Virus record (IMG/VR): IMGVR_UViG_3300033997_000092
Location: 186,001-250,000 of that record
DNA: 64,000 nucleotides
Reading direction: 5' to 3' (one strand)
Part shown: positions 1 to 64,000 of the stretch, one piece after another
How the letters are laid out: each line of letters begins with the position of its first letter
Position numbering within the stretch: position 1 is the stretch's first letter
Notes under the pieces: generated by a model
The model's database searches: none
The model's input: only the letters and a program-made list of their open reading frames with translations
Told to the model about the DNA's origin: nothing
Position numbers and translations under genes: made by a program

Positions 1-867
1 GAGCCTACTGGTGCAGTTAAAGGTTTCGTTAATATGGTCAACAGCCTTATTAAAAAGCGCATTGAAAAATATGGTGTGTGTTACTTGGTTGTTGCTTTTG
101 ACAGCAACAAAGGAAAGAACTGGCGCCACCAATACACCGCTGACTTCCTTTCAAAGAACAAGAAGCACATAGGTGTAATGCCTACAGATACCGACAAAGG
201 ATATAAAGGCACACGGTTAAAAGATGAAACAAAATCATCTGAACTTAATCCACAAATTGAATTGGCTAAACAGGTACTTGCTGCCCGTGGAATCGTTTGC
301 TTAGAATCTCCAAGATACGAAGCAGATGACATCATAGGTACTCTTGCCTTACACGCCAGTCCTAAAACGTACAACCTTATGATATGGAGCCGTGATAAAG
401 ATTTCGCGCAGCTACTTTCTAGGAATGTACGCATAACACAGCAAGCTCAAGGTAATACCAAAGAGATTGTTGTGACACGCATGAACTGCAAAGAAGTCTA
501 CGGTGTACTTCCAAAACACGTTATACCTTATCTGGCCATGTGCGGAGATAAGTCTGACAATGTTCCTGGTATACCTGGAATAGGACCAGCTAAAGCAGTA
601 GAGCTGATTGCCTTACATGAGAACAGTGAAGATCTCATGTCTTCGATTTTCGCAGGATCTTATACAAAAGGACTTCAAAAGAAACTTACCGATCCAGTCA
701 ACCAAAAGTTGTATTATATGTCGGAGACTTTAGTTTCTATTTGCACAGATGTACCAAACGTACCTACAAAATTAAGTGAGTATCGTCTTGGTAAACTTTC
801 AAACCACATGAAACAACTAAACAAACTTGCCAAGCGTTGGGAGTTTACACAGTTGTTTACCGTTTAG
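1..867 (+). CDS. 5'-3' exonuclease / flap endonuclease (PolA N-terminal domain, T5 D15, T4 RNase H family); 5' end lies outside the window
   Basis: Motifs YEADDIIGTLA, SRDKDFAQL and GDKSDNVPGIPGIGPAKA (H3TH). The frame is open from base 1 and reads EPTGAVKGFVNM, matching the family N-terminal motif, so ATG 34 is internal. Confidence 0.93.
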   Translation, partial: EPTGAVKGFVNMVNSLIKKRIEKYGVCYLVVAFDSNKGKNWRHQYTADFLSKNKKHIGVMPTDTDKGYKGTRLKDETKSSELNPQIELAKQVLAARGIVCLESPRYEADDIIGTLALHASPKTYNLMIWSRDKDFAQLLSRNVRITQQAQGNTKEIVVTRMNCKEVYGVLPKHVIPYLAMCGDKSDNVPGIPGIGPAKAVELIALHENSEDLMSSIFAGSYTKGLQKKLTDPVNQKLYYMSETLVSICTDVPNVPTKLSEYRLGKLSNHMKQLNKLAKRWEFTQLFTV

Positions 868-879
868 CAGGAATAATAT

Positions 880-2073
880 ATGAGCGAAGCACATCAAGTA
901 CAAGGTGAAATCCAATGTGAAGATCAGGTCCAGGGTCACGTTCCTGGAACCCAGGTTAAGCCTGTAGAAATACAGACAGCTTTCATACCTGCACCTGAAC
1001 CAGACCATGCACCTGACGAAACTTACGCTATTTCAAATGATCCGGTTGAGCATTACCGCAAAACTGATCTTACCCCGCACATGGTGTCTGTGTCTCTGAT
1101 CGGTGGTACGTCTGTTGATCCTGAAATTGTTGAAGCAGAAGCCGAAGGCCAGTTAGCTGTTTTAGGCGAAACACAGGTAGAAGTATTGGAAGACGTGGAT
1201 AGTGAAGAGGTCCATGAACCTGTTGACGACCAAGCAGCCGTTGGTCTTGCTGTGCAGACTGAACAGCGTCCTGCTAAACGTAAGAACAAAAACAAATTGA
1301 CCACTCGTAATACTCCTATTGCACAAAACAGTTACAAGCCTGCAGGCAATGAATTGAAAGCAGCGTCTCCTGGTAGTTTGCAGCAATTGGCGGAACGGTT
1401 CAACAACAACGTAGACATTCCATCTCCAATCGATTACGTTGTTTATAGCAGCGTCGGTTACCTGAGCGCTGTCATGACACGTCCTCACCCGGACATGGTA
1501 AAGGCTTCTGCTGAATACAATGCCGGTGACGCGACTGCAAAACGCCGTATGCTTATCCAAACAGAGCAACATGCAGTTGATGTTATGGTTCTTACATCGA
1601 CAGTGTTCGGCAGTTTCAGTAATTGTGGTCGTCCTATCGCAAACAACTACAAAGACTTCGTTAATATGGTGCGTAGTGACCGCGAACCTAAAGCTAAGCG
1701 TTTAGGTCGTATTTCGTTCATGCGTTATGACGCGCAGAACACACGTAAGTTCCTGGCAGCCGCCTTCGTTCAATACAATGACGGCAGCCGCAATCCAGAA
1801 GATGCTACAACTGTCAACTTGAATGCGTTGCGTAAATCTCTGGTCAAAATCTTTGAAACATTCCGCAATGTACGCATCGGTATTATGTTCTTTGGTGACG
1901 ATCAGCACAAGCCTACTCACTGGTCTGAGATTGAATCGGTGATTGAAGCTGTGTGCCGTGAAAACAAACGGCAAGTAACTGTCTTTGTTCACAGCCGTGT
2001 GTTGGTAGACAACTCAAATCTTATGAGCCACAACCTGAAACAAAGTGCTGCTAAACGCGGCTTTGCTGTATAG
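880..2073 (+). CDS. Protein with acidic low-complexity N-terminus and divergent macrodomain-like C-terminal domain
   Basis: SD GGAAT before ATG. Residues ~229-372 follow the phage macrodomain pattern (AVDVMV..., LGRI, FVQYNDG, NALRKSL, RIGI, WSEIESVI, VTVF). By-eye similarity only. Confidence 0.45.
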   Translation: MSEAHQVQGEIQCEDQVQGHVPGTQVKPVEIQTAFIPAPEPDHAPDETYAISNDPVEHYRKTDLTPHMVSVSLIGGTSVDPEIVEAEAEGQLAVLGETQVEVLEDVDSEEVHEPVDDQAAVGLAVQTEQRPAKRKNKNKLTTRNTPIAQNSYKPAGNELKAASPGSLQQLAERFNNNVDIPSPIDYVVYSSVGYLSAVMTRPHPDMVKASAEYNAGDATAKRRMLIQTEQHAVDVMVLTSTVFGSFSNCGRPIANNYKDFVNMVRSDREPKAKRLGRISFMRYDAQNTRKFLAAAFVQYNDGSRNPEDATTVNLNALRKSLVKIFETFRNVRIGIMFFGDDQHKPTHWSEIESVIEAVCRENKRQVTVFVHSRVLVDNSNLMSHNLKQSAAKRGFAV

Positions 2074-2090
2074 TTAAATGTTAAGGTAAC

Positions 2091-2822
2091 ATGATGTCAG
2101 TTTACTTAATACCTTCCCATGTAATTGATTTAGACAGTGCTGCATATCTGAACCAATCTATGGATTTGGTAAAAGCTCATGTTGCCTTAGCTAGACACTT
2201 ACACAAGCAATACGGTTTCGATACACTATCTGTCAAATTGTCACCGACAGGAATTCCAGCAGCGTATGGTTTCCGTGTAGGTGACACTGTTAGCCCACTT
2301 TATAGTGTTAACGGCTCTCTGACACTGCTCTCTGATGTTGAAGAAGACCTTGACCTTGTGTCTTTGAAAACATTGTATGCAGGATATTGTATACCTGAAT
2401 TTTTGAAATCCATTCCTCCGACAGAATATTATTTGACAATAGTTCCTGTTGATGGTCTAGGATATTGCTTTAAATACATTGTATGTCTTCCACGTGATGA
2501 CCGTGGTGCCTTGCATCAACCAGTATTGGCAGCTAAAAGCATCTGTACTGAGGCATCTTATTTTGCTGACAAGGCACTTATAACAGGACAGCGTTTGGAC
2601 TTGAACCAATTGCCTGCCTTGGGACAAGCGGATGAACAGATGTACAACCTCATGCTTGACACATACCTGTTTGTACGTGACAAGTCAATAATCGATAGAA
2701 CAGCAAATGTTATGTATCGCTGGAATCTTCGTGGTTTTTTATTTGACCTAGTTGATTCCTTGCGTACAAGAGGCATTGATGTGCCTAAAGACATTTTAAA
2801 CTTTGTTACGGTGTCAGAATGA
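2091..2822 (+). CDS. Hypothetical protein
   Basis: 243-aa ORF, SD AAGGT, stop overlaps the next start (ATGA). Confidence 0.75.
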   Translation: MMSVYLIPSHVIDLDSAAYLNQSMDLVKAHVALARHLHKQYGFDTLSVKLSPTGIPAAYGFRVGDTVSPLYSVNGSLTLLSDVEEDLDLVSLKTLYAGYCIPEFLKSIPPTEYYLTIVPVDGLGYCFKYIVCLPRDDRGALHQPVLAAKSICTEASYFADKALITGQRLDLNQLPALGQADEQMYNLMLDTYLFVRDKSIIDRTANVMYRWNLRGFLFDLVDSLRTRGIDVPKDILNFVTVSE

Positions 2823-3508
2823 AAGATCTGATTAAAGAATATTGCACAGCTTACAGGACCAAGATAATAAACTATCCTGCTCCTATCACAACAACTTCAG
2901 TAATATCAGAATTGCCTCAACGTGTGGCAAAAGCAGTGATGGCACTAGCCACTCTTGAGCATAAACTCGCTGATGCTGTAGGTAAAGTAGATTCTGTTAT
3001 CCACATGCGTTACGGCAGTACATCGTTGCCTATACACATGATGGCCAAAGCTTTGGATGTGAACGAACATTTTGTTTATGCCTACTATCTTGAATACGGC
3101 GGCGATGTCGGCGATTTGATTTCAATGTTAGGTCGGCAACCAATCTATTACTTCAACCTTGTTGTAGATAAAATAGAGTTGGGTAACGCTTATGACATCC
3201 CATGGGAGCTTGTTGATGCTTACAAAAATGAGTACGACATTTATCGCGCATTCGTATCTAAGTACACTGTTGGTGCCAAGAACGAATCTATTTATGTCAG
3301 AAAATCTATTGTCTCAGGTCAGTACCGTGAATTAAAAATAACTGCCAAAGTGCAGGAACGCTTCGACTCATTTGAGAAAAGCATTTTACAACAGTTGCGT
3401 CCAGCTCAGGCCGAACAGCGCTACGGCCGTAGAGTTCCAATCAAACTTCGTGGCGTATCTTCTTCTGAACATGCCCGACAACTGAAGGAAAGTGGATATG
3501 AAGATTAA
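2819..3508 (+). CDS. Hypothetical protein
   Basis: 229-aa ORF overlapping both neighbours in a tight operon. Confidence 0.75.
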   Translation: MKDLIKEYCTAYRTKIINYPAPITTTSVISELPQRVAKAVMALATLEHKLADAVGKVDSVIHMRYGSTSLPIHMMAKALDVNEHFVYAYYLEYGGDVGDLISMLGRQPIYYFNLVVDKIELGNAYDIPWELVDAYKNEYDIYRAFVSKYTVGAKNESIYVRKSIVSGQYRELKITAKVQERFDSFEKSILQQLRPAQAEQRYGRRVPIKLRGVSSSEHARQLKESGYED

Positions 3509-4301
3509 TATTCTGGACCCGTACTCATTATCTGGTTCGTTGAGTAAAGAACAGAAAACTACCTTGTTTGCTCCTAAAGTAGTTACTGTAACCACATTGG
3601 AGAATGCTGCTGAAGAAGGCATCACTAAATATCGTGATGATAATAAGGACGGTTATGTTGACCTTCCTACAAACCACAAACTCAGTGAATTTTTCAATTA
3701 CGGTGAGTTGATTCACAGCGACAATGCTGTGAAATTCAAACTTGAGAATCGTGTACCTATCTCCCGCACAGATATTCTGGATTCAGCAATCTATACAGGT
3801 ACCAATTTGCTTGATAAGTTGCGTGTCCAGTTCGGCTCATTTGTTCCTAACAGTTGGTATCGCGGTCCTGAAGTTGAATACGCCGCAACATATCGTGATG
3901 GGTTTGTTAAGTACATCAACAAATCATACAGTCGTACACAGACAGGTGAGCCTACAGCGGCTGAGTTAGTGTCTACTGTCACGAACACGATGTTTTTGCG
4001 TGATTTGGTTTCCAGAGCAAATGCAGGTTCCCGTACCTGCGGCCTTATTCTTAACCTGTGGAACAACTACTACAAAGGCAAGCAGCACCCTAACGGTGAA
4101 GCTGTTGACTTTGAAATACCAGGTTCAAAAGGCAACAAAGCTTTGTGGGACTGGATCAAATCAAGCGGTCTCAAATACGACCAGCTCATTCTGGAGTTTC
4201 ATAATCCACAAACCGGTCCATTCTCTGGTTGGGTACACGGCAGTGTTATTGATGAACAGGTCAAAGGTCGTAAGAACCGCATGTCCGCATTTACAATTTA
4301 A
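3492..4301 (+). CDS. Peptidase M15A-family Zn peptidoglycan hydrolase (endolysin or virion lysin)
   Basis: LSEFFNYGELIHS, SWYR, QHPNGEAVDFEIPG, DQLILEF and SGWVH supply the His/Asp/His Zn ligands and the catalytic Arg of M15A. Confidence 0.9.
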   Translation: MDMKINILDPYSLSGSLSKEQKTTLFAPKVVTVTTLENAAEEGITKYRDDNKDGYVDLPTNHKLSEFFNYGELIHSDNAVKFKLENRVPISRTDILDSAIYTGTNLLDKLRVQFGSFVPNSWYRGPEVEYAATYRDGFVKYINKSYSRTQTGEPTAAELVSTVTNTMFLRDLVSRANAGSRTCGLILNLWNNYYKGKQHPNGEAVDFEIPGSKGNKALWDWIKSSGLKYDQLILEFHNPQTGPFSGWVHGSVIDEQVKGRKNRMSAFTI

Positions 4302-4313
4302 CAATGGGGCCTA

Positions 4314-4931
4314 GTGCCCCATTTTCGTTTAGGAGACGTTATGGACCAACTTGACATAAAACGAGACAGTGTATCTCTTGCAACGTCGCTGTTGTTGAAT
4401 CTAAACAGGCCAGAGATTCAGAAATGTATCGACTCAGGACTGTACGAAAATTTTGACTGTATTGTAATAGGGTCAAATGTAGATACGGCCTTAAAGTCCT
4501 CACGTATTAAGACTATTGCTGGTGCCATTGTGCATTCAACTTACTTTGTAGTCAGTGAACCTATATTAAATCCTGTACACTACTACTCTGGCTGCTCTTA
4601 TAATCTATACGATGTTGCCAATTATTTCATGGTCCCATATTGGATAGCTTGTCCTGTGCAATCTCCTTATGATCCTACTTTGTTTATTACTTCAACATCT
4701 GAAACTACGGAAGCCTTGCTTAGAACAGGTATGATTCCTAATTACAAAATTGATGACAGGATGAAGGACATAACACGGGATTTGTTTGTGGGTTATGTTA
4801 ACCAGGATGGGTTCAACTTTGAGTATGCCGGTTTCATTCAACATCGTACTTCAGGTTACTATCATTTAGTATTCGCATTCAGCAAAAACAAGCCTAAGAC
4901 TTGTTGCCACGGATGTCGAGCATCGAACTAG
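4314..4931 (+). CDS. Hypothetical protein
   Basis: 205-aa ORF with GTG start, in frame with operon spacing. Confidence 0.7.
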   Translation: MPHFRLGDVMDQLDIKRDSVSLATSLLLNLNRPEIQKCIDSGLYENFDCIVIGSNVDTALKSSRIKTIAGAIVHSTYFVVSEPILNPVHYYSGCSYNLYDVANYFMVPYWIACPVQSPYDPTLFITSTSETTEALLRTGMIPNYKIDDRMKDITRDLFVGYVNQDGFNFEYAGFIQHRTSGYYHLVFAFSKNKPKTCCHGCRASN

Positions 4932-4939
4932 GAAATATT

Positions 4940-5842
4940 ATGCGCCCAGGTAAGTTACAACAAAGAATTATAAGTTGGTTAGGAAGGACATACGGCCAGA
5001 AAACTTTGGAGAAAGAAGAACGCTGTTTGCGATATGCAGAAGAATCTATGGAACTGTTGCAGGCAGCAGGTGTTGATCGTGAGACATTGTTGAAAATAGT
5101 CGATCACGTATACAGTCGTCCTAAAGGCGATGTCGATCAAGAAGTGACGGGTAGTTATATCACGCTTGTAGGTATGTGTCATGCCCACGGAATTGATTTA
5201 CACCGTAGTGTTGACCGTGAACTTGATCGTGTTGAGCAAATTAAAGATGCCTGCCGTACCAAACACGATAGCAAACCTGATTTCATGCGTACACATTCGG
5301 CGGATATCCCTGTTGGTAAAATCCAACCTGCCGTAGATACAGTACGTTTCGGCAATGAATTGGAGTCCTTCATAGAAGCGATTGATTATCCTGACGATTA
5401 CATACATCGTATATCTGAACTGTACAAGTACCTTATTGAATTAAGTAAACAGAGTGGTCTGTTCTACACACCTGTCGAGGCTTCAATTGACTTTGCATCG
5501 TATGTAACAGAAGCCGAATCTCTCGATGGTGTGTTGCGTCAGCCTATACGGTTGAACTTTATAAATACTCTCTGTACAGATTTCCATATGCCTGATGCTC
5601 CTTACCGGGCCCATAAAGACACGCTTCATGTGGAATTATACGCTTATGAATCTATACGTGGTATCCACAGATTTGAATCTAATGAATCTATAGAGTTCGG
5701 TACCCCTTTAGGTCCTGTCGTATTACCTGTAAGCAAACTTCTTGAGCTGCGGTGCTTATCTATACGTATCGACCTAGATGAAGTTGTGGTTGATGACTCT
5801 ATGTACAGAGGTGCTAGTAGAATCAGCTTCTGTGTTTCCTAA
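4940..5842 (+). CDS. MazG-like nucleotide pyrophosphohydrolase domain fused to an unknown C-terminal domain
   Basis: ERCLRYAEESMEL ... DQEVTG ... DRELDRV has the acidic EExxE/QE pattern of phage MazG-like proteins. Start moved to ATG 4940 (SD AGGAA); the track used 4901. Confidence 0.6.
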   Translation: MRPGKLQQRIISWLGRTYGQKTLEKEERCLRYAEESMELLQAAGVDRETLLKIVDHVYSRPKGDVDQEVTGSYITLVGMCHAHGIDLHRSVDRELDRVEQIKDACRTKHDSKPDFMRTHSADIPVGKIQPAVDTVRFGNELESFIEAIDYPDDYIHRISELYKYLIELSKQSGLFYTPVEASIDFASYVTEAESLDGVLRQPIRLNFINTLCTDFHMPDAPYRAHKDTLHVELYAYESIRGIHRFESNESIEFGTPLGPVVLPVSKLLELRCLSIRIDLDEVVVDDSMYRGASRISFCVS

Positions 5843-5848
5843 GACCGT

Positions 5849-5875
5849 AAAAGGCAGCTCATTTGGCTGCCTTTT
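5849..5875 (+). terminator. Intrinsic terminator, likely bidirectional
   Basis: AAAAGGCAGC-tcatttg-GCTGCCTTTT, 10-bp stem just after the stop at 5842. Confidence 0.85.
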
Positions 5876-6025
5876 GCTTATCTACGGATTGTGCCTCAAT
5901 ATGCAGTGTCAAAAACCACCTACCCATTATGGCCGTCTGCGGTACCCAAATCCTGCCTATAACTACCAAAACTAAGTACCAAAATATGCTAGTTTTCGAC
6001 TAATATACTTAGCTTCCTTAGACCT

Positions 6026-6049
6026 AAAAAAGGGAGCAAATAGCTCCCT
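6026..6049 (-). terminator. Intrinsic terminator ending the late operon
   Basis: Minus strand AGGGAGC-tattt-GCTCCCT followed by a U tract, 5 nt after the stop at 6055. Confidence 0.85.
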
Positions 6050-6054
6050 AATAG

Positions 6055-6519
6055 TTATATCGCTACTGCCAGAGCAAGTGCTGCCAGTATTTTTAAACTA
6101 ATGCTTTCAATCTGATTCCGCAACTGTTCTTCCCTTCGTGCATCTATTTCCATATCCAATAACACGTAAGCTTTGTTGGCCCTCATTTCTTCCAGTATAG
6201 CCAATTCACGAATCAAGTTTGCTCTTTGTACAGTAAGTGCCAATATGCTGTTAGCTTGTTCAACCAACGCTGCGTTGGACTCTGCACTTATATAAGCCTG
6301 CTCGATTTTATAAAGCTCTGCAGGATCAACAAGCGCCCAAACTTTACCGTTCGTATCAACATATTCCTTTACGTCTGAATCAAATGCTTCCGGTAATGCT
6401 ACAGGAGTAATGTCCTTATGGACAAATTCCTCTATTTTCGTAGTCTGCATCACAACAGGTTCTTTTTGTTGTGACGCACAACCTACTAATAAAAACAACG
6501 CTAACAGCAACACACGCAT
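6055..6519 (-). CDS. Outer-membrane lipoprotein, spanin candidate (o-spanin or u-spanin-like)
   Basis: Start at MRVLLLALFLLVG-C (lipobox; SD GGAG), coiled-coil body, hydrophobic C-terminus ILAALALAVAI. The track's N-terminal extension lies inside the upstream gene. Confidence 0.7.
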   Translation of the reverse strand: MRVLLLALFLLVGCASQQKEPVVMQTTKIEEFVHKDITPVALPEAFDSDVKEYVDTNGKVWALVDPAELYKIEQAYISAESNAALVEQANSILALTVQRANLIRELAILEEMRANKAYVLLDMEIDARREEQLRNQIESISLKILAALALAVAI

Positions 6520-6520
6520 A

Positions 6521-6874
6521 CTATTCTCCAGTTCGGCGCTTCTTCTGGCCTTTATTGAAGTTTGCAATCTGCTGGCTACTATCCGAATTTTCACTTTCTT
6601 TAGCTACTTGGTCGAATGCGGCCTGGCCCTGTTGAGCTACTTCCTCAGCTACTTGCTGTTCCTGCTCTATGTTAACTTGCAGTTTTTGGTCAGCTATGAT
6701 TTTATCACCAATGTGGTTTTTATCAATCGTGTCTAATTCATCTGCAACATCTTTTGTAGTTGGTTGGCGTTTAGCCATAACTACAGTGGCACCCAATGTT
6801 AGAATGGCAAGCACTGCCATCAAAATGTACTTGCCCCATTTCTTATACCAAACTTCTGTTAATTCTGGTTCCAT
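6521..6874 (-). CDS. Inner-membrane spanin (i-spanin) candidate
   Basis: Basic N-terminus, one TM (YILMAVLAILTLGATVVMA), Q/E-rich coiled coil, directly upstream of the lipoprotein. Confidence 0.6.
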   Translation of the reverse strand: MEPELTEVWYKKWGKYILMAVLAILTLGATVVMAKRQPTTKDVADELDTIDKNHIGDKIIADQKLQVNIEQEQQVAEEVAQQGQAAFDQVAKESENSDSSQQIANFNKGQKKRRTGE

Positions 6875-6922
6875 TTTATATTACCTTATGTTTCGGTCAC
6901 ATACTCACATACAGAGACACAT

Positions 6923-7261
6923 TTAATTTTCCACAATATACGTTGCACATATAGAATACCAATTATATCTGTTTGCTGTAAATTCTTGGAATTGACCTCG
7001 AGTTATTCTAGCAACAAAGGCATCTATTTGCGCGGTATCTGTGATAGCAACGCCGTTTTTGGAGAACGATACGTTGTTATTTACCAGATTTTTAATATAG
7101 ACGTATCTTGTACCTCCAGGTTCATACAAATACAAATACAAATACCCTGCGGCATCCTCAACCCAGGTATTTTCTTTATTAACTGTGAGCCTGTCATAAG
7201 CACATACTGTGACAAATTCAGGCTCAGCTTCTCTCTTATAGATATGTTGGTGCAATGGCAT
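6923..7261 (-). CDS. Small paralog family D protein (D3)
   Basis: QHIYKRE..VTVC / WVEDAAGYLY / ARITRGQF..YNWYSIC aligns with the 9711-10040 protein. Confidence 0.7.
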   Translation of the reverse strand: MPLHQHIYKREAEPEFVTVCAYDRLTVNKENTWVEDAAGYLYLYLYEPGGTRYVYIKNLVNNNVSFSKNGVAITDTAQIDAFVARITRGQFQEFTANRYNWYSICATYIVEN

Positions 7262-7285
7262 AAAGTATCCAGAGTTGGATCCTAC

Positions 7286-7621
7286 TCAGTAGGTAGGCTC
7301 GTTGTTGTTTTGTTCAATTCCAGTACGTACACCACCGTCTTTATTCAACATACTGTCAATCATATAGCTGATGCTGATAAACGTGAGCATACTCGGGTTA
7401 GGATCGGTTAACAGGATACCTAAATAACTTGTCAACACACCGAAGATAACAAGAACACTGTTGCCTTTATTTGTAGTCCAGTACTTGACCCAATCCAAAT
7501 TTCCCTGCACACATTTTTTAACATAGTGAGCAGCTACTCCCAAGAAAGTAATCAACAAGGACAGTACGTAATAGTCCCATGTATAGTTTGCTAAGGGTCC
7601 TAATAAAATGGATGAATCCAT
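7286..7621 (-). CDS. Holin candidate
   Basis: 111 aa, two to three hydrophobic segments, charged C-terminal tail, SD AGGAG, near the spanin genes. Confidence 0.55.
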   Translation of the reverse strand: MDSSILLGPLANYTWDYYVLSLLITFLGVAAHYVKKCVQGNLDWVKYWTTNKGNSVLVIFGVLTSYLGILLTDPNPSMLTFISISYMIDSMLNKDGGVRTGIEQNNNEPTY

Positions 7622-7637
7622 AAAACACTCCTAATAA

Positions 7638-7967
7638 TTAAACTGTTTCGCAGATCCAGTGGACTTGAATTCCTCCATTCCACGGTTCTTCGATTTTACC
7701 TACTGTATACCTGCTCCTTATAGTAGCAGCTTCGTACTCAGGCACAACTGTCCCTAGAACTACGTTATCCATTTGACCTAAAGGCTCACCTGTACTTATT
7801 TTTGTATACCAGCGGTAGTTATCCCATACCCACTCGTACACATCAGAAGAAAGCCAAGCACCTATCATACGACTGTCGCCAGAGCCACCCCGGTTAAAAT
7901 AACATACCGATTGGGGCAACTCAGGCTCAACGTCTTCTATAGGCCTATAGGAATGTATTGTTAACAC
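7638..7967 (-). CDS. Small protein, probable divergent family D member (D2)
   Basis: GTG start with SD AGGAAG. N-terminal HSYR..E.E....VC resembles D1/D3. Confidence 0.6.
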   Translation of the reverse strand: MLTIHSYRPIEDVEPELPQSVCYFNRGGSGDSRMIGAWLSSDVYEWVWDNYRWYTKISTGEPLGQMDNVVLGTVVPEYEAATIRSRYTVGKIEEPWNGGIQVHWICETV

Positions 7968-7988
7968 TTTAACTTCCTGTTGTTGTGT

Positions 7989-8528
7989 TTAAATAACGAA
8001 ATTGATTGTCATGTCCGGCATTTTAATCTGTTGGCCTACAACAACATTCAATTGAGACAGTTCAAGATCGGCTCCAGAATCAGCCAAGCCACAAGTACCG
8101 TGAATAATAAAATTCGTTTGGGCCGCAGCGGCTGTACTGTTTGTATAGTCTGAGTTACTAAAACATAGTGTAAAGCAACCAATCGTTCCAACTTGTGTCG
8201 CTTTGAACACATCAGCACGTTTAGAGAATGCCAAGATACGTTGCAGAGGATTATCGCCCAAGTAACGATCATCAAAGTTCAGGAATACCATACGTGCTAA
8301 CTCGGTCTTCCCGTAGCTAGGCATACCTGTAGTAGCATTGAACGGCCATGTACTGTTGATAACCGTACCAGAGCGATGTGATTCATACATAGCTGCGAGT
8401 TGTACATCAGACAATTCGCCTCCTGTCCACAGACTCACTATACAATGGTTATTATTGCCTAAATGAGTTTGGATAGGAGAAGTGAACTGGCCTAACATAA
8501 GGCTCTTGGCCGTAATTGCAAATTCCAT
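7989..8528 (-). CDS. Short-type array paralog S6 (putative virion structural protein)
   Basis: Shared S motifs: SLWTGG near the N-terminus, GTIGCFTLC, GTCGLADSGADLEL. Confidence 0.7.
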   Translation of the reverse strand: MEFAITAKSLMLGQFTSPIQTHLGNNNHCIVSLWTGGELSDVQLAAMYESHRSGTVINSTWPFNATTGMPSYGKTELARMVFLNFDDRYLGDNPLQRILAFSKRADVFKATQVGTIGCFTLCFSNSDYTNSTAAAAQTNFIIHGTCGLADSGADLELSQLNVVVGQQIKMPDMTINFVI

Positions 8529-8540
8529 ACTGGACTCCTA

Positions 8541-9701
8541 CTACGATACTTTGATTGGGAACGGATTCAGGAGTTTGGGAACGATGTTCTCTGTACTCAA
8601 GAATGTGGTACGGTTTAACTCAATTTTTCCAGGACCTGTGCCAACTTCCGCAAGAATCATAGGATAGTAACTTACATTGGGGCTGAACTTACTGTTCTTA
8701 TCCGTCGCATACGTCGGGAAGCTCGGTGAGTAAGGGGTAATTAATGCCCATGTCGGAGTAAACGAATTGTTTTGCGGTGAAGCTGCTTTACCTAAACCAA
8801 AATCACTTAGATATAACGCCATAGAGCTGCCTTCACTCAAGCTTCCAGTTGACCACGCACGTATCAAGAACTTCGATGCCGTTACAGGGGCGTTTAAAGG
8901 TACTACTATATACGAAGTGTGGTTACCGGTAGAATATGACATAATTCCTACACTGGTCCAAGCAGTATCTGCCTCATTCCTGTAGTAGAACTGAATGTTC
9001 ATCGTTCTTGCACCGCTGCTATGGCCGTTGTTCTGTCCACTAGGTGGATGAATTCTGATTATTATTCTATCTACAGTGATAGGACTCCTATACTCCATAG
9101 CACTGTATCTGTCATTAGCGCGTATATATGAATGACCACCCACATAAGCATAGAGTTCAGGAGAACCATCTAGTCCTGGTCTTGGATCTAACCTTCTAGC
9201 TACTGTATACGTAGCTATGGATATGTCTGAATCTAATATAGGACCCGAGCTTGTATTTCCGTATAGCCAATAGTCCATTGGAAATACTGCGATTGACGAA
9301 TCCATTGTTCCTGAGGACAGAGCGCCTCCGAATGTAGAAGCATTGAAGCTCGTTAATCCTGTAGGAAGGTTTCTCGGGTGGAATATAGTATTTAGTGAGA
9401 GTGCGTCTGTACCAGAATTTACTAAGTTAATCGTATCATTTGCTTCTACGGTAGTTGCCAATTCTGTACTATACGCAATAATACCTTTTGCATTGTATTG
9501 GAGTGCTTTAAGGCGTGTGCCTGTCTCTCCGGTTTGCTGGGAGTCATCCAAGAAAGGCACATTATCAATACTTGAAGGAACGGCACCATCGAACAGAAAA
9601 ATGTTACCGCCGTACGTAACAGAGCTAGTCGCCACATTTTGGCTTACCGCTCTCAGCAATCCGCCTTTAAGACCTATATGCTTCATAAGAAAATTCTCCA
9701 C
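8541..9701 (-). CDS. Long-type array paralog L5 with inserted discoidin/F5-8-like domain
   Basis: IFLFDGAVP ... PTWALI ... EVGTG scaffold; insert with MEYRSPITVDRIII, WTSVG, VTASKFLIR. Confidence 0.7.
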   Translation of the reverse strand: MENFLMKHIGLKGGLLRAVSQNVATSSVTYGGNIFLFDGAVPSSIDNVPFLDDSQQTGETGTRLKALQYNAKGIIAYSTELATTVEANDTINLVNSGTDALSLNTIFHPRNLPTGLTSFNASTFGGALSSGTMDSSIAVFPMDYWLYGNTSSGPILDSDISIATYTVARRLDPRPGLDGSPELYAYVGGHSYIRANDRYSAMEYRSPITVDRIIIRIHPPSGQNNGHSSGARTMNIQFYYRNEADTAWTSVGIMSYSTGNHTSYIVVPLNAPVTASKFLIRAWSTGSLSEGSSMALYLSDFGLGKAASPQNNSFTPTWALITPYSPSFPTYATDKNSKFSPNVSYYPMILAEVGTGPGKIELNRTTFLSTENIVPKLLNPFPIKVS

Positions 9702-9710
9702 ATAATCCTG

Positions 9711-10040
9711 TTAAGGATCGATTTCATTTAATACACATAATTGGTAATACGTATAGGTTATGTCTTCCGATCTATACGCTCCCCGAGAACAACGACCCAC
9801 TACTTCCATGATAGGTTCAGCTAATATGCTGTTTATCGTGAATGTTCCTACTACATAAAACTCGAATGTTGGTGTTGTACCATTTGTTTGCCAGTGGTAT
9901 TGATTACCTTCTTCATCAGCGAAGTACCAGTAATGCCTATTAGATGCAGATAGCCTTTTCTTATAGATTACTTGGCCTTGACTTATACCACATACTTGTA
10001 CAGTTTCTTTTTCTTTCCTATATACATGCTGTGTTATCAT
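9711..10040 (-). CDS. Small paralog family D protein (D1)
   Basis: Start MITQHVY overlaps the upstream stop (ATGA); homologous to 6923-7261. Confidence 0.7.
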   Translation of the reverse strand: MITQHVYRKEKETVQVCGISQGQVIYKKRLSASNRHYWYFADEEGNQYHWQTNGTTPTFEFYVVGTFTINSILAEPIMEVVGRCSRGAYRSEDITYTYYQLCVLNEIDP

Positions 10041-10537
10041 TGTCTGTTTTCTTCCCATGCACGGCATCCCATAAGACGTAAAGCAGAATACATTGCCATT
10101 GTTTTACGTTTAGATACTCCATCTGCAATCAAGCCTAGCCTGAAAATCTGATCAGCTTGTTTCTGGTTAAAGAAATCTCCAGATGGATTTGGAACATCAT
10201 GTCTGTATAGCAGATCATGAATTACAGATGCACGTAATCCAGAGCCGAAAGGTGGAAACAGAGACCAAAGGCTACGTGGGCTACTAATCAAATCTGTTCC
10301 GAATCCTTCCAAAGCAACCAAATCTACTGTGCGGAAGTTACACACGTACGGAGATTCAATTACACATTTCTTGTCCATATCCCAGCAAAACTGAAAACCA
10401 AAGTCTTCAACAAGCTCGAATTTATATCCACCTGGGAATGAATACAACTTTAAATCGCCGACAAACACAGGTGCATGCGGTACACCTTGTTTTGTCTCTG
10501 TGACAGTTATTTCATACATAGAAATTGGAGTGGACAT
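10037..10537 (-). CDS. DUF1353-family protein
   Basis: GFGTDLISSPRSLWSLFPP...ASVIHDLLY...ADQIF...MYSALR is the DUF1353 pattern. Start MSTP has SD GGGAG. Confidence 0.8.
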   Translation of the reverse strand: MSTPISMYEITVTETKQGVPHAPVFVGDLKLYSFPGGYKFELVEDFGFQFCWDMDKKCVIESPYVCNFRTVDLVALEGFGTDLISSPRSLWSLFPPFGSGLRASVIHDLLYRHDVPNPSGDFFNQKQADQIFRLGLIADGVSKRKTMAMYSALRLMGCRAWEENRQ

Positions 10538-10556
10538 TGCTGCCCACTCCCTCATA

Positions 10557-11048
10557 TTATGGAACGCGAATTTCCAAATCTGTTATCTTGTAGACTTTGC
10601 CCGATTCAGATAAAGCAGACAGTACCTCAAGATCAGACCCTGAGCCTATATCACCGACACTTCCAACAAACGCTTGGTACACGTTCGCATTAGTTGTATA
10701 CGTCGGGTTGTTAATCGCGCTATCCACATACATAAACACGAACCAATTCAACGCACCTGAGGAGTGCAGTGTGTAATCCTGAGCTAACGCTTCGAGGCTC
10801 CACTTTTTGAAGTTCTTGTTAATGATCTGGACCGTAGCTGTGTTTGGATATGCAGCACTAAGACGTAACGTACCTAGTGCTTTCAAGCTGTTGCTTTGAA
10901 TTACACCAGATGTTTGAATCAGTGCTTCAATCTGAGCTTTGGTCGGCATAGTACCACCGAACAACCAGATTACTTTCTTTGATGCAGATACTACCTGCTC
11001 ATGTCTGGCTGTAGAAAGATGCTTCATACCTAAAGAGAACTTAGCCAT
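10557..11048 (-). CDS. Short-type array paralog S5
   Basis: IWLFGGTMPTKAQ, LNWFVF, GSVGDIGSGSDLE. Confidence 0.7.
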   Translation of the reverse strand: MAKFSLGMKHLSTARHEQVVSASKKVIWLFGGTMPTKAQIEALIQTSGVIQSNSLKALGTLRLSAAYPNTATVQIINKNFKKWSLEALAQDYTLHSSGALNWFVFMYVDSAINNPTYTTNANVYQAFVGSVGDIGSGSDLEVLSALSESGKVYKITDLEIRVP

Positions 11049-11049
11049 A

Positions 11050-11916
11050 TTAAATCTCCGTTACTTCAGGTTTCAAACGGGCATACATCAAAGCAGCCTG
11101 TTGTTGTGGAAGTATCTGTGCTTTGCTTAAACGCACTTCTGCTGTTGTAGCAGGTCCGCCTGCAGTACAGATCAGGAACGGTGTAGATGCTCCTGCTGGC
11201 ACATAGGCGCTGTTGTATGTAACAGGCTTAATGATTGCCCACGTTGGAACAACAGCACTGTTATTTGGATTCACTGAGGTATAAGGAACGAACTTAGTGA
11301 TACCGCAACTTCCTACAGCAAACCGCACTATCAAACGTGTTGCACCTGGAGCAGATACTGGACGTAATACAGTGCTGCCTATTTGGGTAAACAACTCAGT
11401 TTCAGTTGTGCCGTTGTAGGCAAACACGGTGTACTGAGTGTTGCTATCTGCGGTTACAGTAATGTGTGACACATCTGCTGTATTCCATAGATCGAAGTTT
11501 AATTGGTTTGCGCCAGCCGCCGCAGTGAACGCATATTGAAGTCTCGCAGACAGTACATCCAATTTACGTTCCAGGTTTAAGCTTGGTGTTGTTCCAGTTA
11601 AATCACGCATACCTATAGCATACACAGGTACACCGTTTACCTCAGTTTCTGCTTCGTCGCGGCCTGCAGCAGGATAACCATAAAGGCGCTGTGTCTGAGC
11701 AAATTCCATCATGTGTGATGGAGATACAAGTAACGAAGAAGAAACACGTAAAGCCTCTACTGCATTTTGCAGCAAGCCGCTATCTGTGTTTGGGTCAAAT
11801 GATATTGCTTCTTCGGATTCTGGAACTGTACCTGCAAAAACAAACACGTTCCATCCAGAAGTACCTGCATAGTCCTGCATACTCTGCAAGATATTAGAGT
11901 GACAGAATAAAAACAT
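11050..11916 (-). CDS. Long-type array paralog L4
   Basis: VFVFAGTVPES ... VPTWAII ... CTAGG scaffold around a beta-rich insert. Confidence 0.7.
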   Translation of the reverse strand: MFLFCHSNILQSMQDYAGTSGWNVFVFAGTVPESEEAISFDPNTDSGLLQNAVEALRVSSSLLVSPSHMMEFAQTQRLYGYPAAGRDEAETEVNGVPVYAIGMRDLTGTTPSLNLERKLDVLSARLQYAFTAAAGANQLNFDLWNTADVSHITVTADSNTQYTVFAYNGTTETELFTQIGSTVLRPVSAPGATRLIVRFAVGSCGITKFVPYTSVNPNNSAVVPTWAIIKPVTYNSAYVPAGASTPFLICTAGGPATTAEVRLSKAQILPQQQAALMYARLKPEVTEI

Positions 11917-11917
11917 A

Positions 11918-12463
11918 TTAGCCGCCCCATGTGTAGTTGAATGTCAAGTCGTTGCCTTTCAGCACCTTTGACATATCGATTGCACTTCCAGCAAGGACCA
12001 TATCAGCATTGCTGCCAACATCGCCTATAGTACCGATACCAACAAAGTAAGCAGGCTGGCTCGAGGTCATATCAACAGCAGCCGTAGCACAAGTTGCGAA
12101 CAAGAACCAACTAACTGTACCGCCAGAAATTTTAGTAAATTCTTCAGCACGTTCACTCAGAGGGAAACGGAACTTGGTCGGACCTATGTTGTGACCTTGT
12201 AGTGTGTTCTCATAACGGCACCACGCCTTCAACGTACTGCCTAATGCTACTGCCCACTGATTTAACAGAGTCAGGCTGTACTGGCCACGCACTGTACTGA
12301 ACTGAATACCTGAACCGGCAACAGTGCTAAACATAGCCGCTTCAAATTGTGCTTTGGTAGGCATCGGGCCATTATAAATAGCCATCATCTTGCGGTACGC
12401 ACCTGAAGTAACGTAATCAGCGTTTGCTAAAGGTACTAAACCGTCCGTTGCTAAAATTGTCAT
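11918..12463 (-). CDS. Short-type array paralog S4
   Basis: AIYNGPMPTKAQ, GTVSWFLF, GTIGDVGSNADM. Confidence 0.7.
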   Translation of the reverse strand: MTILATDGLVPLANADYVTSGAYRKMMAIYNGPMPTKAQFEAAMFSTVAGSGIQFSTVRGQYSLTLLNQWAVALGSTLKAWCRYENTLQGHNIGPTKFRFPLSERAEEFTKISGGTVSWFLFATCATAAVDMTSSQPAYFVGIGTIGDVGSNADMVLAGSAIDMSKVLKGNDLTFNYTWGG

Positions 12464-12474
12464 GCGAAGGCTCC

Positions 12475-13416
12475 TTACTCTACTTCGTTAACTACGTTGC
12501 CGAACACTTTCAGGTGAACCAGCGAGAAACTATCACTGATGCCTGCACGACGACGATTTAATACAGCTACTTTACCGTCAAGTGGACCACCTGCACTCAG
12601 CACCATAGCAGGCACCTGTGTAGCATCGGCAGACTTGTAAGTTGCTGTTGTTGGGTTAGCTGGAACCAATACACACCACGTTACGTCTGTAGTAGTTTTG
12701 TCGAACGTGTTTGATGGCAGCTCACTCGCAAAGAAACGAATGAAGCGATACTGCAATGTGTTAGCGGCCACTGTACCTGTATCATTCAGGAAACGAACAC
12801 GCCACAGACGCGCACTAATTGGAGCGAATGTAATTTCAATGCCCGCAGCGTTGTATGTTTTCACTGCTACGTTTGATGCCGCTGGAACCCATACAGATCC
12901 ATCGTAGTATTCGACGTTGATGTTGCTGGCATTACGAGTGGTTGCACTCATGTTAGCAAACAGTACCTTGTTGATACTGCACACATCGCCAAAATCAAAT
13001 TGAATGAAACGACCTGTGACTAAGTGTGTCGATGCTGTTGCTGTAACGGCGCTATCCTCTAAGCCATTAACATAGCCAACAGGTTCATCCATACCAGGAA
13101 TGTCAGTAGATATTGCCTGAGGCAAACACTGTATACCTGCAGTACCGTTATTGAGGCGTTCTCCGTGCATTTTCAAAGTAAACAAGGTCGACGCATGTTC
13201 AAAAGCTAACAGTTCTTGGCCGTAACCAGCGCTGTTAACCGCAGTAACACGAATACCAGCAATAGCATTGGCGAAGATACTGTCCATGTTAGCTAACTGG
13301 AATGGAAACGTACCCATAGACTCAGGTACTGTTCCTGACATTAAAAACATATTCCAGGCAGTGCCTCCTTTAAGAAGCATAGACTGAGCTTGAGCAAATT
13401 GTGCGGCTACGTACAT
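12475..13416 (-). CDS. Long-type array paralog L3 with discoidin/F5-8-like insert
   Basis: MFLMSGTVPES scaffold; FIQFDFG..VEYYDGSVW..ISARLWRVRF insert; VTWCVL..LSAGG. Confidence 0.72.
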   Translation of the reverse strand: MYVAAQFAQAQSMLLKGGTAWNMFLMSGTVPESMGTFPFQLANMDSIFANAIAGIRVTAVNSAGYGQELLAFEHASTLFTLKMHGERLNNGTAGIQCLPQAISTDIPGMDEPVGYVNGLEDSAVTATASTHLVTGRFIQFDFGDVCSINKVLFANMSATTRNASNINVEYYDGSVWVPAASNVAVKTYNAAGIEITFAPISARLWRVRFLNDTGTVAANTLQYRFIRFFASELPSNTFDKTTTDVTWCVLVPANPTTATYKSADATQVPAMVLSAGGPLDGKVAVLNRRRAGISDSFSLVHLKVFGNVVNEVE

Positions 13417-13426
13417 AACTCTTACC

Positions 13427-13969
13427 TTATGTCAGTGAGAAATTAAATTCTGAAGTGGATGCTTCCATCAGAACTACAGTGATTGGCGATACAGTTATTT
13501 CCATGGAGGATACATCGCTATAGAATATTTCACGCACTGCAGGTGATGTAGAGAATTGTGATTCACCTTCACCTACCAATGTAATACGTGAATCCAACAA
13601 GCGTCCATCGAGATACTGTTCAGGCGTTACGTTGACTGTGATGTTATTCGCATCATAAGTAGCAATGTTTGACTTATACCCAAGCATTTCATTCAGGTTA
13701 AAGTCTTCAGGTGCACCAAAGAAGTACAGACCTATATAACCGTAGAACAGACTTGTATCTTGATTGAGTGTAGCTTCCGCTTCTTGGAAAACACTCAACG
13801 ATACTTGGATACCATTGATGTCAATGTTCTGGTCGATTTCACTTGTTATAAGTGGGCGGAAGTTAGTGTCTCCTTCCAGTACACCCAACATAGTTGTTGA
13901 GATTGTGTCTGGAAAAAGTACACCAGGCTCGAACCGTTGAGCATAGTAATTATGAACTTGGATAAACAT
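13427..13969 (-). CDS. Array family C protein (C2)
   Basis: N-terminal RFEPGVLF and C-terminal IFYSDV..VSPI are shared with 16090-16431. Confidence 0.6.
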   Translation of the reverse strand: MFIQVHNYYAQRFEPGVLFPDTISTTMLGVLEGDTNFRPLITSEIDQNIDINGIQVSLSVFQEAEATLNQDTSLFYGYIGLYFFGAPEDFNLNEMLGYKSNIATYDANNITVNVTPEQYLDGRLLDSRITLVGEGESQFSTSPAVREIFYSDVSSMEITVSPITVVLMEASTSEFNFSLT

Positions 13970-13972
13970 AAA

Positions 13973-14509
13973 TTACCCCAGCAGGTTACTGATGTTCACA
14001 CGGAAGTCAGCTATACTGTATTTCTTACCTACAGTTACAGCCAGTGAGCCTACTTTAATGTCTTCTGTTGATGCTGGTAATCCTACAGTACAACAGAATA
14101 ATGTTCTGGCACTTGTAGTTGCTGATCCGTGTAAAGCTATTACCATAAGGCCCACATCACCAGCAGCAAGACCTTGCATGAAGTCAGTACGTTGGCTGAA
14201 CAAGAACGCTGCTCCTGAAGGACCTTCATGGCGCTTTTGTGTGAATGACGTCATCGCAGTAATAGCACCCGCAGTTGTTACCACAGAACCCAAGCGAGTT
14301 CGCGTAGACACCAGATTGGTATTCACTAAATCTAAGTTGATAATACCAGTCGTAGCGTTTTTAGCAGTGCCATTTATATAGTTCATTTCAGCAGGAGTAA
14401 TTGCAGGACCTGTGTAAAAGAAAATCGATACACGATCTGTATTCGCTAAATCGTTCCTGTGGAATGGGTACTTCAAGAAACTCAACATCGTCTTATTTGC
14501 TAAAAGCAT
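13973..14509 (-). CDS. Short-type array paralog S3
   Basis: MLLANK, FFYTGP, CTVGLPAS; closest to S2. Confidence 0.7.
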   Translation of the reverse strand: MLLANKTMLSFLKYPFHRNDLANTDRVSIFFYTGPAITPAEMNYINGTAKNATTGIINLDLVNTNLVSTRTRLGSVVTTAGAITAMTSFTQKRHEGPSGAAFLFSQRTDFMQGLAAGDVGLMVIALHGSATTSARTLFCCTVGLPASTEDIKVGSLAVTVGKKYSIADFRVNISNLLG

Positions 14510-15057
14510 TACGACTCTCCTAATAAGTCTGTCAGCCTGACATACATATCATTCACACGGATTACATCGTTGGCTGCAATTGTTGTATTTTCTATCTCAA
14601 TCTCTTTGCCAGATCCAGGTAGACCTACTGTCATAAGTACCGCTGCGTGAATAGGACCGTTGTAGTTGTCGTACAGCATACACAACATTAGTCCAGTCGT
14701 ACCTGCTTGAAAACCTTTCAGTACCGAGGTCACTACTGGCCGCAAACGTAAACAGAACTCGTCTACTGTATTGCCATACGCTTTGTTCACTAACAACTGA
14801 CCGCTAACCGTAGTTCCACTGATAGAAGTGTAGGCTAAGTAACGGCGAATGCTGTTTAAATATGTTGTGAACGCACTGCCTCCTGCCATTGCCCCCGTTC
14901 CAGTTGTAACAGCAGTTTTAAGTGCGGCTAATTCTCCTGCAGTCAGTTCTGGACCTTCGTACAGGTAAGTCACTGCGTAACTTGCAAATGCTCCGCCTGC
15001 TGCCGCCCGGAAAGGATTCATCAAATAGGCAGTCATGCCTTTGTTTGCTAAGAACAT
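14509..15057 (-). CDS. Short-type array paralog S2
   Basis: MFLANK, YLYEGP, MTVGLPGSG. Confidence 0.7.
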   Translation of the reverse strand: MFLANKGMTAYLMNPFRAAAGGAFASYAVTYLYEGPELTAGELAALKTAVTTGTGAMAGGSAFTTYLNSIRRYLAYTSISGTTVSGQLLVNKAYGNTVDEFCLRLRPVVTSVLKGFQAGTTGLMLCMLYDNYNGPIHAAVLMTVGLPGSGKEIEIENTTIAANDVIRVNDMYVRLTDLLGES

Positions 15058-15074
15058 TAGGACTCTCCTATTTA

Positions 15075-16082
15075 TTAGAACAACTGCCCGTAAGCTAAGT
15101 ACAGATCAAACTTACTATCGTTGTTGGCTTGCACAGGAGCGTTGAAGCGCAGACGTCCATTTCCACCAATACCAGAAGCACTTACCAAGAAACAGAAATC
15201 ATCTGTGTCAAACGGGCTATTGCCGTAAGAGTCAATCAGTTTTGCCTTTAAATTTGTCAACACTGTTGCTGATGTGAAATCAGGAACGATAACTGCCCAA
15301 GTAGGAACAGCTAAGTTGTATTGTACATCACCAGCTTCATAATCAAACTTACCGAAGTAGGCAAATGCCATAAGCACGGTACCTGCTGTACCTGACGCCA
15401 GTTTACGAATACGGAAGCGTGTTGCAGTTACTTCTGGGAAGCGAATGATTTGGTAACCTGTTACGTTCAGTACAGAAGTAACCAGCTCTACCCAAGCACT
15501 ACCGTTATAGTATTCGATGACCATCTGACGCATAAACGTGTTTGCAGCAGTACCTTGTTTGATACCGAAGCAGTTAACGTCTATAGGACGATTATATTCA
15601 AATTCAAAAACTTCGTTGGTGTTTGTGCTTACAGTCACATAACTTGTTGTCAGACCTGCGAAGTTTGCTTCGGAACTCTGCTTGTACATAAACAGTTCAA
15701 ACAGTTTGTGGTCACGGTAATCACCATACGCTTTAAAATTCGATGGGCCATAAACCAAGTGATTGGCGAAATTGGTACTTACAACACTTCCGCCTTGATA
15801 CACGTTCACAGTCTCACCAGCATATTTGGCAACTATGTCTGCGCCTTTCAACAAAGAACTACGCTGAGTCAATTGCACTTCAGATACAGATGGATACGAC
15901 AGTGTTGCCAGGAAAGCGTTTTTGCAGTTTTGGATAAGGTTAGCTGCGTTTGGAGCAAAACCAATACCATCGAAATCTGTAGGAGGTGTGCCTTCGAAAG
16001 CATACACCAGCATGTTTGTGTTTGCTGGAAAGTTTACTTGCATACCAGCAATCATTGTTTCAGTTGCGCCAAATACGTGCAT
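15075..16082 (-). CDS. Long-type array paralog L2 with discoidin/F5-8-like insert
   Basis: VYAFEGTPP scaffold; FEFEYNRPIDV..IEYYNGSAWV..VTATRFRIR; VPTWAVI. Confidence 0.72.
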   Translation of the reverse strand: MHVFGATETMIAGMQVNFPANTNMLVYAFEGTPPTDFDGIGFAPNAANLIQNCKNAFLATLSYPSVSEVQLTQRSSLLKGADIVAKYAGETVNVYQGGSVVSTNFANHLVYGPSNFKAYGDYRDHKLFELFMYKQSSEANFAGLTTSYVTVSTNTNEVFEFEYNRPIDVNCFGIKQGTAANTFMRQMVIEYYNGSAWVELVTSVLNVTGYQIIRFPEVTATRFRIRKLASGTAGTVLMAFAYFGKFDYEAGDVQYNLAVPTWAVIVPDFTSATVLTNLKAKLIDSYGNSPFDTDDFCFLVSASGIGGNGRLRFNAPVQANNDSKFDLYLAYGQLF

Positions 16083-16089
16083 GTTTACC

Positions 16090-16431
16090 TCACGATAAGT
16101 TTAACACTATTGTAAAATTACTCGATTGTCCGACCGAAGCAACGATTGGTGTGACACCAGCTTCAAAATCTAAGACATCGCCATAGAAGAATCCATCTAA
16201 CACAACTGGACTCACATTAACAGTGAAGTTAGCAACACTGTCTTGGTAAAACAGATTGTTTTCATTTTGACTTGCATTCGGGAATAAAGGAGCACTCACT
16301 CCTTCGAGAGGCCTCAAAATTCTAAATGTCTTTGGGTCCAGCGCTACAGATACCTCTACTGTCTCACCAAACAAAGCACCAGAATCAAAACCAGGACCAT
16401 AACGTCCACTTGCTTTTACTAAGTTGCTCAT
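16090..16431 (-). CDS. Array family C protein (C1)
   Basis: GFDSGALF and FFYGDV..VTPI are shared with C2. Confidence 0.6.
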   Translation of the reverse strand: MSNLVKASGRYGPGFDSGALFGETVEVSVALDPKTFRILRPLEGVSAPLFPNASQNENNLFYQDSVANFTVNVSPVVLDGFFYGDVLDFEAGVTPIVASVGQSSNFTIVLNLS

Positions 16432-16931
16432 ATCACGTGCCTCACTTTAAAGTTCAATGCACGGTATGTTTGACCTAATGTCATAGATGGATTGTTGATT
16501 TTCAAATCACCATCATCATTTAAGTCCGTTATAGTTCCTTTCATTGAGAACAGTGAATTACCGTTTACGTTGTAGGCTACGTTTGATGCACGGTCATACA
16601 GCAAGAACCAGTCAGGTACTCCAGAGGTCAGTACAGTTACAGGAACTCTGCCTAACTGAAAGTTTATATTCAAGTCAGGTGCACTTCCTATATTTGGATA
16701 GGTTGCTTTATCAATATCGATGTAACCAACTATCTTACCTCCACGTGCAACAATAGCAGAGTACAGTCCTGCAAAGCTGCCGAGAAAAGGATTAGATGTG
16801 TTAGTTATGTAAGCACCAACTTCCTGTGCAGTCATATAACCTTTTTCAATCAACACGAACTGATAACGAAAGCCTGAATTTTTCAAAGGATATTGGTAGA
16901 TTAATGCAGCCGCATCTTTATTCATTCTCAT
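16428..16931 (-). CDS. Short-type array paralog S1
   Basis: Start MRMNK overlaps the L1 stop (ATGA); VPDWFLL, GTITDLNDDGDLKI. Confidence 0.68.
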   Translation of the reverse strand: MRMNKDAAALIYQYPLKNSGFRYQFVLIEKGYMTAQEVGAYITNTSNPFLGSFAGLYSAIVARGGKIVGYIDIDKATYPNIGSAPDLNINFQLGRVPVTVLTSGVPDWFLLYDRASNVAYNVNGNSLFSMKGTITDLNDDGDLKINNPSMTLGQTYRALNFKVRHVI

Positions 16932-17845
16932 GTTGCAGTTGCCTCCAGCTTTATGTCTTCTGTTATGAAAACAATAGGAGTATAAACAGACGGCTCTTCC
17001 CTGTTTGTTTCGCATTCTGATTTATCGAATGCAAATACTGGACACCGAGTTGTTGACCAATCTAACGCAGTAGGATATCCTAAGATATTGTACATGATTG
17101 GACAAAGAAGGATTGTTTGTATTGGACGAGATACGCAGCGTCTCTGGTCTGTTGTAGCGTAGAATGTGTCAATTGACCATCCTACTTGGCCAGCACTAGC
17201 AACAGCAACAGTCAGTTTTATGCCTGAGCATACGCGCTCAACCAATCCACTTACTATATTTGTCCCAGAGCCTACAATCAAACCCAAGTCTTGCCAACTT
17301 CCATTCACAAGACACTCAAGGCGTACTGATGTTGGGCGTTGGTTTGTAGCACTGGCTATACCTGGAGCGTATTTAACATCTTTCACAAAGCACGGTTCAA
17401 ATGTCTGCACTATTTCAGCAGATATGAAATCCGTTCCCCATACAATTGGAATGTTCCTTTGTGGAGCAGCCAAGCTGTAGTGTGGCGTGTAGAATGCGAA
17501 TATGTCTCTTGGGACAGTTGTGCCAAAGTACATTGATTCAGGACAAACACGTATTTCTTGCTGACCGTCGTCACTATAGGCTCCTAAGTGTTTAACCAAA
17601 GGCGCTCCATATGTTGTAGTCAACTTGTTGTAAGATATTGTCCCTAATCTGCCTGCCGCAGACAATGTATGTGAGGCAATGCAATGTTCGGTGAAATACT
17701 TCAGAGCTTCTGGTGAAGCTGGAGATTCCATCAGAATATCCAACTCACTTGTATCCATGAACAATGCAAGCCACGTATAAGCTGACCCAGATTGTCCTGC
17801 TAGTCCATTAGCAATACTTGCGTTCCAGTGAATTAATTCCATCAA
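16928..17845 (-). CDS. Long-type array paralog L1 (most divergent)
   Basis: 305 aa; insert with RLECLVNGSWQDLG...SGIKLTV; first gene of the array. Confidence 0.55.
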   Translation of the reverse strand: MMELIHWNASIANGLAGQSGSAYTWLALFMDTSELDILMESPASPEALKYFTEHCIASHTLSAAGRLGTISYNKLTTTYGAPLVKHLGAYSDDGQQEIRVCPESMYFGTTVPRDIFAFYTPHYSLAAPQRNIPIVWGTDFISAEIVQTFEPCFVKDVKYAPGIASATNQRPTSVRLECLVNGSWQDLGLIVGSGTNIVSGLVERVCSGIKLTVAVASAGQVGWSIDTFYATTDQRRCVSRPIQTILLCPIMYNILGYPTALDWSTTRCPVFAFDKSECETNREEPSVYTPIVFITEDIKLEATAT

Positions 17846-17866
17846 GAATCTCCAACGTAGGACTGC

Positions 17867-18433
17867 TTAACGTGGAACTACCAGGTTACCGCAGATGGTG
17901 ATGTCGATATTTGCTAATGTTGCGTCACGAATCTCAGGAGACTTCATACGGAATATTTGACCACGTTCAAATACTATTGAAGTACCGCCTGTAGATGCAA
18001 ACACGCCTGAAGTGGCACCAGCAGCAAACGTCAGTGTGCCTACTTGGGTCGCTACTCCACCTACCACACGCTCAACAATGAATTGAGAAGTTGCAGTTGC
18101 CGCAGTTGTTGCTACAGCCAGAGAGTTTGCAAAGTTTGCACCAATTTGGAAAGTACGTGCGGCTATGTGTTTACACACAATGTCCAAAGACTTCGGACGG
18201 TCGAATATAGTTAGACCTATATCATATACGTCGAATTCAGTGTTTTCCGCCAGCACCCACTTGTTCAATTGGGCATTGAAAATGTATACGCCATTCGTGA
18301 TAACCACACTGCCTATTACTTCAAACAGTTGTTTATCGACAGCACCGACAACAGAAGGCAATACTGAGCCACTGTTTTCTGCTGTACGGGACAGGCGACT
18401 TGATTCTAACAAGCTTAAACCATCAGATAACAT
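17867..18433 (-). CDS. Putative virion fibre-associated protein
   Basis: C-terminal VGTLTFAAG...FERGQIFRMKSP..DATLANIDIT resembles phage fibre accessory domains; SD AAGGAG. Confidence 0.5.
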   Translation of the reverse strand: MLSDGLSLLESSRLSRTAENSGSVLPSVVGAVDKQLFEVIGSVVITNGVYIFNAQLNKWVLAENTEFDVYDIGLTIFDRPKSLDIVCKHIAARTFQIGANFANSLAVATTAATATSQFIVERVVGGVATQVGTLTFAAGATSGVFASTGGTSIVFERGQIFRMKSPEIRDATLANIDITICGNLVVPR

Positions 18434-18443
18434 TGTTCGCTCC

Positions 18444-18671
18444 TTAATTGACGCGAGCTTCGCCTGTTAATGGGACAGAGAATTCAACACGCAAAGTGTT
18501 TGAATCTACCGATGAAACTGACTTAGGCAGTATCTTTTGGAGCTTGCCTTGCCAGTTAACAAACACGTCCACAAGAACATTAGTTCTTCCAAGATTGTGT
18601 GGGATGCTCCACACAGTGTTTGCATGATCTTGTTTGTGCGAATAGCCTGCACCACGAACTTTAAGTGTCAT
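18444..18671 (-). CDS. Single copy of a ~65-aa 'H-N-L-G' fibre module
   Basis: WSIPHNLG..VLVDV..ILPKSV..DSNTLRVEF..TG; the same module occurs in three neighbours. Confidence 0.65.
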   Translation of the reverse strand: MTLKVRGAGYSHKQDHANTVWSIPHNLGRTNVLVDVFVNWQGKLQKILPKSVSSVDSNTLRVEFSVPLTGEARVN

Positions 18672-18683
18672 AGTTAGGCCTCG

Positions 18684-19304
18684 TTACATACAAAGAACAG
18701 TACCAGTCACTGCATTAGTGAATGTCAATACTGTTTGGTTAGTTGTTGTGTGTTGGACTGAGCTAGGTAATAACTCAAATCCATCCGATGTAATGAAACG
18801 GATGATAGGAGCATATCCCAGCATGTGGTTCACAGTTACTTCTGTTGTAGCCACGTCCACTTCCATTTCATATGCAACATCAGGCTTAGTCATGCCGTCC
18901 AGGTTACCTATCATTATGATAGCGTGACCAGTAGTTGCTTGCGCGAAAGTAATCTCAACTGTATCAGCATCAATGCCTTCAACGCTGTCAGGAACAACAA
19001 GCTGGTTATCGCTGTTGTATACTTGGACAATTACTTTAGCACTGTTCATACCGTGTGGGACAGTCCACACAGCACTTGCAGAGTCTTGCTGGTGTATGTA
19101 AGTATTACGCTCTTGCAGCAGAGGTACCCACAGTACACTTTGACCATACGCTATAGCAAACAGCAAACGACCATCTACTACAGCTACACGGTTTGGAACA
19201 GCATATTGTACGCCAGCAGAGTCATCACCTAAAACAACATGACTCAAAGCATTACCTTGCATGTCCAGACCGCCGAACATCGTTAATCCGCCTAAGACCT
19301 TCAT
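18684..19304 (-). CDS. Fibre-associated protein with two 'H-N-L-G' modules
   Basis: True start MKVLGG (SD AGGTG), downstream of the terminator; modules WTVPHGMN... and VTVNHMLG.... Confidence 0.65.
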   Translation of the reverse strand: MKVLGGLTMFGGLDMQGNALSHVVLGDDSAGVQYAVPNRVAVVDGRLLFAIAYGQSVLWVPLLQERNTYIHQQDSASAVWTVPHGMNSAKVIVQVYNSDNQLVVPDSVEGIDADTVEITFAQATTGHAIIMIGNLDGMTKPDVAYEMEVDVATTEVTVNHMLGYAPIIRFITSDGFELLPSSVQHTTTNQTVLTFTNAVTGTVLCM

Positions 19305-19329
19305 GGATTCACCTTTGGTTCGTTGGGAC

Positions 19330-19360
19330 AAAGAAAAATGGGGAGACAAAGCTCCCCATT
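19330..19360 (-). terminator. Intrinsic terminator after the 566-aa fibre gene
   Basis: Minus strand AATGGGGAG-ctttgt-CTCCCCATT followed by TTTCTTT. Confidence 0.8.
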
Positions 19361-19379
19361 CATCAATCACTGAGGCCTA

Positions 19380-21080
19380 TTAGGCAGCAGGAGCAACAGT
19401 TGTTACGATCACTTTGCACTTAACGGCGATAGCGAAAGTAACTGTCAGGCTGTTACCATCTACGTAGGTGATGGTGTCTGGCAGAACAACTTCGTCTGAT
19501 TCGTCAACAACAGTTACCTGGCAGTATTTCGTGCCAATGTTGTGTGTAACAGTGTGTGAAGCAGAAGCAGTGTCAGTACCTGTTGCAGTGCTGTCGTAGA
19601 TGAACTGGCCAGCGCTGATACGAGTGTTGACGTTGCTGATTGAAGTGTTGATACCAGATACTGCGGTATCTAAGTCCAGCTTACGTGCTGGGTTAGCATC
19701 GGCAGTAGGAGCAATCACAGTAATCGCGCCTGTGAAATCAGCACCATCTAAACGGCCGTACAATGTGTCCAGATGTGCTTCATTCACTTTAACGCCAGTA
19801 GCATCAACAGTGATAGAAGAATCTGAAGCCAGAACAGCCAGGTCAACACCTGAACCGCCAGTTAAACCGTTACCAGCAACGTCACCTAACATAGTAGATG
19901 CAACGCCCTGAGAAGCGATTTGTAAACCACCAGAACCGTCGAAGCTCAAGCTGTTGTTCGCGCCGACTTTGATAGCCAGTTGGCCATTGCTGTCAGTAGT
20001 TTCGTCAGTACCGTTGATAGTCAGCATCAAACCGCGGTTCAGGTACAGATCTAAACCAACTTCGTCTGAAGGCAGTTCAGCGATACCAGCACCTAAGTTA
20101 ACGCTGATTGTGTTACCAGATTTGCTCAGACCGATACCAGCATTCACGCCAGCCAGACCACCGAACTCACCCCATGCGCCGCCCTGCAGAGCTAACCAGG
20201 TACCAGCAGTTGTATTCCATGCCAGCGCACCGTTAGGGCCTGATACAGAAATGTCATAGCTGATAGACTGGATTGCACCAGTAGCATCAACAACTACGAT
20301 GTCACCAGCAGCAGGAGTCAGAGTGTTTGGATCTGTGAAGTCTGAACCATCTACATAGATGTAACGGCCAGCAGCATCAACGAAATCGCTTTCGTAACCA
20401 ACTACGTCAGCTTGGAAGTCCAGGCCAGCGATAGCATTTTGCACGTCGATTAAACGGGCAGCATCTGTAGCGTTTTCTGGAGTAGCCAGACCGATGATTT
20501 TGTTGTTGTTCATCGCTAACTGACCGAACATGCTGTCGCCAGCTTGGTTTACTGGAGTGTAGCCCAGATTGTCTTGCTTGCTGTCAATTTGGGTCTGTAC
20601 GTTATCAGTCACACCTGACAGGTAACCCAGCTCAGTAGTAGTTACAGCAGATGCAGCAACTTTACCAGAACCATCAGACACTAAAGCCTTGCTTGTATCC
20701 AGGTCAGAAGAAACGATGGTTGTAGCAGCACCAGTGACAGTATCCTGTTTGGTACCTAAACGAGTTTCAACGTGACCCTTAGATACAGCAGCCAGGTTAT
20801 CTGAACCAGACTGATCAGTGCTTGATAACAGCAAGTCGGCTTCCATAGCCACTGTGCCGTCTTTCTTCACGTAATCGTTCAGGTTGCCACCTTTAGCAAC
20901 TGTCTGTACGCTGGTACCATCGTAATACTTCAGCGCTTTTTCAGTTGAGTTGTACCACAGGCGAGACTCATAGCCAGCTAACTCGCCAACCGTTGGGTCA
21001 GTTGCCAGGTTTTCTGGTTTCATGTTGCGGATGGTACCGCCGCCGACTAATGTGATATTACCAATTACTTGCATCGTCAT
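19380..21080 (-). CDS. Abundant fibre/whisker-like virion protein
   Basis: 566 aa, G/A/T/D-rich, KQD..TGAATTI and TELGYLSGVT fibre segments, C-terminal H-N-I-G module. Codon choice (GGT/GCT/CTG/AAC) and a terminator immediately downstream suggest high expression. Confidence 0.6.
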   Translation of the reverse strand: MTMQVIGNITLVGGGTIRNMKPENLATDPTVGELAGYESRLWYNSTEKALKYYDGTSVQTVAKGGNLNDYVKKDGTVAMEADLLLSSTDQSGSDNLAAVSKGHVETRLGTKQDTVTGAATTIVSSDLDTSKALVSDGSGKVAASAVTTTELGYLSGVTDNVQTQIDSKQDNLGYTPVNQAGDSMFGQLAMNNNKIIGLATPENATDAARLIDVQNAIAGLDFQADVVGYESDFVDAAGRYIYVDGSDFTDPNTLTPAAGDIVVVDATGAIQSISYDISVSGPNGALAWNTTAGTWLALQGGAWGEFGGLAGVNAGIGLSKSGNTISVNLGAGIAELPSDEVGLDLYLNRGLMLTINGTDETTDSNGQLAIKVGANNSLSFDGSGGLQIASQGVASTMLGDVAGNGLTGGSGVDLAVLASDSSITVDATGVKVNEAHLDTLYGRLDGADFTGAITVIAPTADANPARKLDLDTAVSGINTSISNVNTRISAGQFIYDSTATGTDTASASHTVTHNIGTKYCQVTVVDESDEVVLPDTITYVDGNSLTVTFAIAVKCKVIVTTVAPAA

Positions 21081-21108
21081 TCACCTTTTGGTTGTTGAAT
21101 TTTGCATA

Positions 21109-21861
21109 TCACAGTATGCAAACTATTTCCATACCTTCCTGCTTCAAAGAATCTAACAGCGATTCGTAGTCGGCATGAAGTTTAGGATCCGATTCCAGAC
21201 TAACACTATCTATGTAGGACTTGATGCACAGTTTGTGCCCCTGGATGTAACGGCTTTCTCTGTAAACAGACAGGCGCATTACAGGCATTGAAATTGATCT
21301 GTCTCTGTGGATAGCTAAGTCCAACAAATCAATCGTAAGAAACGGGTCGCACGATTTCTTGGAGCCAAATATAAGGCAGTCCATTTCGTGCATTACAATA
21401 CGCAAGTGGTTCATGTATTGTATTAGAAAATTATTGAGATCTGTTACGGCAGCAGTAGTGTTATTATCAAGTAGTTTGTTAATCCGAAACACAAGGTGGT
21501 CTTTGTATTTATCGGATACTACCATGAGAATCAACGCCAACTTGACATCTATGTCAGGATACTTCATCCTAGTTACGTGAACAGATTTACTCATACCATC
21601 CAAGAATTTCTCGGATAGAGTTTTTATGATGTATGTGTCTACTGTGGCTACTTTGCTGTTACGCAGTGCCATATAGACTTCATTGGACCAATCAAGTATT
21701 TGCTCAAGCACCGTGCATATTATTGCTTTGGTGCTATCGTCGAACTTGTAGGTAGATGTGTTGGTCAAGCTATCCAAGATAGTAAACCTAGCATTGTGAA
21801 AAGCAATACCATTAAGACTTATCATAGCTTGGAAATCGAGGTCATCAGTCAGGAATTTCAT
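21109..21861 (-). CDS. Hypothetical soluble protein (last gene of the four-gene envelope module)
   Basis: 250 aa, no TM segment or signal; ATGA overlap with the upstream gene. Confidence 0.7.
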   Translation of the reverse strand: MKFLTDDLDFQAMISLNGIAFHNARFTILDSLTNTSTYKFDDSTKAIICTVLEQILDWSNEVYMALRNSKVATVDTYIIKTLSEKFLDGMSKSVHVTRMKYPDIDVKLALILMVVSDKYKDHLVFRINKLLDNNTTAAVTDLNNFLIQYMNHLRIVMHEMDCLIFGSKKSCDPFLTIDLLDLAIHRDRSISMPVMRLSVYRESRYIQGHKLCIKSYIDSVSLESDPKLHADYESLLDSLKQEGMEIVCIL

Positions 21862-22421
21862 TTGAGATCCTTCACCTCTCCAACGCCCATAAGTTCACCG
21901 GCGGCTCTAGCATTAGGACCAGAGCCTATCAGTAAACCTGTGATGCTAGATAACTTACTAACGATACCATTTACTTGTTGTCCTAAGACACGCAGTTCGG
22001 CATCAATTGTCATCAACTTAGCCTGAGCAGGATCGGACATACTCGACCTTTGTAGATCTTTGAGCATATCTGTAACGCTGTCGATTTCATCGATCAGTTT
22101 TCGTGCATCCAAGTCAGCGGTCCGTATATACTCTACCAAGATATTGTACGTCATCTGGCAGGTTTTTAGGACCTCAGCTATTTGATATTCTGTTTTGCTA
22201 TTTTCAACGTGGAGTTGAATCGTTTTACTAGCCTTATCCAAAGCTTCTCTGTATTCAGAGAGCTTAGTGCTCCATTCTTGTTTTTCTGCTTCCAGTTCTT
22301 CCAGCTGGCGCAATTTTGGTATAACGTACATTATGAAAAAGAACGCTCCAGATATAAGAGCAAGCAGTAATGTAGTAGTACCTACCGGCACCGTAGCCAG
22401 AAATTCAAATACTATATCCAT
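21858..22421 (-). CDS. Bitopic membrane protein with long coiled coil
   Basis: TM TLLLALISGAFFFIMYVI followed by KLRQ (suggests C-in) and heptad-rich helix. Confidence 0.7.
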   Translation of the reverse strand: MDIVFEFLATVPVGTTTLLLALISGAFFFIMYVIPKLRQLEELEAEKQEWSTKLSEYREALDKASKTIQLHVENSKTEYQIAEVLKTCQMTYNILVEYIRTADLDARKLIDEIDSVTDMLKDLQRSSMSDPAQAKLMTIDAELRVLGQQVNGIVSKLSSITGLLIGSGPNARAAGELMGVGEVKDLK

Positions 22422-22438
22422 AGCAGTAGTCCACCGCC

Positions 22439-22741
22439 TTATTTAAACGTAGAGGTTCCGCATTGCTTGTCGCTAGTTTCAATAACTATCCTTTTAGCTC
22501 CTACGACATTATTGTCCTCAGTGACTATGACAGTAGCTATCGAACTGCTTAGCTCCAAGCACTGGTGTCCTGGAGCCCTGTCAACACAGATTGCACTTAG
22601 ACATCCTACGTATTCGGATTTGATTGCATGATCTCTATCGTTCTTCGACTGCTGCTGATATTGCACGCCAGCGATAACTATACCAATCAACACAACAATC
22701 AACACCAAAAACGAAGACATCCTGTATTTATCGATTTTCAT
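22439..22741 (-). CDS. Bitopic membrane protein with four-cysteine periplasmic domain
   Basis: Basic MKIDKYR, TM FLVLIVVLIGIVIAGV, then a ~70-aa domain with 4 Cys. Confidence 0.7.
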   Translation of the reverse strand: MKIDKYRMSSFLVLIVVLIGIVIAGVQYQQQSKNDRDHAIKSEYVGCLSAICVDRAPGHQCLELSSSIATVIVTEDNNVVGAKRIVIETSDKQCGTSTFK

Positions 22742-23649
22742 TTTACTATCTCGTCAATATGTTCGACAGCTTGCACTGGACGGAATCCTAATGTCTCCAT
22801 CCTGTGTATATTAGCATACAGCCTTGTTTTAAGCTGAGCTGTCTTCGCTGTTCCGTCTAAGAATGCACCAATACCCGCATAGTCCAGTTGAAGTATTATT
22901 GCCTCATTGGAATCACCAAACCTATAGCCTCCGACATCTAAGTGGGTGCGGTTATATCGCACCAATGTCTTCTTAATGTCGACCACAAGCTTATGGTTTG
23001 TATGTTCATCATCTGCAAGTTCATACATACAATTGATGATTACGCCTTTATTATGTCTGTTTAGTACGCGAAGTTTAGACTCCAATTCCTGCACAGAACG
23101 GACAGATATTGTTTGAATTTGCTTTTCAGGTATACCAGCTTTTAAAATCGCATCCTTGTAGATTTCAGACGCACGTTTACCTTTTAATGACCCATCATCC
23201 ATGATAAAGAACTTACTTGGGTCGAAATTTAATGCTTTAGTGAAGGAAATTAAACGACTAACGGGATTGTCTTCGTGAAAGTCACTTCCTGTTACTGAGA
23301 ACGAAAACTCCATGACTTTTTTCTTAGGAAAGGCCGCACGGACCTCTTTTGATAGACCAGAACCATGTACTACAATAATCTCAGGGTCGATCCTTTTGAT
23401 GTCATCAATAACGCTGTCTATTAGGAATCGTTTATGTCCAACAGACTTTCCAAAATCCATTTTCAAATAAAAAGAGTATACCCTGTATTTCGTACTACGG
23501 TGAGATATATAACTCGCCGCTGCATTTCCATAATAAGCAGATATTGGATTCTGGTTTAGAAAATATATAACAGGTTTGCTTTTGTCTTGGTATTCCATAC
23601 CGAACACAGGAAATACCAAGACAAGTAGCAATAGAAAGCGCTTTATCAT
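22738..23649 (-). CDS. Secreted periplasmic-binding-protein (ABC substrate-binding / sensor type I)-like protein
   Basis: Sec signal MIKRFLLLLVLVFPVFG. YSFYLKMD, IKRIDPEIIVV, FIMDDGS and SVQELESKL follow the pattern of ABC_sub_bind-type sensor domains (by eye). Confidence 0.5.
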   Translation of the reverse strand: MIKRFLLLLVLVFPVFGMEYQDKSKPVIYFLNQNPISAYYGNAAASYISHRSTKYRVYSFYLKMDFGKSVGHKRFLIDSVIDDIKRIDPEIIVVHGSGLSKEVRAAFPKKKVMEFSFSVTGSDFHEDNPVSRLISFTKALNFDPSKFFIMDDGSLKGKRASEIYKDAILKAGIPEKQIQTISVRSVQELESKLRVLNRHNKGVIINCMYELADDEHTNHKLVVDIKKTLVRYNRTHLDVGGYRFGDSNEAIILQLDYAGIGAFLDGTAKTAQLKTRLYANIHRMETLGFRPVQAVEHIDEIVK

Positions 23650-24563
23650 GCTACCGCAGGTGTTGTTGTTATTACAACACGTCCTACAATAGGAATTTGC
23701 GTCCTGACAATAATGAAATTTTTATCAGGAAGTTCGATTGATTCAGGTATGATTTGTGCATAAACTTCAGGAGCATCAGGAAATTCAGGGTCTTCCCCTT
23801 CACTTGATGCCAATAACCATACTTGAGCAATTATGTTGTATGAGTCCAGCTCGTGGTGAATAATAACCTCAGAACTAGGTTCATTGATTACATGGACATA
23901 GAATCTAGCACCCGCAACGCCTCCACCGACATCACCGCCTGTACCTGTCTCTATATTCTGCAATCTACGTTTCAATTCAATGATGTCTTCTTCAGCCTGT
24001 GTGAGTCTGACATTCATTTCCATCATTATGTTGAAGTAGTTGTTCGACTGTTGGCTTAGTATTGTCCTGAATACACCGTATGGAAATACTTCAGCATTTG
24101 CATATTGTTGTCCTGGCCCCACCGTTCTAGGATATAGAGGTCCTGTCAGCGTCTGACCGCCACTCAATCGTACCAAGTTAGGATGTGCATCAGTATCCCG
24201 TGTGTGCTTCTCTAAACTTGTCGGATCAGCCAATCGTAAACGATCTGCCTCATCATAATACTGGTTTTCTGTTGCGGTCGCATAGTCAAACAACTCGGTC
24301 CATGTGTGTTGTCTGTTGCCACTTACGTTCTTGGAGACACGCTTCAGCAACTTAAAATAATCAGCATCATTTTCACCTGACACTAACCAACACACATTTA
24401 ATGGTAAAGAGTTGTTTATGGGTTCGTCACTTCCGACATAGATATAAATGATTTGACCTACATCGTTACCAAACTCTAACAGAATAGACTGCTCTTGCGT
24501 TAATCCATAACCTACTGCACGTACATAACAGTCATTGATTAACGTCTGTAGTTGCTGGTCCAT
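23646..24563 (-). CDS. Tail-fibre-like protein with C-terminal 'H-E-L-D' module
   Basis: HTRDTDAH and LSGGQTLTGPL fibre motifs, a coiled coil and the C-terminal module. Confidence 0.55.
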   Translation of the reverse strand: MDQQLQTLINDCYVRAVGYGLTQEQSILLEFGNDVGQIIYIYVGSDEPINNSLPLNVCWLVSGENDADYFKLLKRVSKNVSGNRQHTWTELFDYATATENQYYDEADRLRLADPTSLEKHTRDTDAHPNLVRLSGGQTLTGPLYPRTVGPGQQYANAEVFPYGVFRTILSQQSNNYFNIMMEMNVRLTQAEEDIIELKRRLQNIETGTGGDVGGGVAGARFYVHVINEPSSEVIIHHELDSYNIIAQVWLLASSEGEDPEFPDAPEVYAQIIPESIELPDKNFIIVRTQIPIVGRVVITTTPAVA

Positions 24564-24571
24564 AAGCTCCC

Positions 24572-25057
24572 CTACGTGTAAAGATTGGTGCTGATTTGTT
24601 CGCGGCGTATCCTGAGTGCTTCAGTGATTTTTATAAGCTGCTTGTGATCATGCTCGGCGAACTGCCATTGTCCTTCTACAACACACCACATCTTTGGTTT
24701 AACTTCAGGATTATGCAATGTTTCATGCAATGCTAATCCTAAGTTTAATTGAAAAGAAAGATCTGGAGTGTATATCCTGTTATCTATCTCCAGAGGAGCA
24801 AGTATGTCGTTTCGTGCGCTGCTCTGTCCTTGAGCTTTTGCTGCCAAAGCTATATCAGCTTGGTCTGCTTTGATTCTGATAAAAGTACCGTTCTCAATAC
24901 GATAGTTATTCGGGTTATCACGCCATCTTTGCACTTCAATAGCTGTAGCAAGGATATAGTGTTCCGATTTGATTTGTTGCGGATTCGAGTAAGACCCTGT
25001 TATGTTACTGCCGGAAACCACTTCAGGGTTATATGTTAGAAAAAGTTGACCTGCCAT
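24572..25057 (-). CDS. Tail fibre assembly/chaperone protein (DUF4376-like)
   Basis: ARNDIL..LEIDNRIY..D..FQLNL...W...W pattern; follows a fibre gene. Confidence 0.55.
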   Translation of the reverse strand: MAGQLFLTYNPEVVSGSNITGSYSNPQQIKSEHYILATAIEVQRWRDNPNNYRIENGTFIRIKADQADIALAAKAQGQSSARNDILAPLEIDNRIYTPDLSFQLNLGLALHETLHNPEVKPKMWCVVEGQWQFAEHDHKQLIKITEALRIRREQISTNLYT

Positions 25058-25061
25058 AAAA

Positions 25062-25853
25062 TTAATCTCCCATCACTTGCCAGAAGAAATCCCATTTATC
25101 TGGAAGTGGGTTTGGGTGGGTTCCGGGTTTGAGTGTTATTGTTATACCGCCAATCTCAGTATCATCATAGATGAATTCACCAAAGAAGTATTTACTTGCT
25201 TGATAGCATTCTGGATCTAAGAATGTAAGCTGAATACTTGCGATACCGTTTACAAAGTTTAGTGGAAACAATAACGACACTGTATCACTGATAGGCAATG
25301 TCTCAGAAGTGAAACGTCCACTTTGAATCATACCTCCAGCTCTACGAAGCCGCATTGCTACACCGCGAGTACCTTTTACCCATTCAGGTTCATCGCCATC
25401 ATTACCCGGAGCGCCTGTTGCTCCTGTAGGGCCGGTAGGGCCAATGGGGCCCAATAAACCCTGAGGACCAATAGGACCTGTAGGCCCAGTGGGACCTATA
25501 GTCCCTCTGTCGCCTTTAATACCAGGACATCCTTGAATGCCAGGACGACCGTCACGACCGTTTCGTCCTGCTGCTCCAGTAAGACCTCTAGGTCCTCTGG
25601 CTCCTGTCTTTCCTTCTGGAGCTGTTCTTTCTGTTAACAGTCCTGAAGCCGTGTAGATATTGTTGTTCATATCTACAATAGTTATTGTTCCTGAGTTGCT
25701 ATCAATGCTGAAGCTCTTTATTAGAGGATCGCCCACTGATTCAGGAGCTACTACTGCCATCTGGCCTGGAGCCGCAACTTGCATCAAATCGCCTGTACCT
25801 GCTGTACCGGGATCGATCATAGCTGGGCTGATTTTAGTCAATTTGTTAGACAT
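25062..25853 (-). CDS. Collagen-like tail fibre protein with gp53-like C-terminal domain
   Basis: About 23 contiguous G-X-Y triplets; C-terminal MIQSGR...VSLLFPLNF...QLT...ITI...FFWQVMG. Confidence 0.8.
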   Translation of the reverse strand: MSNKLTKISPAMIDPGTAGTGDLMQVAAPGQMAVVAPESVGDPLIKSFSIDSNSGTITIVDMNNNIYTASGLLTERTAPEGKTGARGPRGLTGAAGRNGRDGRPGIQGCPGIKGDRGTIGPTGPTGPIGPQGLLGPIGPTGPTGATGAPGNDGDEPEWVKGTRGVAMRLRRAGGMIQSGRFTSETLPISDTVSLLFPLNFVNGIASIQLTFLDPECYQASKYFFGEFIYDDTEIGGITITLKPGTHPNPLPDKWDFFWQVMGD

Positions 25854-25867
25854 ATCGTTGCATCCAC

Positions 25868-26107
25868 TTAAGGAGATTCGCTTGGTTCAAATGGCTCAAG
25901 CCATAGAGGAAATTCTGGATCGTCTGGAGCATGTACTGCTTCATCATGCTCTGGATTCCGAATTCGTGTATTTTCTGGCACCATGCGGTACCACCCAGTG
26001 TTTTCGATATTACGAACGAGCCAACCAGCGTCCGCGAAATTATTTACACGGAACTGGTTGGCTTCTTTGCGAATATCTCTGGGTCTCAGGATTATTCGTT
26101 TTGCCAT
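25868..26107 (-). CDS. Small protein resembling the N-terminus of the 1123-aa fibre
   Basis: WLVRNIENTGWYRMVPENTRIRN versus LRIRSRDNRSWLLIDPKAIRMRD. Confidence 0.55.
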   Translation of the reverse strand: MAKRIILRPRDIRKEANQFRVNNFADAGWLVRNIENTGWYRMVPENTRIRNPEHDEAVHAPDDPEFPLWLEPFEPSESP

Positions 26108-26118
26108 AATAAATTAAA

Positions 26119-29100
26119 TTATAGAGAAGTTATGTTATTGTTGTTAATCAAGAACCTGGAAGTTGTTTCTGGATTCTCAATTATAACAGGCGAGCCTGCG
26201 TCTTGCGCGATAGTCAGACCTGAATTCTGCCATGCTGACACACTCTGGTTATACCGATATGTAATGTTTGCTTGAGCATCGTAAACTTTTGTTAAGTCCA
26301 CAGCTCCAGAAAACATTGTATCTAAGAATGTTGCACCTGCTTGGCTTCTGACCATATACCCGTAATTGCTTTGATTGCGGAACGGCGCATATTTTGAATC
26401 AGAATTCAAATCAAGCGTTATAGTCGAGTTCGGATCATATGATGGGACTGCTCCTGTGTACCAATCAGTACAACGCGCTGTTAACGTATTTCCTGAGCGG
26501 ACAACTTCAATTTTGCGTCGGGCATCAGACCATCCTCGTATACCACTTCCTACAAGTATACCAGGAATAGAAGCTACTACGACACCATTCTCAATAAAGA
26601 ATAGTCCCCAATTCATGTCAGGCGCAGGCGTCATACCGTTACCTATGCCACCACCTGTACAACAGAAAGATATTGTACGTACTATGTTGTCTGACCCTAA
26701 ATCGAAGCCCACTAATGCTCCTATTAAGTCGTCATCGGTATCAGCAGATGTTACAACCACTTCATACTTGTAGTCGCTATATTTATCAGGAGATACGAAG
26801 CCTGTGTAGGACGATAAGTTGTCTGGCATAACTATTCTGTCTGGGTTAGATTGTAGTTGCCAGTTTGCTGCGGATCCTTGTGCTGTGCTGGCATTTGCAT
26901 AGAAGTTGTTTGCGTCAGTTCTCCCCCAACTGTTGAAAATCTCTTGTTGGGTTGGAGGAGAGTACGCATTCATACGGGCCTGTGCTTCTACAGACGTTCC
27001 ATAAATATAACCAGAAATTTGTGGAATCGGTGTAGGGCAATTCATCGTGTACGTCCATGCCGTTCCATCTGGACCTGTCACACGTATCATACACGTTGTT
27101 GCGTGTGGAGGGCCAGGATAAAAGAAACTTAATGTTCCGTTACCTGAGACCAAACCACCTGTAGTAGCAACAAGTTGACCTTCATAGAAGATTTCCATCA
27201 TGTCAGGTACACTGTACATAGTGTAGTTTACGTCAAGACGTCCTGCATCAGGACCTAAATAATGTATCGTTTCTGTTGTTCCTGCACCACCTGCAGGTGT
27301 TTCAACACCGCAAGGAGTAGCATCGTCGTCGCGTATTGTGATAGTTCCTATAGGTTTAACAAGGATACCACGAGTGTTGTTGGATAAGATGATTTCAAAA
27401 GTTTCATCATTCTCTATATCGCTATCACCTACTATCGTAATAGGAATAGTCTTTTCACTTTCGCCTGATTGGAAGCAGATTTGCCCACTAGCACCGACAT
27501 AATCTGGTTCTTGATCAACTGCGTCGATATATGCTTCTGATTGACCTGAGTTGATTTGGCCAGTCATTCCTGTCCACAATGGATGAGGTCCGTTCTGGGC
27601 AATAGCGTTTTCCACAGTCAAATTCATTGTATCGCGATCTATTGAGCCTTTGAACTTAATCCCGTAGAAATCAAACAGAACTTCGTTGGCGCCCTTGTAG
27701 AAGCCTATGCCGCTAGGGTCACCATCTACGCCGTGGTCAGCGATTACACCGAATCCTTGACCTGCAAGATGTGAAGCCTTCATCGCTGCTATCAGCGCTG
27801 GAGAGTTTACTTGTCCTCCAGTGTATGCACTACTGATATACAAAACACAATCAAATCCGTCAAAGAACGCTTGTGTTTCTGGACACTCATTGCCGTACAT
27901 GACTGTTAACGTGCGTCCTGTACCTGCAGCAGCCGAAGTAAAGTAGTTTGTGAAGCCTGTGTACGTTACACTGTCTTTAACATCGTAAGCTTGTCCAGCT
28001 ACTCCTGCATCACCCATGAGTAATACTGCGCCACCTGTCTTGCTTCCACTTAACCAGTTCATTACGTTTTGTAAGAACAGCAGAGTGTTTCCGTACTTCT
28101 GGACTGTAGCGCGATCATTCCAATATCCGTTGTAGAATTTAGGAAATGCACCGTCTAAGTACATCTTACGGTCACCAGCTATGTTCTCAATAACCATAAC
28201 ATGGGGGAGCTGTTGGTCGTCTTTAGCTAATGAGCGAACACTCAAGTCGCTCTTTGCAGTTCCATCTTGTGTACGCCAATCGACACACAGTGGAGTTGAT
28301 CCCTGATAAGGCTCGCTAAGGAAAACACGTACATCTATTTCGCGGGAAACATCCAATTCAACGATGCTCATGTCTTCTATGCGAATCTCAGGATCGTTAC
28401 CCTCAAGAACGCACGGTAATTCAAATGTGATTGTTCCAGAATCAGTATCACTTACACCAAGAACAGCATATTGCTTATCCGCAACAGTGGCTGTTATTGT
28501 TATAGGATATTGTGCGCGGTTATCTTCAAGTGCCAGTTGTTTCGTGAAACGAATCTTTGCTATACGTCCTTCTTCTTGGACTTCTAGCAGTTCTACCATT
28601 CCGTTACCTATGTCTCCGTGCCATAGATATTCGTATTTTCTCTGTTGCCAGTCAGGAGGATTAACAAATCTGACTTCAACAAGTGCTTCTTGTGACCAGA
28701 CATCATCAACAAAATAACATCTGTCTTCACATGGAACAGGCGGAGGCGGTGTTGGATCGGGTGGAGGAGGAGCAACAGGCACTACTGGAGTACGCTCATA
28801 CACTTCGTACAAGTGAGGACTATGTTCACCCCAACTATGCACTTGACGATAGCCTCTACGTTCCCATGTCTCCGGACAAAATCCAAATGGAGCACTAGAG
28901 CCACTTTCAGTAGCTAAAATGTTCCAGCGCCACCGAGCTAATATCGACGGGTCTGTTACTATCAAAGGGTCAGTGTATATAGATGCACATGATATTTCGT
29001 CTGTGCCTCTCGGATCACTGTACACACTTGAGTATTCTTTATCGTTTTCCCAAGGAAATGCTGTGGCTTCATTTGACTTACCGCCAATCATCTTACCTTT

Positions 29101-29823
29101 AGGCAACTGTGTGAATATTCGCTTCCATCCGTTGTACTTGTCATCAGGCTGAGTTACTGTGCGTATTGGTCTACGTGCTAAATAACGTAAGTTTGCATTG
29201 GTGTCGATTATTTTCATGCGACGACCCGCCAAGCTGCTTGGATTACCGGGAGCTCTAAAGAAGCTGCACCAACCGCCAAACACCTGCGCGTGATATATTT
29301 CACCTGAACTGTTGATTAGTCCATTATCGATTCTGTTACACGATGCAGGACAGAACGCATAACCTTGCGCTACAAAACGTGGATTACCGCCGTACGGACC
29401 TACGTTGAATACTCCATGAGCATGTACAAGATACTCATAATCATCTTCCCATTGAATAGGAAAATCAGTCACGGCGCCTAACCAAAAATGTTCCCAGTTG
29501 TCGTTATCACCTGCAGGAGAAGCAGTACCGAAGTTGATAGGACGTTCCAGGATACGTATGATATTTACGTTACCTCCGCGCCTGTCAATACTGCGGATGC
29601 CTTTAGTTACTTGATCGAATATCATCCAACCGTCAATAGTTCTGATAGCAAATCCGCGATCTCCTGGATTTATAGCTGCTGCCAGTGTTATACAGCGGCT
29701 GTGATCCATTTCGATATTTCTGTGTCCCGCTATAGAGAACACAATGTATTCATGATCGAATTTCCAATCATACGGAACCCATGTAGCTCCGTTCAAATTG
29801 TCATAGACTACATTCCAAGTCAT
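26119..29823 (-). CDS. Giant multidomain tail fibre / adhesin with interrupted Calx-beta domain
   Basis: VDWRTQDGTAKS...PDY..SGQICFQSGESEKTIPITIVGD..ENDETF (Calx-beta), Pro-rich linker, one beta-sandwich module, lectin-like C-terminal region. Confidence 0.7.
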   Translation of the reverse strand: MTWNVVYDNLNGATWVPYDWKFDHEYIVFSIAGHRNIEMDHSRCITLAAAINPGDRGFAIRTIDGWMIFDQVTKGIRSIDRRGGNVNIIRILERPINFGTASPAGDNDNWEHFWLGAVTDFPIQWEDDYEYLVHAHGVFNVGPYGGNPRFVAQGYAFCPASCNRIDNGLINSSGEIYHAQVFGGWCSFFRAPGNPSSLAGRRMKIIDTNANLRYLARRPIRTVTQPDDKYNGWKRIFTQLPKGKMIGGKSNEATAFPWENDKEYSSVYSDPRGTDEISCASIYTDPLIVTDPSILARWRWNILATESGSSAPFGFCPETWERRGYRQVHSWGEHSPHLYEVYERTPVVPVAPPPPDPTPPPPVPCEDRCYFVDDVWSQEALVEVRFVNPPDWQQRKYEYLWHGDIGNGMVELLEVQEEGRIAKIRFTKQLALEDNRAQYPITITATVADKQYAVLGVSDTDSGTITFELPCVLEGNDPEIRIEDMSIVELDVSREIDVRVFLSEPYQGSTPLCVDWRTQDGTAKSDLSVRSLAKDDQQLPHVMVIENIAGDRKMYLDGAFPKFYNGYWNDRATVQKYGNTLLFLQNVMNWLSGSKTGGAVLLMGDAGVAGQAYDVKDSVTYTGFTNYFTSAAAGTGRTLTVMYGNECPETQAFFDGFDCVLYISSAYTGGQVNSPALIAAMKASHLAGQGFGVIADHGVDGDPSGIGFYKGANEVLFDFYGIKFKGSIDRDTMNLTVENAIAQNGPHPLWTGMTGQINSGQSEAYIDAVDQEPDYVGASGQICFQSGESEKTIPITIVGDSDIENDETFEIILSNNTRGILVKPIGTITIRDDDATPCGVETPAGGAGTTETIHYLGPDAGRLDVNYTMYSVPDMMEIFYEGQLVATTGGLVSGNGTLSFFYPGPPHATTCMIRVTGPDGTAWTYTMNCPTPIPQISGYIYGTSVEAQARMNAYSPPTQQEIFNSWGRTDANNFYANASTAQGSAANWQLQSNPDRIVMPDNLSSYTGFVSPDKYSDYKYEVVVTSADTDDDLIGALVGFDLGSDNIVRTISFCCTGGGIGNGMTPAPDMNWGLFFIENGVVVASIPGILVGSGIRGWSDARRKIEVVRSGNTLTARCTDWYTGAVPSYDPNSTITLDLNSDSKYAPFRNQSNYGYMVRSQAGATFLDTMFSGAVDLTKVYDAQANITYRYNQSVSAWQNSGLTIAQDAGSPVIIENPETTSRFLINNNNITSL

Positions 29824-29835
29824 ACATATTCCTTT

Positions 29836-29854
29836 TGGGAGACCAAGTCTCCCA
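29836..29854. promoter_or_regulatory. Intergenic hairpin without U tract directly upstream of the 1234-aa gene RBS
   Basis: TGGGAGAC-caa-GTCTCCCA, 8-bp perfect stem. On the coding strand it is followed by AAAGGAA (SD). Confidence 0.5.
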
Positions 29855-29859
29855 TAAGA

Positions 29860-32800
29860 TTATAATTGAAGATTTCCCGCAACGTCTGACAATACTAAAG
29901 TAAGTTCGTTACTCTTTAATATATTGCCTGCGCTGTCTTTTATTAAACAGTATACCCTCCACTCACTGCGTTTTTCAGGAGGTGTGTTTGATGATAAGTG
30001 TCCATCTATAACTTCCACTCTAAATAAGTCATTATCTGGAGAGAAGTCATTAGGCACGGCTACATCAATTTTAGCAACATAATTGCTATTAGGGTTGTTT
30101 ATGTTGTTGAAAGTTTCGACAGCTTCCCATTTGTAAGAATATGTCTTTGCAGGATCGTATGGATACGAAGCAGCAATTCCATGTCTGTTACGTGCGGCAG
30201 GATTACTGACAAACCCACCGTTAGCTTCCATATATGCTATTTTTCCTGGCTGCGCTATTTCTGTATGGTTTTGATCAGCTAATTGAGAGAATCCTATACC
30301 AAATATAACTGCACATCCAAAAGCTTGGTATTGTGTTGTTGAGTATGATTCTGCGGCATAGTTAGTACGTGTGAAGTTTAAGTCACTCACTGTGCCTCCA
30401 CCGACATTCGGCTTCAGTATAGTAACAGTACCTTCGTTATCCAGAATTGTTGCATTCACAGGATTACTTATACGCAAGTAGAACTGTCTGCCATTATTGT
30501 CGTGCGCTGGAGTTAATGTTTCCACAGGAACATTAACACTTGCTTGTCCCGCTAACAATGTAGCTGTCCCACTGCGACTATTGTAATCCGGATTTTGCAC
30601 TGTGCTTTCTGGAGTAACCATTAACTGCGCTTGGTTGTAGCTTGCATCTATTACACCATCTGTAGGAACGCCTTGAACAAGCGGACTTCCAGGAAGGTGA
30701 GCTAAATGGTCAACTACATAATATTGAGGAGTAGCGCGCCATTGACGCTGTGTAGCATCGAATGAAATACGCTCATCCGACAAGTTGTTGAATGTTGCCT
30801 GTAGTGCTGCATTGGCCCAGTAGTTACGGTGCATGTCCGTCGGGAACACACGCATTGGGAAGTGCAGTACAGCTCCATTACGCAGCAGTGTTCCAAGTGC
30901 TTGGCCTATACGCGCAGTATTACCTGACATATAGACAGCAGCAACTGAGAATCCTGACATCTGGAACCACAATTTAGAATCGGCTACAGTAATAATGTCA
31001 GCATCCGTTGTAGACAGTGTGTTTTCCCACGTGTTGCTATTGTTTGGGATAGTACGCATTGGAACCTGCACAACAGTCATGTTGTAGATGTTACGCATTG
31101 CCTGAATAAAGTTAGAGCATTTAAGTGCCCACTCTGTTTCAGGTTCACCTTCACCTAGTATCAGCCATTTCTTGTTAGTCAAATCTGGAATTTTCATCTT
31201 CCATGCGTTAACTGTCATCTTGGCTTCTGGTGTAAGCGTAGCAAACGATGATACTGCCTGAATAGTGTTTATTTGCGAACATTCGGTCGCACGATATTCA
31301 CTGTTCATCAGGCGTTCCCACGAAGCATCTACTACAAGAGAGCCTGCTGTTCCGGGGAAGTTTTGTACGCCGAAAGTAGCTAAGTTCGGCACTGCGTCAC
31401 CGTATGGACGGTTCTCATTGCCTGTACTGAACACTGCCAGAGTACCACTTAATCCACTACTACCGCCAACACTTTTAGCTGTCCCATCTACAGTAACAAA
31501 ATCAAACGTCACATCAGTTGGAGCAGGAATATTGCTGCTGACAGTTACTTGGGCAACGGCACCTTTAGTCACATTGGCATCACTGACCACCAACTGCACT
31601 TCGTCATCACATACAGGTATAACTTTATCATCTACTTCAATGTCCAATACAGGAACAGGACAACCAACAAAGTATTCCCAGCTTGAGCCTAATGGTGCAT
31701 CGATTCTCACTGTGATACGTTTACGTCTGCCATTATCTAAAGCACTGTTTGTAAGGAATTGCACGAACGTAGTGCGCTTGCCTGTTTTGGCTTCGATAAG
31801 ATTCATGTCCATGTCGAATACAGACACGACATATTGGAACTCGCCTTTACCAACTACTTTGATACTGACTACGCCAGGATCGACACCATTATCCATATCA
31901 TAGTTGTCTTCTGTGCTGCTGTGGCCCATAGACTGCAATCCAGCTACAGGTTCCTCACACGGCCACGGATTATCACGGTAGCCTGGAGTGTTTGTACAGA
32001 ACAGAGTATAATACCAGCTTTTCATATCGTCATCGAGCAGACGCTCTGCCGATGTTACACGTACCATGATGTCATGTACTTCTGTAGGGAACTCGTAAGG
32101 TTTCCACCACCACTTCAACGAACCTAATTCTTGAGCTGGGTCCATTGTACTTGCTACACGATTCTGGTTGTGATACACTTCAAACTTATCTGCATTTAAC
32201 CAGCTAGTGTAATCAAGAACTAACTGCCAGTTCACGTTAGGGTCTGATACTGGGCCGATGTAATGATGGAATTCATAGTACCACTTACCGTCTTCCAAAC
32301 GTGCTTCAAGAGGAAACACAGTTGCGTGACACGGAGCAGGGTAAATAGGAGTACCGACATATTCTTCTGTGAATACACCCAAGAATTGATTCAAGTCAGT
32401 GTTATCCAAATTCACAACAGCTAAGTTGGGTTTTGGTCCCACAAATTGATACGCCCAGCGAGTACCGTCGCTACCACGCACACGAATCATAACACGTTGT
32501 TCACCTTCACCTACAGCTTGGTCAAGATAGAATTCGATTTTGCTACGATCTTTAACACGGCCACAAGTTGTTGCTATGCGAGTTCCCATGTAATAAACGT
32601 CAACACTGATACCTTCACTGTCGTAGCTGGCAAACAACACTTCAAAGTAACCTGGACGATCACCTGTGTTGAATATAGTTTCAGTTATCTGACTTCCGCC
32701 ACTGAACACACTGCTTCCCAAGTAGTTCGGGTTAGCATAAGTACCACGACCGTATGACGGCGTAACACCTGAATCATCGTAGCTTTCAATAGCATAGTTT

Positions 32801-33231
32801 AATGCTGGACGTTTAAGCACGTAGCCTTTAGGTGCACCAGCATCCGGCAACTTTTCAAATCCCGGTTCACCTGCATCAGGCAAATCATATCCTGGAGGAT
32901 AGCCTGTTATCAGATTGAACAAGTTACCATCAGAGCCTATTCCATTTCCAGAACCAGCTTCGTCTGCTGTTAGTCCTGGAGGACAATTCACTGAACCTAC
33001 TACGCGGAATTCACACTCAACATCAAAGCGAGGATCGAATGTGCAGTCGTTATGTATAAACTCACTATTGGCACCATCACGCATACGGATAGCTTTTGGG
33101 TCAATAAGCAGCCAGCTCCTGTTGTCGCGTGACCTGATACGCAACGTAGCTTTGCATGGATCTAGCCATTTATTGTTGTAGGAGTTTCTTATTAAGAGGC
33201 GTCCCAGCGCTGGGATTTCGTTATCAGCCAT
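29860..33231 (-). CDS. Giant multidomain tail fibre / adhesin with three beta-sandwich repeats and interrupted Calx-beta domain
   Basis: FDFVTVDGTAKS...PDYNSRSGTATLLAGQASVNVPV; three repeats ending W.Y...[CG]P or CT. Confidence 0.7.
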   Translation of the reverse strand: MADNEIPALGRLLIRNSYNNKWLDPCKATLRIRSRDNRSWLLIDPKAIRMRDGANSEFIHNDCTFDPRFDVECEFRVVGSVNCPPGLTADEAGSGNGIGSDGNLFNLITGYPPGYDLPDAGEPGFEKLPDAGAPKGYVLKRPALNYAIESYDDSGVTPSYGRGTYANPNYLGSSVFSGGSQITETIFNTGDRPGYFEVLFASYDSEGISVDVYYMGTRIATTCGRVKDRSKIEFYLDQAVGEGEQRVMIRVRGSDGTRWAYQFVGPKPNLAVVNLDNTDLNQFLGVFTEEYVGTPIYPAPCHATVFPLEARLEDGKWYYEFHHYIGPVSDPNVNWQLVLDYTSWLNADKFEVYHNQNRVASTMDPAQELGSLKWWWKPYEFPTEVHDIMVRVTSAERLLDDDMKSWYYTLFCTNTPGYRDNPWPCEEPVAGLQSMGHSSTEDNYDMDNGVDPGVVSIKVVGKGEFQYVVSVFDMDMNLIEAKTGKRTTFVQFLTNSALDNGRRKRITVRIDAPLGSSWEYFVGCPVPVLDIEVDDKVIPVCDDEVQLVVSDANVTKGAVAQVTVSSNIPAPTDVTFDFVTVDGTAKSVGGSSGLSGTLAVFSTGNENRPYGDAVPNLATFGVQNFPGTAGSLVVDASWERLMNSEYRATECSQINTIQAVSSFATLTPEAKMTVNAWKMKIPDLTNKKWLILGEGEPETEWALKCSNFIQAMRNIYNMTVVQVPMRTIPNNSNTWENTLSTTDADIITVADSKLWFQMSGFSVAAVYMSGNTARIGQALGTLLRNGAVLHFPMRVFPTDMHRNYWANAALQATFNNLSDERISFDATQRQWRATPQYYVVDHLAHLPGSPLVQGVPTDGVIDASYNQAQLMVTPESTVQNPDYNSRSGTATLLAGQASVNVPVETLTPAHDNNGRQFYLRISNPVNATILDNEGTVTILKPNVGGGTVSDLNFTRTNYAAESYSTTQYQAFGCAVIFGIGFSQLADQNHTEIAQPGKIAYMEANGGFVSNPAARNRHGIAASYPYDPAKTYSYKWEAVETFNNINNPNSNYVAKIDVAVPNDFSPDNDLFRVEVIDGHLSSNTPPEKRSEWRVYCLIKDSAGNILKSNELTLVLSDVAGNLQL

Positions 33232-33287
33232 TTTACTTCTCCGAGCCAGAAACGACTTGAGCCAGAATAAACTGGCCCAAATCAGTA

Positions 33288-33782
33288 TTATTTAGTTGCT
33301 ATCCATAAAGCGCCTGCACCTACTGCACCAGGATCTTCAGCTTGAATGTAGATCTGCACACGTCCATCTTGTCCTCTGATGCCTTGAGGACCTGTAGATC
33401 CTGTAGGACCAATAGGACCTTCAATGCCTCTAGGTCCACGTACTCCAGGCTTACCTTGAGGGCCTTGGGGTCCACGACATCCACGAGGACCTTGAATACC
33501 TTCAGCTCCAAGTAAACCATCTACACCAGGAGAACCATCGAATCCAGGAAGACCTTGACGACCTGTTCCCATACTTGATAGCGTTGGATATCCGCGAATG
33601 TGCAGAGGCTCAAATCCTGGAATAGTTATTGTAGTTATTCCCATTACAGGATCGAATACACCAGTTACACTTTGCCCTGCTGTAGGATCAGGTAATACAG
33701 AAAGTGATTTGCCTTCAGCTACAACTTGACCTGCTACTGCGGTAGCTGGCTTAATCATATCCATAGATACTTTGGTAACCAT
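33288..33782 (-). CDS. Collagen-like protein
   Basis: 23 G-X-Y triplets, C-terminal EDPGAVGAGALW. Confidence 0.85.
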   Translation of the reverse strand: MVTKVSMDMIKPATAVAGQVVAEGKSLSVLPDPTAGQSVTGVFDPVMGITTITIPGFEPLHIRGYPTLSSMGTGRQGLPGFDGSPGVDGLLGAEGIQGPRGCRGPQGPQGKPGVRGPRGIEGPIGPTGSTGPQGIRGQDGRVQIYIQAEDPGAVGAGALWIATK

Positions 33783-33792
33783 GAATCACTCC

Positions 33793-34440
33793 TTAATCGA
33801 AAAACTGTTCAATGTCATCATCAATCTGACCCACAGTAGGATTAACCCAAATACCGCCAGGACCTATCGATGGTCCGGGATCGATTTCACTGATAACGAG
33901 ATTGATACGTCCGACTGGGCCTTGAGGACCAATGGGGCCTGCTGGACCAGGAGCGCCTGTTGGGCCTGTTGGGCCTTGAGCTCCAGTCGGACCTGTAGGA
34001 CCTGTAGGTCCCATTTGACCCATAGGACCCGGACACCCAGGAGCTCCCTGAGGACCTATGTCTCCAGGCAAACCGTCGCGTCCATCTAAGCCCTGAGGAC
34101 CTGTTGGGCCCTGAGGACCAGGACATCCTGCTTCACCTTCTAAACCGTCGCGTCCATCTTTACCTGGAGCTCCGTCAGGACCCGGATCACCCTGAGGACC
34201 TTGAGGACCCTCAGGTATCTGACTTACTATGGGAAAGTTACCCAGCACTTGTGTACTGCCGTCATAGAACGAGAATATAACTTTGCCTGTAGTTTCGTCG
34301 TATCTAAGTCCTGTCACAGGGGACACTGTTGAAGCAGTTCCTTCTGTGGGAGCAAGTACGCCTCCAACAACGCTTAAAGATTTACCTTCAGCCGATGTAG
34401 GCGCACGAACCATGCTTGTGTCAATTCTTGTTAGTTTCAT
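33793..34440 (-). CDS. Collagen-like protein
   Basis: 34 G-X-Y triplets, C-terminal [13 protein letters not shown]. Confidence 0.85.
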
Positions 34441-34443
34441 TAC

Positions 34444-35949
34444 CTATACCTTATGAATAGGACCCGCGTTATCTAAGTTGTGAATTAAATAACCACTCAC
34501 AAAGAATACGTCGGTCGTTTCCACATTGAGGCTGACTACAGGCTTCTGGTCTTCAATAACTTCCACTTTAATTACATCGTGGAACTGACCAGATTCGTGA
34601 TAAATTTTGTCACCAACAACTACACGATACATACGTTCAAAATAACAAACGCCATTACGTTGAATTAATATGTTTTCGTCTGATGTTAATGTGACAGTGC
34701 CATTCAGTCTGATAAACCTTCCGAATGAGCTATGCGTGGCTGTCATTACAACAGCGGCTTCATACTCTGCTTTAAAATTAGTTGTTGTCCACGATAAGAA
34801 CTGATCGTTATCTGAACTATCAGGAAGTCCTGCAATACGCACTGAGTCAACCGCGTCTGCTTCGTAAAGCGATTCGACTAATACTTTGCGCCTGCCCGCA
34901 GAAATCATTTGACCGTACGGTATACAGCCGCCACCGCCACCTCCAGGAGGGTTAGTTGGAGGGGTAGCTGCATTAGTTGCAGAAAACTTAAACGTACCTG
35001 TCAATGTCAGTGTTTTGTTGTTGTCACCTGTGTCTTTGATTGTCAGTATTACCTGACCTTCGCGGACTTCAGTTGTTCCTGGAGCAACATACACACGACA
35101 ACGCAAGTTCATGTTTGTGGAACTATCGCCTGTTTGATATATGTAGACATTTGGCGCCATCGTAAGAAAATCACCTGTCCACTTATACTCAAAAGGACCT
35201 TTACCGCCACTAAAATTGTCGAGTGTGTACGCAGCAATGCCTTCGTAGAAATCACCACCGACATGGGACAGCGTTAATGCGCGACTAGGAATGCTGCCAC
35301 GCATTTGCTCTATAATCTCTGGATTAGTAGGAAGACCTGTATCAACAGTAACAAGTTGCCCCCAGATATAGACAAGTGGATCAGTAGGTTCAGAATCGCT
35401 GAATACTACAGATGTTATAGGCGTAGGACCTGTAGGACCTGTAGGACCAATCAAGCAGCTATTACCTATCGCTCCTCGTGCACCGTCAGGTCCTGTCGGT
35501 CCTATTATACCCATCGGGCCTGTAGGACCTTCATCGCCTCCACAGCCTAGCGGGCCTACTGGTCCACGGGGGCCATCTTCAGCATCTAATCCTGGCTCAC
35601 CCTGAATACCCATCACACCAGGAATACCAGCACAGCCTACTTTGCCCTTACGGCCATCAAAGCCTTTGTAGCCATCACGGCCTTTACGTCCAGGAAGACC
35701 TTTCTTGCCAACTTTACCTGTACCCAGATTGGACTGTGTTAAGAATCCTGTAGCTTCAAAAGTACCGTCGGGCGTAATGAATGTTAGAGCACCACGTACA
35801 CTGTCCCAAGCAAACTCATAAGAACTTGACTTCGCTACAGGAGGTGCTTCGTAATCTATTAGCGCAGAAGAACCTGGTACGATAGCCTTTTGACCATCGT
35901 ACCCTTGTTCAGCAGCTACGTTTTGTAAGTTAACGTAAGTGTCTGACAT
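34444..35949 (-). CDS. Collagen-like protein with C-terminal Hint domain
   Basis: About 33 triplets with two non-Gly interruptions, a beta-rich domain, a PPGGGGG linker and a Hint domain. Confidence 0.8.
   Translation of the reverse strand: MSDTYVNLQNVAAEQGYDGQKAIVPGSSALIDYEAPPVAKSSSYEFAWDSVRGALTFITPDGTFEATGFLTQSNLGTGKVGKKGLPGRKGRDGYKGFDGRKGKVGCAGIPGVMGIQGEPGLDAEDGPRGPVGPLGCGGDEGPTGPMGIIGPTGPDGARGAIGNSCLIGPTGPTGPTPITSVVFSDSEPTDPLVYIWGQLVTVDTGLPTNPEIIEQMRGSIPSRALTLSHVGGDFYEGIAAYTLDNFSGGKGPFEYKWTGDFLTMAPNVYIYQTGDSSTNMNLRCRVYVAPGTTEVREGQVILTIKDTGDNNKTLTLTGTFKFSATNAATPPTNPPGGGGGGCIPYGQMISAGRRKVLVESLYEADAVDSVRIAGLPDSSDNDQFLSWTTTNFKAEYEAAVVMTATHSSFGRFIRLNGTVTLTSDENILIQRNGVCYFERMYRVVVGDKIYHESGQFHDVIKVEVIEDQKPVVSLNVETTDVFFVSGYLIHNLDNAGPIHKV
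34477..34926 (-). other. Hint (intein/Hedgehog/BIL-like) autoprocessing domain
   Basis: Begins at Cys in GGGGG-CIPYG; V..L..GD.V-like, LT block B, VVVGDKI, VVSLNV..TDVFFVSGYLIHN end motif; 150 aa, no endonuclease. Confidence 0.8.
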
Positions 35950-35964
35950 ATATTTGCCTTTAGT

Positions 35965-38334
35965 TTACGGCAAAGGAACTACAATGCCTGTCAACTCTGC
36001 TACAAGTGCTATTGTGAACTGGCCAGCAACAACATTCGTTACTTTAGCTTTAGCTACAATATCAACTACGCCATCTGGGTAGTTTTCTTTAAGCAGAATA
36101 AGACTTGACCCTTTAGAACCGTTACCATATCCGTAAGAGTTTTCACCGCCACGCTGAGTAGCAATACCTGTCTCGCCTGTACCTGGAATACTACGACCGT
36201 AGTCAACTGTCGCTTCACTAGGACGCTTAACAGCCAGAATGAATTGCAATTCTTCATTGCCTGATGTCACAGTGTAACCTGGACCTAAACGGGCACTAAA
36301 GTCTGCATGGACGTTAATCATTATGTCTGTTTTGAATTCCACACGCTGCGTAATGACAACTTCGTTTGTGTCTTCGGCGCGTTGGCGTGAACTGATGCGT
36401 TGGTAGTTACCTTTATCAAGTCTGACCTTATCAGTCGAACTGATTTTGAAGTTAGGGAACGTACCTTCTATTAGCATGCCTGGACCTGGAACCAAGTCAA
36501 TCGGCACAGCAGGCAGGAATATTGGGTCAGCATTCTGACGTATTACCTTGTACCCTGTTGGTGTAGGAATAATATCAGTTACCATTCCACGCAATCCAGT
36601 GTCGCTGCTTCCTTCTGCTCTTACGTTATGGAAAATCATTACTTCAAGTGGTCGTCCCGTAGCAAAATCTGTTCTTGCTACAAGCTTGTTGCCTACAATA
36701 GAATACTCTGACTTCATAACGTGTGCACCTGACTCACTCAAAAACACTAGGTCTTTTGACTGTGGTGCGATTGGCAGTGAAAGCACGTTACGCTTGGTAG
36801 TCGGATTGAACGTAGCCGTGATTACCTGTGTACTATAGCCTGGAATTGGACGCTGTATGAAAGCGTTGATTTCAATCTTCAAGCCTACACCAGGAGCTTC
36901 GCTGAATATTACTTTCCTGCGTACAACATCTACGGTATATGACGAATGCACTGTCATTATCCTGTCGATGAAGCACCAAGAATAGAATACGTTTTCAATA
37001 TCAGCAGGCAAGTCGAATTCACGACGGGAACCATCACCAATATCTTCAAAGCTAACGCATTCCGTGTACATGCCCGAGTGAGGCTCTAACTGGAATAAAC
37101 GCGCATCGATTTCTAACCCAGAAGGAACATTCTCTGCAAATTCCAGCATGTTGTCTTCGATGTTAGCGGACTGGCGGAACTGACGCACACCAGAAATACT
37201 GATATACCAGTAATGGCTATTCTTGCGATAGCTGTACAGGCGCATCTGAGTTTCATCTACACCTGCTGTCAGTGGATCTTCGCTGTACAGAAGGAATTTG
37301 TTTGTTTCTTCCATAACAACTTGCGTTATCGCACTGAACTTCAACTTACCTGGAGGATGATACAGGTTTCCTCTTGTGCGGGAAGCTGCTGCTCCACTCG
37401 GTACCCAACGTGGAACACCATCAAGCGGACCAGCTACAAGTACCCAGTCTTCATCTGTTCCTGCACGGCTAGGCAATCCTGAACCTGAGCCTTGCACTGT
37501 GTTTTGTTTCCAGATACTTACAGTGCTTGTTACATCAAGTTCCAAGAACGCCAAATCACGGGTCATTACTTCTTCGGCTGCTGTTATAACACAACGTCGT
37601 GTAGTACCTTCTCCAGGACCTGAAACAATTTGAACTACAACAATGTCATCTTCTACAAGACCATAATCAGTTATCAATGAATCGACTTTGAATATCGACG
37701 GGTCTGTTACTTCTGTTGGGTTACCCATAAACAACTTGGTAAATCCCAGGAAGCTCCAATGCTTACCTGCCAATCCACCGCGCACAGCAAGTCCTGCTGT
37801 TTCACTGTTTTGTTCATCTGGATTGACGACAATATCAAGCACAGCCACAGCATTGGTGATTGCTTCTGCTGGATTAGGTAAGGCATCGACGTTGCCTACA
37901 CTCGGTACTGAACCGAATTCTGACAGTGTGACATCGATAACGTGTGCATTGCCTTGTGCTAAGTGCAACAAGAATTCTATTTGCGCCGCACGATTCTTCC
38001 GTTTAGTAACAGATTCACTGAAACGTACACGGCCTAACACAGTGCCGTCGTTCAGTCCAATAGTTGCTTCCGACAGTTCTATTGATGAATTGCCTCCTAC
38101 TTCACGAGGTACAACTACAGTGAACCGAACTGTATTGCGGTTTAAAACTTCAATGTAGTGAATGCGTCCGCTGTGGTGTTCTGTACCTAGTAACGCATCT
38201 GGTGTCTGAGCCGGTTCTGAGCCTTGGTAATCACCAACAGCAAAGAAACGGGGGCGAATAACTGCGCCCCCTGCTTCGGCACTCAGCAACGCCTGTTCAC
38301 CTTGTGGGGTAAGAATCAAACGATCTGGTGTCAT
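35965..38334 (-). CDS. Baseplate-attached tail-collar fibre protein (DUF3751 / P2 gpH-like N-terminus)
   Basis: ILTPQGEQAL....FAVGD ... VGG ... EATIGLNDGTVLG N-terminal domain; internal GDGSRREFDLP-type repeats. Confidence 0.65.
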   Translation of the reverse strand: MTPDRLILTPQGEQALLSAEAGGAVIRPRFFAVGDYQGSEPAQTPDALLGTEHHSGRIHYIEVLNRNTVRFTVVVPREVGGNSSIELSEATIGLNDGTVLGRVRFSESVTKRKNRAAQIEFLLHLAQGNAHVIDVTLSEFGSVPSVGNVDALPNPAEAITNAVAVLDIVVNPDEQNSETAGLAVRGGLAGKHWSFLGFTKLFMGNPTEVTDPSIFKVDSLITDYGLVEDDIVVVQIVSGPGEGTTRRCVITAAEEVMTRDLAFLELDVTSTVSIWKQNTVQGSGSGLPSRAGTDEDWVLVAGPLDGVPRWVPSGAAASRTRGNLYHPPGKLKFSAITQVVMEETNKFLLYSEDPLTAGVDETQMRLYSYRKNSHYWYISISGVRQFRQSANIEDNMLEFAENVPSGLEIDARLFQLEPHSGMYTECVSFEDIGDGSRREFDLPADIENVFYSWCFIDRIMTVHSSYTVDVVRRKVIFSEAPGVGLKIEINAFIQRPIPGYSTQVITATFNPTTKRNVLSLPIAPQSKDLVFLSESGAHVMKSEYSIVGNKLVARTDFATGRPLEVMIFHNVRAEGSSDTGLRGMVTDIIPTPTGYKVIRQNADPIFLPAVPIDLVPGPGMLIEGTFPNFKISSTDKVRLDKGNYQRISSRQRAEDTNEVVITQRVEFKTDIMINVHADFSARLGPGYTVTSGNEELQFILAVKRPSEATVDYGRSIPGTGETGIATQRGGENSYGYGNGSKGSSLILLKENYPDGVVDIVAKAKVTNVVAGQFTIALVAELTGIVVPLP

Positions 38335-38369
38335 TGTATTAACTTCCTATTTCTAATCGTGTCTACAAA

Positions 38370-41300
38370 TTAGCGTTTGAACGCCACAGAGAATTCAGCC
38401 TGGCCGAATCCGCGCTTCACACTTTTGAAAATGATCCAAGTCTCTGTCATTCCGTCCAAGTAAGTACGGACAACATCTACTCCTGGTTCCAAGTTACCCC
38501 AATCAACATCTGGGTTAATACTAGGAACCGCAGCCATTCTCAACGGCACTAACACTTTCGGGCAAGCAAAGTACAGATAGTCTGTGCTGTTTGGTAACAC
38601 AGTAAATTTACCTGTGTCAACGCTTGTTAAACGCTTGAACTTATTCTCTGACCAAATCAGGTTAAAGTAAGTTGTGTTGATTACATTAAATCCTGCTGTC
38701 CAATATATTGAGAAGCTGGATTGCAACAAGATACGGAACTTCTTCTCTTGCCTGAACCCACCTAATACATAAACACAACGAATATCAATGTAAGTGTCCT
38801 GCTCTACATAAGGCGTTGTTAAACGTCCTGTATTTCTTTCGATTGACAATCCTGTCATCTTAGTATCGAGCATCCAGATACATGCGGAGGTCACATCTAT
38901 AGGAGTCGGATTGTTACGCAACTTCAACATAGCAACCAAGTTTATAACTGAGTTGTCTTTGTAGCCAGGACTGTTAGCATCGACCAGCAGATCCTCTGGA
39001 ACAAATCCTGCCAGCAAGTTGAACACAAAGTCCCGCGTTATTTCACGTTGTCCTTCACGACCAATTGCTTTCAGTGTCATAGTTGTGTCTGTGTCAAGTC
39101 TAGGTATTTTGAATGAAAACCTGTCATTGACTTCAAGGCCTTTAGGACCATTTACTATTTCCCATGACAATACATCCGCAGCAATGGCTGTAGATCCGTC
39201 ACGGCGAAGTACACGGACATTCGGATAGAAAACAGTATCATCCTGTGCAAAGTTAGGACCGATCAGTTCAATAATGTCCAGTGCCTTGGAGGCTGTTACT
39301 GTGATTACATAACGGGCTTCCACTGTTTCAGTGAACACTTCGGCTGATTCTTCTGTCTCACGGAATTCCTCAGTGTATGAAGCGACTAAGGTAACCTGCG
39401 AGTCATCTGATTGTGGTGCTATGTACAAACGACCCGTTGCTTCATCAAGAGACACACCATTACCAGTCGGCTCGGCACGCCACAGCACAAGTCCAGGCGG
39501 AGGACCTGCAACAGGGTTATCTGTACGTTCCAAATCAACAGACAATTGGTAGTACAAGGTGCCATCCAAGCTATCAAATGCCCACTGATTGGGTTCATCA
39601 AGTATCAAGCTCTTGAAGTCATAGCTGATTAAACCGCTAGGACCTGTTATCTTCATGTTCAGACCGCGCAGAATACTGTTGATCTTTTTCATGTAGATAT
39701 TCAAGGTTTCTGTAAGTGTTGAAATACCGTCGTCATAGTTGGTGATTAATATCAGCCTAGCATCCACATTCATTTTGGGATATAGGTAACCATCACCATC
39801 AATATCTACTACGCTGGCAATAGGAAGAATCTCTTCCATGTCGATTTTGGAAAGCATATCAACAGATACGCGAGTTCCACTCCCATCACTAGACATAGGC
39901 AATATGTCTTCCTTGCCGTCAACTTCAACCAAGTAACGTATAAGTTCACGTTGCTGGTCAAAATCAACATCACGATAGAAATCAATTTCCCAGTCGCTTG
40001 ACACAGGATATTCTTCACCTTCGTCATCGTAGTCCATGACCAACGCATAACTGTACATCATGCTTTCGTTAGCTTCTATTTCAACTGGACCTGATATGTA
40101 GTACGAATCAATGCGGTCGTGAGGTTGTAATGGTGCATTCACGACAGTCAGAGGCTGCGTTACTTCTTGGGCATAGAATTTGCCTACCAACTGGATAGTT
40201 TCGTCTTCGTCAATGTAACGAGTCTGAATCAGTGTTCTGTTGAGTAATACACCGTCATACTGCGCCATGAGTATGCCTAACTTGCTTGGCCAAGTTTGTC
40301 CTGTTACAGGACGGTTGCTTGGGTTAGCAAATATCGGTTCACCTTGTATCAGCTTTCTTACTTGGTCAACAGACAAGTTTTCATTGTCGATTGCCATCTG
40401 TTCGATTGTAGTGCGGTCAATACCAATCAATGCTTCCACAATACGATCAAGTGGGAACTGGCCGTTGTTGATATTGATAGGGAGATTATCAGTTTCACCC
40501 ATCTGGTCGTAACCCATCCAAGTAGCATTTACTTCTTGGGTTTCGCCGTTGTCGTAGTACCCTATCGTTGGGAAGAAGTAACGGTTGCCTTCTGCAAGCT
40601 GTAGTGGTATAGTAGATTCGATACGTTCCACTTTTGGTATGCGTGGTATTGCAACAACAGGAACAACATACTGCTGCACGTTTCCATTCGTATACACTGC
40701 TTTGATATGTATTGCACCCTGCACCTTGTCTGGGCCTTCCGTGTACTTCAGCATAACCATCGGATGAGTCAGACCAGTCTCCGCATCGATGAATTGGAAA
40801 TCAGGATTGTTCTCGATTTCTATCTGGCTAAAGGACTGGAATTGCAGCGCATTACCTACATTCGTAGCTGTTGCCAATATTTGAGTAAGAGCGTCATCAC
40901 CGTACACTATTACCTGTGTAGGCAGCACTTCAGTTCTGCTGTCAGTTGACCAACGCGCAGTAAAGCGCATTTGAACACTCTGGCCTTCGTTGATTGTGTT
41001 TGCTACGTCTGTGAGAATACCAATCAAATCTCTGGAATTCTTTTGGATAGTGACAAACTTTTGTGCTGTTATTGTCTGGTAATCGGTGTACCGTTGTGTG
41101 CTTACACGGACAAGACCGACACTGTTGTCTGTAACAAGAGGCATCTGCGCCACACCAGTAGAATCGATATTCACGTTCAGCACATCTTGGTTATCGACAT
41201 TTCCTCCTGTACTGTACCAATCGGCCTGATTGATAATACTACGCTGACCGTTGCTCCAGTTAGCGATAGCTATGAATCGGGCAACACGACCTTCTACAAC

Positions 41301-43010
41301 AGCATCAGGTCCTTCGATGTTAATGCTCAACAAATCTATCTGTGGAAATTCCACATTCAAATAGTCTGTTTTCTTTATCGTTTCTTCCTTGTCCACATAT
41401 ATAAAATCGAGGACCAACTTATAGTCTTCACCGGCGGCTGTAGCAAGGAAAATGTTCTGATCGTTTACTTCGACCATGCCTACACGCGAAGATACCAAGA
41501 AGCCTTCGCTAACAACGCTGCCATCAGAAAACAATATGTCGGCGTACACTTTGTAGTAGTTGCCTTGATTGAAGTCTGTTACAGTAGTCTCTGTTGCAAT
41601 ATTACCGTACTGGTCAAATGTAACCAAAGTGTAGGCAGGCTGTATTTCTACAGGAATAGGACTTACCAAATTCTCGACTATCAGAATTTGCTTGTTAGCA
41701 CTCAACTCAGCACCATCAAAAGCACGATACAGGACCTGCATCAATACATTCTGGTCTTGGATAACACGTTTAGCCCGGATAGTAGATGTGTCCAACTCCG
41801 CATACTGGTCGCTGTCCAGTGACCACACGATGTTTTCAGTGTCTTGAATAGTGAAAGTGTTGTTGCCTATCTTACCTAACAACTCATACTTCTCAGATGC
41901 ACCTGGTTTAAGAACACTGGCACCTTTTATAACAAGTGAATCAGGCTTAATCGGAATACCGTACGCCAGCACAACTATGTTCTTGGATATTTCGGTACCC
42001 ATAAACGTAGCTATTACTGTTGTTGATTGGCTGATGCCTGTTTGTGGGTCACGAAACATTGTAGTAGGCTTCGTCTGCGTCATTAATCCCGCCGTGTCCG
42101 ACAGGGTGTTAGGAATCACAGTTGTTACTGTAGTGTCATCCCAAAACACCTTAACATAGACATTGTATTCCGTAGAAGCTGATACTACGTTTGGTACCAT
42201 AAGCTCAACACGCTCTATCCCAGGAGTCTCCAGCCGAGCAAAGTCTTTTGGATAGAACATGGCTGACATACTGACATACAGGTATGTTTTGGAATACAGG
42301 CCAATGTAAATATCTTTGATTACTTCTTCTATTGGAGCAAACTTGTAGAACAGTTCCGATATTCTGTAATCAACAAGAGCCTCGACTATTTCTGGATCAT
42401 CTGTGTCAGGATTTAATTCGCGTGACATCAATGCCATCAATTGGTTGCCAATAGCTACTTTCTGTGCTTCGTCCAGCTTGTCGTAATCCAGACGGCGACG
42501 CACGTACTCCAAATCACCCGCACCCAAGTTGATGCTCAGATCTTCTGCTAGGTTAGCTCCATCAACAACAAGGTTAACGTGCGATGTGCTGAACCAACTA
42601 CCGCCGTCGATATTCAGTTTGCCTGGAACAGGACTGAAGTTCACATAGTCTTGAGAAAACAAGTTCTGCACTTGGAATCCGCGGTTCAACAGAAAGCTGA
42701 TGAATTTTGGATATACAGGAGTGTTGTTAATCTCGCTGTACTTGGACAGTTGGTAGAAGCCTTTGCGAATATTACTTCCGTTTATCTCAAGGATATCACG
42801 GTGAATATCAAAGCCTATGTGCCGAATCATTTCATCTATAATTTCAGGATTAGTATTCCTGTCGATTGCCCGTAAGTTTTCCAACATACGGATGAACTGT
42901 TTGACGTTTTCTTCTGTGTAATCGTGGATGATGTCATAGAGTCTGACCCATGCAGGTTCTTCCTCACGCATCAACTCTACCAACATATCAGATAGGCGTT
43001 TAGATGTCAT
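38370..43010 (-). CDS. Baseplate wedge protein (gpI/gp7-like N-terminus) with tandem Ig-like domains
   Basis: Follows the gp6-like gene. N-terminal LR.ID...IGFD..ISFLLN pattern; repeated L.I.GP..V.EG...[YF]....W domains. Confidence 0.6.
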   Translation of the reverse strand: MTSKRLSDMLVELMREEEPAWVRLYDIIHDYTEENVKQFIRMLENLRAIDRNTNPEIIDEMIRHIGFDIHRDILEINGSNIRKGFYQLSKYSEINNTPVYPKFISFLLNRGFQVQNLFSQDYVNFSPVPGKLNIDGGSWFSTSHVNLVVDGANLAEDLSINLGAGDLEYVRRRLDYDKLDEAQKVAIGNQLMALMSRELNPDTDDPEIVEALVDYRISELFYKFAPIEEVIKDIYIGLYSKTYLYVSMSAMFYPKDFARLETPGIERVELMVPNVVSASTEYNVYVKVFWDDTTVTTVIPNTLSDTAGLMTQTKPTTMFRDPQTGISQSTTVIATFMGTEISKNIVVLAYGIPIKPDSLVIKGASVLKPGASEKYELLGKIGNNTFTIQDTENIVWSLDSDQYAELDTSTIRAKRVIQDQNVLMQVLYRAFDGAELSANKQILIVENLVSPIPVEIQPAYTLVTFDQYGNIATETTVTDFNQGNYYKVYADILFSDGSVVSEGFLVSSRVGMVEVNDQNIFLATAAGEDYKLVLDFIYVDKEETIKKTDYLNVEFPQIDLLSINIEGPDAVVEGRVARFIAIANWSNGQRSIINQADWYSTGGNVDNQDVLNVNIDSTGVAQMPLVTDNSVGLVRVSTQRYTDYQTITAQKFVTIQKNSRDLIGILTDVANTINEGQSVQMRFTARWSTDSRTEVLPTQVIVYGDDALTQILATATNVGNALQFQSFSQIEIENNPDFQFIDAETGLTHPMVMLKYTEGPDKVQGAIHIKAVYTNGNVQQYVVPVVAIPRIPKVERIESTIPLQLAEGNRYFFPTIGYYDNGETQEVNATWMGYDQMGETDNLPININNGQFPLDRIVEALIGIDRTTIEQMAIDNENLSVDQVRKLIQGEPIFANPSNRPVTGQTWPSKLGILMAQYDGVLLNRTLIQTRYIDEDETIQLVGKFYAQEVTQPLTVVNAPLQPHDRIDSYYISGPVEIEANESMMYSYALVMDYDDEGEEYPVSSDWEIDFYRDVDFDQQRELIRYLVEVDGKEDILPMSSDGSGTRVSVDMLSKIDMEEILPIASVVDIDGDGYLYPKMNVDARLILITNYDDGISTLTETLNIYMKKINSILRGLNMKITGPSGLISYDFKSLILDEPNQWAFDSLDGTLYYQLSVDLERTDNPVAGPPPGLVLWRAEPTGNGVSLDEATGRLYIAPQSDDSQVTLVASYTEEFRETEESAEVFTETVEARYVITVTASKALDIIELIGPNFAQDDTVFYPNVRVLRRDGSTAIAADVLSWEIVNGPKGLEVNDRFSFKIPRLDTDTTMTLKAIGREGQREITRDFVFNLLAGFVPEDLLVDANSPGYKDNSVINLVAMLKLRNNPTPIDVTSACIWMLDTKMTGLSIERNTGRLTTPYVEQDTYIDIRCVYVLGGFRQEKKFRILLQSSFSIYWTAGFNVINTTYFNLIWSENKFKRLTSVDTGKFTVLPNSTDYLYFACPKVLVPLRMAAVPSINPDVDWGNLEPGVDVVRTYLDGMTETWIIFKSVKRGFGQAEFSVAFKR

Positions 43011-44463
43011 TCAATGCACCTTTTCTTTCTGTGTACTTGACTAACACTGTGACTTGGTTAGGCGCAATGTATTCAAGTTTTGACCTGGGTTCAATGGGTT
43101 GGATAGGCTCTAATACACGAACATAGTCCAAACCTTCGTAGCGTTTCTTATCAGCACCGAATGTAGCAAGGTCTTTCAAGTCGCTGATTTCTAACTTGCG
43201 TCCAAGCACACCACGGCGGCGCCTGAAGTAATCGGCTATTGCTTGCTCGGTACGGGCTTTCCATGTTTCCCGTGATTGGTCTTCGTTGATGTATACTTCC
43301 ATGACAATGTTAGTCAGTATGCGCTCTGGGTTACATGGCAGTATCATTACATGCTTGTTTTTAATCTTTTCTGCCCATGCCAAGAACTTCGTCCATTGTC
43401 CTGATTGAGGGTTAGGATTAGTGCCTCCCCAACTGCTTGTGCTTTTCGGCAGCACACATACACGCACTACGTTCATGTAGGTCAAATCATCAGGGGCTAT
43501 GTCACGCTGGCCTTGAATAACAACGTCAGCCACATCCGGGTACATGCCTATATTACCCAACCATGAATCATGTCGATCAAGATTGCGTTTTGATTGGAAC
43601 ACATAAGGTGCGTACATTTTAAGTACGTCTGTATCCATCGGCTCACTTCCACCAACAGAAGCTTCGTCAGTGATACCACCTATAGTAGTATCGTTCTCAT
43701 AGCGTACCCGCACACCGCTGGTTCCGATATTGCCAGATTCACCAGAAGTAAGAACATATCGTACTACAATACGATCACTGCTATTTAAACGCACACCAAA
43801 TTGGCCGTTACCGAACATCAAGCTCACATCACCTTCAGCGGTTGTGTTTGGAATGTACATGGGTTCATCGGCATCAACATCGAATATGCTGTCGTAAGGA
43901 ACAAAAGCTTGTCGAGTACCACTTACAGGATTCTCGCTGTATACAAACATATCGTCCATTGATACAACGTGTCCCGGTACACCAAGTACAATCTCAGGGA
44001 AGTCCAAATCCACATTGCCCAAGTTGAATGTTTTGAGTTGTATGGTACCTTGTCCCATGATTACTTTACGTGATTCACTTGGACGCAACATAACGCTTTC
44101 ACGGTTGTAGAAAGGCAAACCGTTTATAGTAAATGCACTGAACTCGGGAATAGATTTGTTCACAGTGCTGTTGTTGCGTAATGTGACTGTTACCGTGCTG
44201 CCTGTCTTACGATTCAGTGTTTGTCCTAAATCACGGGCGTTTGCAAGTACGCTGCTTGCACGGCGCGCTCTACGCATAAATGCTTCACGGAAAGCAAAGT
44301 TGATATATGCTTGGTTGACTTCAGTGCTACCTGCTAAGGCATCTGCAATAAAGATAGCCAGGCGGCTTTTGCTTTTATCAGACCATACATAATCGGAGGC
44401 AAAGCGTGTAAGGATAGCCTGAACGTGTTCCTCAAATGACGCTGCGTTTATAATTGGGTTCAT
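43000..44463 (-). CDS. Baseplate wedge subunit (T4 gp6 / P2 gpJ-like)
   Basis: EAFMRRARRASSV..A..LG, MFGNGQFG, VRYVLTSGESGNIG, GGSEP..D.LK..AP; follows the gp25-like gene. Confidence 0.85.
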   Translation of the reverse strand: MNPIINAASFEEHVQAILTRFASDYVWSDKSKSRLAIFIADALAGSTEVNQAYINFAFREAFMRRARRASSVLANARDLGQTLNRKTGSTVTVTLRNNSTVNKSIPEFSAFTINGLPFYNRESVMLRPSESRKVIMGQGTIQLKTFNLGNVDLDFPEIVLGVPGHVVSMDDMFVYSENPVSGTRQAFVPYDSIFDVDADEPMYIPNTTAEGDVSLMFGNGQFGVRLNSSDRIVVRYVLTSGESGNIGTSGVRVRYENDTTIGGITDEASVGGSEPMDTDVLKMYAPYVFQSKRNLDRHDSWLGNIGMYPDVADVVIQGQRDIAPDDLTYMNVVRVCVLPKSTSSWGGTNPNPQSGQWTKFLAWAEKIKNKHVMILPCNPERILTNIVMEVYINEDQSRETWKARTEQAIADYFRRRRGVLGRKLEISDLKDLATFGADKKRYEGLDYVRVLEPIQPIEPRSKLEYIAPNQVTVLVKYTERKGALNDI

Positions 44464-44467
44464 GTTG

Positions 44468-44926
44468 TTATCCTAATTTCTGTAATCCGAATGAAACTTT
44501 CTTGCCTGTTACTTCCAAACGTGGAATATCTACTTTGAGTTCACACACGTAGGTGCTAGTGCCGTAGTCCATTCCAATATCAATAGTGTCGATGTACACA
44601 CCAAGGTCACCACTTGCTGTACGGTCGGCTGCCGTTTGTATAACAGTTAAGATTTCGTCCCGTGTTATTGTGTCGAATGGCTCAAACAACAAGTCCATTA
44701 ACCTACGCACTCCCCACTCAGGTCTCCACCAGCGGCTGCCTCTTGGAGTAGATAGTAGCAACAAGAATTGTTGTACTTCTGCTTCGCCGTCATAAACAAA
44801 CTCGTCACCTTTCTTGCCAATATCAATATTGACATCACGGAATACATACGTTCCTTTATTCGTAGTTTCTTCCATTGACTCACGGGCAGCGACCTGTTGT
44901 TCATGCGTTTTAATAGTTCTGAACAT
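44468..44926 (-). CDS. Baseplate gp25/gpW-like protein
   Basis: LLLSTPRGSRWWRPEWGV...LFEP is the GPW_gp25 signature. Confidence 0.85.
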   Translation of the reverse strand: MFRTIKTHEQQVAARESMEETTNKGTYVFRDVNIDIGKKGDEFVYDGEAEVQQFLLLLSTPRGSRWWRPEWGVRRLMDLLFEPFDTITRDEILTVIQTAADRTASGDLGVYIDTIDIGMDYGTSTYVCELKVDIPRLEVTGKKVSFGLQKLG

Positions 44927-45216
44927 TACCCTGCTCCTACGTTGCTTGAACCACCCATCGAAGTATCTCCACAGGTAGTTTTATCTCCCATACGTGTGAC
45001 GCCACGTTTATTAACAAAAACTTTGGAAGAACCTGTTGCTGTAGGAACGTGACAGCTTCCATTACAGCAGTGTAGCTTGTATTTATCTCCAGTACGCACA
45101 GCAGGAAGACCGTTAACAAACACATTGTTACTGCCTTGAATTGCTGGTACAGGAGGAAAGCAAGGACTGTGTCCCATCGTCATGTCAGGTCCTTTACGGA
45201 TGACTGGTTTACCCAT
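44926..45216 (-). CDS. PAAR-type spike tip protein (T4 gp5.4-like)
   Basis: GH.C.P....GS.NVFVNG.PAVR.GD...H...C H...GSS.VFVN...R.GD..CG. Confidence 0.92.
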   Translation of the reverse strand: MGKPVIRKGPDMTMGHSPCFPPVPAIQGSNNVFVNGLPAVRTGDKYKLHCCNGSCHVPTATGSSKVFVNKRGVTRMGDKTTCGDTSMGGSSNVGAG

Positions 45217-45276
45217 GATCTTAGCCTCGGTTTTCTGTAAATATAAACTAAATTAGCAACTAGGAGGTATTTACAG

Positions 45277-45354
45277 ATGGCTAAGGTGCTGGCTAAGATA
45301 ATCAAGGTAACTAAAATCCCCTGCTTCCCAATGTCCTGGAGTCGAATATGGTAG
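45277..45354 (+). CDS. 25-aa upstream ORF overlapping the RNase HI start (not in ORF track)
   Basis: Perfect SD AGGAGGT 8 nt before ATG. Translates MAKVLAKIIKVTKIPCFPMSWSRIW; TAG overlaps ATG 45348. Confidence 0.45.
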   Translation: MAKVLAKIIKVTKIPCFPMSWSRIW

Positions 45355-45884
45355 AAGTTCATGCGTACACCGACGGTTCATGTATCAACAATCCGGGACC
45401 AGGCGGCATAGGCATCCACATGAGGAAGCCCGCTACAAAAAAGAAGAAGAAAATCAGCCTACCGTTCGGTTATACGACAAACAATGAAATGGAATTGATG
45501 GCTATATTGATCGCACTTATATCATTAAAGCCTGGAAAGTTTGTTACAGTGTTCTCCGACAGTGAATATTCTATAAATTGTCTGTGTTTGTGGCACCACG
45601 GTTGGGCAGCAAACGGTTGGCGTAAACCAGAACACAACAAAAAGCTGATACAAACCATAGTCAAGTGCTTTTACTTTCATCGTGTAGAGTTTGTTAAAGT
45701 CAAAGCTCACTCAGGAATCAAGTACAACGAGAGTGCAGATGCTTTGGCTAGACAGGGCAGCGCTATCGCCCAAAAGAAGCGAAACAGTCCTGATTGTTTT
45801 ACGTTAGAGCAGTGCCTACAGCAAGCTGAATTGTACTTTAAGAAATATGCAGGCTTCAAAGCACCAAACATAATAACAGCATAA
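45348..45884 (+). CDS. rnhA: Ribonuclease HI
   Basis: YTDGSC..NPGPGG, TNNEMEL.A, SDSEY, KVKAHSG..NE.AD: all DEDD residues present. Confidence 0.95.
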   Translation: MVEVHAYTDGSCINNPGPGGIGIHMRKPATKKKKKISLPFGYTTNNEMELMAILIALISLKPGKFVTVFSDSEYSINCLCLWHHGWAANGWRKPEHNKKLIQTIVKCFYFHRVEFVKVKAHSGIKYNESADALARQGSAIAQKKRNSPDCFTLEQCLQQAELYFKKYAGFKAPNIITA

Positions 45885-45932
45885 CACTAATTTAATCTAG
45901 TACAATTAACCAGTACGACCAGGAGAATTATT

Positions 45933-47033
45933 ATGTCTGGAATTAACTTCCAACCAACTTTCATCGTACAATTGGGTGCGAATTCAAGCCAACACCGTGT
46001 TGTAGTAAGCGCACCAAGCAAAGGCGCTCCATTTACTATAGCTGCAGGTGACGGTACTACTAACGGCCGTGTATTTGCTCCACAAGTAGGCGAAGATCAG
46101 TGGGACGCAGAACGTGTCGCATTGTTAGAAGCTCACCTTAATGCAGCGCTGCCTGGAATCCTGAACAATGTGGATTTATCTAAAGCTGGTGCGGCCGACC
46201 ACGTAAACCTTATGCTGCGTGGTGTAGCTCAGTCTTACATGGAAACAACCTTGTTTGACGACAGTGTTGATGATTTGCAGCAAATTGGCGATACTGCTAT
46301 GACTGAAATCGCTAAGCTGTCCAAGCAAAACAATCCTCCTAAGCGTGGACCAGGTTATCCAATTGACCCAGTGGATCCAGAAGAGCCTATCTTTGAAGAA
46401 GGTGAGTTGGCTGTCACTATTATGTCTGCACTGTCTGCCCAGTTCTTGCAGGCTAACGGTACGTTGTTTGTGGGCTCTGGTATCCCAGGCAGCAAGTATA
46501 ATATTGTCAGCAACGACTTGTTAGAAATCGGCATGACTGCACACCGTCGTGGACAGTGGGACACAGGCCGTACATGGGACGAAGATGAAATCAACCTGGA
46601 TTTAGCTACTACTGTTCCTGCTGATCGCTGGAACGTAAGCTGGTCAATCGGTTTGAAAAATCCTGAAGTTGAACTTATTACTGACCTGTTCGACATCGAA
46701 TTTATCATGGGCCTGCGTAACGACGGTACTCTGGCTGAAGGCGAATCAATTGTTTATCAACTGGAATACAATCCAGAAAACACTGCGCCGAATAGCCCAT
46801 ACGTGTTTACTGAAACAACAGGTATTATCAACAGTATCGTAGATAGCCGTGGTGATGCGGAACTGCGCTGTGTGCAGAACAGTAGCTCCCTGCACTGGGT
46901 TAAATCTTCGTTGATTCCTCCTCTGGCTGCCGACGCTCCTGTTGAAGGTATCTATGCTGCTCAAATCCGCGCTACCAACAAGCAGACTGGTACCGTGCTG
47001 ATCAACACCTTGACTGTATCTGCTATGGTGTAA
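45933..47033 (+). CDS. Two-domain protein, probably virion structural
   Basis: 366 aa, SD AGGAG, high-expression codon choice, Pro/acidic linker PIDPVDPEEP. Confidence 0.5.
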   Translation: MSGINFQPTFIVQLGANSSQHRVVVSAPSKGAPFTIAAGDGTTNGRVFAPQVGEDQWDAERVALLEAHLNAALPGILNNVDLSKAGAADHVNLMLRGVAQSYMETTLFDDSVDDLQQIGDTAMTEIAKLSKQNNPPKRGPGYPIDPVDPEEPIFEEGELAVTIMSALSAQFLQANGTLFVGSGIPGSKYNIVSNDLLEIGMTAHRRGQWDTGRTWDEDEINLDLATTVPADRWNVSWSIGLKNPEVELITDLFDIEFIMGLRNDGTLAEGESIVYQLEYNPENTAPNSPYVFTETTGIINSIVDSRGDAELRCVQNSSSLHWVKSSLIPPLAADAPVEGIYAAQIRATNKQTGTVLINTLTVSAMV

Positions 47034-47048
47034 CACAGGAGTCCTGGC

Positions 47049-47336
47049 ATGAGAATTTTTGTTAGCTTGAGTGCTGAACAGTTTTCTGTTACATTGCGTG
47101 AAGACGCAGGTATGTCAACAGCACAAATCCGTGAAAAGATTGATGCTATAAACAAGGAAACTAAATCGAATGCCAGGATAACTTCTATGGCAAAGTCAAT
47201 TGCCAGTGTTCCCAAGCAGTTTACTATAACAGGCACTAAACGCGATGTAGTGTTTGTTGCCGCTGGCTGGTACGATACCGATCCAGATGAACATCAGTTG
47301 AGCCAAGACTGGAATCTGGATTTCCTTAAAAGTTAA
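47049..47336 (+). CDS. Small hypothetical protein starting MRIFVSLS
   Basis: SD AGGAG; shares its first 8 aa with the next gene. Confidence 0.7.
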   Translation: MRIFVSLSAEQFSVTLREDAGMSTAQIREKIDAINKETKSNARITSMAKSIASVPKQFTITGTKRDVVFVAAGWYDTDPDEHQLSQDWNLDFLKS

Positions 47337-47346
47337 GGAGCGCACT

Positions 47347-47766
47347 ATGCGTATTTTTGTTAGTTTGAGTAAGGCGGACGTGGCGCTCAAACCTGTTACG
47401 GGTCCAGGTCTTCCTTATGCAGATTTCGAGGATAGATTACTATACGGAGATCCTAAGGATAGCGCTAAATACTTATCTAAATACTTTTCTCTGCCTGTTC
47501 AAGGCGCGGATCAGTTTGATGACGGTAACTCTTTTGCTGGTTGCTGGCTTGAAATTTTAAGTGAAGGTAAGATAAGAACTTTTGCTTTGGTTGTCAAAGA
47601 CGCAAGCATATCAGAAACAGTTAAGTTTTCAGGAGCCAAGAACGTAATCTTATTTGAAGTTGAAGATAAGAAACAGTTGTACTTAGGTAAACCTGTTGTC
47701 ATAGGTAAAGCTTATACTGCCAATCGTGTAGATCCACTGATGTATACACTTAAAAATTTTGTGTGA
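47347..47766 (+). CDS. Small hypothetical protein starting MRIFVSLS
   Basis: SD AAGGAG. Confidence 0.7.
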   Translation: MRIFVSLSKADVALKPVTGPGLPYADFEDRLLYGDPKDSAKYLSKYFSLPVQGADQFDDGNSFAGCWLEILSEGKIRTFALVVKDASISETVKFSGAKNVILFEVEDKKQLYLGKPVVIGKAYTANRVDPLMYTLKNFV

Positions 47767-47779
47767 ACCACTTTACTGC

Positions 47780-47815
47780 AAAAACCCACCTCAGCAATGT
47801 CGTGGGTTTTTTTTT
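47780..47815 (+). terminator. Intrinsic terminator
   Basis: AAAAACCCAC...GTGGG followed by 9 T; GCAA tetraloop inside. Confidence 0.85.
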
Positions 47816-47871
47816 GGTCTCCAAACAGCTTAAAACACATGATACTGTAAATCAAGTGTAGGAGGAACATT

Positions 47872-48312
47872 ATGATTCAACATGCAAATTTACGTGATAT
47901 TTTACAACTGCCCTCAGGTCCACTAAAAGAACTGTTTATCAGTCCACATGATAAATTCCGCACAATGAATTGCCGTACTGTGGAATGCAGTTTTGAGTAT
48001 CTGCCACTAACACCGTACACTCAGGCATTTGCTGAATCCATCTGCGCTTACCTAAACAAGAAATTTGTTGATGGACGTATTCATAAATTCGATGCCGATG
48101 ATTTCTGTGCTGTCCACGAAGATACAGCCTATCCTTACTCCCACACGATCATAGTGTGCTTGGACAAAGACGAAGATGACAGGCTTGTGATCAACGACAC
48201 TATTGTCCGGGAATACGAAGGCTCAGTTTACGTGATGCCTCCGTTGACTAGCCACGGTATAGCTAAAGGCAAAAGTTCGCGCATTTCATTCATTATCTGG
48301 GCTAACCAGTAA
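47872..48312 (+). CDS. 2OG-Fe(II) oxygenase (P4Hc / 2OG-FeII_Oxy_3-like)
   Basis: KF..DDF..HED (HxD), TIIVCL, GSVYVMP, distal H in SHGI, and R-x-S in RISFIIW. Confidence 0.8.
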   Translation: MIQHANLRDILQLPSGPLKELFISPHDKFRTMNCRTVECSFEYLPLTPYTQAFAESICAYLNKKFVDGRIHKFDADDFCAVHEDTAYPYSHTIIVCLDKDEDDRLVINDTIVREYEGSVYVMPPLTSHGIAKGKSSRISFIIWANQ

Positions 48313-48347
48313 CTGTAAATAATACTTGTTAACAACGGAGATTTATT

Positions 48348-48866
48348 ATGCAACCTAATACTACTGGCGTTCCACAAATAGGCAACGTACTGTTCGCACA
48401 CAACTTCTACCAACACATCCAAGTACGTACCTGTGTGCGTTTGGTAATGCTGGATTACGAAAATGACCGTGTTGAAATATCAGCACTGTATCATCGTGAA
48501 CCTGAGTATCCACCACAGGCATACATTGAGATCGCTGTTGGTGTGGACAGCTCTGGCCCTATGCTCGTACACAACGAATTCTTTTTGACTAAACTGGAAG
48601 AATCTGGTGCAGTTAAAATGCCCGCTGACTTCAATATCGACACTATGATTCCTTATATCAAGAGTCGCATTGAAAACTTTGACAACAATCCAGACCATTC
48701 AGATTTGCTAGAGCTGGATTATGACGATTTGGAACGTGACATCAACAATCACATTGCTAATGAAATTCCAGCGTTGCGTGAAGTAACTGAGCGTCTGGTA
48801 GACCTGTGTATTAAGTCATACCGTGCACAGATGGATTGTATGCAGGCCGATGGTCTGGTAGTGTAG
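48348..48866 (+). CDS. Hypothetical protein
   Basis: 172-aa ORF, SD GGAG. Confidence 0.75.
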   Translation: MQPNTTGVPQIGNVLFAHNFYQHIQVRTCVRLVMLDYENDRVEISALYHREPEYPPQAYIEIAVGVDSSGPMLVHNEFFLTKLEESGAVKMPADFNIDTMIPYIKSRIENFDNNPDHSDLLELDYDDLERDINNHIANEIPALREVTERLVDLCIKSYRAQMDCMQADGLVV

Positions 48867-48875
48867 GAGAATACA

Positions 48876-50072
48876 ATGAATTTTCAACAATCGAATCCTA
48901 TTATCATCGGCGGCGATACTGAATTCAATGAAGTAAACTGGCTCGATAACAGCTATATCATGGCAGCCGACCGTATTATGGTGGAAGGCGTTCGTAGTGG
49001 TAATCGCACAGGCGTAAACACTTACAAAGTATTCGGCCACTTTATCAATACTAACTTGATGGAAGGCTACCCTCTGCTTACAACAAAGCAAGTATTCACC
49101 CGTCCTATGTTCCATGAACTGATTTGGATGTTGAACGGTGAAACAAATATTCAATACTTGCTGGACAATGATGTACATATTTGGGACGGCTGGGCTAACA
49201 CTAACGGTGACTTAGGTCCTGTATACGGTGAACAGTGGCGTAATCGTGAAGACACTCAGATCCTGATGCGTAACGACCCGTACTACGAACAACGCCTGTC
49301 GTACTATGAAAGCAACGGCTACACAAACGTAGCTACCAACCCAACGCTGGATGTGTACAGCCGTCGCATTGACCAAATTCAGGTAGCATTGGATCGTTTA
49401 AAAACAAACCCAGACTGCCGCCGCATTATCGTAGATGCGTGGAATCCTGGTCTGCTGCCTACAGACGAGCATCCAACAAAACAAGCTGAACAGGGCCGTC
49501 AAGCATTACCTGCATGTCATGCGTTCTTCCAATTCGGCTCCAGTGAACATCATCGTAACGATATTACTATCGATGACTTAGGCATACTGAACATCTATCG
49601 TGTAGGCAACAAAGTCTATATGAGCGGTGTTGAAATTGATGTCCAGTTGTCTGATGTTGAGCAAATGGATGAAGTAGGTCTGTTGCAGCTTATCCGCCGC
49701 TACAAAGATAGCCGTGTTCCATTTAAGCGTATGTTAGATACTCACCTGCACTTGCGTAGTAGTGATGTGTTCTTGGGTCTGCCGTTTAATATCAGTTCCT
49801 ACGCTGCTTTGTCTGGTTTGTTCTGTGCTGTTCTTGGTATGATACCCCGCGGTCTGACACTCAGCTTTGGTGACATGCACATTTATAGCAACCACGTTGA
49901 GCCTTTGCAGAAGCAAGCGAATAACTTGGAAAACACTAAGTACCCACCAAAGCTTGTAACTATTGGTGTTGGTCCTGAGCAAAACGCCGATTTGAAGAAC
50001 CTCAGCATTGATTGTTTCCGTGTGTTGCAATACAGTCACTGTGGTAAAATCACAGCCGACGTGGCCGTGTAA
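48876..50072 (+). CDS. thyA: Thymidylate synthase (with two insertions)
   Basis: PLLTTK, ELIWML.G, LGPVYG.QWR, IDQI, RRIIVDAWNP, ALPACH, RSSDVFLGLPFN (dUMP-specifying Asn), GDMHIYSNH. Confidence 0.96.
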   Translation: MNFQQSNPIIIGGDTEFNEVNWLDNSYIMAADRIMVEGVRSGNRTGVNTYKVFGHFINTNLMEGYPLLTTKQVFTRPMFHELIWMLNGETNIQYLLDNDVHIWDGWANTNGDLGPVYGEQWRNREDTQILMRNDPYYEQRLSYYESNGYTNVATNPTLDVYSRRIDQIQVALDRLKTNPDCRRIIVDAWNPGLLPTDEHPTKQAEQGRQALPACHAFFQFGSSEHHRNDITIDDLGILNIYRVGNKVYMSGVEIDVQLSDVEQMDEVGLLQLIRRYKDSRVPFKRMLDTHLHLRSSDVFLGLPFNISSYAALSGLFCAVLGMIPRGLTLSFGDMHIYSNHVEPLQKQANNLENTKYPPKLVTIGVGPEQNADLKNLSIDCFRVLQYSHCGKITADVAV

Positions 50073-50081
50073 GGTACAACT

Positions 50082-50882
50082 ATGGAACAGTTAAAAACAT
50101 CATTTGATTTTGTTGAAGATGACCAAAGGCCTGTAACACAGGTTGTAGCTGATTGGACAGACTTAATTGCAAAGTCCGTTAAAGAAGACCTTGTTGTGCT
50201 GCATGAAGGTCAGTGGTTCGACCCAAATATCATGGCAACTGCCGATGAATACACTATGCACATCCTGGTACTTACAGGCAAGCTGTGGCCAACGCACGTA
50301 ATTGTCAACCATGTGTCTGTTAAAGCAGATTCAGACGAAGACAGTGCTTGGAAAGACACGGCACCTGCTCCTGTACTCCACAATGAGCTTAGCTGGTTAC
50401 GTGGTATTTTGCCTACGCTGCGTGGTAACGTCAAGTCCCGTGTCCGTTGTAGTTTACGTGCGTTAGAACTTGCGTTACCTCACATCAATAAAGGCAACTA
50501 CATTCTGCAACGTGAATTCTTTGCCGAGGTAGGTCGCCTTACTCGTTTGGTTATCAATTGGAAGAATAAACAGGGTAATTACAACGATGTACTGAAACAG
50601 CGTTTCCTATATCTCGATGCAGCTATGCAGAAGTTAACTGGTAAATCGGCTGACCGTATGCGTATGTCCTTGTACTATGCCCACGACCAGAAGCACAAAG
50701 CTGTTGTTGGTCGCGCAGTAAAAGCTTGGATTGAAGGTGGCCTCAATCAACCACTTTGGTTTCCTCCTGCAGGAACTGATAAAGGTAAGTTGAACAGTGA
50801 CGGAACCATCGACGTATCGTTCAGATTCAATCCTGATTATGGAAAAATAACAGATGTCGAAACAGATGCTGGTTCAAGCTAA
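50082..50882 (+). CDS. Hypothetical protein
   Basis: 266-aa ORF, SD AAGGT. Confidence 0.75.
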   Translation: MEQLKTSFDFVEDDQRPVTQVVADWTDLIAKSVKEDLVVLHEGQWFDPNIMATADEYTMHILVLTGKLWPTHVIVNHVSVKADSDEDSAWKDTAPAPVLHNELSWLRGILPTLRGNVKSRVRCSLRALELALPHINKGNYILQREFFAEVGRLTRLVINWKNKQGNYNDVLKQRFLYLDAAMQKLTGKSADRMRMSLYYAHDQKHKAVVGRAVKAWIEGGLNQPLWFPPAGTDKGKLNSDGTIDVSFRFNPDYGKITDVETDAGSS

Positions 50883-51282
50883 ATCTAAGGCCTTTCTCCA
50901 CAGAGTGGTCAAAAGCAAGTTTATTGAAGTTGCCGATAAAGCAGCAGAGGATATTCTTACACGGCGCGCTTATGCCTATATTATATCCTATTCACCGAAG
51001 CTTGAACCAACAAGTGGTTACATGACGTTAGTTCACATTCTATCTGTCATACGTCCAGGTAACATTCCAAAACCAGGAACTTTACCTACAGGTGAATACA
51101 GTTTCGTATTAGATTCAGTTGTAGTGTCCTTGAACGAGGCTGGCAAGGCTCGTATGGCCAAGTTTGGCATTGTTTCATTCAAGGACGAAGACTACGACCT
51201 AGAAGATTTTGTCGAAGCCGTATCTTTGACAGGCAACTTGGAAAACATTGATGATAAGTCTGACGAACAAAGCTCAGCTTAA
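50854..51282 (+). CDS. Hypothetical protein
   Basis: 142-aa ORF overlapping its neighbours. Confidence 0.65.
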   Translation: MSKQMLVQAKSKAFLHRVVKSKFIEVADKAAEDILTRRAYAYIISYSPKLEPTSGYMTLVHILSVIRPGNIPKPGTLPTGEYSFVLDSVVVSLNEAGKARMAKFGIVSFKDEDYDLEDFVEAVSLTGNLENIDDKSDEQSSA

Positions 51283-52123
51283 ATTGATGAAGAAGAGGTC
51301 GTATGCTTCGGTTGAAGAAATCTCTGACTTAACTGGACAGACACTGACAACCGAAGCCTACTGCGACGATGTCCCTGATTTGGATGCTACCGTTCTAGTG
51401 TGTCCAAAGGGGGATCGTCTGCGCCCACGTTACTTCGGAATCTTTTCAGCTAGAAAGAACATTAAAGGTGACTACGTTATTTCTGTTGAGCAGGCCCTTA
51501 GTCGGATGAATGCCGATAGCTTCAATTTGATATTTGCCAAGCCGGCAATACAATCAAGCGAACGCGACAGGCTCCTAACTCTATATGAGAAACAATTAAG
51601 GGCGCATGAAAAACATGCCAATGGGAAAGGACTTGGAGTACCTATACCAAAAGCCAGCCCAGAAGAAATAATGAAAGCAATGGAAGAACTTGAAGAACGT
51701 CCTGACGCTAACTATGGCAGATGTACAATCATTTCTCCTAACATGCTACAGCAGCCAGACAAACTGCGTCTGCTGTTTGAGACAATAAAATTGCCTTTTA
51801 ATTGGGGCCGTTCCTATTTTATGACGCCCTCAATTTACCGTGAGTTTTTGTGTAAGAACATCAAGTGGATATTAGAGACTATGGATATTTCCATACGTCA
51901 TTACGATGGCCGTCCTTGTGTACGCATAAAGAAAATGCACAGCAAGATATTCGCAGGTTATATTCATTCGATGTGCGAGAATAACCGAAAGCAAGTAGTC
52001 TTGTCTGGTAAAGAAATATGCCAAGTCATATCAAATACCTGGGGCATCGATTGCAGGCTTCCTGAAATTGAATCTCTTTGGTCAGTGTCTGTGATCAAAC
52101 GAACAAAGAAAAAGAAGGATTGA
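51248..52123 (+). CDS. Hypothetical basic protein, possibly DNA-binding
   Basis: 291 aa, K/R-rich, basic C-terminal tail. Confidence 0.6.
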   Translation: MMISLTNKAQLKLMKKRSYASVEEISDLTGQTLTTEAYCDDVPDLDATVLVCPKGDRLRPRYFGIFSARKNIKGDYVISVEQALSRMNADSFNLIFAKPAIQSSERDRLLTLYEKQLRAHEKHANGKGLGVPIPKASPEEIMKAMEELEERPDANYGRCTIISPNMLQQPDKLRLLFETIKLPFNWGRSYFMTPSIYREFLCKNIKWILETMDISIRHYDGRPCVRIKKMHSKIFAGYIHSMCENNRKQVVLSGKEICQVISNTWGIDCRLPEIESLWSVSVIKRTKKKKD

Positions 52124-52126
52124 ACT

Positions 52127-52759
52127 ATGATGTCTCCAAACATAGATGAAGAATATTACTCGTTGAACGATGATGTTAAACAGCGCGTTATCAAACGTCT
52201 GCAGGTCGTTGCAGGTAAAACATTGGACGTTGTTATTTCTGAAGACAATGTTGAAATTCTGGCTTCACTGATATTCCAGCAGACGCATCCTATCCGCATG
52301 TTAGGTGCTTTGTCCGCTTTAGGCTGTGGTGATTTACAATCACTGGCTGTGTCAGGTTTCTTTGATTTACGTGACGCTACTCTGGAAAAGTTACGCGCGA
52401 ATTTAGGTAAACGTGTTTCGTTCTCTCCTATCGAAGAAATACGTGGTGTGCCACGCTCATACATTACTTTCCATGACGTGGAACATACTGTAACGCTGAC
52501 GCGGTTCGCATTTGGTAACTGTCCGTGGTGGGATCCTGACACAATTGTCATGGCGCACGACGGTCTTTTGTTGTGGGTATCGTCAGAAGACTTAGCTGCC
52601 GATAAAGAAAACCACAAAGGCATCGACTATACAATCGTCGGTGACGTTCACCACATCCGTGGAACAAAAATGCTGTACGATCAGCAGAACAAACTAACTG
52701 TGAATCCAGTCACGCTGAATGCGTATGGTGTATTCAATGTTCGTGGAGATACCGAATGA
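52127..52759 (+). CDS. Hypothetical protein
   Basis: 210-aa ORF, ATGA overlap with the next gene. Confidence 0.75.
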   Translation: MMSPNIDEEYYSLNDDVKQRVIKRLQVVAGKTLDVVISEDNVEILASLIFQQTHPIRMLGALSALGCGDLQSLAVSGFFDLRDATLEKLRANLGKRVSFSPIEEIRGVPRSYITFHDVEHTVTLTRFAFGNCPWWDPDTIVMAHDGLLLWVSSEDLAADKENHKGIDYTIVGDVHHIRGTKMLYDQQNKLTVNPVTLNAYGVFNVRGDTE

Positions 52760-53220
52760 ATATTATGGAACATGCCCTGCTTGCAACAGTAGTCCTTTAC
52801 ATTGTGTTGGCTCTGGCACTGTTTGGTTTCGTTACACTGTACTTCCTTTTCTACTACAGAAAAGCACTGTATCACATTCTCGCCAGTTACCAGTATTTCA
52901 GTAGTCCTGAGCATTCGCGTGGTTACACAGGTAACACTGAATTCAAAATGTCTTACAGGACACTGTACGCTCTGTATAAAGCCTTTTCCCAGTTAGCTGA
53001 TGAAGGCTTGCCGTGGACAATGTGTCCTAAGTGCAGCACTAAAACGCATGAAATGAAAGAACCGTTTAACATGCGTGAACATCCGAGTAAGCAATCTAGC
53101 CTGTACATCAAAACATGCGGGTCATGTAAACACGAATCTACTTGGACATTTGGACCAGGTATTTGGATTCATGTACCAGATGTGTGGCATGACAAAGAGG
53201 AAAGCAAAAATGAAAACTAA
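52756..53220 (+). CDS. Membrane-anchored zinc-ribbon protein
   Basis: N-terminal TM; CPKC ... CGSC pair. Confidence 0.6.
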   Translation: MNIMEHALLATVVLYIVLALALFGFVTLYFLFYYRKALYHILASYQYFSSPEHSRGYTGNTEFKMSYRTLYALYKAFSQLADEGLPWTMCPKCSTKTHEMKEPFNMREHPSKQSSLYIKTCGSCKHESTWTFGPGIWIHVPDVWHDKEESKNEN

Positions 53221-53551
53221 AATCCTGATAGTCGATCCCTTCCGTGACTACGAATTCCCATTTGTTAACACGGACACACTATTGTTGATTCAAAACAAGC
53301 GCCCTGTTAAGCTAATGTCCAGCGGCTTCTTTGGAACTGTGATTATCAACGACATGGCTCTACGCGAACTATGTCCTCAGATGGTTCAGTTTTTAATTGA
53401 TTGTTGTACGCATACAATCAACAATTGTGCCTATGCTGGCGATGTTGACTTCCAGATTTTCTTAGCTGGTAAGCTGGAGTACCAATCTAAGTTCTCGCTG
53501 CTGGAAGAAAAGCTACGTGAGTTGATTAAACCAGAGAACCATCAGGAGTAG
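53210..53551 (+). CDS. Hypothetical protein
   Basis: Start MKTKIL (SD GAGG); the track's longer version overlaps the upstream gene. Confidence 0.65.
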   Translation: MKTKILIVDPFRDYEFPFVNTDTLLLIQNKRPVKLMSSGFFGTVIINDMALRELCPQMVQFLIDCCTHTINNCAYAGDVDFQIFLAGKLEYQSKFSLLEEKLRELIKPENHQE

Positions 53552-53553
53552 CT

Positions 53554-54339
53554 ATGCACACTATACAACCTACAACAACATTATTAGATATAGCTGTTCC
53601 AGTTTATTCATTACGTGGACTACAGCAAGTTGACTTTGGTATGGTAGGAGCCTATTTGGATTCTATCACTCGTGGTGATATAACGGCAGCACTGGTAATC
53701 TTTGCCTCAAAATACCCAACTGATACAAATCCAGAAGAACCAATCTACGTTCCTTTAGTATCAGTTTATGATGTGGCAACAGACACGTTGAACTATACAC
53801 GTTTGCCTGAGTCCGTTGACTCTATGCCAATACCTGCGGCAACTCCTGACTCAAGTAACACGCACATAAAGGTTCCTGGGATTCCTGGCGTGTTTCGTAA
53901 AGATGTTCTTACTACCAAACGCTTTAACCATCGCCACAATATGTTCAGGCGTTCTACAAAAGGTATTTTGAACTTCCAAAACAAACACTTTACCTCTATG
54001 TACAGTCGGACCGATTTAGAAAATCTCCGCAGTATGGACGCATTGCCTAGCTGGGCTACGCATGTTTATACACCTGGCTCACAGGATGCACGTATTGGGT
54101 CTCCTTATGACCGCATCTATCGCTTGGCGACATACAGGTTTGTCGGTGAAACTCAGGAAACTGGTGAGAATAAGCTGGTGTATTTCCAACAAGAGCCAGT
54201 ACCATCGTTCTATACGGCCAATGCACAAGCCGCTGAAATACTGAAAACACGGTCTGCTAAAGTAATGACTATTGTTCCGCAGGACAGCAAGATAATCTGG
54301 ACGTTGGACTCTTTCTTTAATCCATTGAGTTGCCTATGA
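53554..54339 (+). CDS. Hypothetical protein
   Basis: 261-aa ORF, SD AGGAG. Confidence 0.75.
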   Translation: MHTIQPTTTLLDIAVPVYSLRGLQQVDFGMVGAYLDSITRGDITAALVIFASKYPTDTNPEEPIYVPLVSVYDVATDTLNYTRLPESVDSMPIPAATPDSSNTHIKVPGIPGVFRKDVLTTKRFNHRHNMFRRSTKGILNFQNKHFTSMYSRTDLENLRSMDALPSWATHVYTPGSQDARIGSPYDRIYRLATYRFVGETQETGENKLVYFQQEPVPSFYTANAQAAEILKTRSAKVMTIVPQDSKIIWTLDSFFNPLSCL

Positions 54340-54761
54340 AACGACTGGTAAAGATGCTACTACACTGTCCTGATGTTCTCCCTATGACATTGCTTGGTCC
54401 TACTTCATGTCTGTCAGAAATACATGCGCTGTGCGGAAAGACACATAACGAACACGGACTACATCAGGTACCTGATATTTTCAGCGCAGCGAACTTCAAT
54501 GTTGAACTTTACCGCAACTCGTTTGGTATAAAGTGGGACGCAGAAGGTAAACCTTTCAACGAAGTTAAGTGTGTTATCGAAATAGGCGATGCCAACGTAG
54601 CCGATCCTAGTGATTACAGCTACGTGCATATTAATGAAAGGACCACTGTAGAAAACAAGCACCTACTCAGGTATGTCAATCATGGATCAAACACATCCAG
54701 AATTCCTGGAATTGGTTTCTTCAGCCCTTACTATTGTTATTTAGGTACTTCAATAGGATGA
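54336..54761 (+). CDS. Hypothetical protein
   Basis: ATGA overlaps at both ends. Confidence 0.65.
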   Translation: MKRLVKMLLHCPDVLPMTLLGPTSCLSEIHALCGKTHNEHGLHQVPDIFSAANFNVELYRNSFGIKWDAEGKPFNEVKCVIEIGDANVADPSDYSYVHINERTTVENKHLLRYVNHGSNTSRIPGIGFFSPYYCYLGTSIG

Positions 54762-55021
54762 ATTTGTCAAAACTAACCAAAGCAATCCGCTTTGAAACCC
54801 AGGCGGATAAGTTACTGAAAACTTGGGACAGACGTTATGAAGAAGGCTGCACTTACGCATATCAGCGGGTATGTGAGGCTGGACCTGACATGACCCAAGT
54901 AAATCAAGTCATACAAGAGTTGGAGCTGAATATTGCTCTGTCTGACTTAGGTGGCCAGAAGACAAGTGCTTTCGATGAAGGCGTGTTGGCTTATATTCGT
55001 AGTTATCGTTTAGCGAGGTAA
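54758..55021 (+). CDS. Hypothetical protein
   Basis: 87-aa ORF from an ATGA-coupled start. Confidence 0.65.
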   Translation: MNLSKLTKAIRFETQADKLLKTWDRRYEEGCTYAYQRVCEAGPDMTQVNQVIQELELNIALSDLGGQKTSAFDEGVLAYIRSYRLAR

Positions 55022-55023
55022 GT

Positions 55024-55146
55024 ATGTCAGGTAAAGATGATTTAGATTTAGATAGCTTCGACGAACTGGAAGTTCCAGACGTTGATATTGAAAACAATCA
55101 GCCTGCGGAAGACGAAGGTTGTGAAGGCGGCGCTTGTAAAATCTAA
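55024..55146 (+). CDS. 40-aa acidic peptide matching the C-terminal redox tail of class Ia ribonucleotide reductase alpha (not in ORF track)
   Basis: SD GAGGT; MSGKDDLDLDSFDELEVPDVDIENNQPAEDEGCEGGACKI*. It fills the gap between two genes exactly, and its stop overlaps the next SD (TAAGGAG). Confidence 0.8.
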   Translation: MSGKDDLDLDSFDELEVPDVDIENNQPAEDEGCEGGACKI

Positions 55147-55155
55147 GGAGATTTC

Positions 55156-55599
55156 ATGGCAAATTTCAACAAACAGGCAGCAACTGTTGTCAGTGGCTTC
55201 CCTGGAATCGGCAAATCACACTTCTTTAATCGCCAACAAGAATTAGGTCTGAAGGTGATGGACAGCGACAGTTCAAAATTCCCAAAAGACAACTTTCCAC
55301 AGAACTACATGCAACACATTGGTGAGGCTATGTATCAGTGCGACTACTTGTTGGTAAGTTCACATGATGCGGTACGCCGTGCTTTGGTAGATGCGGGTAT
55401 AGTTTATACATTGGTCTATCCGCATATTTCACTGAAAGATGAATATATGCGTCGGTATAAGGAGCGCGGTTCTCCTCAGCCGTTCTTAGATCTAATGGAA
55501 AAGAACTGGGACAGTTTTGTTACTGGTTGTATTAACCAAACAGGCTGCAAGCATGTTGTGCTTCAAGCTGGCCAATATATGTCTGACGTAATAGGGTAG
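55156..55599 (+). CDS. P-loop NTPase / nucleotide kinase-like protein
   Basis: Walker A SGFPGIGKS, D.DSS, LLVSSH, LVYP. Confidence 0.8.
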   Translation: MANFNKQAATVVSGFPGIGKSHFFNRQQELGLKVMDSDSSKFPKDNFPQNYMQHIGEAMYQCDYLLVSSHDAVRRALVDAGIVYTLVYPHISLKDEYMRRYKERGSPQPFLDLMEKNWDSFVTGCINQTGCKHVVLQAGQYMSDVIG

Positions 55600-55603
55600 G
55601 CTT

Positions 55604-56320
55604 ATGCTCAGTGAACTGTTAAAATACCTACAGCAAAACACATCGTTGGCCATGCTGCCTGCGTGGTCTGAAGATCTTATGTATATGTCTAGTGAAGATT
55701 CTGATCACTTGCAGCGTACAGCAACCAGTGCTATGATGGAAACGTATAAGCTTTTGACTAATGCACTTCCACGTGTGTTCAGCAAAAGTATTGCATTATC
55801 TCAGGCACCAAACGAAAACACCCGTGTCACGTTTGACGTACTGAACGGTTGTGTTGAAGACTACACGGACATGATAAAGACTACATTTATCGCTCGTGGT
55901 CAACCGATAGTTGATTACATGGTTGCATCTATCCGCAATCAGGTTACAGATTTTGAAATGACTGTCAACTGTTTTATTTTAACTTATACAACTGTTGGTC
56001 CATTACTTAATCTAATCCGTACAGGACAATCTATTGAACTTGCCTTGTCTGTTTTAGAGTGTTTACCTTCGCACGATAATGAAAATGGACCAATATACTG
56101 TCCTGTACTGCCTCCAGGGCCAATAGAACTCTATGACTTAGTTGCTACAAGGCGTGGTTTTACTGTAGGCCAACGGGTTACAGAAATTGTTTCAAGGTAC
56201 GATTGCTTGGTAGCGCAATCAGGCAACAAAGAAATGTCACTTTACTGGGAAGCTTTGAAAAACTTACCAGGCAACAAAAAAGTTCTGGGGTCATTAGGCT
56301 ATGAAAACAACTGCAGGTGA
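55604..56320 (+). CDS. Hypothetical protein
   Basis: 238-aa ORF. Confidence 0.72.
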   Translation: MLSELLKYLQQNTSLAMLPAWSEDLMYMSSEDSDHLQRTATSAMMETYKLLTNALPRVFSKSIALSQAPNENTRVTFDVLNGCVEDYTDMIKTTFIARGQPIVDYMVASIRNQVTDFEMTVNCFILTYTTVGPLLNLIRTGQSIELALSVLECLPSHDNENGPIYCPVLPPGPIELYDLVATRRGFTVGQRVTEIVSRYDCLVAQSGNKEMSLYWEALKNLPGNKKVLGSLGYENNCR

Positions 56321-56999
56321 GTTGCGTAAACGCGGCTTCAATATTCCAGACAATATACCTGACTGCGCTACTACAGAACTCAACGGATACGGAGTTGGTA
56401 CTGTGTCAGCAGGCCATGACAATTCCCTTCAGGTAGACTTGCTTGCCAACTTGGGTCCTTTCGAGTGGGTATCGGCTACTGTTGTTGCTAAAGGTCCAGA
56501 CAAGATAACGCTTGACAAAACTCTATGGCCAGCTCCTCTGACTTTAGATCATGTCCAGCAGCGCACTCCAACAGAATGCCTGTCTGCCTGTATCGCTATG
56601 ATAACGCGCATACCTATTGACCGCGTAGTTGCGGACTTCCATGAGCGTTATAGGCGAGACTGGACTGTAAATGTATCTACATACTTCAACGAAATTGGTT
56701 TGAAGCATACGGTGCGTTCTGCTGTCGACCGTGTCATTGAAGAAGGCTTTGTGTATACAGCCCGTGTGTCTTCGCTGAATAATATCGGCGGCGGCCATGC
56801 TGTTGTAATACATAATTGCCCGGATGCTGGTTTCACTGTTTACGACCCAAACAAAGGTCGTCCTGATACCCGCTATTATGAGTTTGTTAAAACAGACGAT
56901 CCACTGTCTGAAACATTAACGTCCTACATTACTACAACCCAAATAGCTGAGCAGGATTTGCGTGTGTTCTGGGCAGCACAACAGGAGAAAATAGAATGA
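56301..56999 (+). CDS. C39-like papain-fold cysteine peptidase with N-terminal accessory domain
   Basis: QQRTPTEC..ACIAMI (Gln, Cys), GHAVV (His), VYDPN (Asp). Confidence 0.7.
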   Translation: MKTTAGELRKRGFNIPDNIPDCATTELNGYGVGTVSAGHDNSLQVDLLANLGPFEWVSATVVAKGPDKITLDKTLWPAPLTLDHVQQRTPTECLSACIAMITRIPIDRVVADFHERYRRDWTVNVSTYFNEIGLKHTVRSAVDRVIEEGFVYTARVSSLNNIGGGHAVVIHNCPDAGFTVYDPNKGRPDTRYYEFVKTDDPLSETLTSYITTTQIAEQDLRVFWAAQQEKIE

Positions 57000-58051
57000 G
57001 TCATTCTGGTCGTATCGAAAATGCGTTGACTAAGCTTAATGCGCTTGGTTGGACGTGTGAAGTCCACAACTTCAAAATTCCACAGTTCAGTATGCACGTT
57101 GACTATGATAACAAGCGTCTGGCAATCAACTGTCCGAAAGCATATCATACAGCGCAGATGCTGGACCACGTACACGATATTACTACTGTTGAAACTGAAT
57201 CTTTAAGTGGTCAGAAGTGTGTTGTTCGTGGCGCTTATGTTTATAGCTTTGTTGGTCTGGAAGTCTTTGAATACACTTCTCCAAACTCAGGCGACCATAA
57301 AGCATTTGCTAATCTGGTTCTTACTGGAATGCCACGCAGCATGTACACAGGTGAGTTTTTTCCTGAATCAGAAGACCGTGCTGTAATGCACATTGAAGTC
57401 GAAGGCGATGTCAATATCCAGACTCTGGACGCTGTCGTAGCTGCCGTACAGAACGCAACAGGTTATGTTCGTGAGAAGCCAACTATTCCAGGTCGCTACA
57501 ATGTTCGCCACATTGCTAAAGAAGGTCAACCTGAGTTTATCGGTGAAGAAGTTAACGTCTGGTTAGTTGAAGGCGTCCCTTACGTTGACTTAGACCCAGA
57601 CGGTAGCTGTCCAGTGTCCAGCGTACACGACGGTTTAGAATGGCAATTGATTGAAAAAGCAGACAGCCCTGTTGCTGAAGACGTTCAGGTATCTGTTTGT
57701 GTTCGCCGTTCAGACAGCACAATCGTTACAGCCGACGATGCTCCTGGTAATGGTGGTGCACACCACGAATACAGTATCTCGACAGTACACGATCCTGAAC
57801 TCAACTCCTCGTTTAAGATTGCAGTTTTGCGATTCCAGAATGGCGGAGTAGCAGAAGTCGGTGTTAACGGTATTCAGATTGAAGACCTGTTAGCTATGAG
57901 CGCACATCGTCTGGAGTGTTTCCAAGCAGGTCCGTTTGCCTGTATTCAAAATCAATCAGCGCTGGAAAGCATTAAACATGCACTTGCTACATTAGACGCA
58001 CGTACTGCTGACCGCAAGGCTCGTAATGTAGAAGGCAAACAAGTAGTCTAA
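56996..58051 (+). CDS. Tad1/Acb2-family immune-signal sponge domain fused to a ~235-aa unknown N-terminal region
   Basis: C-terminal GNGGAHHEY ... RFQNG...GVNG..IEDLL...RLECFQAGPF ... RTADRKARNVEG matches the Tad1/Acb2 consensus. Confidence 0.82.
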   Translation: MSHSGRIENALTKLNALGWTCEVHNFKIPQFSMHVDYDNKRLAINCPKAYHTAQMLDHVHDITTVETESLSGQKCVVRGAYVYSFVGLEVFEYTSPNSGDHKAFANLVLTGMPRSMYTGEFFPESEDRAVMHIEVEGDVNIQTLDAVVAAVQNATGYVREKPTIPGRYNVRHIAKEGQPEFIGEEVNVWLVEGVPYVDLDPDGSCPVSSVHDGLEWQLIEKADSPVAEDVQVSVCVRRSDSTIVTADDAPGNGGAHHEYSISTVHDPELNSSFKIAVLRFQNGGVAEVGVNGIQIEDLLAMSAHRLECFQAGPFACIQNQSALESIKHALATLDARTADRKARNVEGKQVV

Positions 58052-58055
58052 CCGT

Positions 58056-58082
58056 AAGAGGGAGCAATTTGCTCCCTCTTTT
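58056..58082 (+). terminator. Intrinsic terminator
   Basis: AAGAGGGAGC-aattt-GCTCCCTCTT then TT, after the stop at 58051. Confidence 0.85.
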
Positions 58083-58103
58083 CGTTTCTATGGTTCAGAG
58101 TCA

Positions 58104-58188
58104 TTATCTCTGTTATCCGTAGCAAAAACAGGACACTATAAAACCGACTGTTTTGAGCTATAGTTATCTCTGTTATCCGTTGCATAAA
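58104..58188 (+). repeat. Two 25-bp direct repeats (23/25 identical), 60-bp period
   Basis: TTATCTCTGTTATCCGT(A/T)GCA(A/T)AAA at 58104-58128 and 58164-58188. Confidence 0.85.
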
Positions 58189-58195
58189 TAGGCTA

Positions 58196-58225
58196 TTGAC
58201 ACCCACCCATATACTCTGCTATAAT
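58196..58225 (+). promoter_or_regulatory. Consensus sigma70 (early) promoter with extended -10
   Basis: TTGACA (58196-58201), 18-nt spacer, TG-c-TATAAT (58220-58225). Confidence 0.9.
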
Positions 58226-58257
58226 AAGCCCATACGTTGAACAGGAGAAAGCATATT

Positions 58258-58551
58258 ATGCTGCCTATACAGATAGCTACTGCAATCGTGATAAACAACA
58301 ACGTACACCGCGCAATATCAGGCGTTAACAGAACACGTTTGGGTATTGGAGCTGGTGGCTTTGTTGAACACCGAATCGTTCTTACTCCGCTCGGTCAGAA
58401 GTGCATGGACTTAGTGAAGCAGGACAGAGAGGCAATGCGTTCGGTTATTTACCAACAGCGTGTTGCTGAATTGAAAGCGCGTGGTATTACAAGACCGGGC
58501 GATATTATGAAATATACATACGATATGTTTGGAGGAAAAGTAAGATGGTAA
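58258..58551 (+). CDS. Hypothetical early protein
   Basis: ATG with SD AGGAG just downstream of the promoter. Confidence 0.75.
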   Translation: MLPIQIATAIVINNNVHRAISGVNRTRLGIGAGGFVEHRIVLTPLGQKCMDLVKQDREAMRSVIYQQRVAELKARGITRPGDIMKYTYDMFGGKVRW

Positions 58552-58991
58552 ACTCAAAAGATCTGAAAGCTGGTTCATTAATCGAAGCACAGTTCAACGA
58601 CGGTCCGAATCGTTCAGGTATCGTAACTGAACTCATACACCAGAAAGGAGCAAAAACTGAAGGTGAACTGTTCGGACTACGCGCCTTGTTTTATATGGAG
58701 GAGTTTAAAGCACACTGGAATATTTCTATTGAAACTTCTCAGGTAGTGTTTGTTGCTCCTACGCAGCCGGATTTACCTGCGTTACTTGACGAAGCCAAAC
58801 AAGCTGTAATGCGCTGGACATGCACTATCGACGGCGAAGAATCTGTGCCACTGAGCTTTGCTTCTATGACAATGCCAGAAGACGGCTTCAACCTAAGCAA
58901 AGAAGAAGCGGACAAACTAAAGTCGATGCAAGTCGGCGATAGTTTCGTTGCTGGTGATGAAGGTCAAGCACTGATTAAACGTGTAGCCTGA
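58545..58991 (+). CDS. Early protein, SH3/KOW-like N-terminus plus shared C-terminal module
   Basis: DLKAGSLIEAQF N-terminus; ends LSKEEADKLKSMQVGDSF...IKRVA. Confidence 0.65.
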   Translation: MVNSKDLKAGSLIEAQFNDGPNRSGIVTELIHQKGAKTEGELFGLRALFYMEEFKAHWNISIETSQVVFVAPTQPDLPALLDEAKQAVMRWTCTIDGEESVPLSFASMTMPEDGFNLSKEEADKLKSMQVGDSFVAGDEGQALIKRVA

Positions 58992-59003
58992 GTTTGATAT
59001 TAG

Positions 59004-59025
59004 TAGGCATTCCACAGAGTGCCTG
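59004..59025 (+). promoter_or_regulatory. Conserved intergenic RNA hairpin, copy 1
   Basis: TAGGCATT-ccacag-AGTGCCTG. Confidence 0.6.
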
Positions 59026-59057
59026 CACTATATGATTCTCAACACAAGGAAAACATT

Positions 59058-59492
59058 ATGTTCGATAACCAAAGCAAAGAAGTAAAATCAATCGCTACAC
59101 GTTTGGCAAAAATCACCAAGCCTCAAATGGCACTTGAACGTATGGCTCAGATTCTAAAAAGCAAAGGCATTAATGGTTATCCGCGTATAGGCCATTATGT
59201 ACCAGACATCGGATTTATGATTCCATCCACTGTTCCTGGTTCTGAGTACATAACTGTACCTCTTGTGCCGAAAGTACACGAACACATCAAAGGCCTTATG
59301 GAGAATCACAAAGGCTTCATTGTGTTGCGCCACAGACCCTTTTCTCTATTAGCTGGGGTTGCTTACCGTTCATCTGATGCGGTCATTGATGAACATGGTG
59401 TAGTACATACAGATAAACTTACATTCAACTGTGAGCGAGTAATGACACTCAGCTTAAACTTAGGCCCACGTTCTTCAAACGGAGATTTATAA
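59058..59492 (+). CDS. Hypothetical early protein
   Basis: ATG with SD AAGGAA; the track used upstream GTG 59019. Confidence 0.7.
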   Translation: MFDNQSKEVKSIATRLAKITKPQMALERMAQILKSKGINGYPRIGHYVPDIGFMIPSTVPGSEYITVPLVPKVHEHIKGLMENHKGFIVLRHRPFSLLAGVAYRSSDAVIDEHGVVHTDKLTFNCERVMTLSLNLGPRSSNGDL

Positions 59493-60061
59493 TGTCAGAT
59501 GCACCAGCAAAATTTTTACCTGTTAAAGGTCGCGTATACACAACTAGCCAGATCGACAATGCGTTGGATCTACGAGACAGTCCTCATTTAGGTTTCTACA
59601 ACATCGACAAGGTAAAGGATGTTGTTCAGGATAGTCATTTGGCTGTCAATCTCAGCACTCTGCCTGGCTGGAAGGACCTGCGCTGGATATTTATTCGTGA
59701 AACACACGAATGGATTCCAATCTTCCAGATCGTGGAAGAAGATGAACCGAAGCTGTTAAAGCTGCTTCGGGAAAGCGATACTGAAGGTGAAGACGAAGAA
59801 GCCGTGTACTACCCACACATACCAGAGGGATTTGATGAAAAGGGCAGACCAGTTAAACCTGTGCATGTTCCTAAGACGTACACGTTGTACGATAAAGAAC
59901 GGCATGTAGACACCGAAGAATCTCGTGGTCCGTTCAACTTACTGTCTCTGATTCACACCACTGATTGGTCTGACGAGGAGTTTGACAAAATCACCGATTT
60001 GACTGTTGGTCAAGTCGTTGAATTTGCCGAAGGTCGTCTGGTAGTAACTCGCGTGAGTTAA
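59492..60061 (+). CDS. Early protein with shared C-terminal module
   Basis: Ends WSDEEFDKITDLTVGQVV...VVTRVS. Confidence 0.7.
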   Translation: MSDAPAKFLPVKGRVYTTSQIDNALDLRDSPHLGFYNIDKVKDVVQDSHLAVNLSTLPGWKDLRWIFIRETHEWIPIFQIVEEDEPKLLKLLRESDTEGEDEEAVYYPHIPEGFDEKGRPVKPVHVPKTYTLYDKERHVDTEESRGPFNLLSLIHTTDWSDEEFDKITDLTVGQVVEFAEGRLVVTRVS

Positions 60062-60062
60062 G

Positions 60063-60097
60063 ATTACTAATGGGCATTGTGTTCAGTGTCCATTGTT
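60063..60097 (+). promoter_or_regulatory. Conserved intergenic RNA hairpin, copy 2
   Basis: ATTACTAATGGGCATT-gtgttc-AGTGTCCATTGTT. Confidence 0.65.
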
Positions 60098-60122
60098 AAT
60101 ACTCAAACAAAGGTAACAGGAT

Positions 60123-61271
60123 ATGCTACAACATTTTATAGTCTGCTTGATAGCAGGCTTCTTTATGTCGTTCTCGCGTTGGTTCAAACACAAAGATGCA
60201 CCAGTTGACCCAAATGTACCAAAACACAGGCGGCCCCGACTAGAGGTAGTCAACTTTGAGAAGATAACACTCAAGGAATTTGGTATAAGCGCAATAGGCA
60301 ATGTGTTTGTTGCTGCATTCAGTATGATATTCTTCTTCATCTACTTGACTACAGCCGCATCCGACTTTGAGATTTTGAATGGCCGTGTAACAGACAAACA
60401 GCGTGATGAAGTCAGTTGTAGCCATTCATACTCCTGCCCGCCTTGCCGTGACGTATGTACAAAACGCAGTGACGGAAGTAGGAGTTGTACACGGGAATGT
60501 TCAACGTGTTATAAACATCGTTATGATGTGGACTGGGATGTGTTTACTACAGTAGGTACATTCACTATATCGCGTGGTCCTAACAATGAACAGGGATTAG
60601 ATATGCCTCCGTACTGGGCGTCTTTACAAATAGGTGACCCAGCCTCGGCAGAACATACTTATGAAAACTTTTTGCTTATCGGCCAGAACAGCCTGAACTT
60701 CAAAGCCGAAAGTGTTGAAGAACGATTTGCAGGTTCGTTACACAAATACCCTGAAGTGTACAACTACTTTGATTATAACCGTGTACTCAACACAACCAAA
60801 GCAGGAACAAGCTGGCTCAATGATAAACTCAATCGTTGGTTATCTGTCAAAGGCAGTCAGAAGCAGCTCAACATCATATACGTGTTGACTGAACAGAACC
60901 CTGAATACTTCTATGCCTTAATGTCGAAGTGGTCTGGCGGTAAAAAGAACGACTTGATTATAGTGATTGGTATGGACAACACAGGAAAAGAGATTCTTTG
61001 GTTCAATGCAAACACGTACGGTAAAGGCATGAACAACCGCGAACTACTGACCGAACTGAAGTTTGCTTCTGTTGGTAAGCCGTTTGACGTAAGCTTGGTA
61101 GACAAGCATTTGGAATTAGTAGATGAAAAGTTTGTGCGTTTACCTGCAGAAACTTTCGCTCAGAAGAAATCTGAAGTTCAGATACCGCTGTGGTTCTCGC
61201 TTATCATGGCATCCTTAAATATGTTAGTTAGCTATTTCATTTCACGTAAAATGAGGGAAGTAAATTTATGA
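60123..61271 (+). CDS. Inner-membrane protein with large periplasmic region (Cys-rich finger, TPM-like domain)
   Basis: Two N-terminal hydrophobic segments, CSHSYSCPPCRDVC...C..ECSTC, QLNIIYV...WSGGKKND.IIVIG, C-terminal TM. Confidence 0.6.
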   Translation: MLQHFIVCLIAGFFMSFSRWFKHKDAPVDPNVPKHRRPRLEVVNFEKITLKEFGISAIGNVFVAAFSMIFFFIYLTTAASDFEILNGRVTDKQRDEVSCSHSYSCPPCRDVCTKRSDGSRSCTRECSTCYKHRYDVDWDVFTTVGTFTISRGPNNEQGLDMPPYWASLQIGDPASAEHTYENFLLIGQNSLNFKAESVEERFAGSLHKYPEVYNYFDYNRVLNTTKAGTSWLNDKLNRWLSVKGSQKQLNIIYVLTEQNPEYFYALMSKWSGGKKNDLIIVIGMDNTGKEILWFNANTYGKGMNNRELLTELKFASVGKPFDVSLVDKHLELVDEKFVRLPAETFAQKKSEVQIPLWFSLIMASLNMLVSYFISRKMREVNL

Positions 61272-61849
61272 AAACGCAAAAAGGTTCGGCTCTGGGTATT
61301 ATTCTGGGTGTGTTGGGTTTATTGTTTTTGGTTGTTGCTCTGATTGCAGCAATTTTCTTTCACTACAAAGACAGAGGCTCCGACTTCCAGGTCAAAATCG
61401 GTTCATCTTACCGTCTGGCTCAATCTTCATTGAGTAAGTACACACTCAAGATGCAGGATTTGAAGGGCCTGAAGAATATGGACACGCAGGCACTGAAGGA
61501 TCTGTTAACTTCATCCAACACTTCACGTTACGGTGCAGACGGTTCTCAGGCTGCGGTACAGTGGTTGAAAGAAAACAACATTCCTGTCAACAACGAACTG
61601 GTAACAAAAATGGCTGTGTTGATTGACTCAGGCCGTGACGAATACGGTGTACAGCAGGAAAACTTAAATGCCGACTGTACCACATTCAAATATGAACTGG
61701 GTCGTAGCTGGAGCGGTCTGTGGTATTCAATCGCTGGTCGTCCTGATGAAAGCAACAAAAAAGAATTCAGCCTGTCTATGTGTGACCTGGTTCTGGATGC
61801 TGCTACAGTAGAAGCATACGAAACCAAACAAGCGAAGTCCGTGTTCTAA
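61268..61849 (+). CDS. Membrane-anchored helical protein (LemA-like), partner of the preceding gene
   Basis: N-terminal TM, helical body, SGLWYSIAG; ATGA-coupled. Confidence 0.5.
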   Translation: MKTQKGSALGIILGVLGLLFLVVALIAAIFFHYKDRGSDFQVKIGSSYRLAQSSLSKYTLKMQDLKGLKNMDTQALKDLLTSSNTSRYGADGSQAAVQWLKENNIPVNNELVTKMAVLIDSGRDEYGVQQENLNADCTTFKYELGRSWSGLWYSIAGRPDESNKKEFSLSMCDLVLDAATVEAYETKQAKSVF

Positions 61850-61850
61850 C

Positions 61851-61885
61851 ATTACTAATAGGCATTCATAGTAGTGCCTATTGTT
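61851..61885 (+). promoter_or_regulatory. Conserved intergenic RNA hairpin, copy 3
   Basis: ATTACTAATAGGCATT-catagt-AGTGCCTATTGTT. Confidence 0.65.
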
Positions 61886-62285
61886 GATGAACGAAAAAGG
61901 AAAACTAATCATGTTAGTAGATGCAAAGAAACTCAAAGCAGTAAAATTCTTGTCGATGCTGGACCAACTATACATTGACATTCTTGGTGCAGAGCCGAAT
62001 ACTATGGAACCAAACTCTCTGGTAGTGTTCACGCAGTTTGCCGACTTAATAGATGACAATACGGAACAAAACATCCGTAACTTGTTTGAAGGCACGATTG
62101 ACCTTGCGTGGACAATACAAGAAAACAGAACATCGGTTCCGTTTTATTCGCAGGGCATTGCTGTATTCATTATCTATTTACTTAAACGTCACTGCAACCG
62201 TTTGAAAGCAGACTGGCCATTAGAGTGGCGTTTGCTTTCAGCCGTCGCTACAAACATCGGCGTATCATTGCGCGAAGGCGACTAA
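61881..62285 (+). CDS. Hypothetical protein (start uncertain, ATG ~61911 has SD AAGGAA)
   Basis: ORF fills the gap between hairpin copy 3 and the next gene. Confidence 0.65.
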   Translation: MLMNEKGKLIMLVDAKKLKAVKFLSMLDQLYIDILGAEPNTMEPNSLVVFTQFADLIDDNTEQNIRNLFEGTIDLAWTIQENRTSVPFYSQGIAVFIIYLLKRHCNRLKADWPLEWRLLSAVATNIGVSLREGD

Positions 62286-62313
62286 ATCAAATCTAAATTT
62301 TATCGAGGTATTT

Positions 62314-62946
62314 ATGAAAGTTTTAAGAATTGCTGTTGAAGGCAAACGTGTAGAAAAACCGCGCTGGACAAAAGAGACACCTGAAGAAAGACTGGCGAGT
62401 GAGCGTTTACCTACGTTCACCGTGTTCGGTACTTCTGACAGAACAGACCCACGTATGCACATGGATATTATGGCAACGGCATCCATAATCCGTGGTGCTG
62501 CTGGTGCCCTGGGCGTGTCTCCTGAAGTGTTTACGTCTGAGTTTAACTTTGAACGAAGTGACCACGAAGACAATATGCACACAATACACTTCTTACCAAA
62601 AGTAAAGCCTGGTGTACTGGCGCATCTGCAATTTCCTGGCGATGACGAACCCCATCTAGTAATGGTTATTGCTGAAGTTCTGGAACGTCAAGGTGTAGTT
62701 TGGGAAAAACACGAACCTAATCGAGAAATCCGTCTTCTCAACAAGATTGATTTGCCTGATACAAACGCCCGTATACAATTTCCACAAGTTGACGGTTGGG
62801 TAGTAGCCAGTGTTATCAAAGAAGTAAAAAACACCAACGCCAGATCCATCCACAGTGCGAAATGGGAACCAGGTTTGGTGATTGGCAGTGATTGGTTCTT
62901 TGTAACGCATGAATCTCTGACACCTATTGATTTTGCTCAATGGTGA
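62314..62946 (+). CDS. Hypothetical protein
   Basis: 210 aa, SD GAGGT. Confidence 0.75.
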   Translation: MKVLRIAVEGKRVEKPRWTKETPEERLASERLPTFTVFGTSDRTDPRMHMDIMATASIIRGAAGALGVSPEVFTSEFNFERSDHEDNMHTIHFLPKVKPGVLAHLQFPGDDEPHLVMVIAEVLERQGVVWEKHEPNREIRLLNKIDLPDTNARIQFPQVDGWVVASVIKEVKNTNARSIHSAKWEPGLVIGSDWFFVTHESLTPIDFAQW

Positions 62947-62949
62947 TTT

Positions 62950-63126
62950 ATGTCAAACAGTGAAAAATCATTTGTAGTATCTACGCCGTTTAGCGAAGTG
63001 GTTATGTCACACCGTGATGTGCTGCGTAAATTCAAGTTCACGCCTGCTCAGAGTAAAACATTCTCTGGATTAGGCATCAATTCAACGATGTCAGTAGGCA
63101 AAACTAACATCAAGCGTAAGGAATAA
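62950..63126 (+). CDS. 58-aa stand-alone copy of the shared C-terminal module (not in ORF track)
   Basis: SD GGTG; MSNSEKSFVVSTPFSEVVMSHRDVLRKFKFTPAQSKTFSGLGINSTMSVGKTNIKRKE*; fills the gap exactly. Confidence 0.65.
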   Translation: MSNSEKSFVVSTPFSEVVMSHRDVLRKFKFTPAQSKTFSGLGINSTMSVGKTNIKRKE

Positions 63127-63130
63127 CAAA

Positions 63131-63766
63131 ATGAAACCAGCTAACAATGCTCCTATGTACGCTGCACTGTATCCTGAATTGGCTGAGATATGCCGTAGCT
63201 TTGGTTATGCGCTTGCTGTTCACGGCACTATGTCACGCGATTTTGATATTGTGGCAATACCGTGGGCAGAAACAATGTCAGGCGGACCTGAAGACGTAGT
63301 TAAAGCGATCTGCAAACGCTTTGCAGTAAACAAAGTCTCGGGCGACCCAGTGATTATGAATCACGGACGAATCTGCTACAATTTGGCACTAATGGGTGAG
63401 TTCTTTTTCGACCTCAGTTTCATAGCAACTGATTCTCCTGCTGTTAAGCTACGCGCAGGCCTGAACCAAGCTATCGAACTACTGGCTACTGCACTGCATG
63501 AGCCTGAGCAGATCACCGAAGAAGAAATCCATGAGCTGCGTACTCTGGAACGTGAATCGGTCGGTGACTCTACTCCGATATGTGTACGACGTTTCACGTT
63601 GACTGTTGACGAAGATGCCGAAGATGTCTCTTATGCTGCTATCAGAAAAAGAGCCGATGCTTTGGACCTGAATGATGAAGATCTGACAAACATTGCTCGC
63701 CTTGATGTTCAGGAAGAGCTTCCGATTCACGAAAATCCAATAGTTATAATCACCCGTATTGCATAA
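63131..63766 (+). CDS. Minimal nucleotidyltransferase-like domain plus shared C-terminal module
   Basis: YALAVHGTMSRDFDIVAIPW (hG[ST]..DxD) and a third acidic motif FFDLSF. Confidence 0.55.
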   Translation: MKPANNAPMYAALYPELAEICRSFGYALAVHGTMSRDFDIVAIPWAETMSGGPEDVVKAICKRFAVNKVSGDPVIMNHGRICYNLALMGEFFFDLSFIATDSPAVKLRAGLNQAIELLATALHEPEQITEEEIHELRTLERESVGDSTPICVRRFTLTVDEDAEDVSYAAIRKRADALDLNDEDLTNIARLDVQEELPIHENPIVIITRIA

Positions 63767-63777
63767 GGAAACAGGCA

Positions 63778-64000
63778 ATGAAAGAATTCCACATTTTAAC
63801 ACACGAAAAAGAAATTCTCCGTGTAGTAGAACGCAACTTAGTTGCTATTGAAGGTGTATTATGTATGCGGGCATATGCACCTAACGGTACTGTTATCAAT
63901 GTAGCCGAATCTCGCATTGTCTACGGACACGAAGACACGCAAGTTTTAGAAACGATGCGTACTGGTAAAGTCAAAGTAAAAGACGTTGCCAGTTGGTGGC
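63778..64000 (+). CDS. Hypothetical protein, truncated by window end
   Basis: SD AAGGAA; MKEFHILTHEKEILRVV... stays open to base 64000. Confidence 0.65.
   Translation, partial: MKEFHILTHEKEILRVVERNLVAIEGVLCMRAYAPNGTVINVAESRIVYGHEDTQVLETMRTGKVKVKDVASWW

Follow-up and report, generated by a model that had tools for sequence, protein, structure and literature searches.

A putative BIL-type Hint module at the C-terminus of a collagen-like phage fibre protein

Type A BIL domains are Hint domains defined by a Cys at position 1, a terminal His-Asn pair and the lack of a nucleophilic residue at +1 (PMC4031507). They cleave at both of their ends and can ligate their flanks via a free amine, and both cleavage and splicing proceed without a +1 nucleophile (PMC4031507). 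The most conserved residue of Hint domains is the block B His (His B:10). When it is lost, the N-S acyl shift is usually crippled; the Tko CDC21-1 intein, which lacks this His, remains active through compensation by Lys58 (PMC4031507). In Tetrahymena thermophila, the BIL2 domain of BUBL forms isopeptides between a Lys ε-amine and a C-terminus, and its N-extein can be joined to other proteins as well (PMC8616854). The literature searched yielded neither a study of C-terminal Hint domains on phage fibres nor biochemical or proteomic evidence for cleavage of the protein described here or of its family members.

The window analysed here, a stretch of 64,000 nucleotides of virus record IMGVR_UViG_3300033997_000092, carries a gene whose product, P0001, shows the sequence features that define a type A BIL. 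We propose, with a probability of roughly one half, that the last 160 residues of P0001 form a type A BIL-like autoprocessing module that is still functional and probably serves as a removable assembly aid.

Organization of the gene and fold of its C-terminal domain

The gene (34444..35949, on the minus strand, as are all features below) was defined by ORF translation and encodes a 501-aa collagen-like virion or tail-fibre protein with a C-terminal Hint module. Its synteny is kept in related jumbo phages, and aa 28-494 match PHROG 38766 'virion structural protein' (2e-58). The N-terminal domain (aa 1-76; 35722..35949), delimited by eye in the translations and by alignment of orthologues, is common to both downstream collagen-like paralogues and gave no family match. 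It is followed by a collagen-like G-X-Y region with three Cys (aa 77-177; 35419..35721), and the Pfam Collagen match of this region (7e-13) together with its 28 triplets, the longest run being 15, bears out the collagen fibre proposed in the initial annotation. The three collagen paralogues might be thought to form a heterotrimer, but their collagen regions differ in length (about 100, 100 and 70 aa). The middle globular domain (aa 178-329; 34963..35418) is probably an Ig/PKD-like beta-sandwich; the leads are weak, namely Atlas structure matches to PKD and Ig clusters at a TM of ~0.5 and a DUF6252 match below the Pfam threshold (0.002). If the Hint domain is removed, this middle domain would be the distal part of the mature fibre.

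A Pro/Gly linker, PPTNPPGGGGGG (aa 330-341; 34927..34962), ends in the -1 Gly and leads into CIPYGQ, the predicted scissile bond being Gly341/Cys342. The Hint domain had been placed directly after a Gly run, starting at Cys; the Cys start holds, and the run consists of six Gly and not five. Ribosomal slippage at the poly-Gly was rejected because its codons (GGA GGT GGC GGT GGC GGC) form no homopolymer. The Hint domain proper extends from Cys342 to Asn491 (domain residues 1-150; 34477..34926) and, together with the tail, to Val501 (34447..34926), followed by the stop codon at 34444..34446; the interval 34444-34926 originally given for the domain with its stop codon was thus exact. At its C-terminal end, SGYLIHN is followed by LDNAGPIHKV, and translation confirmed the earlier reading of a His-Asn end followed by these ten residues without Cys, Ser or Thr (34447..34476). 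A family HMM run on six-frame ORFs detected a single Hint copy in the 261-kb genome.

An AF2 model of the Hint domain, obtained from a 53-sequence alignment, reached a pLDDT of 92.8 and a pTM of 0.88, with tail residues 155-160 disordered (pLDDT below 50); a first run from a three-sequence alignment (pLDDT 59.5) was discarded. Foldseek returned 45 PDB matches at E≤1e-3 with a probability of 1.00, and those listed all belong to BIL domains, inteins or Hedgehog, ranked with BIL2 (6y75/6tmm) first, then BIL 2lwy, followed by inteins, including those of Pho and Pab CDC21-1, and Hedgehog 1at0. In BFVD, the model matched Hint proteins of phage NCTB (TM 0.87-0.91). The family profile (A4) matched BIL 2lwy at 2e-14 and BIL2 at 1e-13, all inteins being weaker, whereas the profile of the window's clade alone reached only 0.07 with known BIL domains. 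P0001 itself attains no Pfam Hint-family threshold, the score for Intein_splicing being 15.6 bits where 35.8 are required. Given the 502 relatives described below, the profile match to BIL and the Foldseek probability, the Hint assignment is no chance likeness. Both the beta-horseshoe fold and the first-residue Cys expected of a HINT domain are present and the block B His is absent. By fold, by the profile similarity of its family and by the absent +1 nucleophile, P0001 is best placed with the type A BIL domains, in line with the initial description of a non-splicing, BIL- or Hedgehog-like Hint rather than a canonical intein.

Other class assignments were rejected. A class 1 intein agrees only in its His-Asn, the +1 residue of P0001 being Leu, the ten-residue C-flank lacking Cys, Ser and Thr, and the domain being terminal. 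Type B BIL or Hint_2 was ruled out by the invariant terminal His-Asn, a Hedgehog/Hog Hint by the same pair and by the mere 10-aa tail, and Pretoxin-HINT by the absence of a match in P0001, by scores below gathering in its relatives and by the lack of a toxin domain downstream.

A phage-borne family and the block B substitution

An exhaustive HMMER search yielded at least 1,610 representative relatives, and a profile of the window's clade found 502 relatives at E≤1e-10. Exhaustive profile searching was used instead of a word-index protein search with aa 300-501, which had returned three close relatives only. tblastn of the P0001 Hint domain against isolated phages gave four weak matches, the canonical member P0033 being the better probe, and a pattern search built on a four-sequence alignment recovered only the own contig and unrelated collagen proteins. 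Where genomic context was inspected, the genes encode phage fibre or virion proteins, and members sit in baseplate and fibre modules adjoining Peptidase_S74 fibres; look-alike clusters came from Uroviricota. The module, consisting of linker, Hint domain and tail, is common to proteins with unrelated N-terminal parts, which match tail-fibre PHROGs; host proteins of the top family members span 145-3399 aa, and in 126 of the best 152 members the domain ends no more than 30 residues from the C-terminus. A 1304-aa protein of phage NCTB corresponds to the orthologue of 1123 aa in the window plus a Hint domain, and NCTB carries three Hint copies in all, one of them degenerate and stand-alone. On P0001, the Hint domain is kept across the whole orthologue group. 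The best Pfam model for the relatives is Pretoxin-HINT (PF07591; Alexandra gp112 2e-4, NCTB 1e-3, P0012 9e-5), none of them scoring above 23 bits (cutoff 27.7), while Hint_2 gave a weak partial match below threshold (4e-4); P0001 had no Pretoxin-HINT match at E≤1 in Pfam and no domain downstream. We conclude that the family is large, undescribed and mostly phage-borne.

The family consensus comprises Cys1, T-x-E-H and His-Asn without a +1 nucleophile. Cys1, the predicted N-terminal nucleophile (Cys342; 34924..34926), is present in 91/91 aligned domains, with Gly at -1 in 55/91 and poly-Gly in 41/91. Block B has Thr in 156/167 and His in 151/167, and the terminal His-Asn pair, the predicted site of Asn cyclisation (aa 490-491; 34477..34482), is complete in 165/167 (His 167/167, Asn 165/167). 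The block F Asp (domain Asp139, aa 480; 34510..34512) occurs in 128 of 173 aligned domains and is invariant in the window's clade.

In P0001, block B reads Thr-Ser-Asp-Glu (aa 422-425; 34675..34686), with Glu425 (34675..34677) in the canonical His place. That TSDE occupies the position of the T-x-x-H motif, as had been noted, is agreed upon by the family alignment, by a HMMER alignment in which the clade's 'ltsee' stands opposite LTHDH of the M. jannaschii KlbA intein, and by the AF2 model, where residues 81-84 form a turn between strands 78-81 and 85-90 that fits block B. Across the 173 domains of the family HMM alignment, this column holds His in 151, Glu in six and other residues or gaps in 16, and Glu is confined to the six domains of the window's clade; the claim that Glu is unusual depends on this broad family sample. 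The Glu clade is monophyletic (support 100/100), and the change from His to Glu had a single origin in the window's lineage. P0086 of the same orthologue group has lost the His independently, with Gln in its place. His110 of the domain (aa 451; 34597..34599) is the sole clade-specific invariant residue besides Glu; it is invariant in the six clade members, with His in only 7% of the other 167 domains. Because it aligns with a turn residue that is usually D, N or T across the family, we do not put it forward as a compensating His.

Apart from His84, every position conserved family-wide is also invariant in the Glu clade; at a clade divergence of about one substitution per site, no change has affected Cys1, the Thr of block B, the Asp of block F, His-Asn or the tail Lys. 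The dN/dS was 0.05 for the Hint domain with its tail and 0.03 for the remaining protein. In the Hint domain of a wastewater strain, 97% identical, 11 codons differ synonymously and two conservatively; codons flanking TSDE differ synonymously and TSDE itself is unchanged. Since this strain belongs to the P0003 lineage, with which it shares both I460T and V464I, its variants are not independent of the dN/dS result. From such purifying selection it follows that the domain matters but not that it cleaves, as the same conservation would be expected of a distal domain that stays attached for good. The domain had been thought possibly inactive upon loss of the His, which is disfavoured by the invariance of the other family-wide positions in the Glu clade and by the dN/dS of 0.05. 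From the sequences, we read the module as active and not as a relic.

The C-flank of the family modules measures 1-26 residues, and of 120 short tails, 118 have a Lys, where about 50 would be expected, the maximum in 2,000 resamplings being 68. The Glu clade had seeded the search from which these tails come, and the 150 representatives with the best scores were used; some sampling bias is possible but should be small, as most alignments stopped short of the Lys. Each of the two tails without Lys carries an Arg in its stead. As a motif, the tails show A, I, V, L or F at +1 and D or E at +2, with Lys mostly at +4 to +6 or at +1/+2; its position ranges from +1 to +13, and never is +3. None of the 120 tails contains Cys, and Ser or Thr is found at +1 in 10/120 only. 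In tandem Hint arrays, nothing but K, KG or KGG links one domain to the next Cys. The Lys of P0001 (Lys500; 34450..34452), clade-invariant, lies at +9, beyond the family mode of +4 to +6. The tail Lys was absent from the initial annotation.

Proposed processing and alternative explanations

In the predicted mechanism, an N-S acyl shift by attack of Cys342 on the carbonyl of Gly341 would produce a Gly-thioester, and cyclisation of Asn491 would cut the Asn491/Leu492 bond, so that a Hint domain of ~16.5 kDa would leave the fibre. The mature protein would then be the ~34-kDa collagen and Ig-like part ending in GGGGGG. The Gly thioester might be resolved by hydrolysis or by an amine, candidates being the tail Lys or the freed alpha-amine of the tail, either of which would leave the 10-residue tail on the fibre. 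In the window's lineage, the module would have stayed functional after the change from His to Glu, possibly with an altered rate or pH dependence. Its role would probably be to aid folding or assembly as a C-terminal part that is later removed, or to act as an assembly checkpoint, and may be likened to that of the Peptidase_S74 intramolecular chaperone of neighbouring fibre genes. Indirect support for the self-removing module put forward initially comes from its place at the extreme C-terminus of very different phage fibre and virion proteins, its presence or absence on orthologues and the company of Peptidase_S74, and the initial idea that the C-terminal Gly is ligated may likewise draw on the BIL2 isopeptides (PMC8616854) and the near-universal tail Lys.

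The latter idea leads to a BUBL/BIL2-like splicing or ligation directed to Lys, which we consider unlikely for P0001. Its first step would be the same as in self-removal; the Gly341 thioester would be attacked by the ε-amine of Lys500 or of a Lys in a further virion or host-surface protein, Asn491 cyclisation would free the Hint domain, and the C-terminal Gly of the fibre would be left in an isopeptide bond, the module being a ligase or capping device. Tetrahymena BIL2 is the top structural match, the N-flank ends in Gly-Gly like ubiquitin-like proteins, and the strict His-Asn plus tail is hard to explain by N-terminal self-removal alone. The tails agree with such a route in their excess of Lys (118/120 against about 50), in their lack of Cys, in the clade-invariance of Lys500 and in the K, KG or KGG linkers of the tandem arrays. 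Against it, both Lys-less tails have Arg, which suggests an electrostatic and not a nucleophilic role; moreover, the Lys position is variable (+1 to +13, never +3) and past the family mode in P0001, where the tail is disordered in the AF2 model. Extended to the whole family, the same chemistry would make the modules a phage-borne, energy-independent device for ligating a poly-Gly thioester to a Lys ε-amine of the own tail, the virion or the host surface, a generalization that we hold as doubtful. In such a device, the own-tail route would be splicing with Lys replacing the +1 Cys and a stable isopeptide as product, transfer to a Lys elsewhere in the virion or on the host surface would give covalent attachment, and the Glu clade would be re-tuned, e.g. 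slower or pH-gated, and fire only post-assembly.

It is rather improbable, in our estimation, that the module is a permanent, non-cleaving distal domain in which Glu stops the N-S acyl shift and Hint acts as a structural or binding knob at the fibre tip, whether or not Asn-mediated trimming of the tail goes on. His B:10 is normally needed for activation of the N-terminal junction (PMC4031507), the independent change to Gln in P0086 indicates that relaxation of the block B His recurs within this orthologue group, and strong purifying selection would fit a structural role just as well. A purely structural domain, however, needs neither the catalytic set nor the tail Lys, all of which are invariant, and the family module is dispensable on orthologous proteins. 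Very improbable is a selfish or neutral mini-intein-like terminal element, spread by recombination among phage structural genes and removing itself without benefit to the phage, as might be suggested by the presence/absence polymorphism on orthologues, the portability across unrelated N-terminal proteins and the three NCTB copies with one degenerate and stand-alone, since there is no homing endonuclease or conserved-site insertion, the module is kept across the whole orthologue group, and one stop codon could delete this 3'-terminal module at no cost, yet dN/dS is 0.05.

If self-processing is true, more than a thousand phage fibre or virion protein families bear an unstudied terminal BIL-type Hint domain, which would be a second, chemically unrelated solution to a removable C-terminal module besides Peptidase_S74, and the annotated fibre lengths and receptor-binding tips of such phages would be wrong by about 17 kDa. 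The tail Lys and the BIL2 precedent make isopeptide ligation to Lys directly testable, and such a reaction would be of interest in protein engineering as a Cys-free ligation to Lys with a traceless Hint. The Glu clade, itself under purifying selection, is a natural experiment in which the most conserved Hint residue was lost, with close His-bearing relatives for comparison; isolated phages that retain the His include Erwinia phage Alexandra (gp112) and Dickeya phage AD1.

Comparison with known systems

Among phage systems, a functional analogue is Peptidase_S74, which is, as proposed here for the Hint module, a C-terminal, self-cleaving and removable module of phage fibres, and whose genes adjoin family members. 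It acts as an obligate trimer and through a Ser-Lys dyad. Neither its fold nor its chemistry is related to that of the present module, and there is no sequence similarity; P0001 has no Peptidase_S74 match in Pfam, and its fold is that of Hint.

The Tko CDC21-1 intein is, like P0001, a Hint domain without the block B His; it resides in a replication protein and truly splices, whereas the replacement in P0001 is Glu. Hedgehog/Hog (1AT0; TM 0.66/0.72) shares the C-terminal position of the Hint domain and the Gly/Cys junction, at which Hedgehog cleaves with transfer of its upstream protein to an external nucleophile, but has no terminal His-Asn and possesses a sterol-recognition region; P0001 has the His-Asn and no such region. 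Pretoxin-HINT (PF07591) has the type A BIL chemistry predicted for P0001, but it precedes and releases a C-terminal toxin domain, whereas the P0001 module is followed by a short tail only.

BIL2 of Tetrahymena thermophila BUBL (6Y75, 6TMM) is the best Foldseek match (E 3e-7, TM 0.71-0.75), with Gly-Gly ahead of Cys1, a terminal His-Asn and a C-flank Lys that serves as acceptor; correspondingly, P0001 has GGGGGG before Cys and a Lys in its C-flank. Unlike P0001, BIL2 is eukaryotic, lies between two ubiquitin-like domains and retains the block B His (H69) as a key catalytic residue (PMC8616854), while the C-flank of P0001 is a 10-residue peptide and its isopeptide formation is hypothesised.

The family's best profile match is the Clostridium thermocellum BIL (PDB 2LWY; 2e-14), to which the P0001 Hint domain also aligns in Foldseek (TM 0.69/0.79), and with which it shares the Hint fold, Cys1, the terminal His-Asn and the absence of Cys, Ser or Thr at +1. 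As in the phage family, type A BILs are carried by variable surface-type proteins and not by conserved enzymes. The phage module differs from them in being terminal, preceded by poly-Gly, borne on fibre or virion proteins and followed by a C-flank of 1-26 residues with Lys, and the window's clade differs further in having Glu in place of the block B His.

Hint domain at the end of a collagen-like tail fibre

Translation of the ORF at window positions 34444..35949 (minus strand) yielded a 501-aa protein whose C-terminal 160 residues, starting at Cys342 (34447..34926, minus strand), come directly after PPTNPPGGGGGG. The protein carries TSDE at aa 422–425 and ends in His490-Asn491, followed by LDNAGPIHKV and the stop codon. 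All features described in the initial annotation were recovered, except that the linker comprises six glycines and not five. Collagen repeats were the sole above-threshold Pfam match (7e-13), the Intein_splicing match on the C-terminal part scoring 15.6 bits versus a cutoff of 35.8, and in PHROGs the whole protein was matched by phrog_38766, a ‘virion structural protein’ (2e-58). An AlphaFold2 model of the domain, built from a 53-sequence alignment of family relatives, was confident (pLDDT 92.8, pTM 0.88), with disorder restricted to the last six tail residues. Foldseek analysis against the PDB returned 45 matches at E ≤ 1e-3, and all those listed were Hint domains, headed by the bacterial intein-like (BIL) domain BIL2 of the Tetrahymena BUBL locus (6Y75/6TMM, TM 0.71–0.75) and the Clostridium thermocellum BIL domain 2LWY, with mini-inteins and Hedgehog 1AT0 next. 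In sequence searches, the profile of the family matched 2LWY (2e-14) and BIL2 (1e-13), and KlbA as best intein (6e-9). Among predicted viral structures the best matches were three Hint proteins of phage NCTB (TM 0.87–0.91), together with ‘uncultured Caudovirales’ proteins bearing a C-terminal Hint. The C-terminal domain of the window protein is a Hint domain.

The window belongs to a 261-kb single-contig phage genome, and tblastn revealed full-length counterparts, roughly 30% identical, in jumbo phages of the Erwinia Alexandra/Yoloswag/pEa_SNUABM group, in Dickeya AD1 and in phage NCTB. In these phages and in four metagenomic relatives the gene order is kept: a large tail protein, a ∼789-aa protein with a tail-collar-fibre N-terminus (Pfam PF12571), the Hint-bearing 501-aa protein, two shorter collagen-like paralogues (215 and 164 aa) and, last, a ∼1,100-aa protein. 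As the upstream 789-aa neighbour (35965..38334, minus strand) matches PF12571 at 1.4e-8, the Hint-bearing gene sits inside a tail-fibre module. The two paralogues (33793..34440 and 33288..33782, minus strand) adjoin this gene; all three tandem collagen-like proteins have an N-terminal domain of ∼75 aa in common and Cys residues within the G-X-Y region, the Hint module is confined to the first, and their order is the same in NCTB, Alexandra and the four metagenomic relatives. The NCTB orthologue was already labelled by its depositors ‘putative phage tail protein, contains intein domain’, and a literature search found no paper discussing a Hint domain of this sort on phage fibres. Near-identical gene copies occur in subsurface metagenomes, from which the window itself may stem, and in wastewater metagenomes of several studies, one wastewater contig being 97% identical across the whole gene.

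A 1,304-aa virion protein of NCTB (L001:8331-12245) aligns over residues 1–1134 with its 1,123-aa orthologue in the window (29860..33231, minus strand; E 1e-151), and its extra C-terminal ∼170 residues are another Hint module, which the window orthologue lacks. The module is thus facultative on orthologous proteins, suggesting that the mature protein does not need it. Genes of this kind often have, in its place, the unrelated, self-cleaving S74 module. Directly downstream of its Hint-bearing fibre gene, NCTB also has a stand-alone 153-aa Hint ORF (L001:6506-6967), probably a degenerate duplicate, which lacks Cys1 and the block B Thr/His (reading VTGY) but has kept His-Asn with a Lys after it.

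The family and its lysine-containing tail

An exhaustive search of 1.84 billion representatives, using a profile of three members of the window protein's clade, identified 1,610 proteins at E ≤ 1e-3, of which 502 reached E ≤ 1e-10. Of the best 152 proteins (145 to 3,399 aa), 126 have the end of the domain no further than 30 residues from their C-terminus, 14 bear the domain N-terminally, and 14 have more than one copy. N-terminal parts comprise collagen repeats (21/152), tail-fibre PHROGs and Calx-beta domains, language-model look-alike clusters were mostly Uroviricota, and on two contigs inspected the Hint-bearing gene lies in a phage baseplate/fibre module, directly after a Peptidase_S74 fibre gene. 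Cys1 is present in 91/91 aligned domains, preceded by Gly in 55 and by poly-Gly in 41. Of 167 aligned domains, 151 have the His of block B (T-[YF]-E-H-P) and 165 the terminal His-Asn. The +1 residue is A/I/V/L/F/K, and no Cys was found anywhere in the family tails.

Type A BILs possess His-Asn and no +1 nucleophile, and in them cleavage dominates and ligation to free amines is possible (PMC4031507). By the definitions given there, the family's sequence pattern fits type A; it falls outside class 1 inteins, type B BILs and Hedgehog-type Hint domains.

A family feature absent from the initial annotation is an enrichment of Lys behind His-Asn. Among 120 non-empty tails of up to 26 residues, 118 contain Lys and both exceptions have Arg, whereas same-length C-termini of this phage's own long ORFs contain it in about 50 of 120 (maximum 68 in 2,000 resamplings). 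Selection of the Lys by the seed profile is unlikely, as most profile-search alignments stop before it. The motif is loose: a hydrophobic +1, often Asp or Glu at +2, and a Lys whose usual places are +4 to +6 or else +1/+2, with no case at +3; in the window protein the Lys is at +9, invariant within its clade.

Several members (P0064, P0069, P0089, P0052, P0149) consist of tandem Hint domains, in which nothing but K, KG, KGG or KGGG separates His-Asn from the following Cys; such proteins, if active, would chop themselves into units or become linked via Lys. As a mirror image of the C-terminal architecture, a sub-family (P0098, P0099, P0109, P0111, P0114, P0121 and others) has the Hint at the extreme N-terminus (MSRF|C...), with a conserved GAPCSACxACG after His-Asn and 100–580 further residues.

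Replacement of the block B histidine by glutamate

Among 173 aligned domains, only six representatives, the window protein (P0001) and P0003–P0007, have Glu in place of the block B His (TSDE, TSEE, TREE, TLEE). They were monophyletic with 100/100 support in a maximum-likelihood tree of orthologous fibre proteins, and the internal divergence was about one substitution per site. Outgroup sequences retain His (NCTB TEQH, Alexandra THEH, P0011 TKEH), and Gln arose once, independently, in the outgroup P0086 (TPEQ). Numbered from Cys342, 35 of 160 positions are invariant in the clade, including every family-wide conserved position (C1, G5, N75, T81, G105, D106, L147, H149, N150), the block F Asp and the tail Lys. 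Only Glu84 and His110 (His451; 34597..34599, minus strand) are clade-specific invariants; elsewhere in the family, the latter position is mostly D, N or T.

Against a 95%-identical relative of the window protein, dN/dS was 0.05 in the Hint domain together with its tail, and 0.03 elsewhere in the protein. The 97%-identical wastewater contig, of the same lineage as that relative, differs within the Hint domain by 11 synonymous and two conservative codon changes, three of the synonymous ones flanking an unchanged TSDE. The Hint domain is therefore not decaying, which disfavours the possibility, raised earlier, that loss of the His might have left it inactive.

Proposed reaction and comparison with known systems

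Hint chemistry (PMC4031507), applied to the observed fold, family, conserved catalytic-residue pattern, terminal position and phage fibre context, would predict that Cys342 forms a thioester with Gly341, that cyclisation of Asn491 cuts off the tail, and that the Hint domain is released; if the thioester were hydrolysed, the fibre would end in GGGGGG. The strict conservation of His-Asn together with a Lys tail speaks for a role of the C-terminal junction as well. BIL2, the best structural relative, attaches the C-terminus of its N-extein to the epsilon-amine of a Lys (PMC8616854, section 2.4), and a splicing-like pathway in which the tail Lys replaces the +1 Cys is therefore a serious, if less probable, alternative. 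Both the His loss and the purifying selection would agree with a structural knob that stays attached for good, but the invariant Cys1, His-Asn and Lys would then be unexplained. A selfish terminal element would agree with the presence/absence pattern, but not with the strong selection: the module lies at the 3' end, where one stop codon would remove it.

The module is a type-A-BIL-like terminal Hint domain; the phage family to which it belongs is large and all but uncharacterised, and the His-to-Glu change is specific to its own clade. The initial interpretation is supported in part: its non-canonical Hint type is borne out by the fold and catalytic-residue pattern, and both functions put forward with it, a self-removing chaperone or a device ligating the fibre's C-terminal Gly to another molecule, are still viable. 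For an N-S shift without the block B His, the only citable natural precedent is the Tko CDC21-1 intein, in which absence of this His is offset by a Lys outside the motifs (PMC4031507).

What the first reader, a model, noticed from the sequence alone, without database searches (positions are those of the whole stretch)
56996..58051. Tad1/Acb2-type immune-signal sponge fused to a large unknown N-terminal region
Seen: the last ~117 aa (57701-58051) carry the family motifs, with no internal start codon and SD, so it is a true 351-aa fusion. Two segments deviate from the consensus I recall: RENAxA reads IQNQSA, and EEALMW[LM] reads KHALATL. Known: Tad1 and Acb2 are ~90-125-aa stand-alone oligomers that sequester Thoeris gcADPR and CBASS cyclic oligonucleotides. 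Inference: the ~235-aa addition (perhaps two domains) could be a second anti-defence activity multimerised by the sponge, or an effector that uses the host alarm signal as its switch. The substitutions may shift ligand range.
Basis: partly seen in the sequence, partly recalled or inferred. Interest (0 to 1): 0.76.

Follow-up and report, generated by a model that had tools for sequence, protein, structure and literature searches.

The report
Tad1 sponge fused to partner protein
A 261-kb jumbo phage encodes one 351-residue protein that joins a Tad1-type immune-signal sponge to two domains of unknown function, and the first of these also sits next to Tad1 genes in other jumbo phages, so it is a candidate new counter-defence partner.

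Summary
Window 56996-58051 (+) is one intact 351-aa ORF. Residues 236-349 are a Tad1-family domain (solved Tad1 structures E about 1e-12; phrog_2428 E 9e-28). No solved Acb2 chain matches.

The ORF has no internal start with a ribosome-binding site. Three diverged metagenomic orthologues keep the fusion, with dN/dS 0.06-0.2 in every part.

The four residues that bind gcADPR and cyclic dinucleotides in CbTad1 are conserved. Both residues that hold cyclic trinucleotides (R90, T97) are replaced (I317, E324). phiKZ gp184 and every other N-extended Tad1 I examined show the same loss.

The N-terminal region has two modules:
- **N1 (aa 1-123)** models as a zincin-like fold without HExxH. Related jumbo phages encode it as a separate 132-150-aa gene. 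In two other lineages that gene lies directly upstream of a Tad1 gene, once with an ATGA overlap.
- **N2 (aa 124-235)** is acidic and has no detectable relatives outside the fusion clade.

The premise that Tad1 is always stand-alone is outdated. phiKZ gp184 is a 230-aa capsid-anchored, injected Tad1, but its N-terminus is unrelated to this one.

I read the protein as a modular counter-defence protein. What N1 and N2 do is inferred, not shown. It is a new variant of a known kind.

The parts
56983..56987 (+). Shine-Dalgarno AGGAG, 8 nt before the ATG
   Evidence: Read directly from the sequence.
56996..58051 (+). Whole fusion gene, 351 aa plus stop. It is the last gene of a + strand operon that starts with RNase H (45348) and contains thyA (48876-50072).
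   Evidence: Intact in independent samples. dN/dS 0.07-0.16 overall.
56996..57364 (+). N1 module (aa 1-123): a compact alpha/beta domain with a zincin-like fold and no HExxH. It is the same family as the separate 132-150-aa genes of related jumbo phages.
   Evidence: Homologues. Model pLDDT 77.5, pTM 0.72. Fold matches to ImmA/IrrE, M48 and SprT-like proteins are weak but agree across libraries. No Pfam, PHROG or PDB sequence hit.
57365..57700 (+). N2 module (aa 124-235): acidic (pI 4.2, net charge -15), predicted mostly beta. Found only in the fusion clade, apart from a short HIxVEGDxNIQT motif at its start. The hinge at aa ~124 carries a 22-aa insertion in two orthologues.
   Evidence: Not modelled with confidence (pLDDT < 50). 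No family hit. No similarity to the gp184 N-terminus.
57701..58048 (+). Tad1-family sponge domain (aa 236-351): beta strands followed by a two-helix hairpin.
   Evidence: PDB phmmer E ~1e-12; phrog_2428 E 8.7e-28; Foldseek to CbTad1/CmTad1 E 4.5e-5, probability 1.0.
57920..57922 (+). F309, equivalent to CbTad1 F82 (gcADPR / cyclic-dinucleotide pocket); conserved.
   Evidence: Alignments. F in 72 of 74 distinct relatives. Residue role from bioRxiv 10.1101/2023.11.15.567273.
57944..57946 (+). I317 in place of CbTad1 R90 / CmTad1 R88 (the Arg that holds the cyclic-trinucleotide phosphate and lies in the hexamer interface).
57950..57952 (+). N319, equivalent to CbTad1 N92 (pocket); conserved.
   Evidence: N in 72 of 74.
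57965..57967 (+). E324 in place of CbTad1 T97 / CmTad1 T95 (second cyclic-trinucleotide contact).
58001..58015 (+). R336 and R340, equivalent to CbTad1 R109 and R113 (pocket); conserved.
   Evidence: R in 74 of 74 at both positions.
58056..58080 (+). Intrinsic terminator (11-bp stem, 6 G-C pairs, T-run) that ends the operon right after the gene.
   Evidence: In Tad1-less relatives the separate N1 gene is followed by a stem-loop at the same position, read from the sequence.
56301..56999 (+). Context: upstream 232-aa gene for a C39-like papain-fold Cys peptidase. Its stop overlaps the fusion's start codon (ATGA).
   Evidence: phrog_4049 E 5.4e-30; weak Pfam C39 match. Present upstream of the fusion in L003-L005. 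Absent upstream of separate N1 genes.

Best explanation
The gene encodes a modular counter-defence protein of a PaBG-like jumbo phage (261,032 bp, direct terminal repeats).

**C-terminal domain (well supported).** The last 116 residues are a Tad1-family sponge. By homology it should sequester Thoeris gcADPR and/or CBASS cyclic dinucleotides in the dimer-interface pocket, because all four pocket residues are kept. It should no longer bind cyclic trinucleotides such as cA3, because both residues that hold the trinucleotide phosphates are replaced by Ile and Glu. Those residues also lie in the hexamer interface, so the domain may work as a dimer rather than a hexamer.

**N-terminal region (inferred).** It arose by joining a separate jumbo-phage gene, N1, to a Tad1 gene that lay directly downstream, with an acidic N2 segment between them. 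N1 is a compact, catalytically dead zincin-like domain. N1 and Tad1 are neighbours, translationally coupled or fused in three lineages. I therefore infer that N1(-N2) supplies a second activity against host defence, binding another signal or a defence protein, and is made in a fixed 1:1 ratio with the sponge. This follows the pattern of the known sponge-sponge fusions.

**Shown:** domain identity, residue pattern, gene fusion, gene linkage, purifying selection.
**Inferred:** ligand range, oligomeric state, and any function of N1 and N2.
For: - **Tad1 identity:**
- **Pocket residues conserved:** F309, N319, R336 and R340 are present here and nearly invariant in 74 distinct relatives. The cyclic-trinucleotide residues are replaced. 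Residue roles come from bioRxiv 10.1101/2023.11.15.567273.
- **Real fusion:**
- **N1 as an independent gene:** at least 10 distinct 132-150-aa proteins occupy the same syntenic spot as the last gene of the RNase H-thyA operon.
- **N1-Tad1 linkage outside the fusion clade:** in L001, on a 329-kb contig, an N1 gene lies 14 nt upstream of a 379-aa Tad1-domain gene. In L019 and L020, the latter a 319.5-kb contig, an N1 gene overlaps a 153-aa Tad1 gene by ATGA.
- **Trace of a fused ancestor:** the 147-150-aa N1-only proteins keep the motif that begins N2.
- **Precedent:** fusions between sponge families are common and led to the discovery of a new sponge family (bioRxiv 10.1101/2025.07.12.664507).
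- **Gene setting:** the gene sits in a nucleotide-metabolism/unknown-function operon, not a structural one.
Against:
- N1 and N2 match no known sponge or anti-defence family.
- N1's fold matches are weak (best Z 7.0, TM about 0.5), in the range the tool calls common for unrelated models.
- N2 could not be modelled.
- Four N1-only relatives have no Tad1 within 5-10 kb, so N1 does not need Tad1.
- The linked lineages are few (three), and all are jumbo phages that share this operon, so the linkage could partly reflect shared ancestry.
- The one characterised N-extended Tad1, phiKZ gp184, uses its extension for capsid anchoring, not for a second activity.
Confidence: 0.45

Rival explanations
1. 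Virion delivery, as in phiKZ gp184. N1-N2 anchors the protein inside the capsid. A head protease cuts in the acidic linker, and the freed Tad1 domain is injected with the DNA, so the sponge is present before any phage gene is expressed.
For: - phiKZ gp184 (230 aa) has the same layout. It is a minor capsid protein of the inner vertex complex, cleaved by the head protease, and its C-terminal Tad1 is reported to be injected (PMC11297242; bioRxiv 10.1101/2025.11.23.690004; PMC13282480).
- The C-terminal domains share 44% identity over 71 aa.
- The operon carrying the gene lacks the phage's strong early sigma70-type promoter. This fits non-early expression.
- Acidic, variable linkers lie at aa ~124 and ~221-235.
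Against: - N1-N2 shows no similarity to the gp184 N-terminus (hhalign probability 0.6%).
- tblastn found no homologue of phiKZ protease gp175 or its virion RNA polymerase subunits. There was also no PF12699 inner-body protein and no T4-type PF03420 protease in the genome.
- N1 is a compact globular domain that also exists as a separate gene. The gp184 N-terminus is reported to be woven into the capsid lattice, and its sequence is low in complexity.
- The gene is in a non-structural operon.
- No virion proteome exists for this uncultured phage.
Confidence: 0.2
2. Accessory scaffold only. N1-N2 has no activity of its own against defence. It only changes the sponge's assembly, solubility, localisation or stability, for example by replacing hexamer formation with another oligomer.
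For: - The residues that build both the hexamer interface and the cA3 site are lost.
- Among nearest relatives, none of 4 domains with >= 60-aa N-terminal extensions keep the canonical R/T pair, against 40 of 63 short forms (Fisher p 0.023, not corrected for relatedness).
- The same loss is seen in phiKZ gp184, PhiPA3 gp217, L001 and P0008.
- N-terminal partners of Tad1 domains are very diverse: cyclophilin, HAD-like and unknown.
Against: - N1 is kept under strong purifying selection (dN/dS ~0.09).
- N1 persists as a separate gene in relatives with no nearby Tad1. That argues for a function of its own.
Confidence: 0.15
3. Signal-switched effector. The Tad1 domain senses the host alarm nucleotide and switches on an enzymatic N-terminal effector.
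For: The only support is the architecture: a ligand-binding domain fused to other domains.
Against: - No catalytic motif was found. N1 has a zincin-like fold but lacks HExxH, and its His residues are not conserved in the P0007/P0019 branch.
- N2 has no enzyme signature.
- No toxin or effector family was hit.
Confidence: 0.03
4. Artefact or decaying gene. Two genes were joined by an assembly or sequencing error, or the ORF is a pseudogene.
For: In relatives the two genes are separated only by an ATGA overlap, so a single-base error could mimic a fusion.
Against: - The fusion is present in four diverged proteins on independent contigs.
- Independent samples show no indels.
- dN/dS is 0.06-0.2 in all parts, with near-saturated synonymous change.
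- An extra ~110-aa N2 module lies between the two parts, and a frameshift would not create that.
Confidence: 0.01

Closest known systems
phiKZ gp184 / Tad1 (PDB 8y6v chain I; jumbo phage phiKZ)
   Same: Both come from jumbo phages and place a Tad1-family domain at the C-terminus of a longer protein. The domains share 44% identity over 71 aa. Both lack the canonical R/T cyclic-trinucleotide site (E/N in gp184, I/E here) and keep the N and two R pocket residues.
   Different: - The N-terminal parts are unrelated and differ in length (about 150 vs 235 aa).
- gp184 is a proven capsid component that is cleaved by gp175. Here no such protease, virion data or structural-gene context was found.
- The N1 module exists as a separate gene in relatives.
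Stand-alone Tad1 sponges (CbTad1 7uav/8kbe-h, CmTad1 8kbb-d, SBSphiJ7 Tad1)
   Same: Homologous over the whole domain (E ~1e-12). They share the GGAxHxY strand motif and the helical hairpin, and the pocket residues F82/N92/R109/R113 are identical.
   Different: - They are 115-142-aa single-domain proteins that form hexamers and also bind cA3/cAAG through R90/T97.
- Here those two residues are I and E, the Pfam hairpin model does not match, and 235 extra residues precede the domain.
Sponge-sponge fusions (Acb4-Tad2, Sequestin PF21825 fused to Tad2 or Acb4; bioRxiv 10.1101/2025.07.12.664507)
   Same: A known sponge domain is fused in one polypeptide to a small domain that more often occurs alone in phages. 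The same 'guilt by fusion' reasoning applies to N1.
   Different: The partner here is not a known sponge family and has not been tested. The sponge is Tad1, not Tad2 or Acb4. N1 has a zincin-like alpha/beta fold, unlike the helical Sequestin.
Acb2 (anti-CBASS 2)
   Same: The same general mechanism: sequestering cyclic nucleotides as an oligomer.
   Different: No detectable sequence match to any solved Acb2 chain. The domain belongs to Tad1.
ImmA/IrrE (M78), M48 and SprT-like minimal zincin peptidases (compared with N1 only)
   Same: The predicted topology is helix, three-stranded sheet, long helix. Weak matches agree across four structure libraries.
   Different: N1 has no HExxH, and no metal ligands are conserved across the N1 family. 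There is no sequence-level match. The scores lie in the range expected for a shared common arrangement.

Membership tests
Tad1 (Thoeris anti-defence 1) sponge family | Significant sequence similarity to experimentally solved Tad1 proteins over the whole domain | tested here: met
   phmmer E 1.4e-12 to 3.5e-12 to 8kbb, 7uav and 8kbe over query 233-348. phrog_2428 E 8.7e-28.
Tad1 (Thoeris anti-defence 1) sponge family | Tad1 fold (N-terminal strands plus two-helix hairpin) | tested here: met
   The top 20 Foldseek PDB hits are all CbTad1/CmTad1 (E 4.5e-5 to 1.9e-3, probability 1.0). Caveat: this part of the model has pLDDT of only 30-70.
Tad1 (Thoeris anti-defence 1) sponge family | gcADPR / cyclic-dinucleotide pocket residues (CbTad1 F82, N92, R109, R113) | tested here: met
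   F309, N319, R336 and R340. Conserved in 72-74 of 74 distinct relatives.
Tad1 (Thoeris anti-defence 1) sponge family | Cyclic-trinucleotide site and hexamer-interface residues (CbTad1 R90/T97; CmTad1 R88/T95) | tested here: not met
   I317 and E324. Neighbouring contacts A91 and M92 are Q320 and S321. This is not disqualifying: only 35 of 74 distinct relatives have R/T, and phiKZ gp184 has E/N.
Tad1 (Thoeris anti-defence 1) sponge family | Match to Pfam PF24729 Acb2_Tad1_hairpin | tested here: inconclusive
   No hit at E <= 10 in the local Pfam copy, which does hit SBSphiJ7 Tad1. A precomputed PF24729.3 hit is on record for the 82%-identical P0002.
Tad1 (Thoeris anti-defence 1) sponge family | Homo-oligomer (dimer / hexamer) that binds and releases the signal unmodified; rescues phage from Thoeris | not testable with these tools
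   Needs protein biochemistry and plaque assays. No multimer modelling was available.
Acb2 | Sequence similarity to solved Acb2 proteins | tested here: not met
   No Acb2 chain among the PDB matches at E <= 1.
gp184-type capsid-anchored, injected Tad1 | C-terminal Tad1 domain preceded by a long N-terminal extension | tested here: met
   235-aa extension here. gp184 has the same order of parts.
gp184-type capsid-anchored, injected Tad1 | N-terminal region homologous to gp184's capsid-binding part | tested here: not met
   BLASTP finds nothing outside the Tad1 domain. phrog_22140 matches only through its C-terminal part. hhalign probability 0.6%.
gp184-type capsid-anchored, injected Tad1 | phiKZ-type head maturation protease and inner-body proteins in the same genome | tested here: not met
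   tblastn with phiKZ gp174-178 and gp180 gave no hit at E 1e-3. PF12699 and PF03420 were not found. Divergent homologues could have been missed.
gp184-type capsid-anchored, injected Tad1 | Presence in virions and proteolytic release of the C-terminal domain | not testable with these tools
   The phage is uncultured and known only from metagenomes.
Zincin metallopeptidases (for module N1) | Zincin fold | tested here: inconclusive
   VIA Z 7.0 to the ImmA/IrrE-like domain of 6cyj, and Z 3.6-4.0 to CapP, PprI and HtpX. ESM Atlas TM 0.46-0.52 to M78/M48 clusters. AFDB and BFVD hits at E 0.2-0.5.
Zincin metallopeptidases (for module N1) | HExxH metal-binding / catalytic motif on the active-site helix | tested here: not met
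   Helix 49-63 reads AYHTAQMLDHVHDIT. H51 and H58 are Y and R in P0007 and P0019.
Known sponge-sponge fusions | Fusion partner belongs to a known sponge family (Tad2, Acb4, Sequestin, Acb2) | tested here: not met
   No Pfam, PHROG or PDB hit for N1 or N2.

The most novel reading that the evidence does not exclude
N1 is the founding member of a new family of jumbo-phage counter-defence proteins, either a sponge for a different immune signal or an inhibitor or decoy of a defence protein. It comes to light through its repeated adjacency, translational coupling and fusion with Tad1. Joining it to Tad1 goes along with converting the two-ligand hexameric sponge into a single-pocket form that has given up cyclic-trinucleotide binding.
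Probability: 0.3. Interest if true: 0.75.

Novelty: new variant of a known kind. Interest (0 to 1): 0.55.

Why it matters
Tad1 was called the only anti-defence protein described in jumbo phages in a 2026 review (PMC13282480). This locus adds three things:

- **A second architecture.** It shows another, unrelated way in which a jumbo phage embeds a Tad1 domain in a larger protein.
- **A candidate partner.** It names a concrete module, N1, found in about 17 protein clusters and so far only in metagenomic contigs that share this operon. Its genetic coupling to Tad1 makes it a testable candidate for a new counter-defence function. A comparable fusion-based search found the Sequestin sponge family.
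- **A simple biochemical prediction.** The protein should bind gcADPR or cyclic dinucleotides but not cA3. It also suggests a possible rule: N-terminally extended Tad1 domains have lost the hexamer-dependent trinucleotide site.

Tried and rejected
**Searches for relatives of the N-terminal region**
- An exhaustive phmmer search with aa 1-235 against 1.84 billion representatives found only N1 relatives and nothing for N2.
- Word-indexed searches gave only the fusion clade and N1-only proteins.
- IMG/VR and JGI metagenome scans with N1 profiles returned only the window's own genome and L019/L020.
- GenBank phages have no match to the N-terminal 217 aa.
- PaBG and NCTB, the nearest named phages, have neither a Tad1 domain nor N1.

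**Searches for a known family**
- Pfam, PHROGs, a PDB profile search and the language-model atlas gave nothing significant for N1 or N2.

**Structure**
- The full-length AlphaFold model was poor (pLDDT 50), and only N1 and the helical hairpin were usable.
- Foldseek against the PDB with the N1 model gave no hit below E 0.7.

**Tests of the packaging idea**
- phiKZ protease and virion RNA polymerase, PF12699 and PF03420 were not found.
- hhalign of N2 against the gp184 N-terminus was negative.
- I looked for head-protease cleavage motifs ([SAG]-x-E or L-x-E) by eye. Candidates exist, but they are not consistently conserved, and I do not use them as evidence.

**Transcription class**
- A search for a shared middle or late promoter motif upstream of the operon gave nothing convincing.

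**Other**
- The upstream C39-like peptidase is not linked to separate N1 genes, so I could not support a role for it in processing.
- The final Nature version of Li et al. 2024 (PMC12159963) is not held. Statements about gp184 injection therefore rest on a preprint and a review that cite it.
Full report
**1. The observation**

Window 56996-58051 (+) is a single 351-aa ORF. It has an AGGAG ribosome-binding site 8 nt before the ATG.

The last ~115 residues match solved Tad1 proteins at E 1.4e-12 to 3.5e-12: CmTad1 8kbb, and CbTad1 7uav and 8kbe-h. They match phiKZ gp184 (8y6v chain I) at 1.2e-10 and phrog_2428 at 8.7e-28. The 20 best Foldseek PDB matches of the predicted model are all Tad1 chains. 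No solved Acb2 chain matched, so the domain is Tad1, not Acb2.

The local Pfam copy does not detect PF24729 (Acb2_Tad1_hairpin) in this protein, although it does in SBSphiJ7 Tad1. That model covers the helical hairpin, where this protein departs from the canonical RENAxA...EEALMW pattern.

**2. The fusion is real**

- None of the ten in-frame internal ATG/GTG/TTG codons has a Shine-Dalgarno-like sequence upstream.
- Three further proteins (P0002, P0003, P0004) on other metagenomic contigs have the same architecture. They are 68-82% identical over the N-terminal 235 aa.
- Contigs from independent subsurface, drinking-water and wastewater samples cover the gene with substitutions only and no indels.
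- Pairwise dN/dS is 0.09-0.10 for aa 1-123, 0.16 for aa 126-220 in the one comparison where dS was not saturated, and 0.06-0.20 for the Tad1 part.

**3. The genome**

The window is bases 186001-250000 of a 261,032-bp IMG/VR virus record. The record has direct terminal repeats and is estimated complete. Its GC content is 43.4%.

A 565-aa virion protein is 44% identical to one in Pseudomonas phage PaBG and phage NCTB, and about 36% identical to Erwinia and Dickeya jumbo phages. PaBG and NCTB have neither a Tad1 domain nor N1. The genome holds one Tad1 domain.

The gene is the last in a + strand operon that begins with RNase H and contains thymidylate synthase. A strong terminator follows at 58056-58080. 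After that comes a perfect sigma70-type promoter.

**4. The sponge domain in detail**

The residue roles come from bioRxiv 10.1101/2023.11.15.567273, combined with the HMMER and MAFFT alignments.

| CbTad1 residue | Role | Here |
|---|---|---|
| F82, N92, R109, R113 | gcADPR / cyclic-dinucleotide pocket | F309, N319, R336, R340 (all conserved) |
| R90, T97 (CmTad1 R88, T95) | hold the phosphates of cA3/cAAG; also in the hexamer interface | I317, E324 (both replaced) |
| A91, M92 | neighbouring trinucleotide contacts | Q320, S321 |

A hydrophobic and an acidic residue in place of the Arg/Thr pair should abolish trinucleotide binding. They may also prevent hexamer formation. This is inference.

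The change is not unique to this protein. Among 74 distinct domains from the 80 nearest IMG/VR loci plus references, the pocket residues are nearly invariant (F 72, N 72, R 74, R 74), but only 35 carry R/T. phiKZ gp184 has E/N, and other phages of Gram-negative hosts also lack the pair.

**5. The N-terminal region is two modules**

*N1 (aa 1-123).* The exhaustive search and a profile search found N1 as a separate 132-150-aa protein in at least ten distinct clusters at 62-68% identity, and in two more at about 34%. On long contigs these genes occupy the same position as the fusion. They are the last gene of the RNase H...thyA operon and are followed by a terminator hairpin.

A hinge at about aa 124 carries a 22-aa insertion in P0003 and P0004.

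The N1 model is usable (pLDDT 77.5, pTM 0.72). Its topology is helix, three strands, long helix, then more strands. Four structure libraries point, weakly but in agreement, to minimal zincin-like peptidases:
- the ImmA/IrrE-like domain of 6cyj at Z 7.0, and CapP, PprI and HtpX at Z 3.6-4.0;
- M78/M48 clusters in the ESM Atlas at TM 0.46-0.52;
- IrrE, ImmA and M48 entries in AFDB and SprT-like proteins in BFVD at E 0.2-0.5.

These scores are within the range the tools call common for unrelated models. The helix that would carry HExxH reads AYHTAQMLDHVHDIT, and its His residues are not conserved in the P0007/P0019 branch. At most, N1 is a catalytically dead zincin-like domain. No sequence family matches it.

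*N2 (aa 124-235).* N2 is very acidic (pI 4.2, net charge -15). It is predicted mostly beta at low confidence. It is found only in the fusion clade, apart from its first motif (HIxVEGDxNIQT), which also ends the 147-150-aa N1-only proteins.

**6. N1 and Tad1 are genetically linked**

This is the main new result.

- In L001 (329-kb contig), a separate N1 gene (P0007) ends 14 nt before a 379-aa gene. That gene's C-terminus is a Tad1 domain 41% identical to this one, and its N-terminus is unrelated.
- In L019 and L020 (the latter a 319.5-kb IMG/VR contig), a 145-aa N1 gene overlaps the start of a 153-aa Tad1 gene by ATGA.
- In the window clade the two are fused.
- In four N1-only relatives no Tad1 lies within 5-10 kb.

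The most distant N1 branch and the window clade both have Tad1 directly downstream, and N1-only proteins keep the start of N2. The simplest history is therefore an ancestral N1-Tad1 pair that became fused in one lineage and lost Tad1 in its sister lineage. This is inference from few lineages.

**7. What is already known**

The premise that Tad1 proteins are always small and stand-alone is outdated.
- phiKZ gp184 is a 230-aa protein with a C-terminal Tad1 domain. It is a minor capsid protein of the inner vertex-binding complex and a substrate of head protease gp175 (PMC11297242).
- Its freed C-terminus is described as injected in the next infection, and it is named Tad1 (bioRxiv 10.1101/2025.11.23.690004; PMC13282480).
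- Sponge-sponge fusions (Acb4-Tad2; Sequestin with Tad2 or Acb4) are common and were used to discover a new sponge family (bioRxiv 10.1101/2025.07.12.664507).

Among the 80 nearest IMG/VR loci, 7 of 77 complete ORFs are 200 aa or longer. These include a cyclophilin-Tad1 fusion (Pfam PF00160, E 2e-44). Elsewhere there is a HAD_SAK_2-Tad1 fusion (P0008). Fusion as such is not new; this partner is.

**8. Choosing between mechanisms**

*gp184-like packaging.* This reading has the appeal of a jumbo-phage precedent, but every test I could run was negative or silent:
- There is no similarity between N1-N2 and the gp184 N-terminus.
- No phiKZ-type protease, virion RNA polymerase or inner-body protein was detected.
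- The gene context is not structural.

*Second-activity reading.* This is supported by N1 being a small, separately maintained, strongly constrained gene that is repeatedly coupled to Tad1, and by the fusion precedent among sponges. It has no direct functional evidence.

I rank the modular counter-defence reading first (0.45 for the whole statement; about 0.85 for the sponge assignment alone). Packaging is second (0.2) and a pure scaffold role third (0.15).

A side observation fits either of the last two. None of the Tad1 domains with extensions of 60 aa or more keeps the R/T pair (0 of 4, against 40 of 63 short forms; Fisher p 0.023, not corrected for relatedness). The window clade, gp184, PhiPA3 gp217, L001 and P0008 also lack it.

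**9. Verdict**

- This is a new variant of a known kind: a Tad1 sponge embedded in a larger protein. It has a new partner module whose linkage to Tad1 makes it worth testing.

Nothing in this work needed to be referred.

Noticed in passing
window 58165-58225 (partial copy 58104-58140); six more copies elsewhere in the genome: Seven + strand copies share a ~36-bp conserved element ending in TTGAC(A), followed by 17-18 nt and TATAAT. The window copy is a 12/12 sigma70 match with an extended -10. These are probably the phage's early promoters with a shared upstream element, which suggests early transcription by host RNA polymerase, unlike phiKZ. Metagenome contigs break at this repeat.
   Followed up: partly
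window 56301-56999 (+): A 232-aa C39-like papain-fold Cys peptidase (phrog_4049 E 5e-30) whose stop overlaps the fusion's start codon (ATGA). It is present only in the fusion clade (L003-L005) and not upstream of separate N1 genes. Whether it processes the fusion protein is unknown.
   Followed up: partly
L054/L055 1760-2860; P0008; L083 1895-2845; L086 2138-2824; L001 6438-7577; P0009: The Tad1 domain is fused to other, unrelated partners: a cyclophilin PPIase (366 aa), a HAD_SAK_2 domain (311 aa), and unknown 115-250-aa N-terminal regions. One protein has a ~100-aa C-terminal extension instead.
   Followed up: partly
80 IMG/VR loci L019-L098, plus L001, L002, L018 and P0008: N-terminally extended Tad1 domains lack the canonical R/T cyclic-trinucleotide site: 0 of 4 with extensions of 60 aa or more, against 40 of 63 short forms (p 0.023, not corrected for phylogeny).
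   Followed up: partly
L020 1947-2842 (also L019); L001 6001-7577: A separate N1 gene lies directly upstream of a Tad1 gene in 319-329-kb jumbo-phage contigs. In L019/L020 the two overlap by ATGA, so a single-base change could fuse them.
   Followed up: yes
window 55156-55599 (+): A 147-aa protein with a P-loop-like GFPGIGKSHF motif. It matches only the first 149 of 243 positions of phrog_4182 (E 2e-60, unknown function).
   Followed up: no
window 44926-45216 (-), 44468-44926 (-), 43000-44463 (-): These 96-, 152- and 487-aa genes mirror the layout in L103, where the 96-aa gene carries a PAAR motif (PF05488). This is probably the tail spike tip at the start of the minus-strand structural block. 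I did not check it directly.
   Followed up: no
window 56301-58300: The phage or close strains occur in subsurface, drinking-water and wastewater metagenomes from several studies. Wastewater libraries labelled RNA-Seq hold it too, but this does not show transcription.
   Followed up: partly

What the first reader, a model, noticed from the sequence alone, without database searches (positions are those of the whole stretch)
58815..63766. One ~55-aa module ends three unrelated early proteins and also exists alone
Seen, with identical spacing in the core: LSKEEADKLKSMQVGDSF..IKRVA* (58545 gene), WSDEEFDKITDLTVGQVV..VTRVS* (59492 gene), LNDEDLTNIARLDVQEEL..ITRIA* (63131 gene) and FTPAQSKTFSGLGINSTM..IKRKE* (unannotated 62950-63126). 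The N-terminal partners differ: SH3-like, unknown, nucleotidyltransferase-like. Inference: a portable localisation or oligomerisation tag that brings different early effectors to one host target or compartment. The basic stand-alone copy might be the partner or competitor of the acidic fused copies.
Basis: seen in the sequence. Interest (0 to 1): 0.6.

Follow-up and report, generated by a model that had tools for sequence, protein, structure and literature searches.

The report
Portable 60-residue domain on phage proteins
Three unrelated proteins of an uncultured giant phage end in the same small 60-residue domain, which in other phages is a free-standing early protein, and a basic 58-residue neighbour gene appears to be a charge-reversed cousin; the family is undescribed and its job is unknown.

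Summary
The C-terminal ~60 residues of genes 58545-58991, 59492-60061 and 63131-63766 are homologous copies of one small domain, predicted as strand-strand-helix-helix-strand-strand (pLDDT 96-98 in the 59492 copy). A profile built only from relatives of the 59492 tail found 35 proteins among 1.84 billion. Most are free-standing acidic proteins of 55-68 aa. One is ORF3 of the T7-like Pantoea phage Nufs112, beside the left terminal repeat. That profile, which contains no sequence from the other two genes, ranks their tails as the next best hits among about 7000 ORFs of the 261-kb genome (E 0.002 and 0.012; noise starts at 1.4). The fusions are real evolutionary events. In one relative the N-domain and the module of the 59492 gene are separate adjacent genes. 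Orthologues of the 63131 gene in two relatives stop exactly where the module begins. The unannotated ORF 62950-63126 is a real gene (14 synonymous to 1 non-synonymous change against a relative), basic (pI about 10), with the same predicted topology and a remote profile match. Neither Pfam, PHROGs nor the PDB holds the family. Function is inferred only: most likely a protein-docking module of early takeover proteins. Oligomerisation and a shared target are untested.

The parts
58803..58988 (+). Module copy A: C-terminal ~62 aa (residues ~87-148) of gene 58545-58991
   Evidence: The independent family HMM hits it at E 0.0019 at the very C-terminus. hhalign P is 6.8e-5 with 4 orthologues. The tail is conserved in orthologues on L007, L004 and L009.
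58545..58802 (+). N-terminal partner of copy A (~86 aa), no known family
   Evidence: No Pfam or PHROG hit. No tblastn relative in GenBank phages. Orthologues occur only in close metagenomic relatives.
59873..60058 (+). Module copy B: C-terminal 62 aa (residues 128-189) of gene 59492-60061; the canonical form of the family
   Evidence: AF2 model: strands 130-134 and 145-148, helices 150-154 and 161-168, strands 175-178 and 183-187, with pLDDT 96-98. A profile of this tail finds 35 proteins, mostly free 55-68-aa proteins.
59492..59872 (+). N-terminal partner of copy B (~115 aa domain plus linker), widespread in jumbo phages without the module
   Evidence: tblastn finds it in 75 phage records. 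Alexandravirus homologues are 135 aa and lack the module. In L011 it is a separate 111-aa gene next to a free module gene. Resemblance to S1/OB folds is weak, Z about 3.3.
63560..63763 (+). Module copy C: C-terminal 68 aa (residues 144-211) of gene 63131-63766, a lineage-specific addition
   Evidence: The family HMM gives E 0.012 and hhalign P is 1.1e-4. Orthologues in L004 (146 aa) and L009 (145 aa) end where this segment starts. Only two close relatives keep the fusion.
63131..63559 (+). N-terminal partner of copy C: phrog_35913 domain (residues 1-99) plus helical linker
   Evidence: PHROG hit at 2.6e-28. It is a free ~100-aa protein in many phages, and is fused to a different C-terminal extension in L014. 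G-[ST], D-x-D and a later D are invariant in 7 homologues. No PDB or Pfam match.
62950..63126 (+). Free-standing basic 58-aa gene, a probable charge-reversed distant member of the module family
   Evidence: 14 synonymous to 1 non-synonymous differences against L006. Orthologues in L006, L009, L004 and L011. pI 10.0-10.4 against a family median of 4.4. AF2 with its own 5 orthologues gives pLDDT 90.5 and the same order of elements. hhalign P is 2e-4. It shares structural neighbours with copy B. Plain HMMs do not detect it.
58196..58225 (+). Perfect sigma-70 consensus promoter upstream of the block that holds copies A and B
   Evidence: 12 of 12 consensus matches with a TG extension. It is one of only four such sites in 261 kb, all on the + strand.
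58056..58080 (+). Terminator-like hairpin closing the upstream gene, just before the promoter
   Evidence: 11-bp stem with 6 G-C pairs, followed by a T-rich tail.

Best explanation
The shared segment is a previously undescribed, autonomously folding domain of about 60 residues, predicted as two strands, two helices, two strands. Its default form is a free acidic protein of 55-68 aa, encoded among the small early-type genes of diverse tailed phages.

In this uncultured jumbo-phage lineage, gene fusion has joined it to the C-termini of three unrelated proteins in separate events:
- Copy B arose by joining two genes that are still separate neighbours in a relative.
- Copy C was added after the split from relatives whose orthologue stops at the junction.
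- Copy A is present in all orthologues seen.

The adjacent basic 58-aa gene is a distant, charge-reversed paralogue with the same fold.

Mechanism, inferred and not shown: the domain is a protein-binding (docking) unit of early host-takeover proteins. When fused, it tethers the N-terminal domain to whatever the free form binds. Because the three copies have diverged strongly, their partners may differ.
For: Homology:
- The independent family HMM ranks copies A and C directly after B among all genome ORFs.
- hhalign P values are 7e-5 to 2e-4, with clean shuffle and decoy controls.
- Reciprocal weak hits occur between the A-type and C-type profiles and free members.

Fold:
- AF2 gives pLDDT 96-98 for the B module and 90.5 for ORF 62950. 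The order and register of secondary-structure elements are the same.
- Both models match the same 58-aa Pectobacterium phage CBB protein at TM 0.83 and 0.81, rmsd 1.4 and 1.5 A.
- By my count, the two models share 19 of their top-50 BFVD hits, 22 of their top-50 PDB neighbours, and the same Atlas cluster.

Free form is the norm:
- 27 of 35 significant hits are 55-68 aa.
- Other layouts exist: tandem paralogues in L013, a two-copy protein P0039, and an N-terminal copy in P0036.

Fusion events.

Early setting:
- Nufs112 ORF3 lies right after the left terminal repeat of a T7-like genome.
- A perfect sigma-70 promoter lies upstream of copies A and B.
- Free copies sit in one-directional arrays of small unknown genes on large phage contigs.
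Against: - No binding partner is known, and nothing shows binding directly.
- The single co-fold attempt gave no answer.
- Copies A, B and C are only about 20-25% identical and do not share the family's conserved Trp. A single common target is therefore doubtful.
- E-values for A and C are modest (0.002 and 0.012) and rest on short alignments.
- The early timing is inferred from a promoter consensus and from genome position in another phage. There is no expression data, and no RNA run holds this phage.
Confidence: 0.55

Rival explanations
1. The module is a self-sufficient small effector, for example an acidic inhibitor or mimic that blocks a host factor. The fusions are by-products of tight gene packing: loss of a stop and spacer between neighbouring genes. 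They are kept because co-expression is harmless or convenient. The N-terminal domains are not targeted anywhere by it.
For: - The free form dominates.
- Copy B's two halves are separate neighbours in L011.
- Copy C is a very recent addition that relatives do without.
- Alexandravirus homologues of the B partner work without the module.
- The family is strongly acidic, with a median pI of 4.4, like several known small early inhibitors. That comparison is from my own knowledge of T7 Ocr and similar proteins.
Against: - Three fusions of the same small family, always at the C-terminus, sit within 5 kb of one genome. That is more than neutral accidents would be expected to give.
- Fused tails are conserved under selection down to 52% overall identity.
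Confidence: 0.25
2. The module is a homo- or hetero-dimerisation unit. Fused proteins pair with each other or with free copies, and the basic ORF 62950 pairs by charge with the acidic copies, as partner or competitor.
For: - P0039 holds two copies in one chain, and L013 has three tandem paralogous genes.
- The basic family (+5 to +7) and the acidic family (about -5 to -8 in the copies examined here) have the same fold. They occur together in the window and in each relative for which both were looked for (window, L006, L004, L009, L011).
Against: - The co-fold of the B module with ORF 62950 scored 0.00, which the tool says is no evidence either way.
- Gene order between the basic gene and the acidic copies is not fixed among relatives.
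- Homodimerisation was not tested.
Confidence: 0.15
3. The resemblance of copies A and C, and of ORF 62950, to the family is convergent or due to chance. It reflects only a common helix-plus-hairpin pattern in short acidic tails.
For: - Pairwise phmmer E-values are 4-6, and leave-one-out HMMs mostly fail.
- Many ORF pairs reach similar raw tail scores.
- ORF 62950 is invisible to plain HMMs.
Against: - The independent profile ranks A and C first after B, with a 100-fold gap to noise.
- Shuffle and real-family decoy controls are clean.
- The register, the terminal position and the length all agree.
- The full-length alignment includes the first strand.
- ORF 62950 folds to the same topology from its own alignment alone.
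Confidence: 0.05

Closest known systems
Unnamed small phage proteins in BFVD, e.g. A0A1L2CU91 (Pectobacterium phage CBB, 58 aa) and A0A7T3NA17 (Serratia phage Rovert, 60 aa)
   Same: Same size and same predicted fold. TM is 0.83 and 0.81 with rmsd 1.4 and 1.5 A against the B module and ORF 62950, at 24-26% identity to B. Several paralogues occur per genome in Stenotrophomonas phages.
   Different: All are uncharacterised, so they say nothing about function. Only one Foldseek E-value passes 0.001, because the domain is so short.
Dockerin modules of cellulosomal enzymes (analogy of logic only)
   Same: A module of about 60-70 residues at the end of many unrelated proteins, which docks them onto a common partner.
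   Different: No sequence or fold relation, and no Pfam dockerin hit. Dockerins are duplicated calcium-binding helix pairs. No cohesin-like partner is known here.
Shared C-terminal tails of phage replication and transcription proteins (T4 clamp-binding tails; acidic C-termini of T7 gp2.5 and gp4). From my own knowledge.
   Same: Different phage proteins carry a similar C-terminal element that brings them to one hub protein.
   Different: Those are short unstructured peptides of about 6-20 residues. This is a folded 60-residue domain that also exists as a free protein.
FKBP/parvulin-type and trigger-factor PPIase domains; TrmI N-terminal domain; I-HmuI residues 114-172 (PDB neighbours)
   Same: Partial overlap of a small sheet packed with two helices. 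Z is 3-4.8 over 48-63 residues for both models.
   Different: Z stays below 5 and rmsd is mostly 3-4.5 A. The PPIase domains are larger, and there is no sequence signal. This is a common arrangement, not a family match.
SpoVT/AbrB-MazE swapped-hairpin domains (a lead recalled from the 'helix, G-D/E, hairpin' pattern)
   Same: Similar local pattern of a short helix followed by a G-[DE]-x-hydrophobic hairpin.
   Different: One member hits Pfam MazE_antitoxin at only E 0.29. No AbrB or MazE chain appears among the structural neighbours. The family is acidic, not DNA-binding basic.

Membership tests
   Copy B scores 6e-24, copy A 0.0019 and copy C 0.012 against about 7000 ORFs, with the next hit at 1.4. 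hhalign P values are 6.8e-5 and 1.1e-4. For ORF 62950 only hhalign matches (P 2e-4); the plain HMM does not.
New free/fused small-domain family | Predicted strand-strand-helix-helix-strand-strand topology in about 60 residues | tested here: met
   Met for copy B and ORF 62950, which share structural neighbours.
New free/fused small-domain family | Acidic charge and the conserved T-D-W-S-D-E-E central motif | tested here: inconclusive
   Copy B has the motif. Copies A and C are acidic (pI 4.4) but have Leu in place of Trp. ORF 62950 is basic (pI 10.4) and lacks the acidic residues.
Dockerin | Pfam dockerin profile; paired calcium-binding repeats | tested here: not met
   No Pfam hit for any copy or family member.
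SpoVT/AbrB-MazE | Pfam profile match and swapped-hairpin fold | tested here: not met
   Best hit is E 0.29, in one of 36 members. The fold is absent from the neighbour lists.
FKBP/parvulin PPIase | Full PPIase domain and a clear structural match | tested here: not met
   Z is 3-4 and rmsd about 4 A over about 60 residues of larger domains. No Pfam rotamase or FKBP hit.
Pol-beta-type nucleotidyltransferase (for the N-domain of gene 63131) | G-[ST] turn, D-x-D and a third acidic residue, plus a profile or fold match | tested here: inconclusive
   G32-[ST]33, D37-x-D39 and D94 are invariant in 7 homologues. There is no Pfam or PDB sequence match, and the domain was not folded.
S1/OB fold (for the N-domain of gene 59492) | Clear structural match to S1/OB domains | tested here: inconclusive
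   Z is only 3.0-3.4 to exosome, eIF2-alpha and RNase R S1 domains.

The most novel reading that the evidence does not exclude
The acidic modules and the basic 58-aa protein form a matched pair of one fold. The free basic protein, possibly bound to nucleic acid, would be the hub onto which the three acidic-tagged early proteins and the free acidic copies dock by charge-complementary heterodimerisation. This would be a phage-encoded docking system built from a single duplicated mini-domain.
Probability: 0.1. Interest if true: 0.75.

Novelty: new member of a known kind. Interest (0 to 1): 0.5.

Why it matters
Most small early genes of phages are unexplained. This work defines a family with a confident predicted fold and free, tandem, fused and charge-reversed forms. 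It occurs in phages from T7-like podoviruses to jumbo phages, and it is absent from Pfam, PHROGs and the PDB.

The fusion and fission events link the module to three otherwise orphan proteins. They also point to cultured systems where it can be studied: Pantoea phage Nufs112 ORF3 and the 58-aa protein of Pectobacterium phage CBB. If the module proves to be a docking unit, it would show how phages recombine takeover functions by swapping one small tag.

Tried and rejected
- An HMM of the three tails alone, leave-one-out HMMs and pairwise phmmer were too weak to decide.
- Raw Smith-Waterman tail scores are not exceptional genome-wide.
- Megablast of the region against GenBank phages found no match. 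The search for related loci with gene 58545 found nothing.
- Pfam, PHROGs and PDB sequence searches for the module, its family and the partners found nothing usable.
- Foldseek and VIA searches of the PDB gave no match above Z 4.8.
- The ESM Atlas look-up on the copy C tail used a low-confidence Atlas model and was uninformative. The feature search gave nothing.
- Complex prediction of the B module with ORF 62950 returned no answer, which is neither support nor evidence against.
- The region search for other C-type tails found only one close relative.
- The sequencing-run search found no RNA run from an infection.
- The SpoVT/AbrB idea and the C-terminal degron idea were dropped. The first has no profile or fold match, and the last residues are not conserved across the family.
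- phiRSL1 ORF063, which lies next to a B-partner homologue, is a basic helical protein and not a module.
Full report
**Setting.** The window is bases 186001-250000 of a single 261,032-bp contig. Sequencing-run look-up traces it to a subsurface metagenome, with relatives in wastewater, biofilm and drinking-water samples. Protein matches place it among jumbo phages: Alexandravirus phages of Erwinia and Dickeya, PaBG, phiRSL1 and the Vibrio VP4B group. No close DNA relative is in the GenBank phage set. The region of the finding is a one-directional block of + strand genes.

**Is the observation in the sequence?** Yes. The N-terminal parts of the three longer proteins show no similarity to one another and have no paralogues in the genome.

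**Is it more than chance?**
- Evidence from within the genome alone is suggestive but weak. Among the last 36 residues of 929 ORFs, the three tails are each other's rank 1-3 matches. However, 2138 of 431,056 pairs reach the lowest of these scores.
- Pairwise phmmer E-values are 4-6, and only one of three leave-one-out HMMs recovers the omitted tail, at E 0.095.
- An HMM of the three tails finds no other ORF, and does not find ORF 62950.

**Bringing in relatives.**
- A word-index search found five orthologues of gene 59492 at 92-52% identity. All keep the tail nearly unchanged.
- Their contigs (L004-L010) also gave orthologues of gene 58545 with its tail. On L004 they gave a free 65-aa gene, 3021-3215, that is essentially the module alone.
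- A profile of the 59492-type tails was searched exhaustively against 1.84 billion representative proteins. It returned 35 hits with E below 0.001.
- Of these, 27 are free proteins of 55-68 aa. They share an N-terminal K-Y/F-x-hydrophobic strand, a variable loop, a hydrophobic L-x-x-L stretch, the motif T-D-W-S-D-E-E, a G-[EQD] turn and a final V-x-R-V.
- Other layouts also occur: two copies in one chain (P0039), an N-terminal copy with a C-terminal extension (P0036), and a 182-aa fusion of the 59492 type (P0015).
- Two large repeat proteins (P0010, P0038) match through many weak repeats. I do not count them as members.

**The decisive test.**
- An HMM was built only from these free proteins and the 59492-type orthologues, so it holds nothing from genes 58545 or 63131. 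It was run against every stop-to-stop ORF of the genome.
- After gene 59492 itself (6e-24), the next hits are the tail of gene 58545 (E 0.0019) and the tail of gene 63131 (E 0.012). Both lie at the extreme C-terminus and align to the same profile positions. Noise begins at E 1.4.
- With small orthologue alignments, hhalign gives P 6.8e-5 for the 58545 type, 1.1e-4 for the 63131 type, and 1.1e-4 between those two. The last alignment includes the first strand of the module.
- None of 200 column-shuffled versions of each alignment came near the observed scores: maxima were 14-15.6 against 22.8-24.7 observed.
- Among 38 real gene families shared by this genome and the fetched loci, the four candidates score 129, 25.1, 22.0 and 20.8 against the family profile. 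All others score 12.5 or less.
- Reciprocal HMMs of the A and C types hit each other or free members first, though weakly.

**The fourth copy.**
- ORF 62950-63126 is not called as a gene on the relatives' contigs, but it is real. Against the 92% relative it shows 14 synonymous changes and one non-synonymous change.
- It has orthologues on L006, L009, L004 and the distant L011.
- The proteins are basic, with pI 10.0-10.4 and net charge +5 to +7. The module family has a median pI of 4.4.
- Plain HMMs do not link it to the family. It stands with copies A and C in the decoy test.
- Folded from its own five sequences alone, it gives mean pLDDT 90.5, with strands 7-11 and 16-20, helices 21-28 and 32-39, and strands 46-49 and 52-56.
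- Gene 59492, folded with 41 sequences, gives mean pLDDT 90.6. Its module has strands 130-134 and 145-148, helices 150-154 and 161-168, and strands 175-178 and 183-187. The order is the same, and the elements coincide in the hhalign register.
- Both models match the same 58-aa protein of Pectobacterium phage CBB, at TM 0.83 and 0.81 with rmsd 1.4 and 1.5 A.
- By my count of the printed lists, the two models share 19 of their top-50 viral neighbours and 22 of their top-50 PDB neighbours. They also share one 98-aa Atlas cluster.
- I therefore accept ORF 62950 as a probable distant member with reversed charge. Confidence is lower than for copies A and C on sequence grounds, but higher on fold grounds.

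**How the fusions arose.**
- tblastn of the window's genes against the fetched loci shows that on L011 the partner domain of gene 59492 is a 111-aa gene. It is followed, after a spacer holding five stop codons, by a free 68-aa module gene.
- The orthologues of gene 63131 on L004 (146 aa) and L009 (145 aa) match residues 1-143 and stop there. The window's protein continues for 68 more residues, which are the module.
- Only two close relatives have that fusion.
- The same N-domain carries a different, helical extension on L014 and is a bare ~100-aa protein in many phages.
- Alexandravirus homologues of the 59492 partner are 135 aa. They end just after a stretch that resembles the module's first strand, which may be a remnant.
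- At least two fusion events (B and C) are therefore traceable. Copy A is fused in all four orthologues seen.

**Setting of the free copies.**
- They lie in one-directional arrays of small unknown genes on phage contigs of about 40-200 kb.
- One such array, on L013, has three tandem paralogues.
- In GenBank, ORF3 of Pantoea phage Nufs112 (Autographiviridae) is a canonical 60-aa member at 1194-1376, directly after the 410-bp left terminal repeat. From general knowledge of T7-like genomes, that position is the host-polymerase-transcribed early region. The paper on that phage gives the gene no function (PMC9915841).
- In the window, a terminator-like hairpin (58056-58080) is followed by a perfect, TG-extended sigma-70 promoter (58196-58225). 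This lies upstream of the block that holds copies A and B.
- Only four perfect sites exist in the whole genome, all on the + strand. About 0.1 would be expected by chance (my estimate). This supports early, host-polymerase transcription. There is no expression data.

**What it is not.**
- Pfam, PHROGs and PDB sequence searches are blank for the module and its family.
- Structural searches of the PDB give nothing above Z 4.8. The lists are dominated by partial overlaps with FKBP/parvulin-type domains, the TrmI N-domain and part of I-HmuI, which the tool's own notes class as common arrangements.
- A recalled likeness to SpoVT/AbrB domains failed both the profile test and the fold test.

**Mechanism.**
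- Shown: there is a portable, independently folding domain family that is free, tandem or fused, and it is under purifying selection in both free and fused forms.
- Inferred: it acts by binding another macromolecule. The reasons are that it is too small and too variable on its surface for catalysis, that it is acidic, and that phages keep it both alone and attached to different domains. My preferred reading is a docking unit of early takeover proteins.
- The main rival is that the free protein is the functional unit and the fusions are by-products of tight gene packing.
- A dimerisation role, including acid-base pairing with ORF 62950, is possible. The one co-fold I could run gave no answer.

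**Limits.**
- The E-values for A and C are modest.
- The host is unknown.

Noticed in passing
window 58056-58080 and 58196-58225: A strong terminator-like hairpin is followed by a perfect TG-extended sigma-70 consensus promoter. It is one of only four perfect sites in the 261-kb genome, all on the + strand. The others are at genome 1685, 170118 and 254912.
   Followed up: partly
window 62950-63126: This unannotated 58-aa ORF is a conserved, basic (pI about 10), confidently folding gene. It has orthologues in four related contigs, and its changes against the nearest relative are almost all synonymous.
   Followed up: yes
L002:4998-5405 and L003:4998-5402 (Erwinia phage pEa_SNUABM_22, Dickeya phage AD1): The Alexandravirus homologues of gene 59492 are 135 aa. 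They end right after a Y-T-x-Y-D-K stretch that matches the first strand of the module, so they may hold a remnant of a lost module.
   Followed up: no
L013:2206-2886: Three tandem small genes (64, 64 and 65 aa) are diverged paralogues of the free module. This shows local duplication and fast divergence of the family.
   Followed up: partly
P0010 (823 aa, metagenomic): A fibre-like protein has eight repeats of about 48 aa. The repeat core (T-T-x-W-G-L-M-S-D-E-Q-F-D-K-L) resembles the module's central motif. Whether this is homology or convergence is unknown.
   Followed up: no
L018:2282-2641 (Pseudomonas phage Cygsa01 gene 96): This gene is annotated as 119 aa. A complete free-type module starts at an internal Met at residue 59, so this is either another fusion with an N-terminal partner or a misplaced start.
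   Followed up: no
window 63131-63559: The N-domain of gene 63131 (phrog_35913) keeps G-[ST], D-x-D and a later Asp invariant in seven homologues, like a minimal nucleotidyltransferase. It carries different C-terminal additions in different phages: none, a helical extension on L014, or the module here.
   Followed up: partly
window 60123-61849: Genes 60123-61271 (phrog_2087) and 61268-61849 (phrog_1383, labelled virion structural protein) lie between the module-bearing genes. Both appear to start with hydrophobic, membrane-like segments.
   Followed up: no
window 7992-17021, - strand: Six ORFs of about 180-190 aa have mutually similar C-terminal tails, seen in the all-against-all tail comparison. 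They look like an array of paralogues.
   Followed up: no
L001:2983-3618 (Ralstonia phage phiRSL1 ORF062/ORF063): The homologue of the 59492 partner domain is followed, in the same frame after one stop, by a basic helical 92-aa ORF that is not a module.
   Followed up: partly
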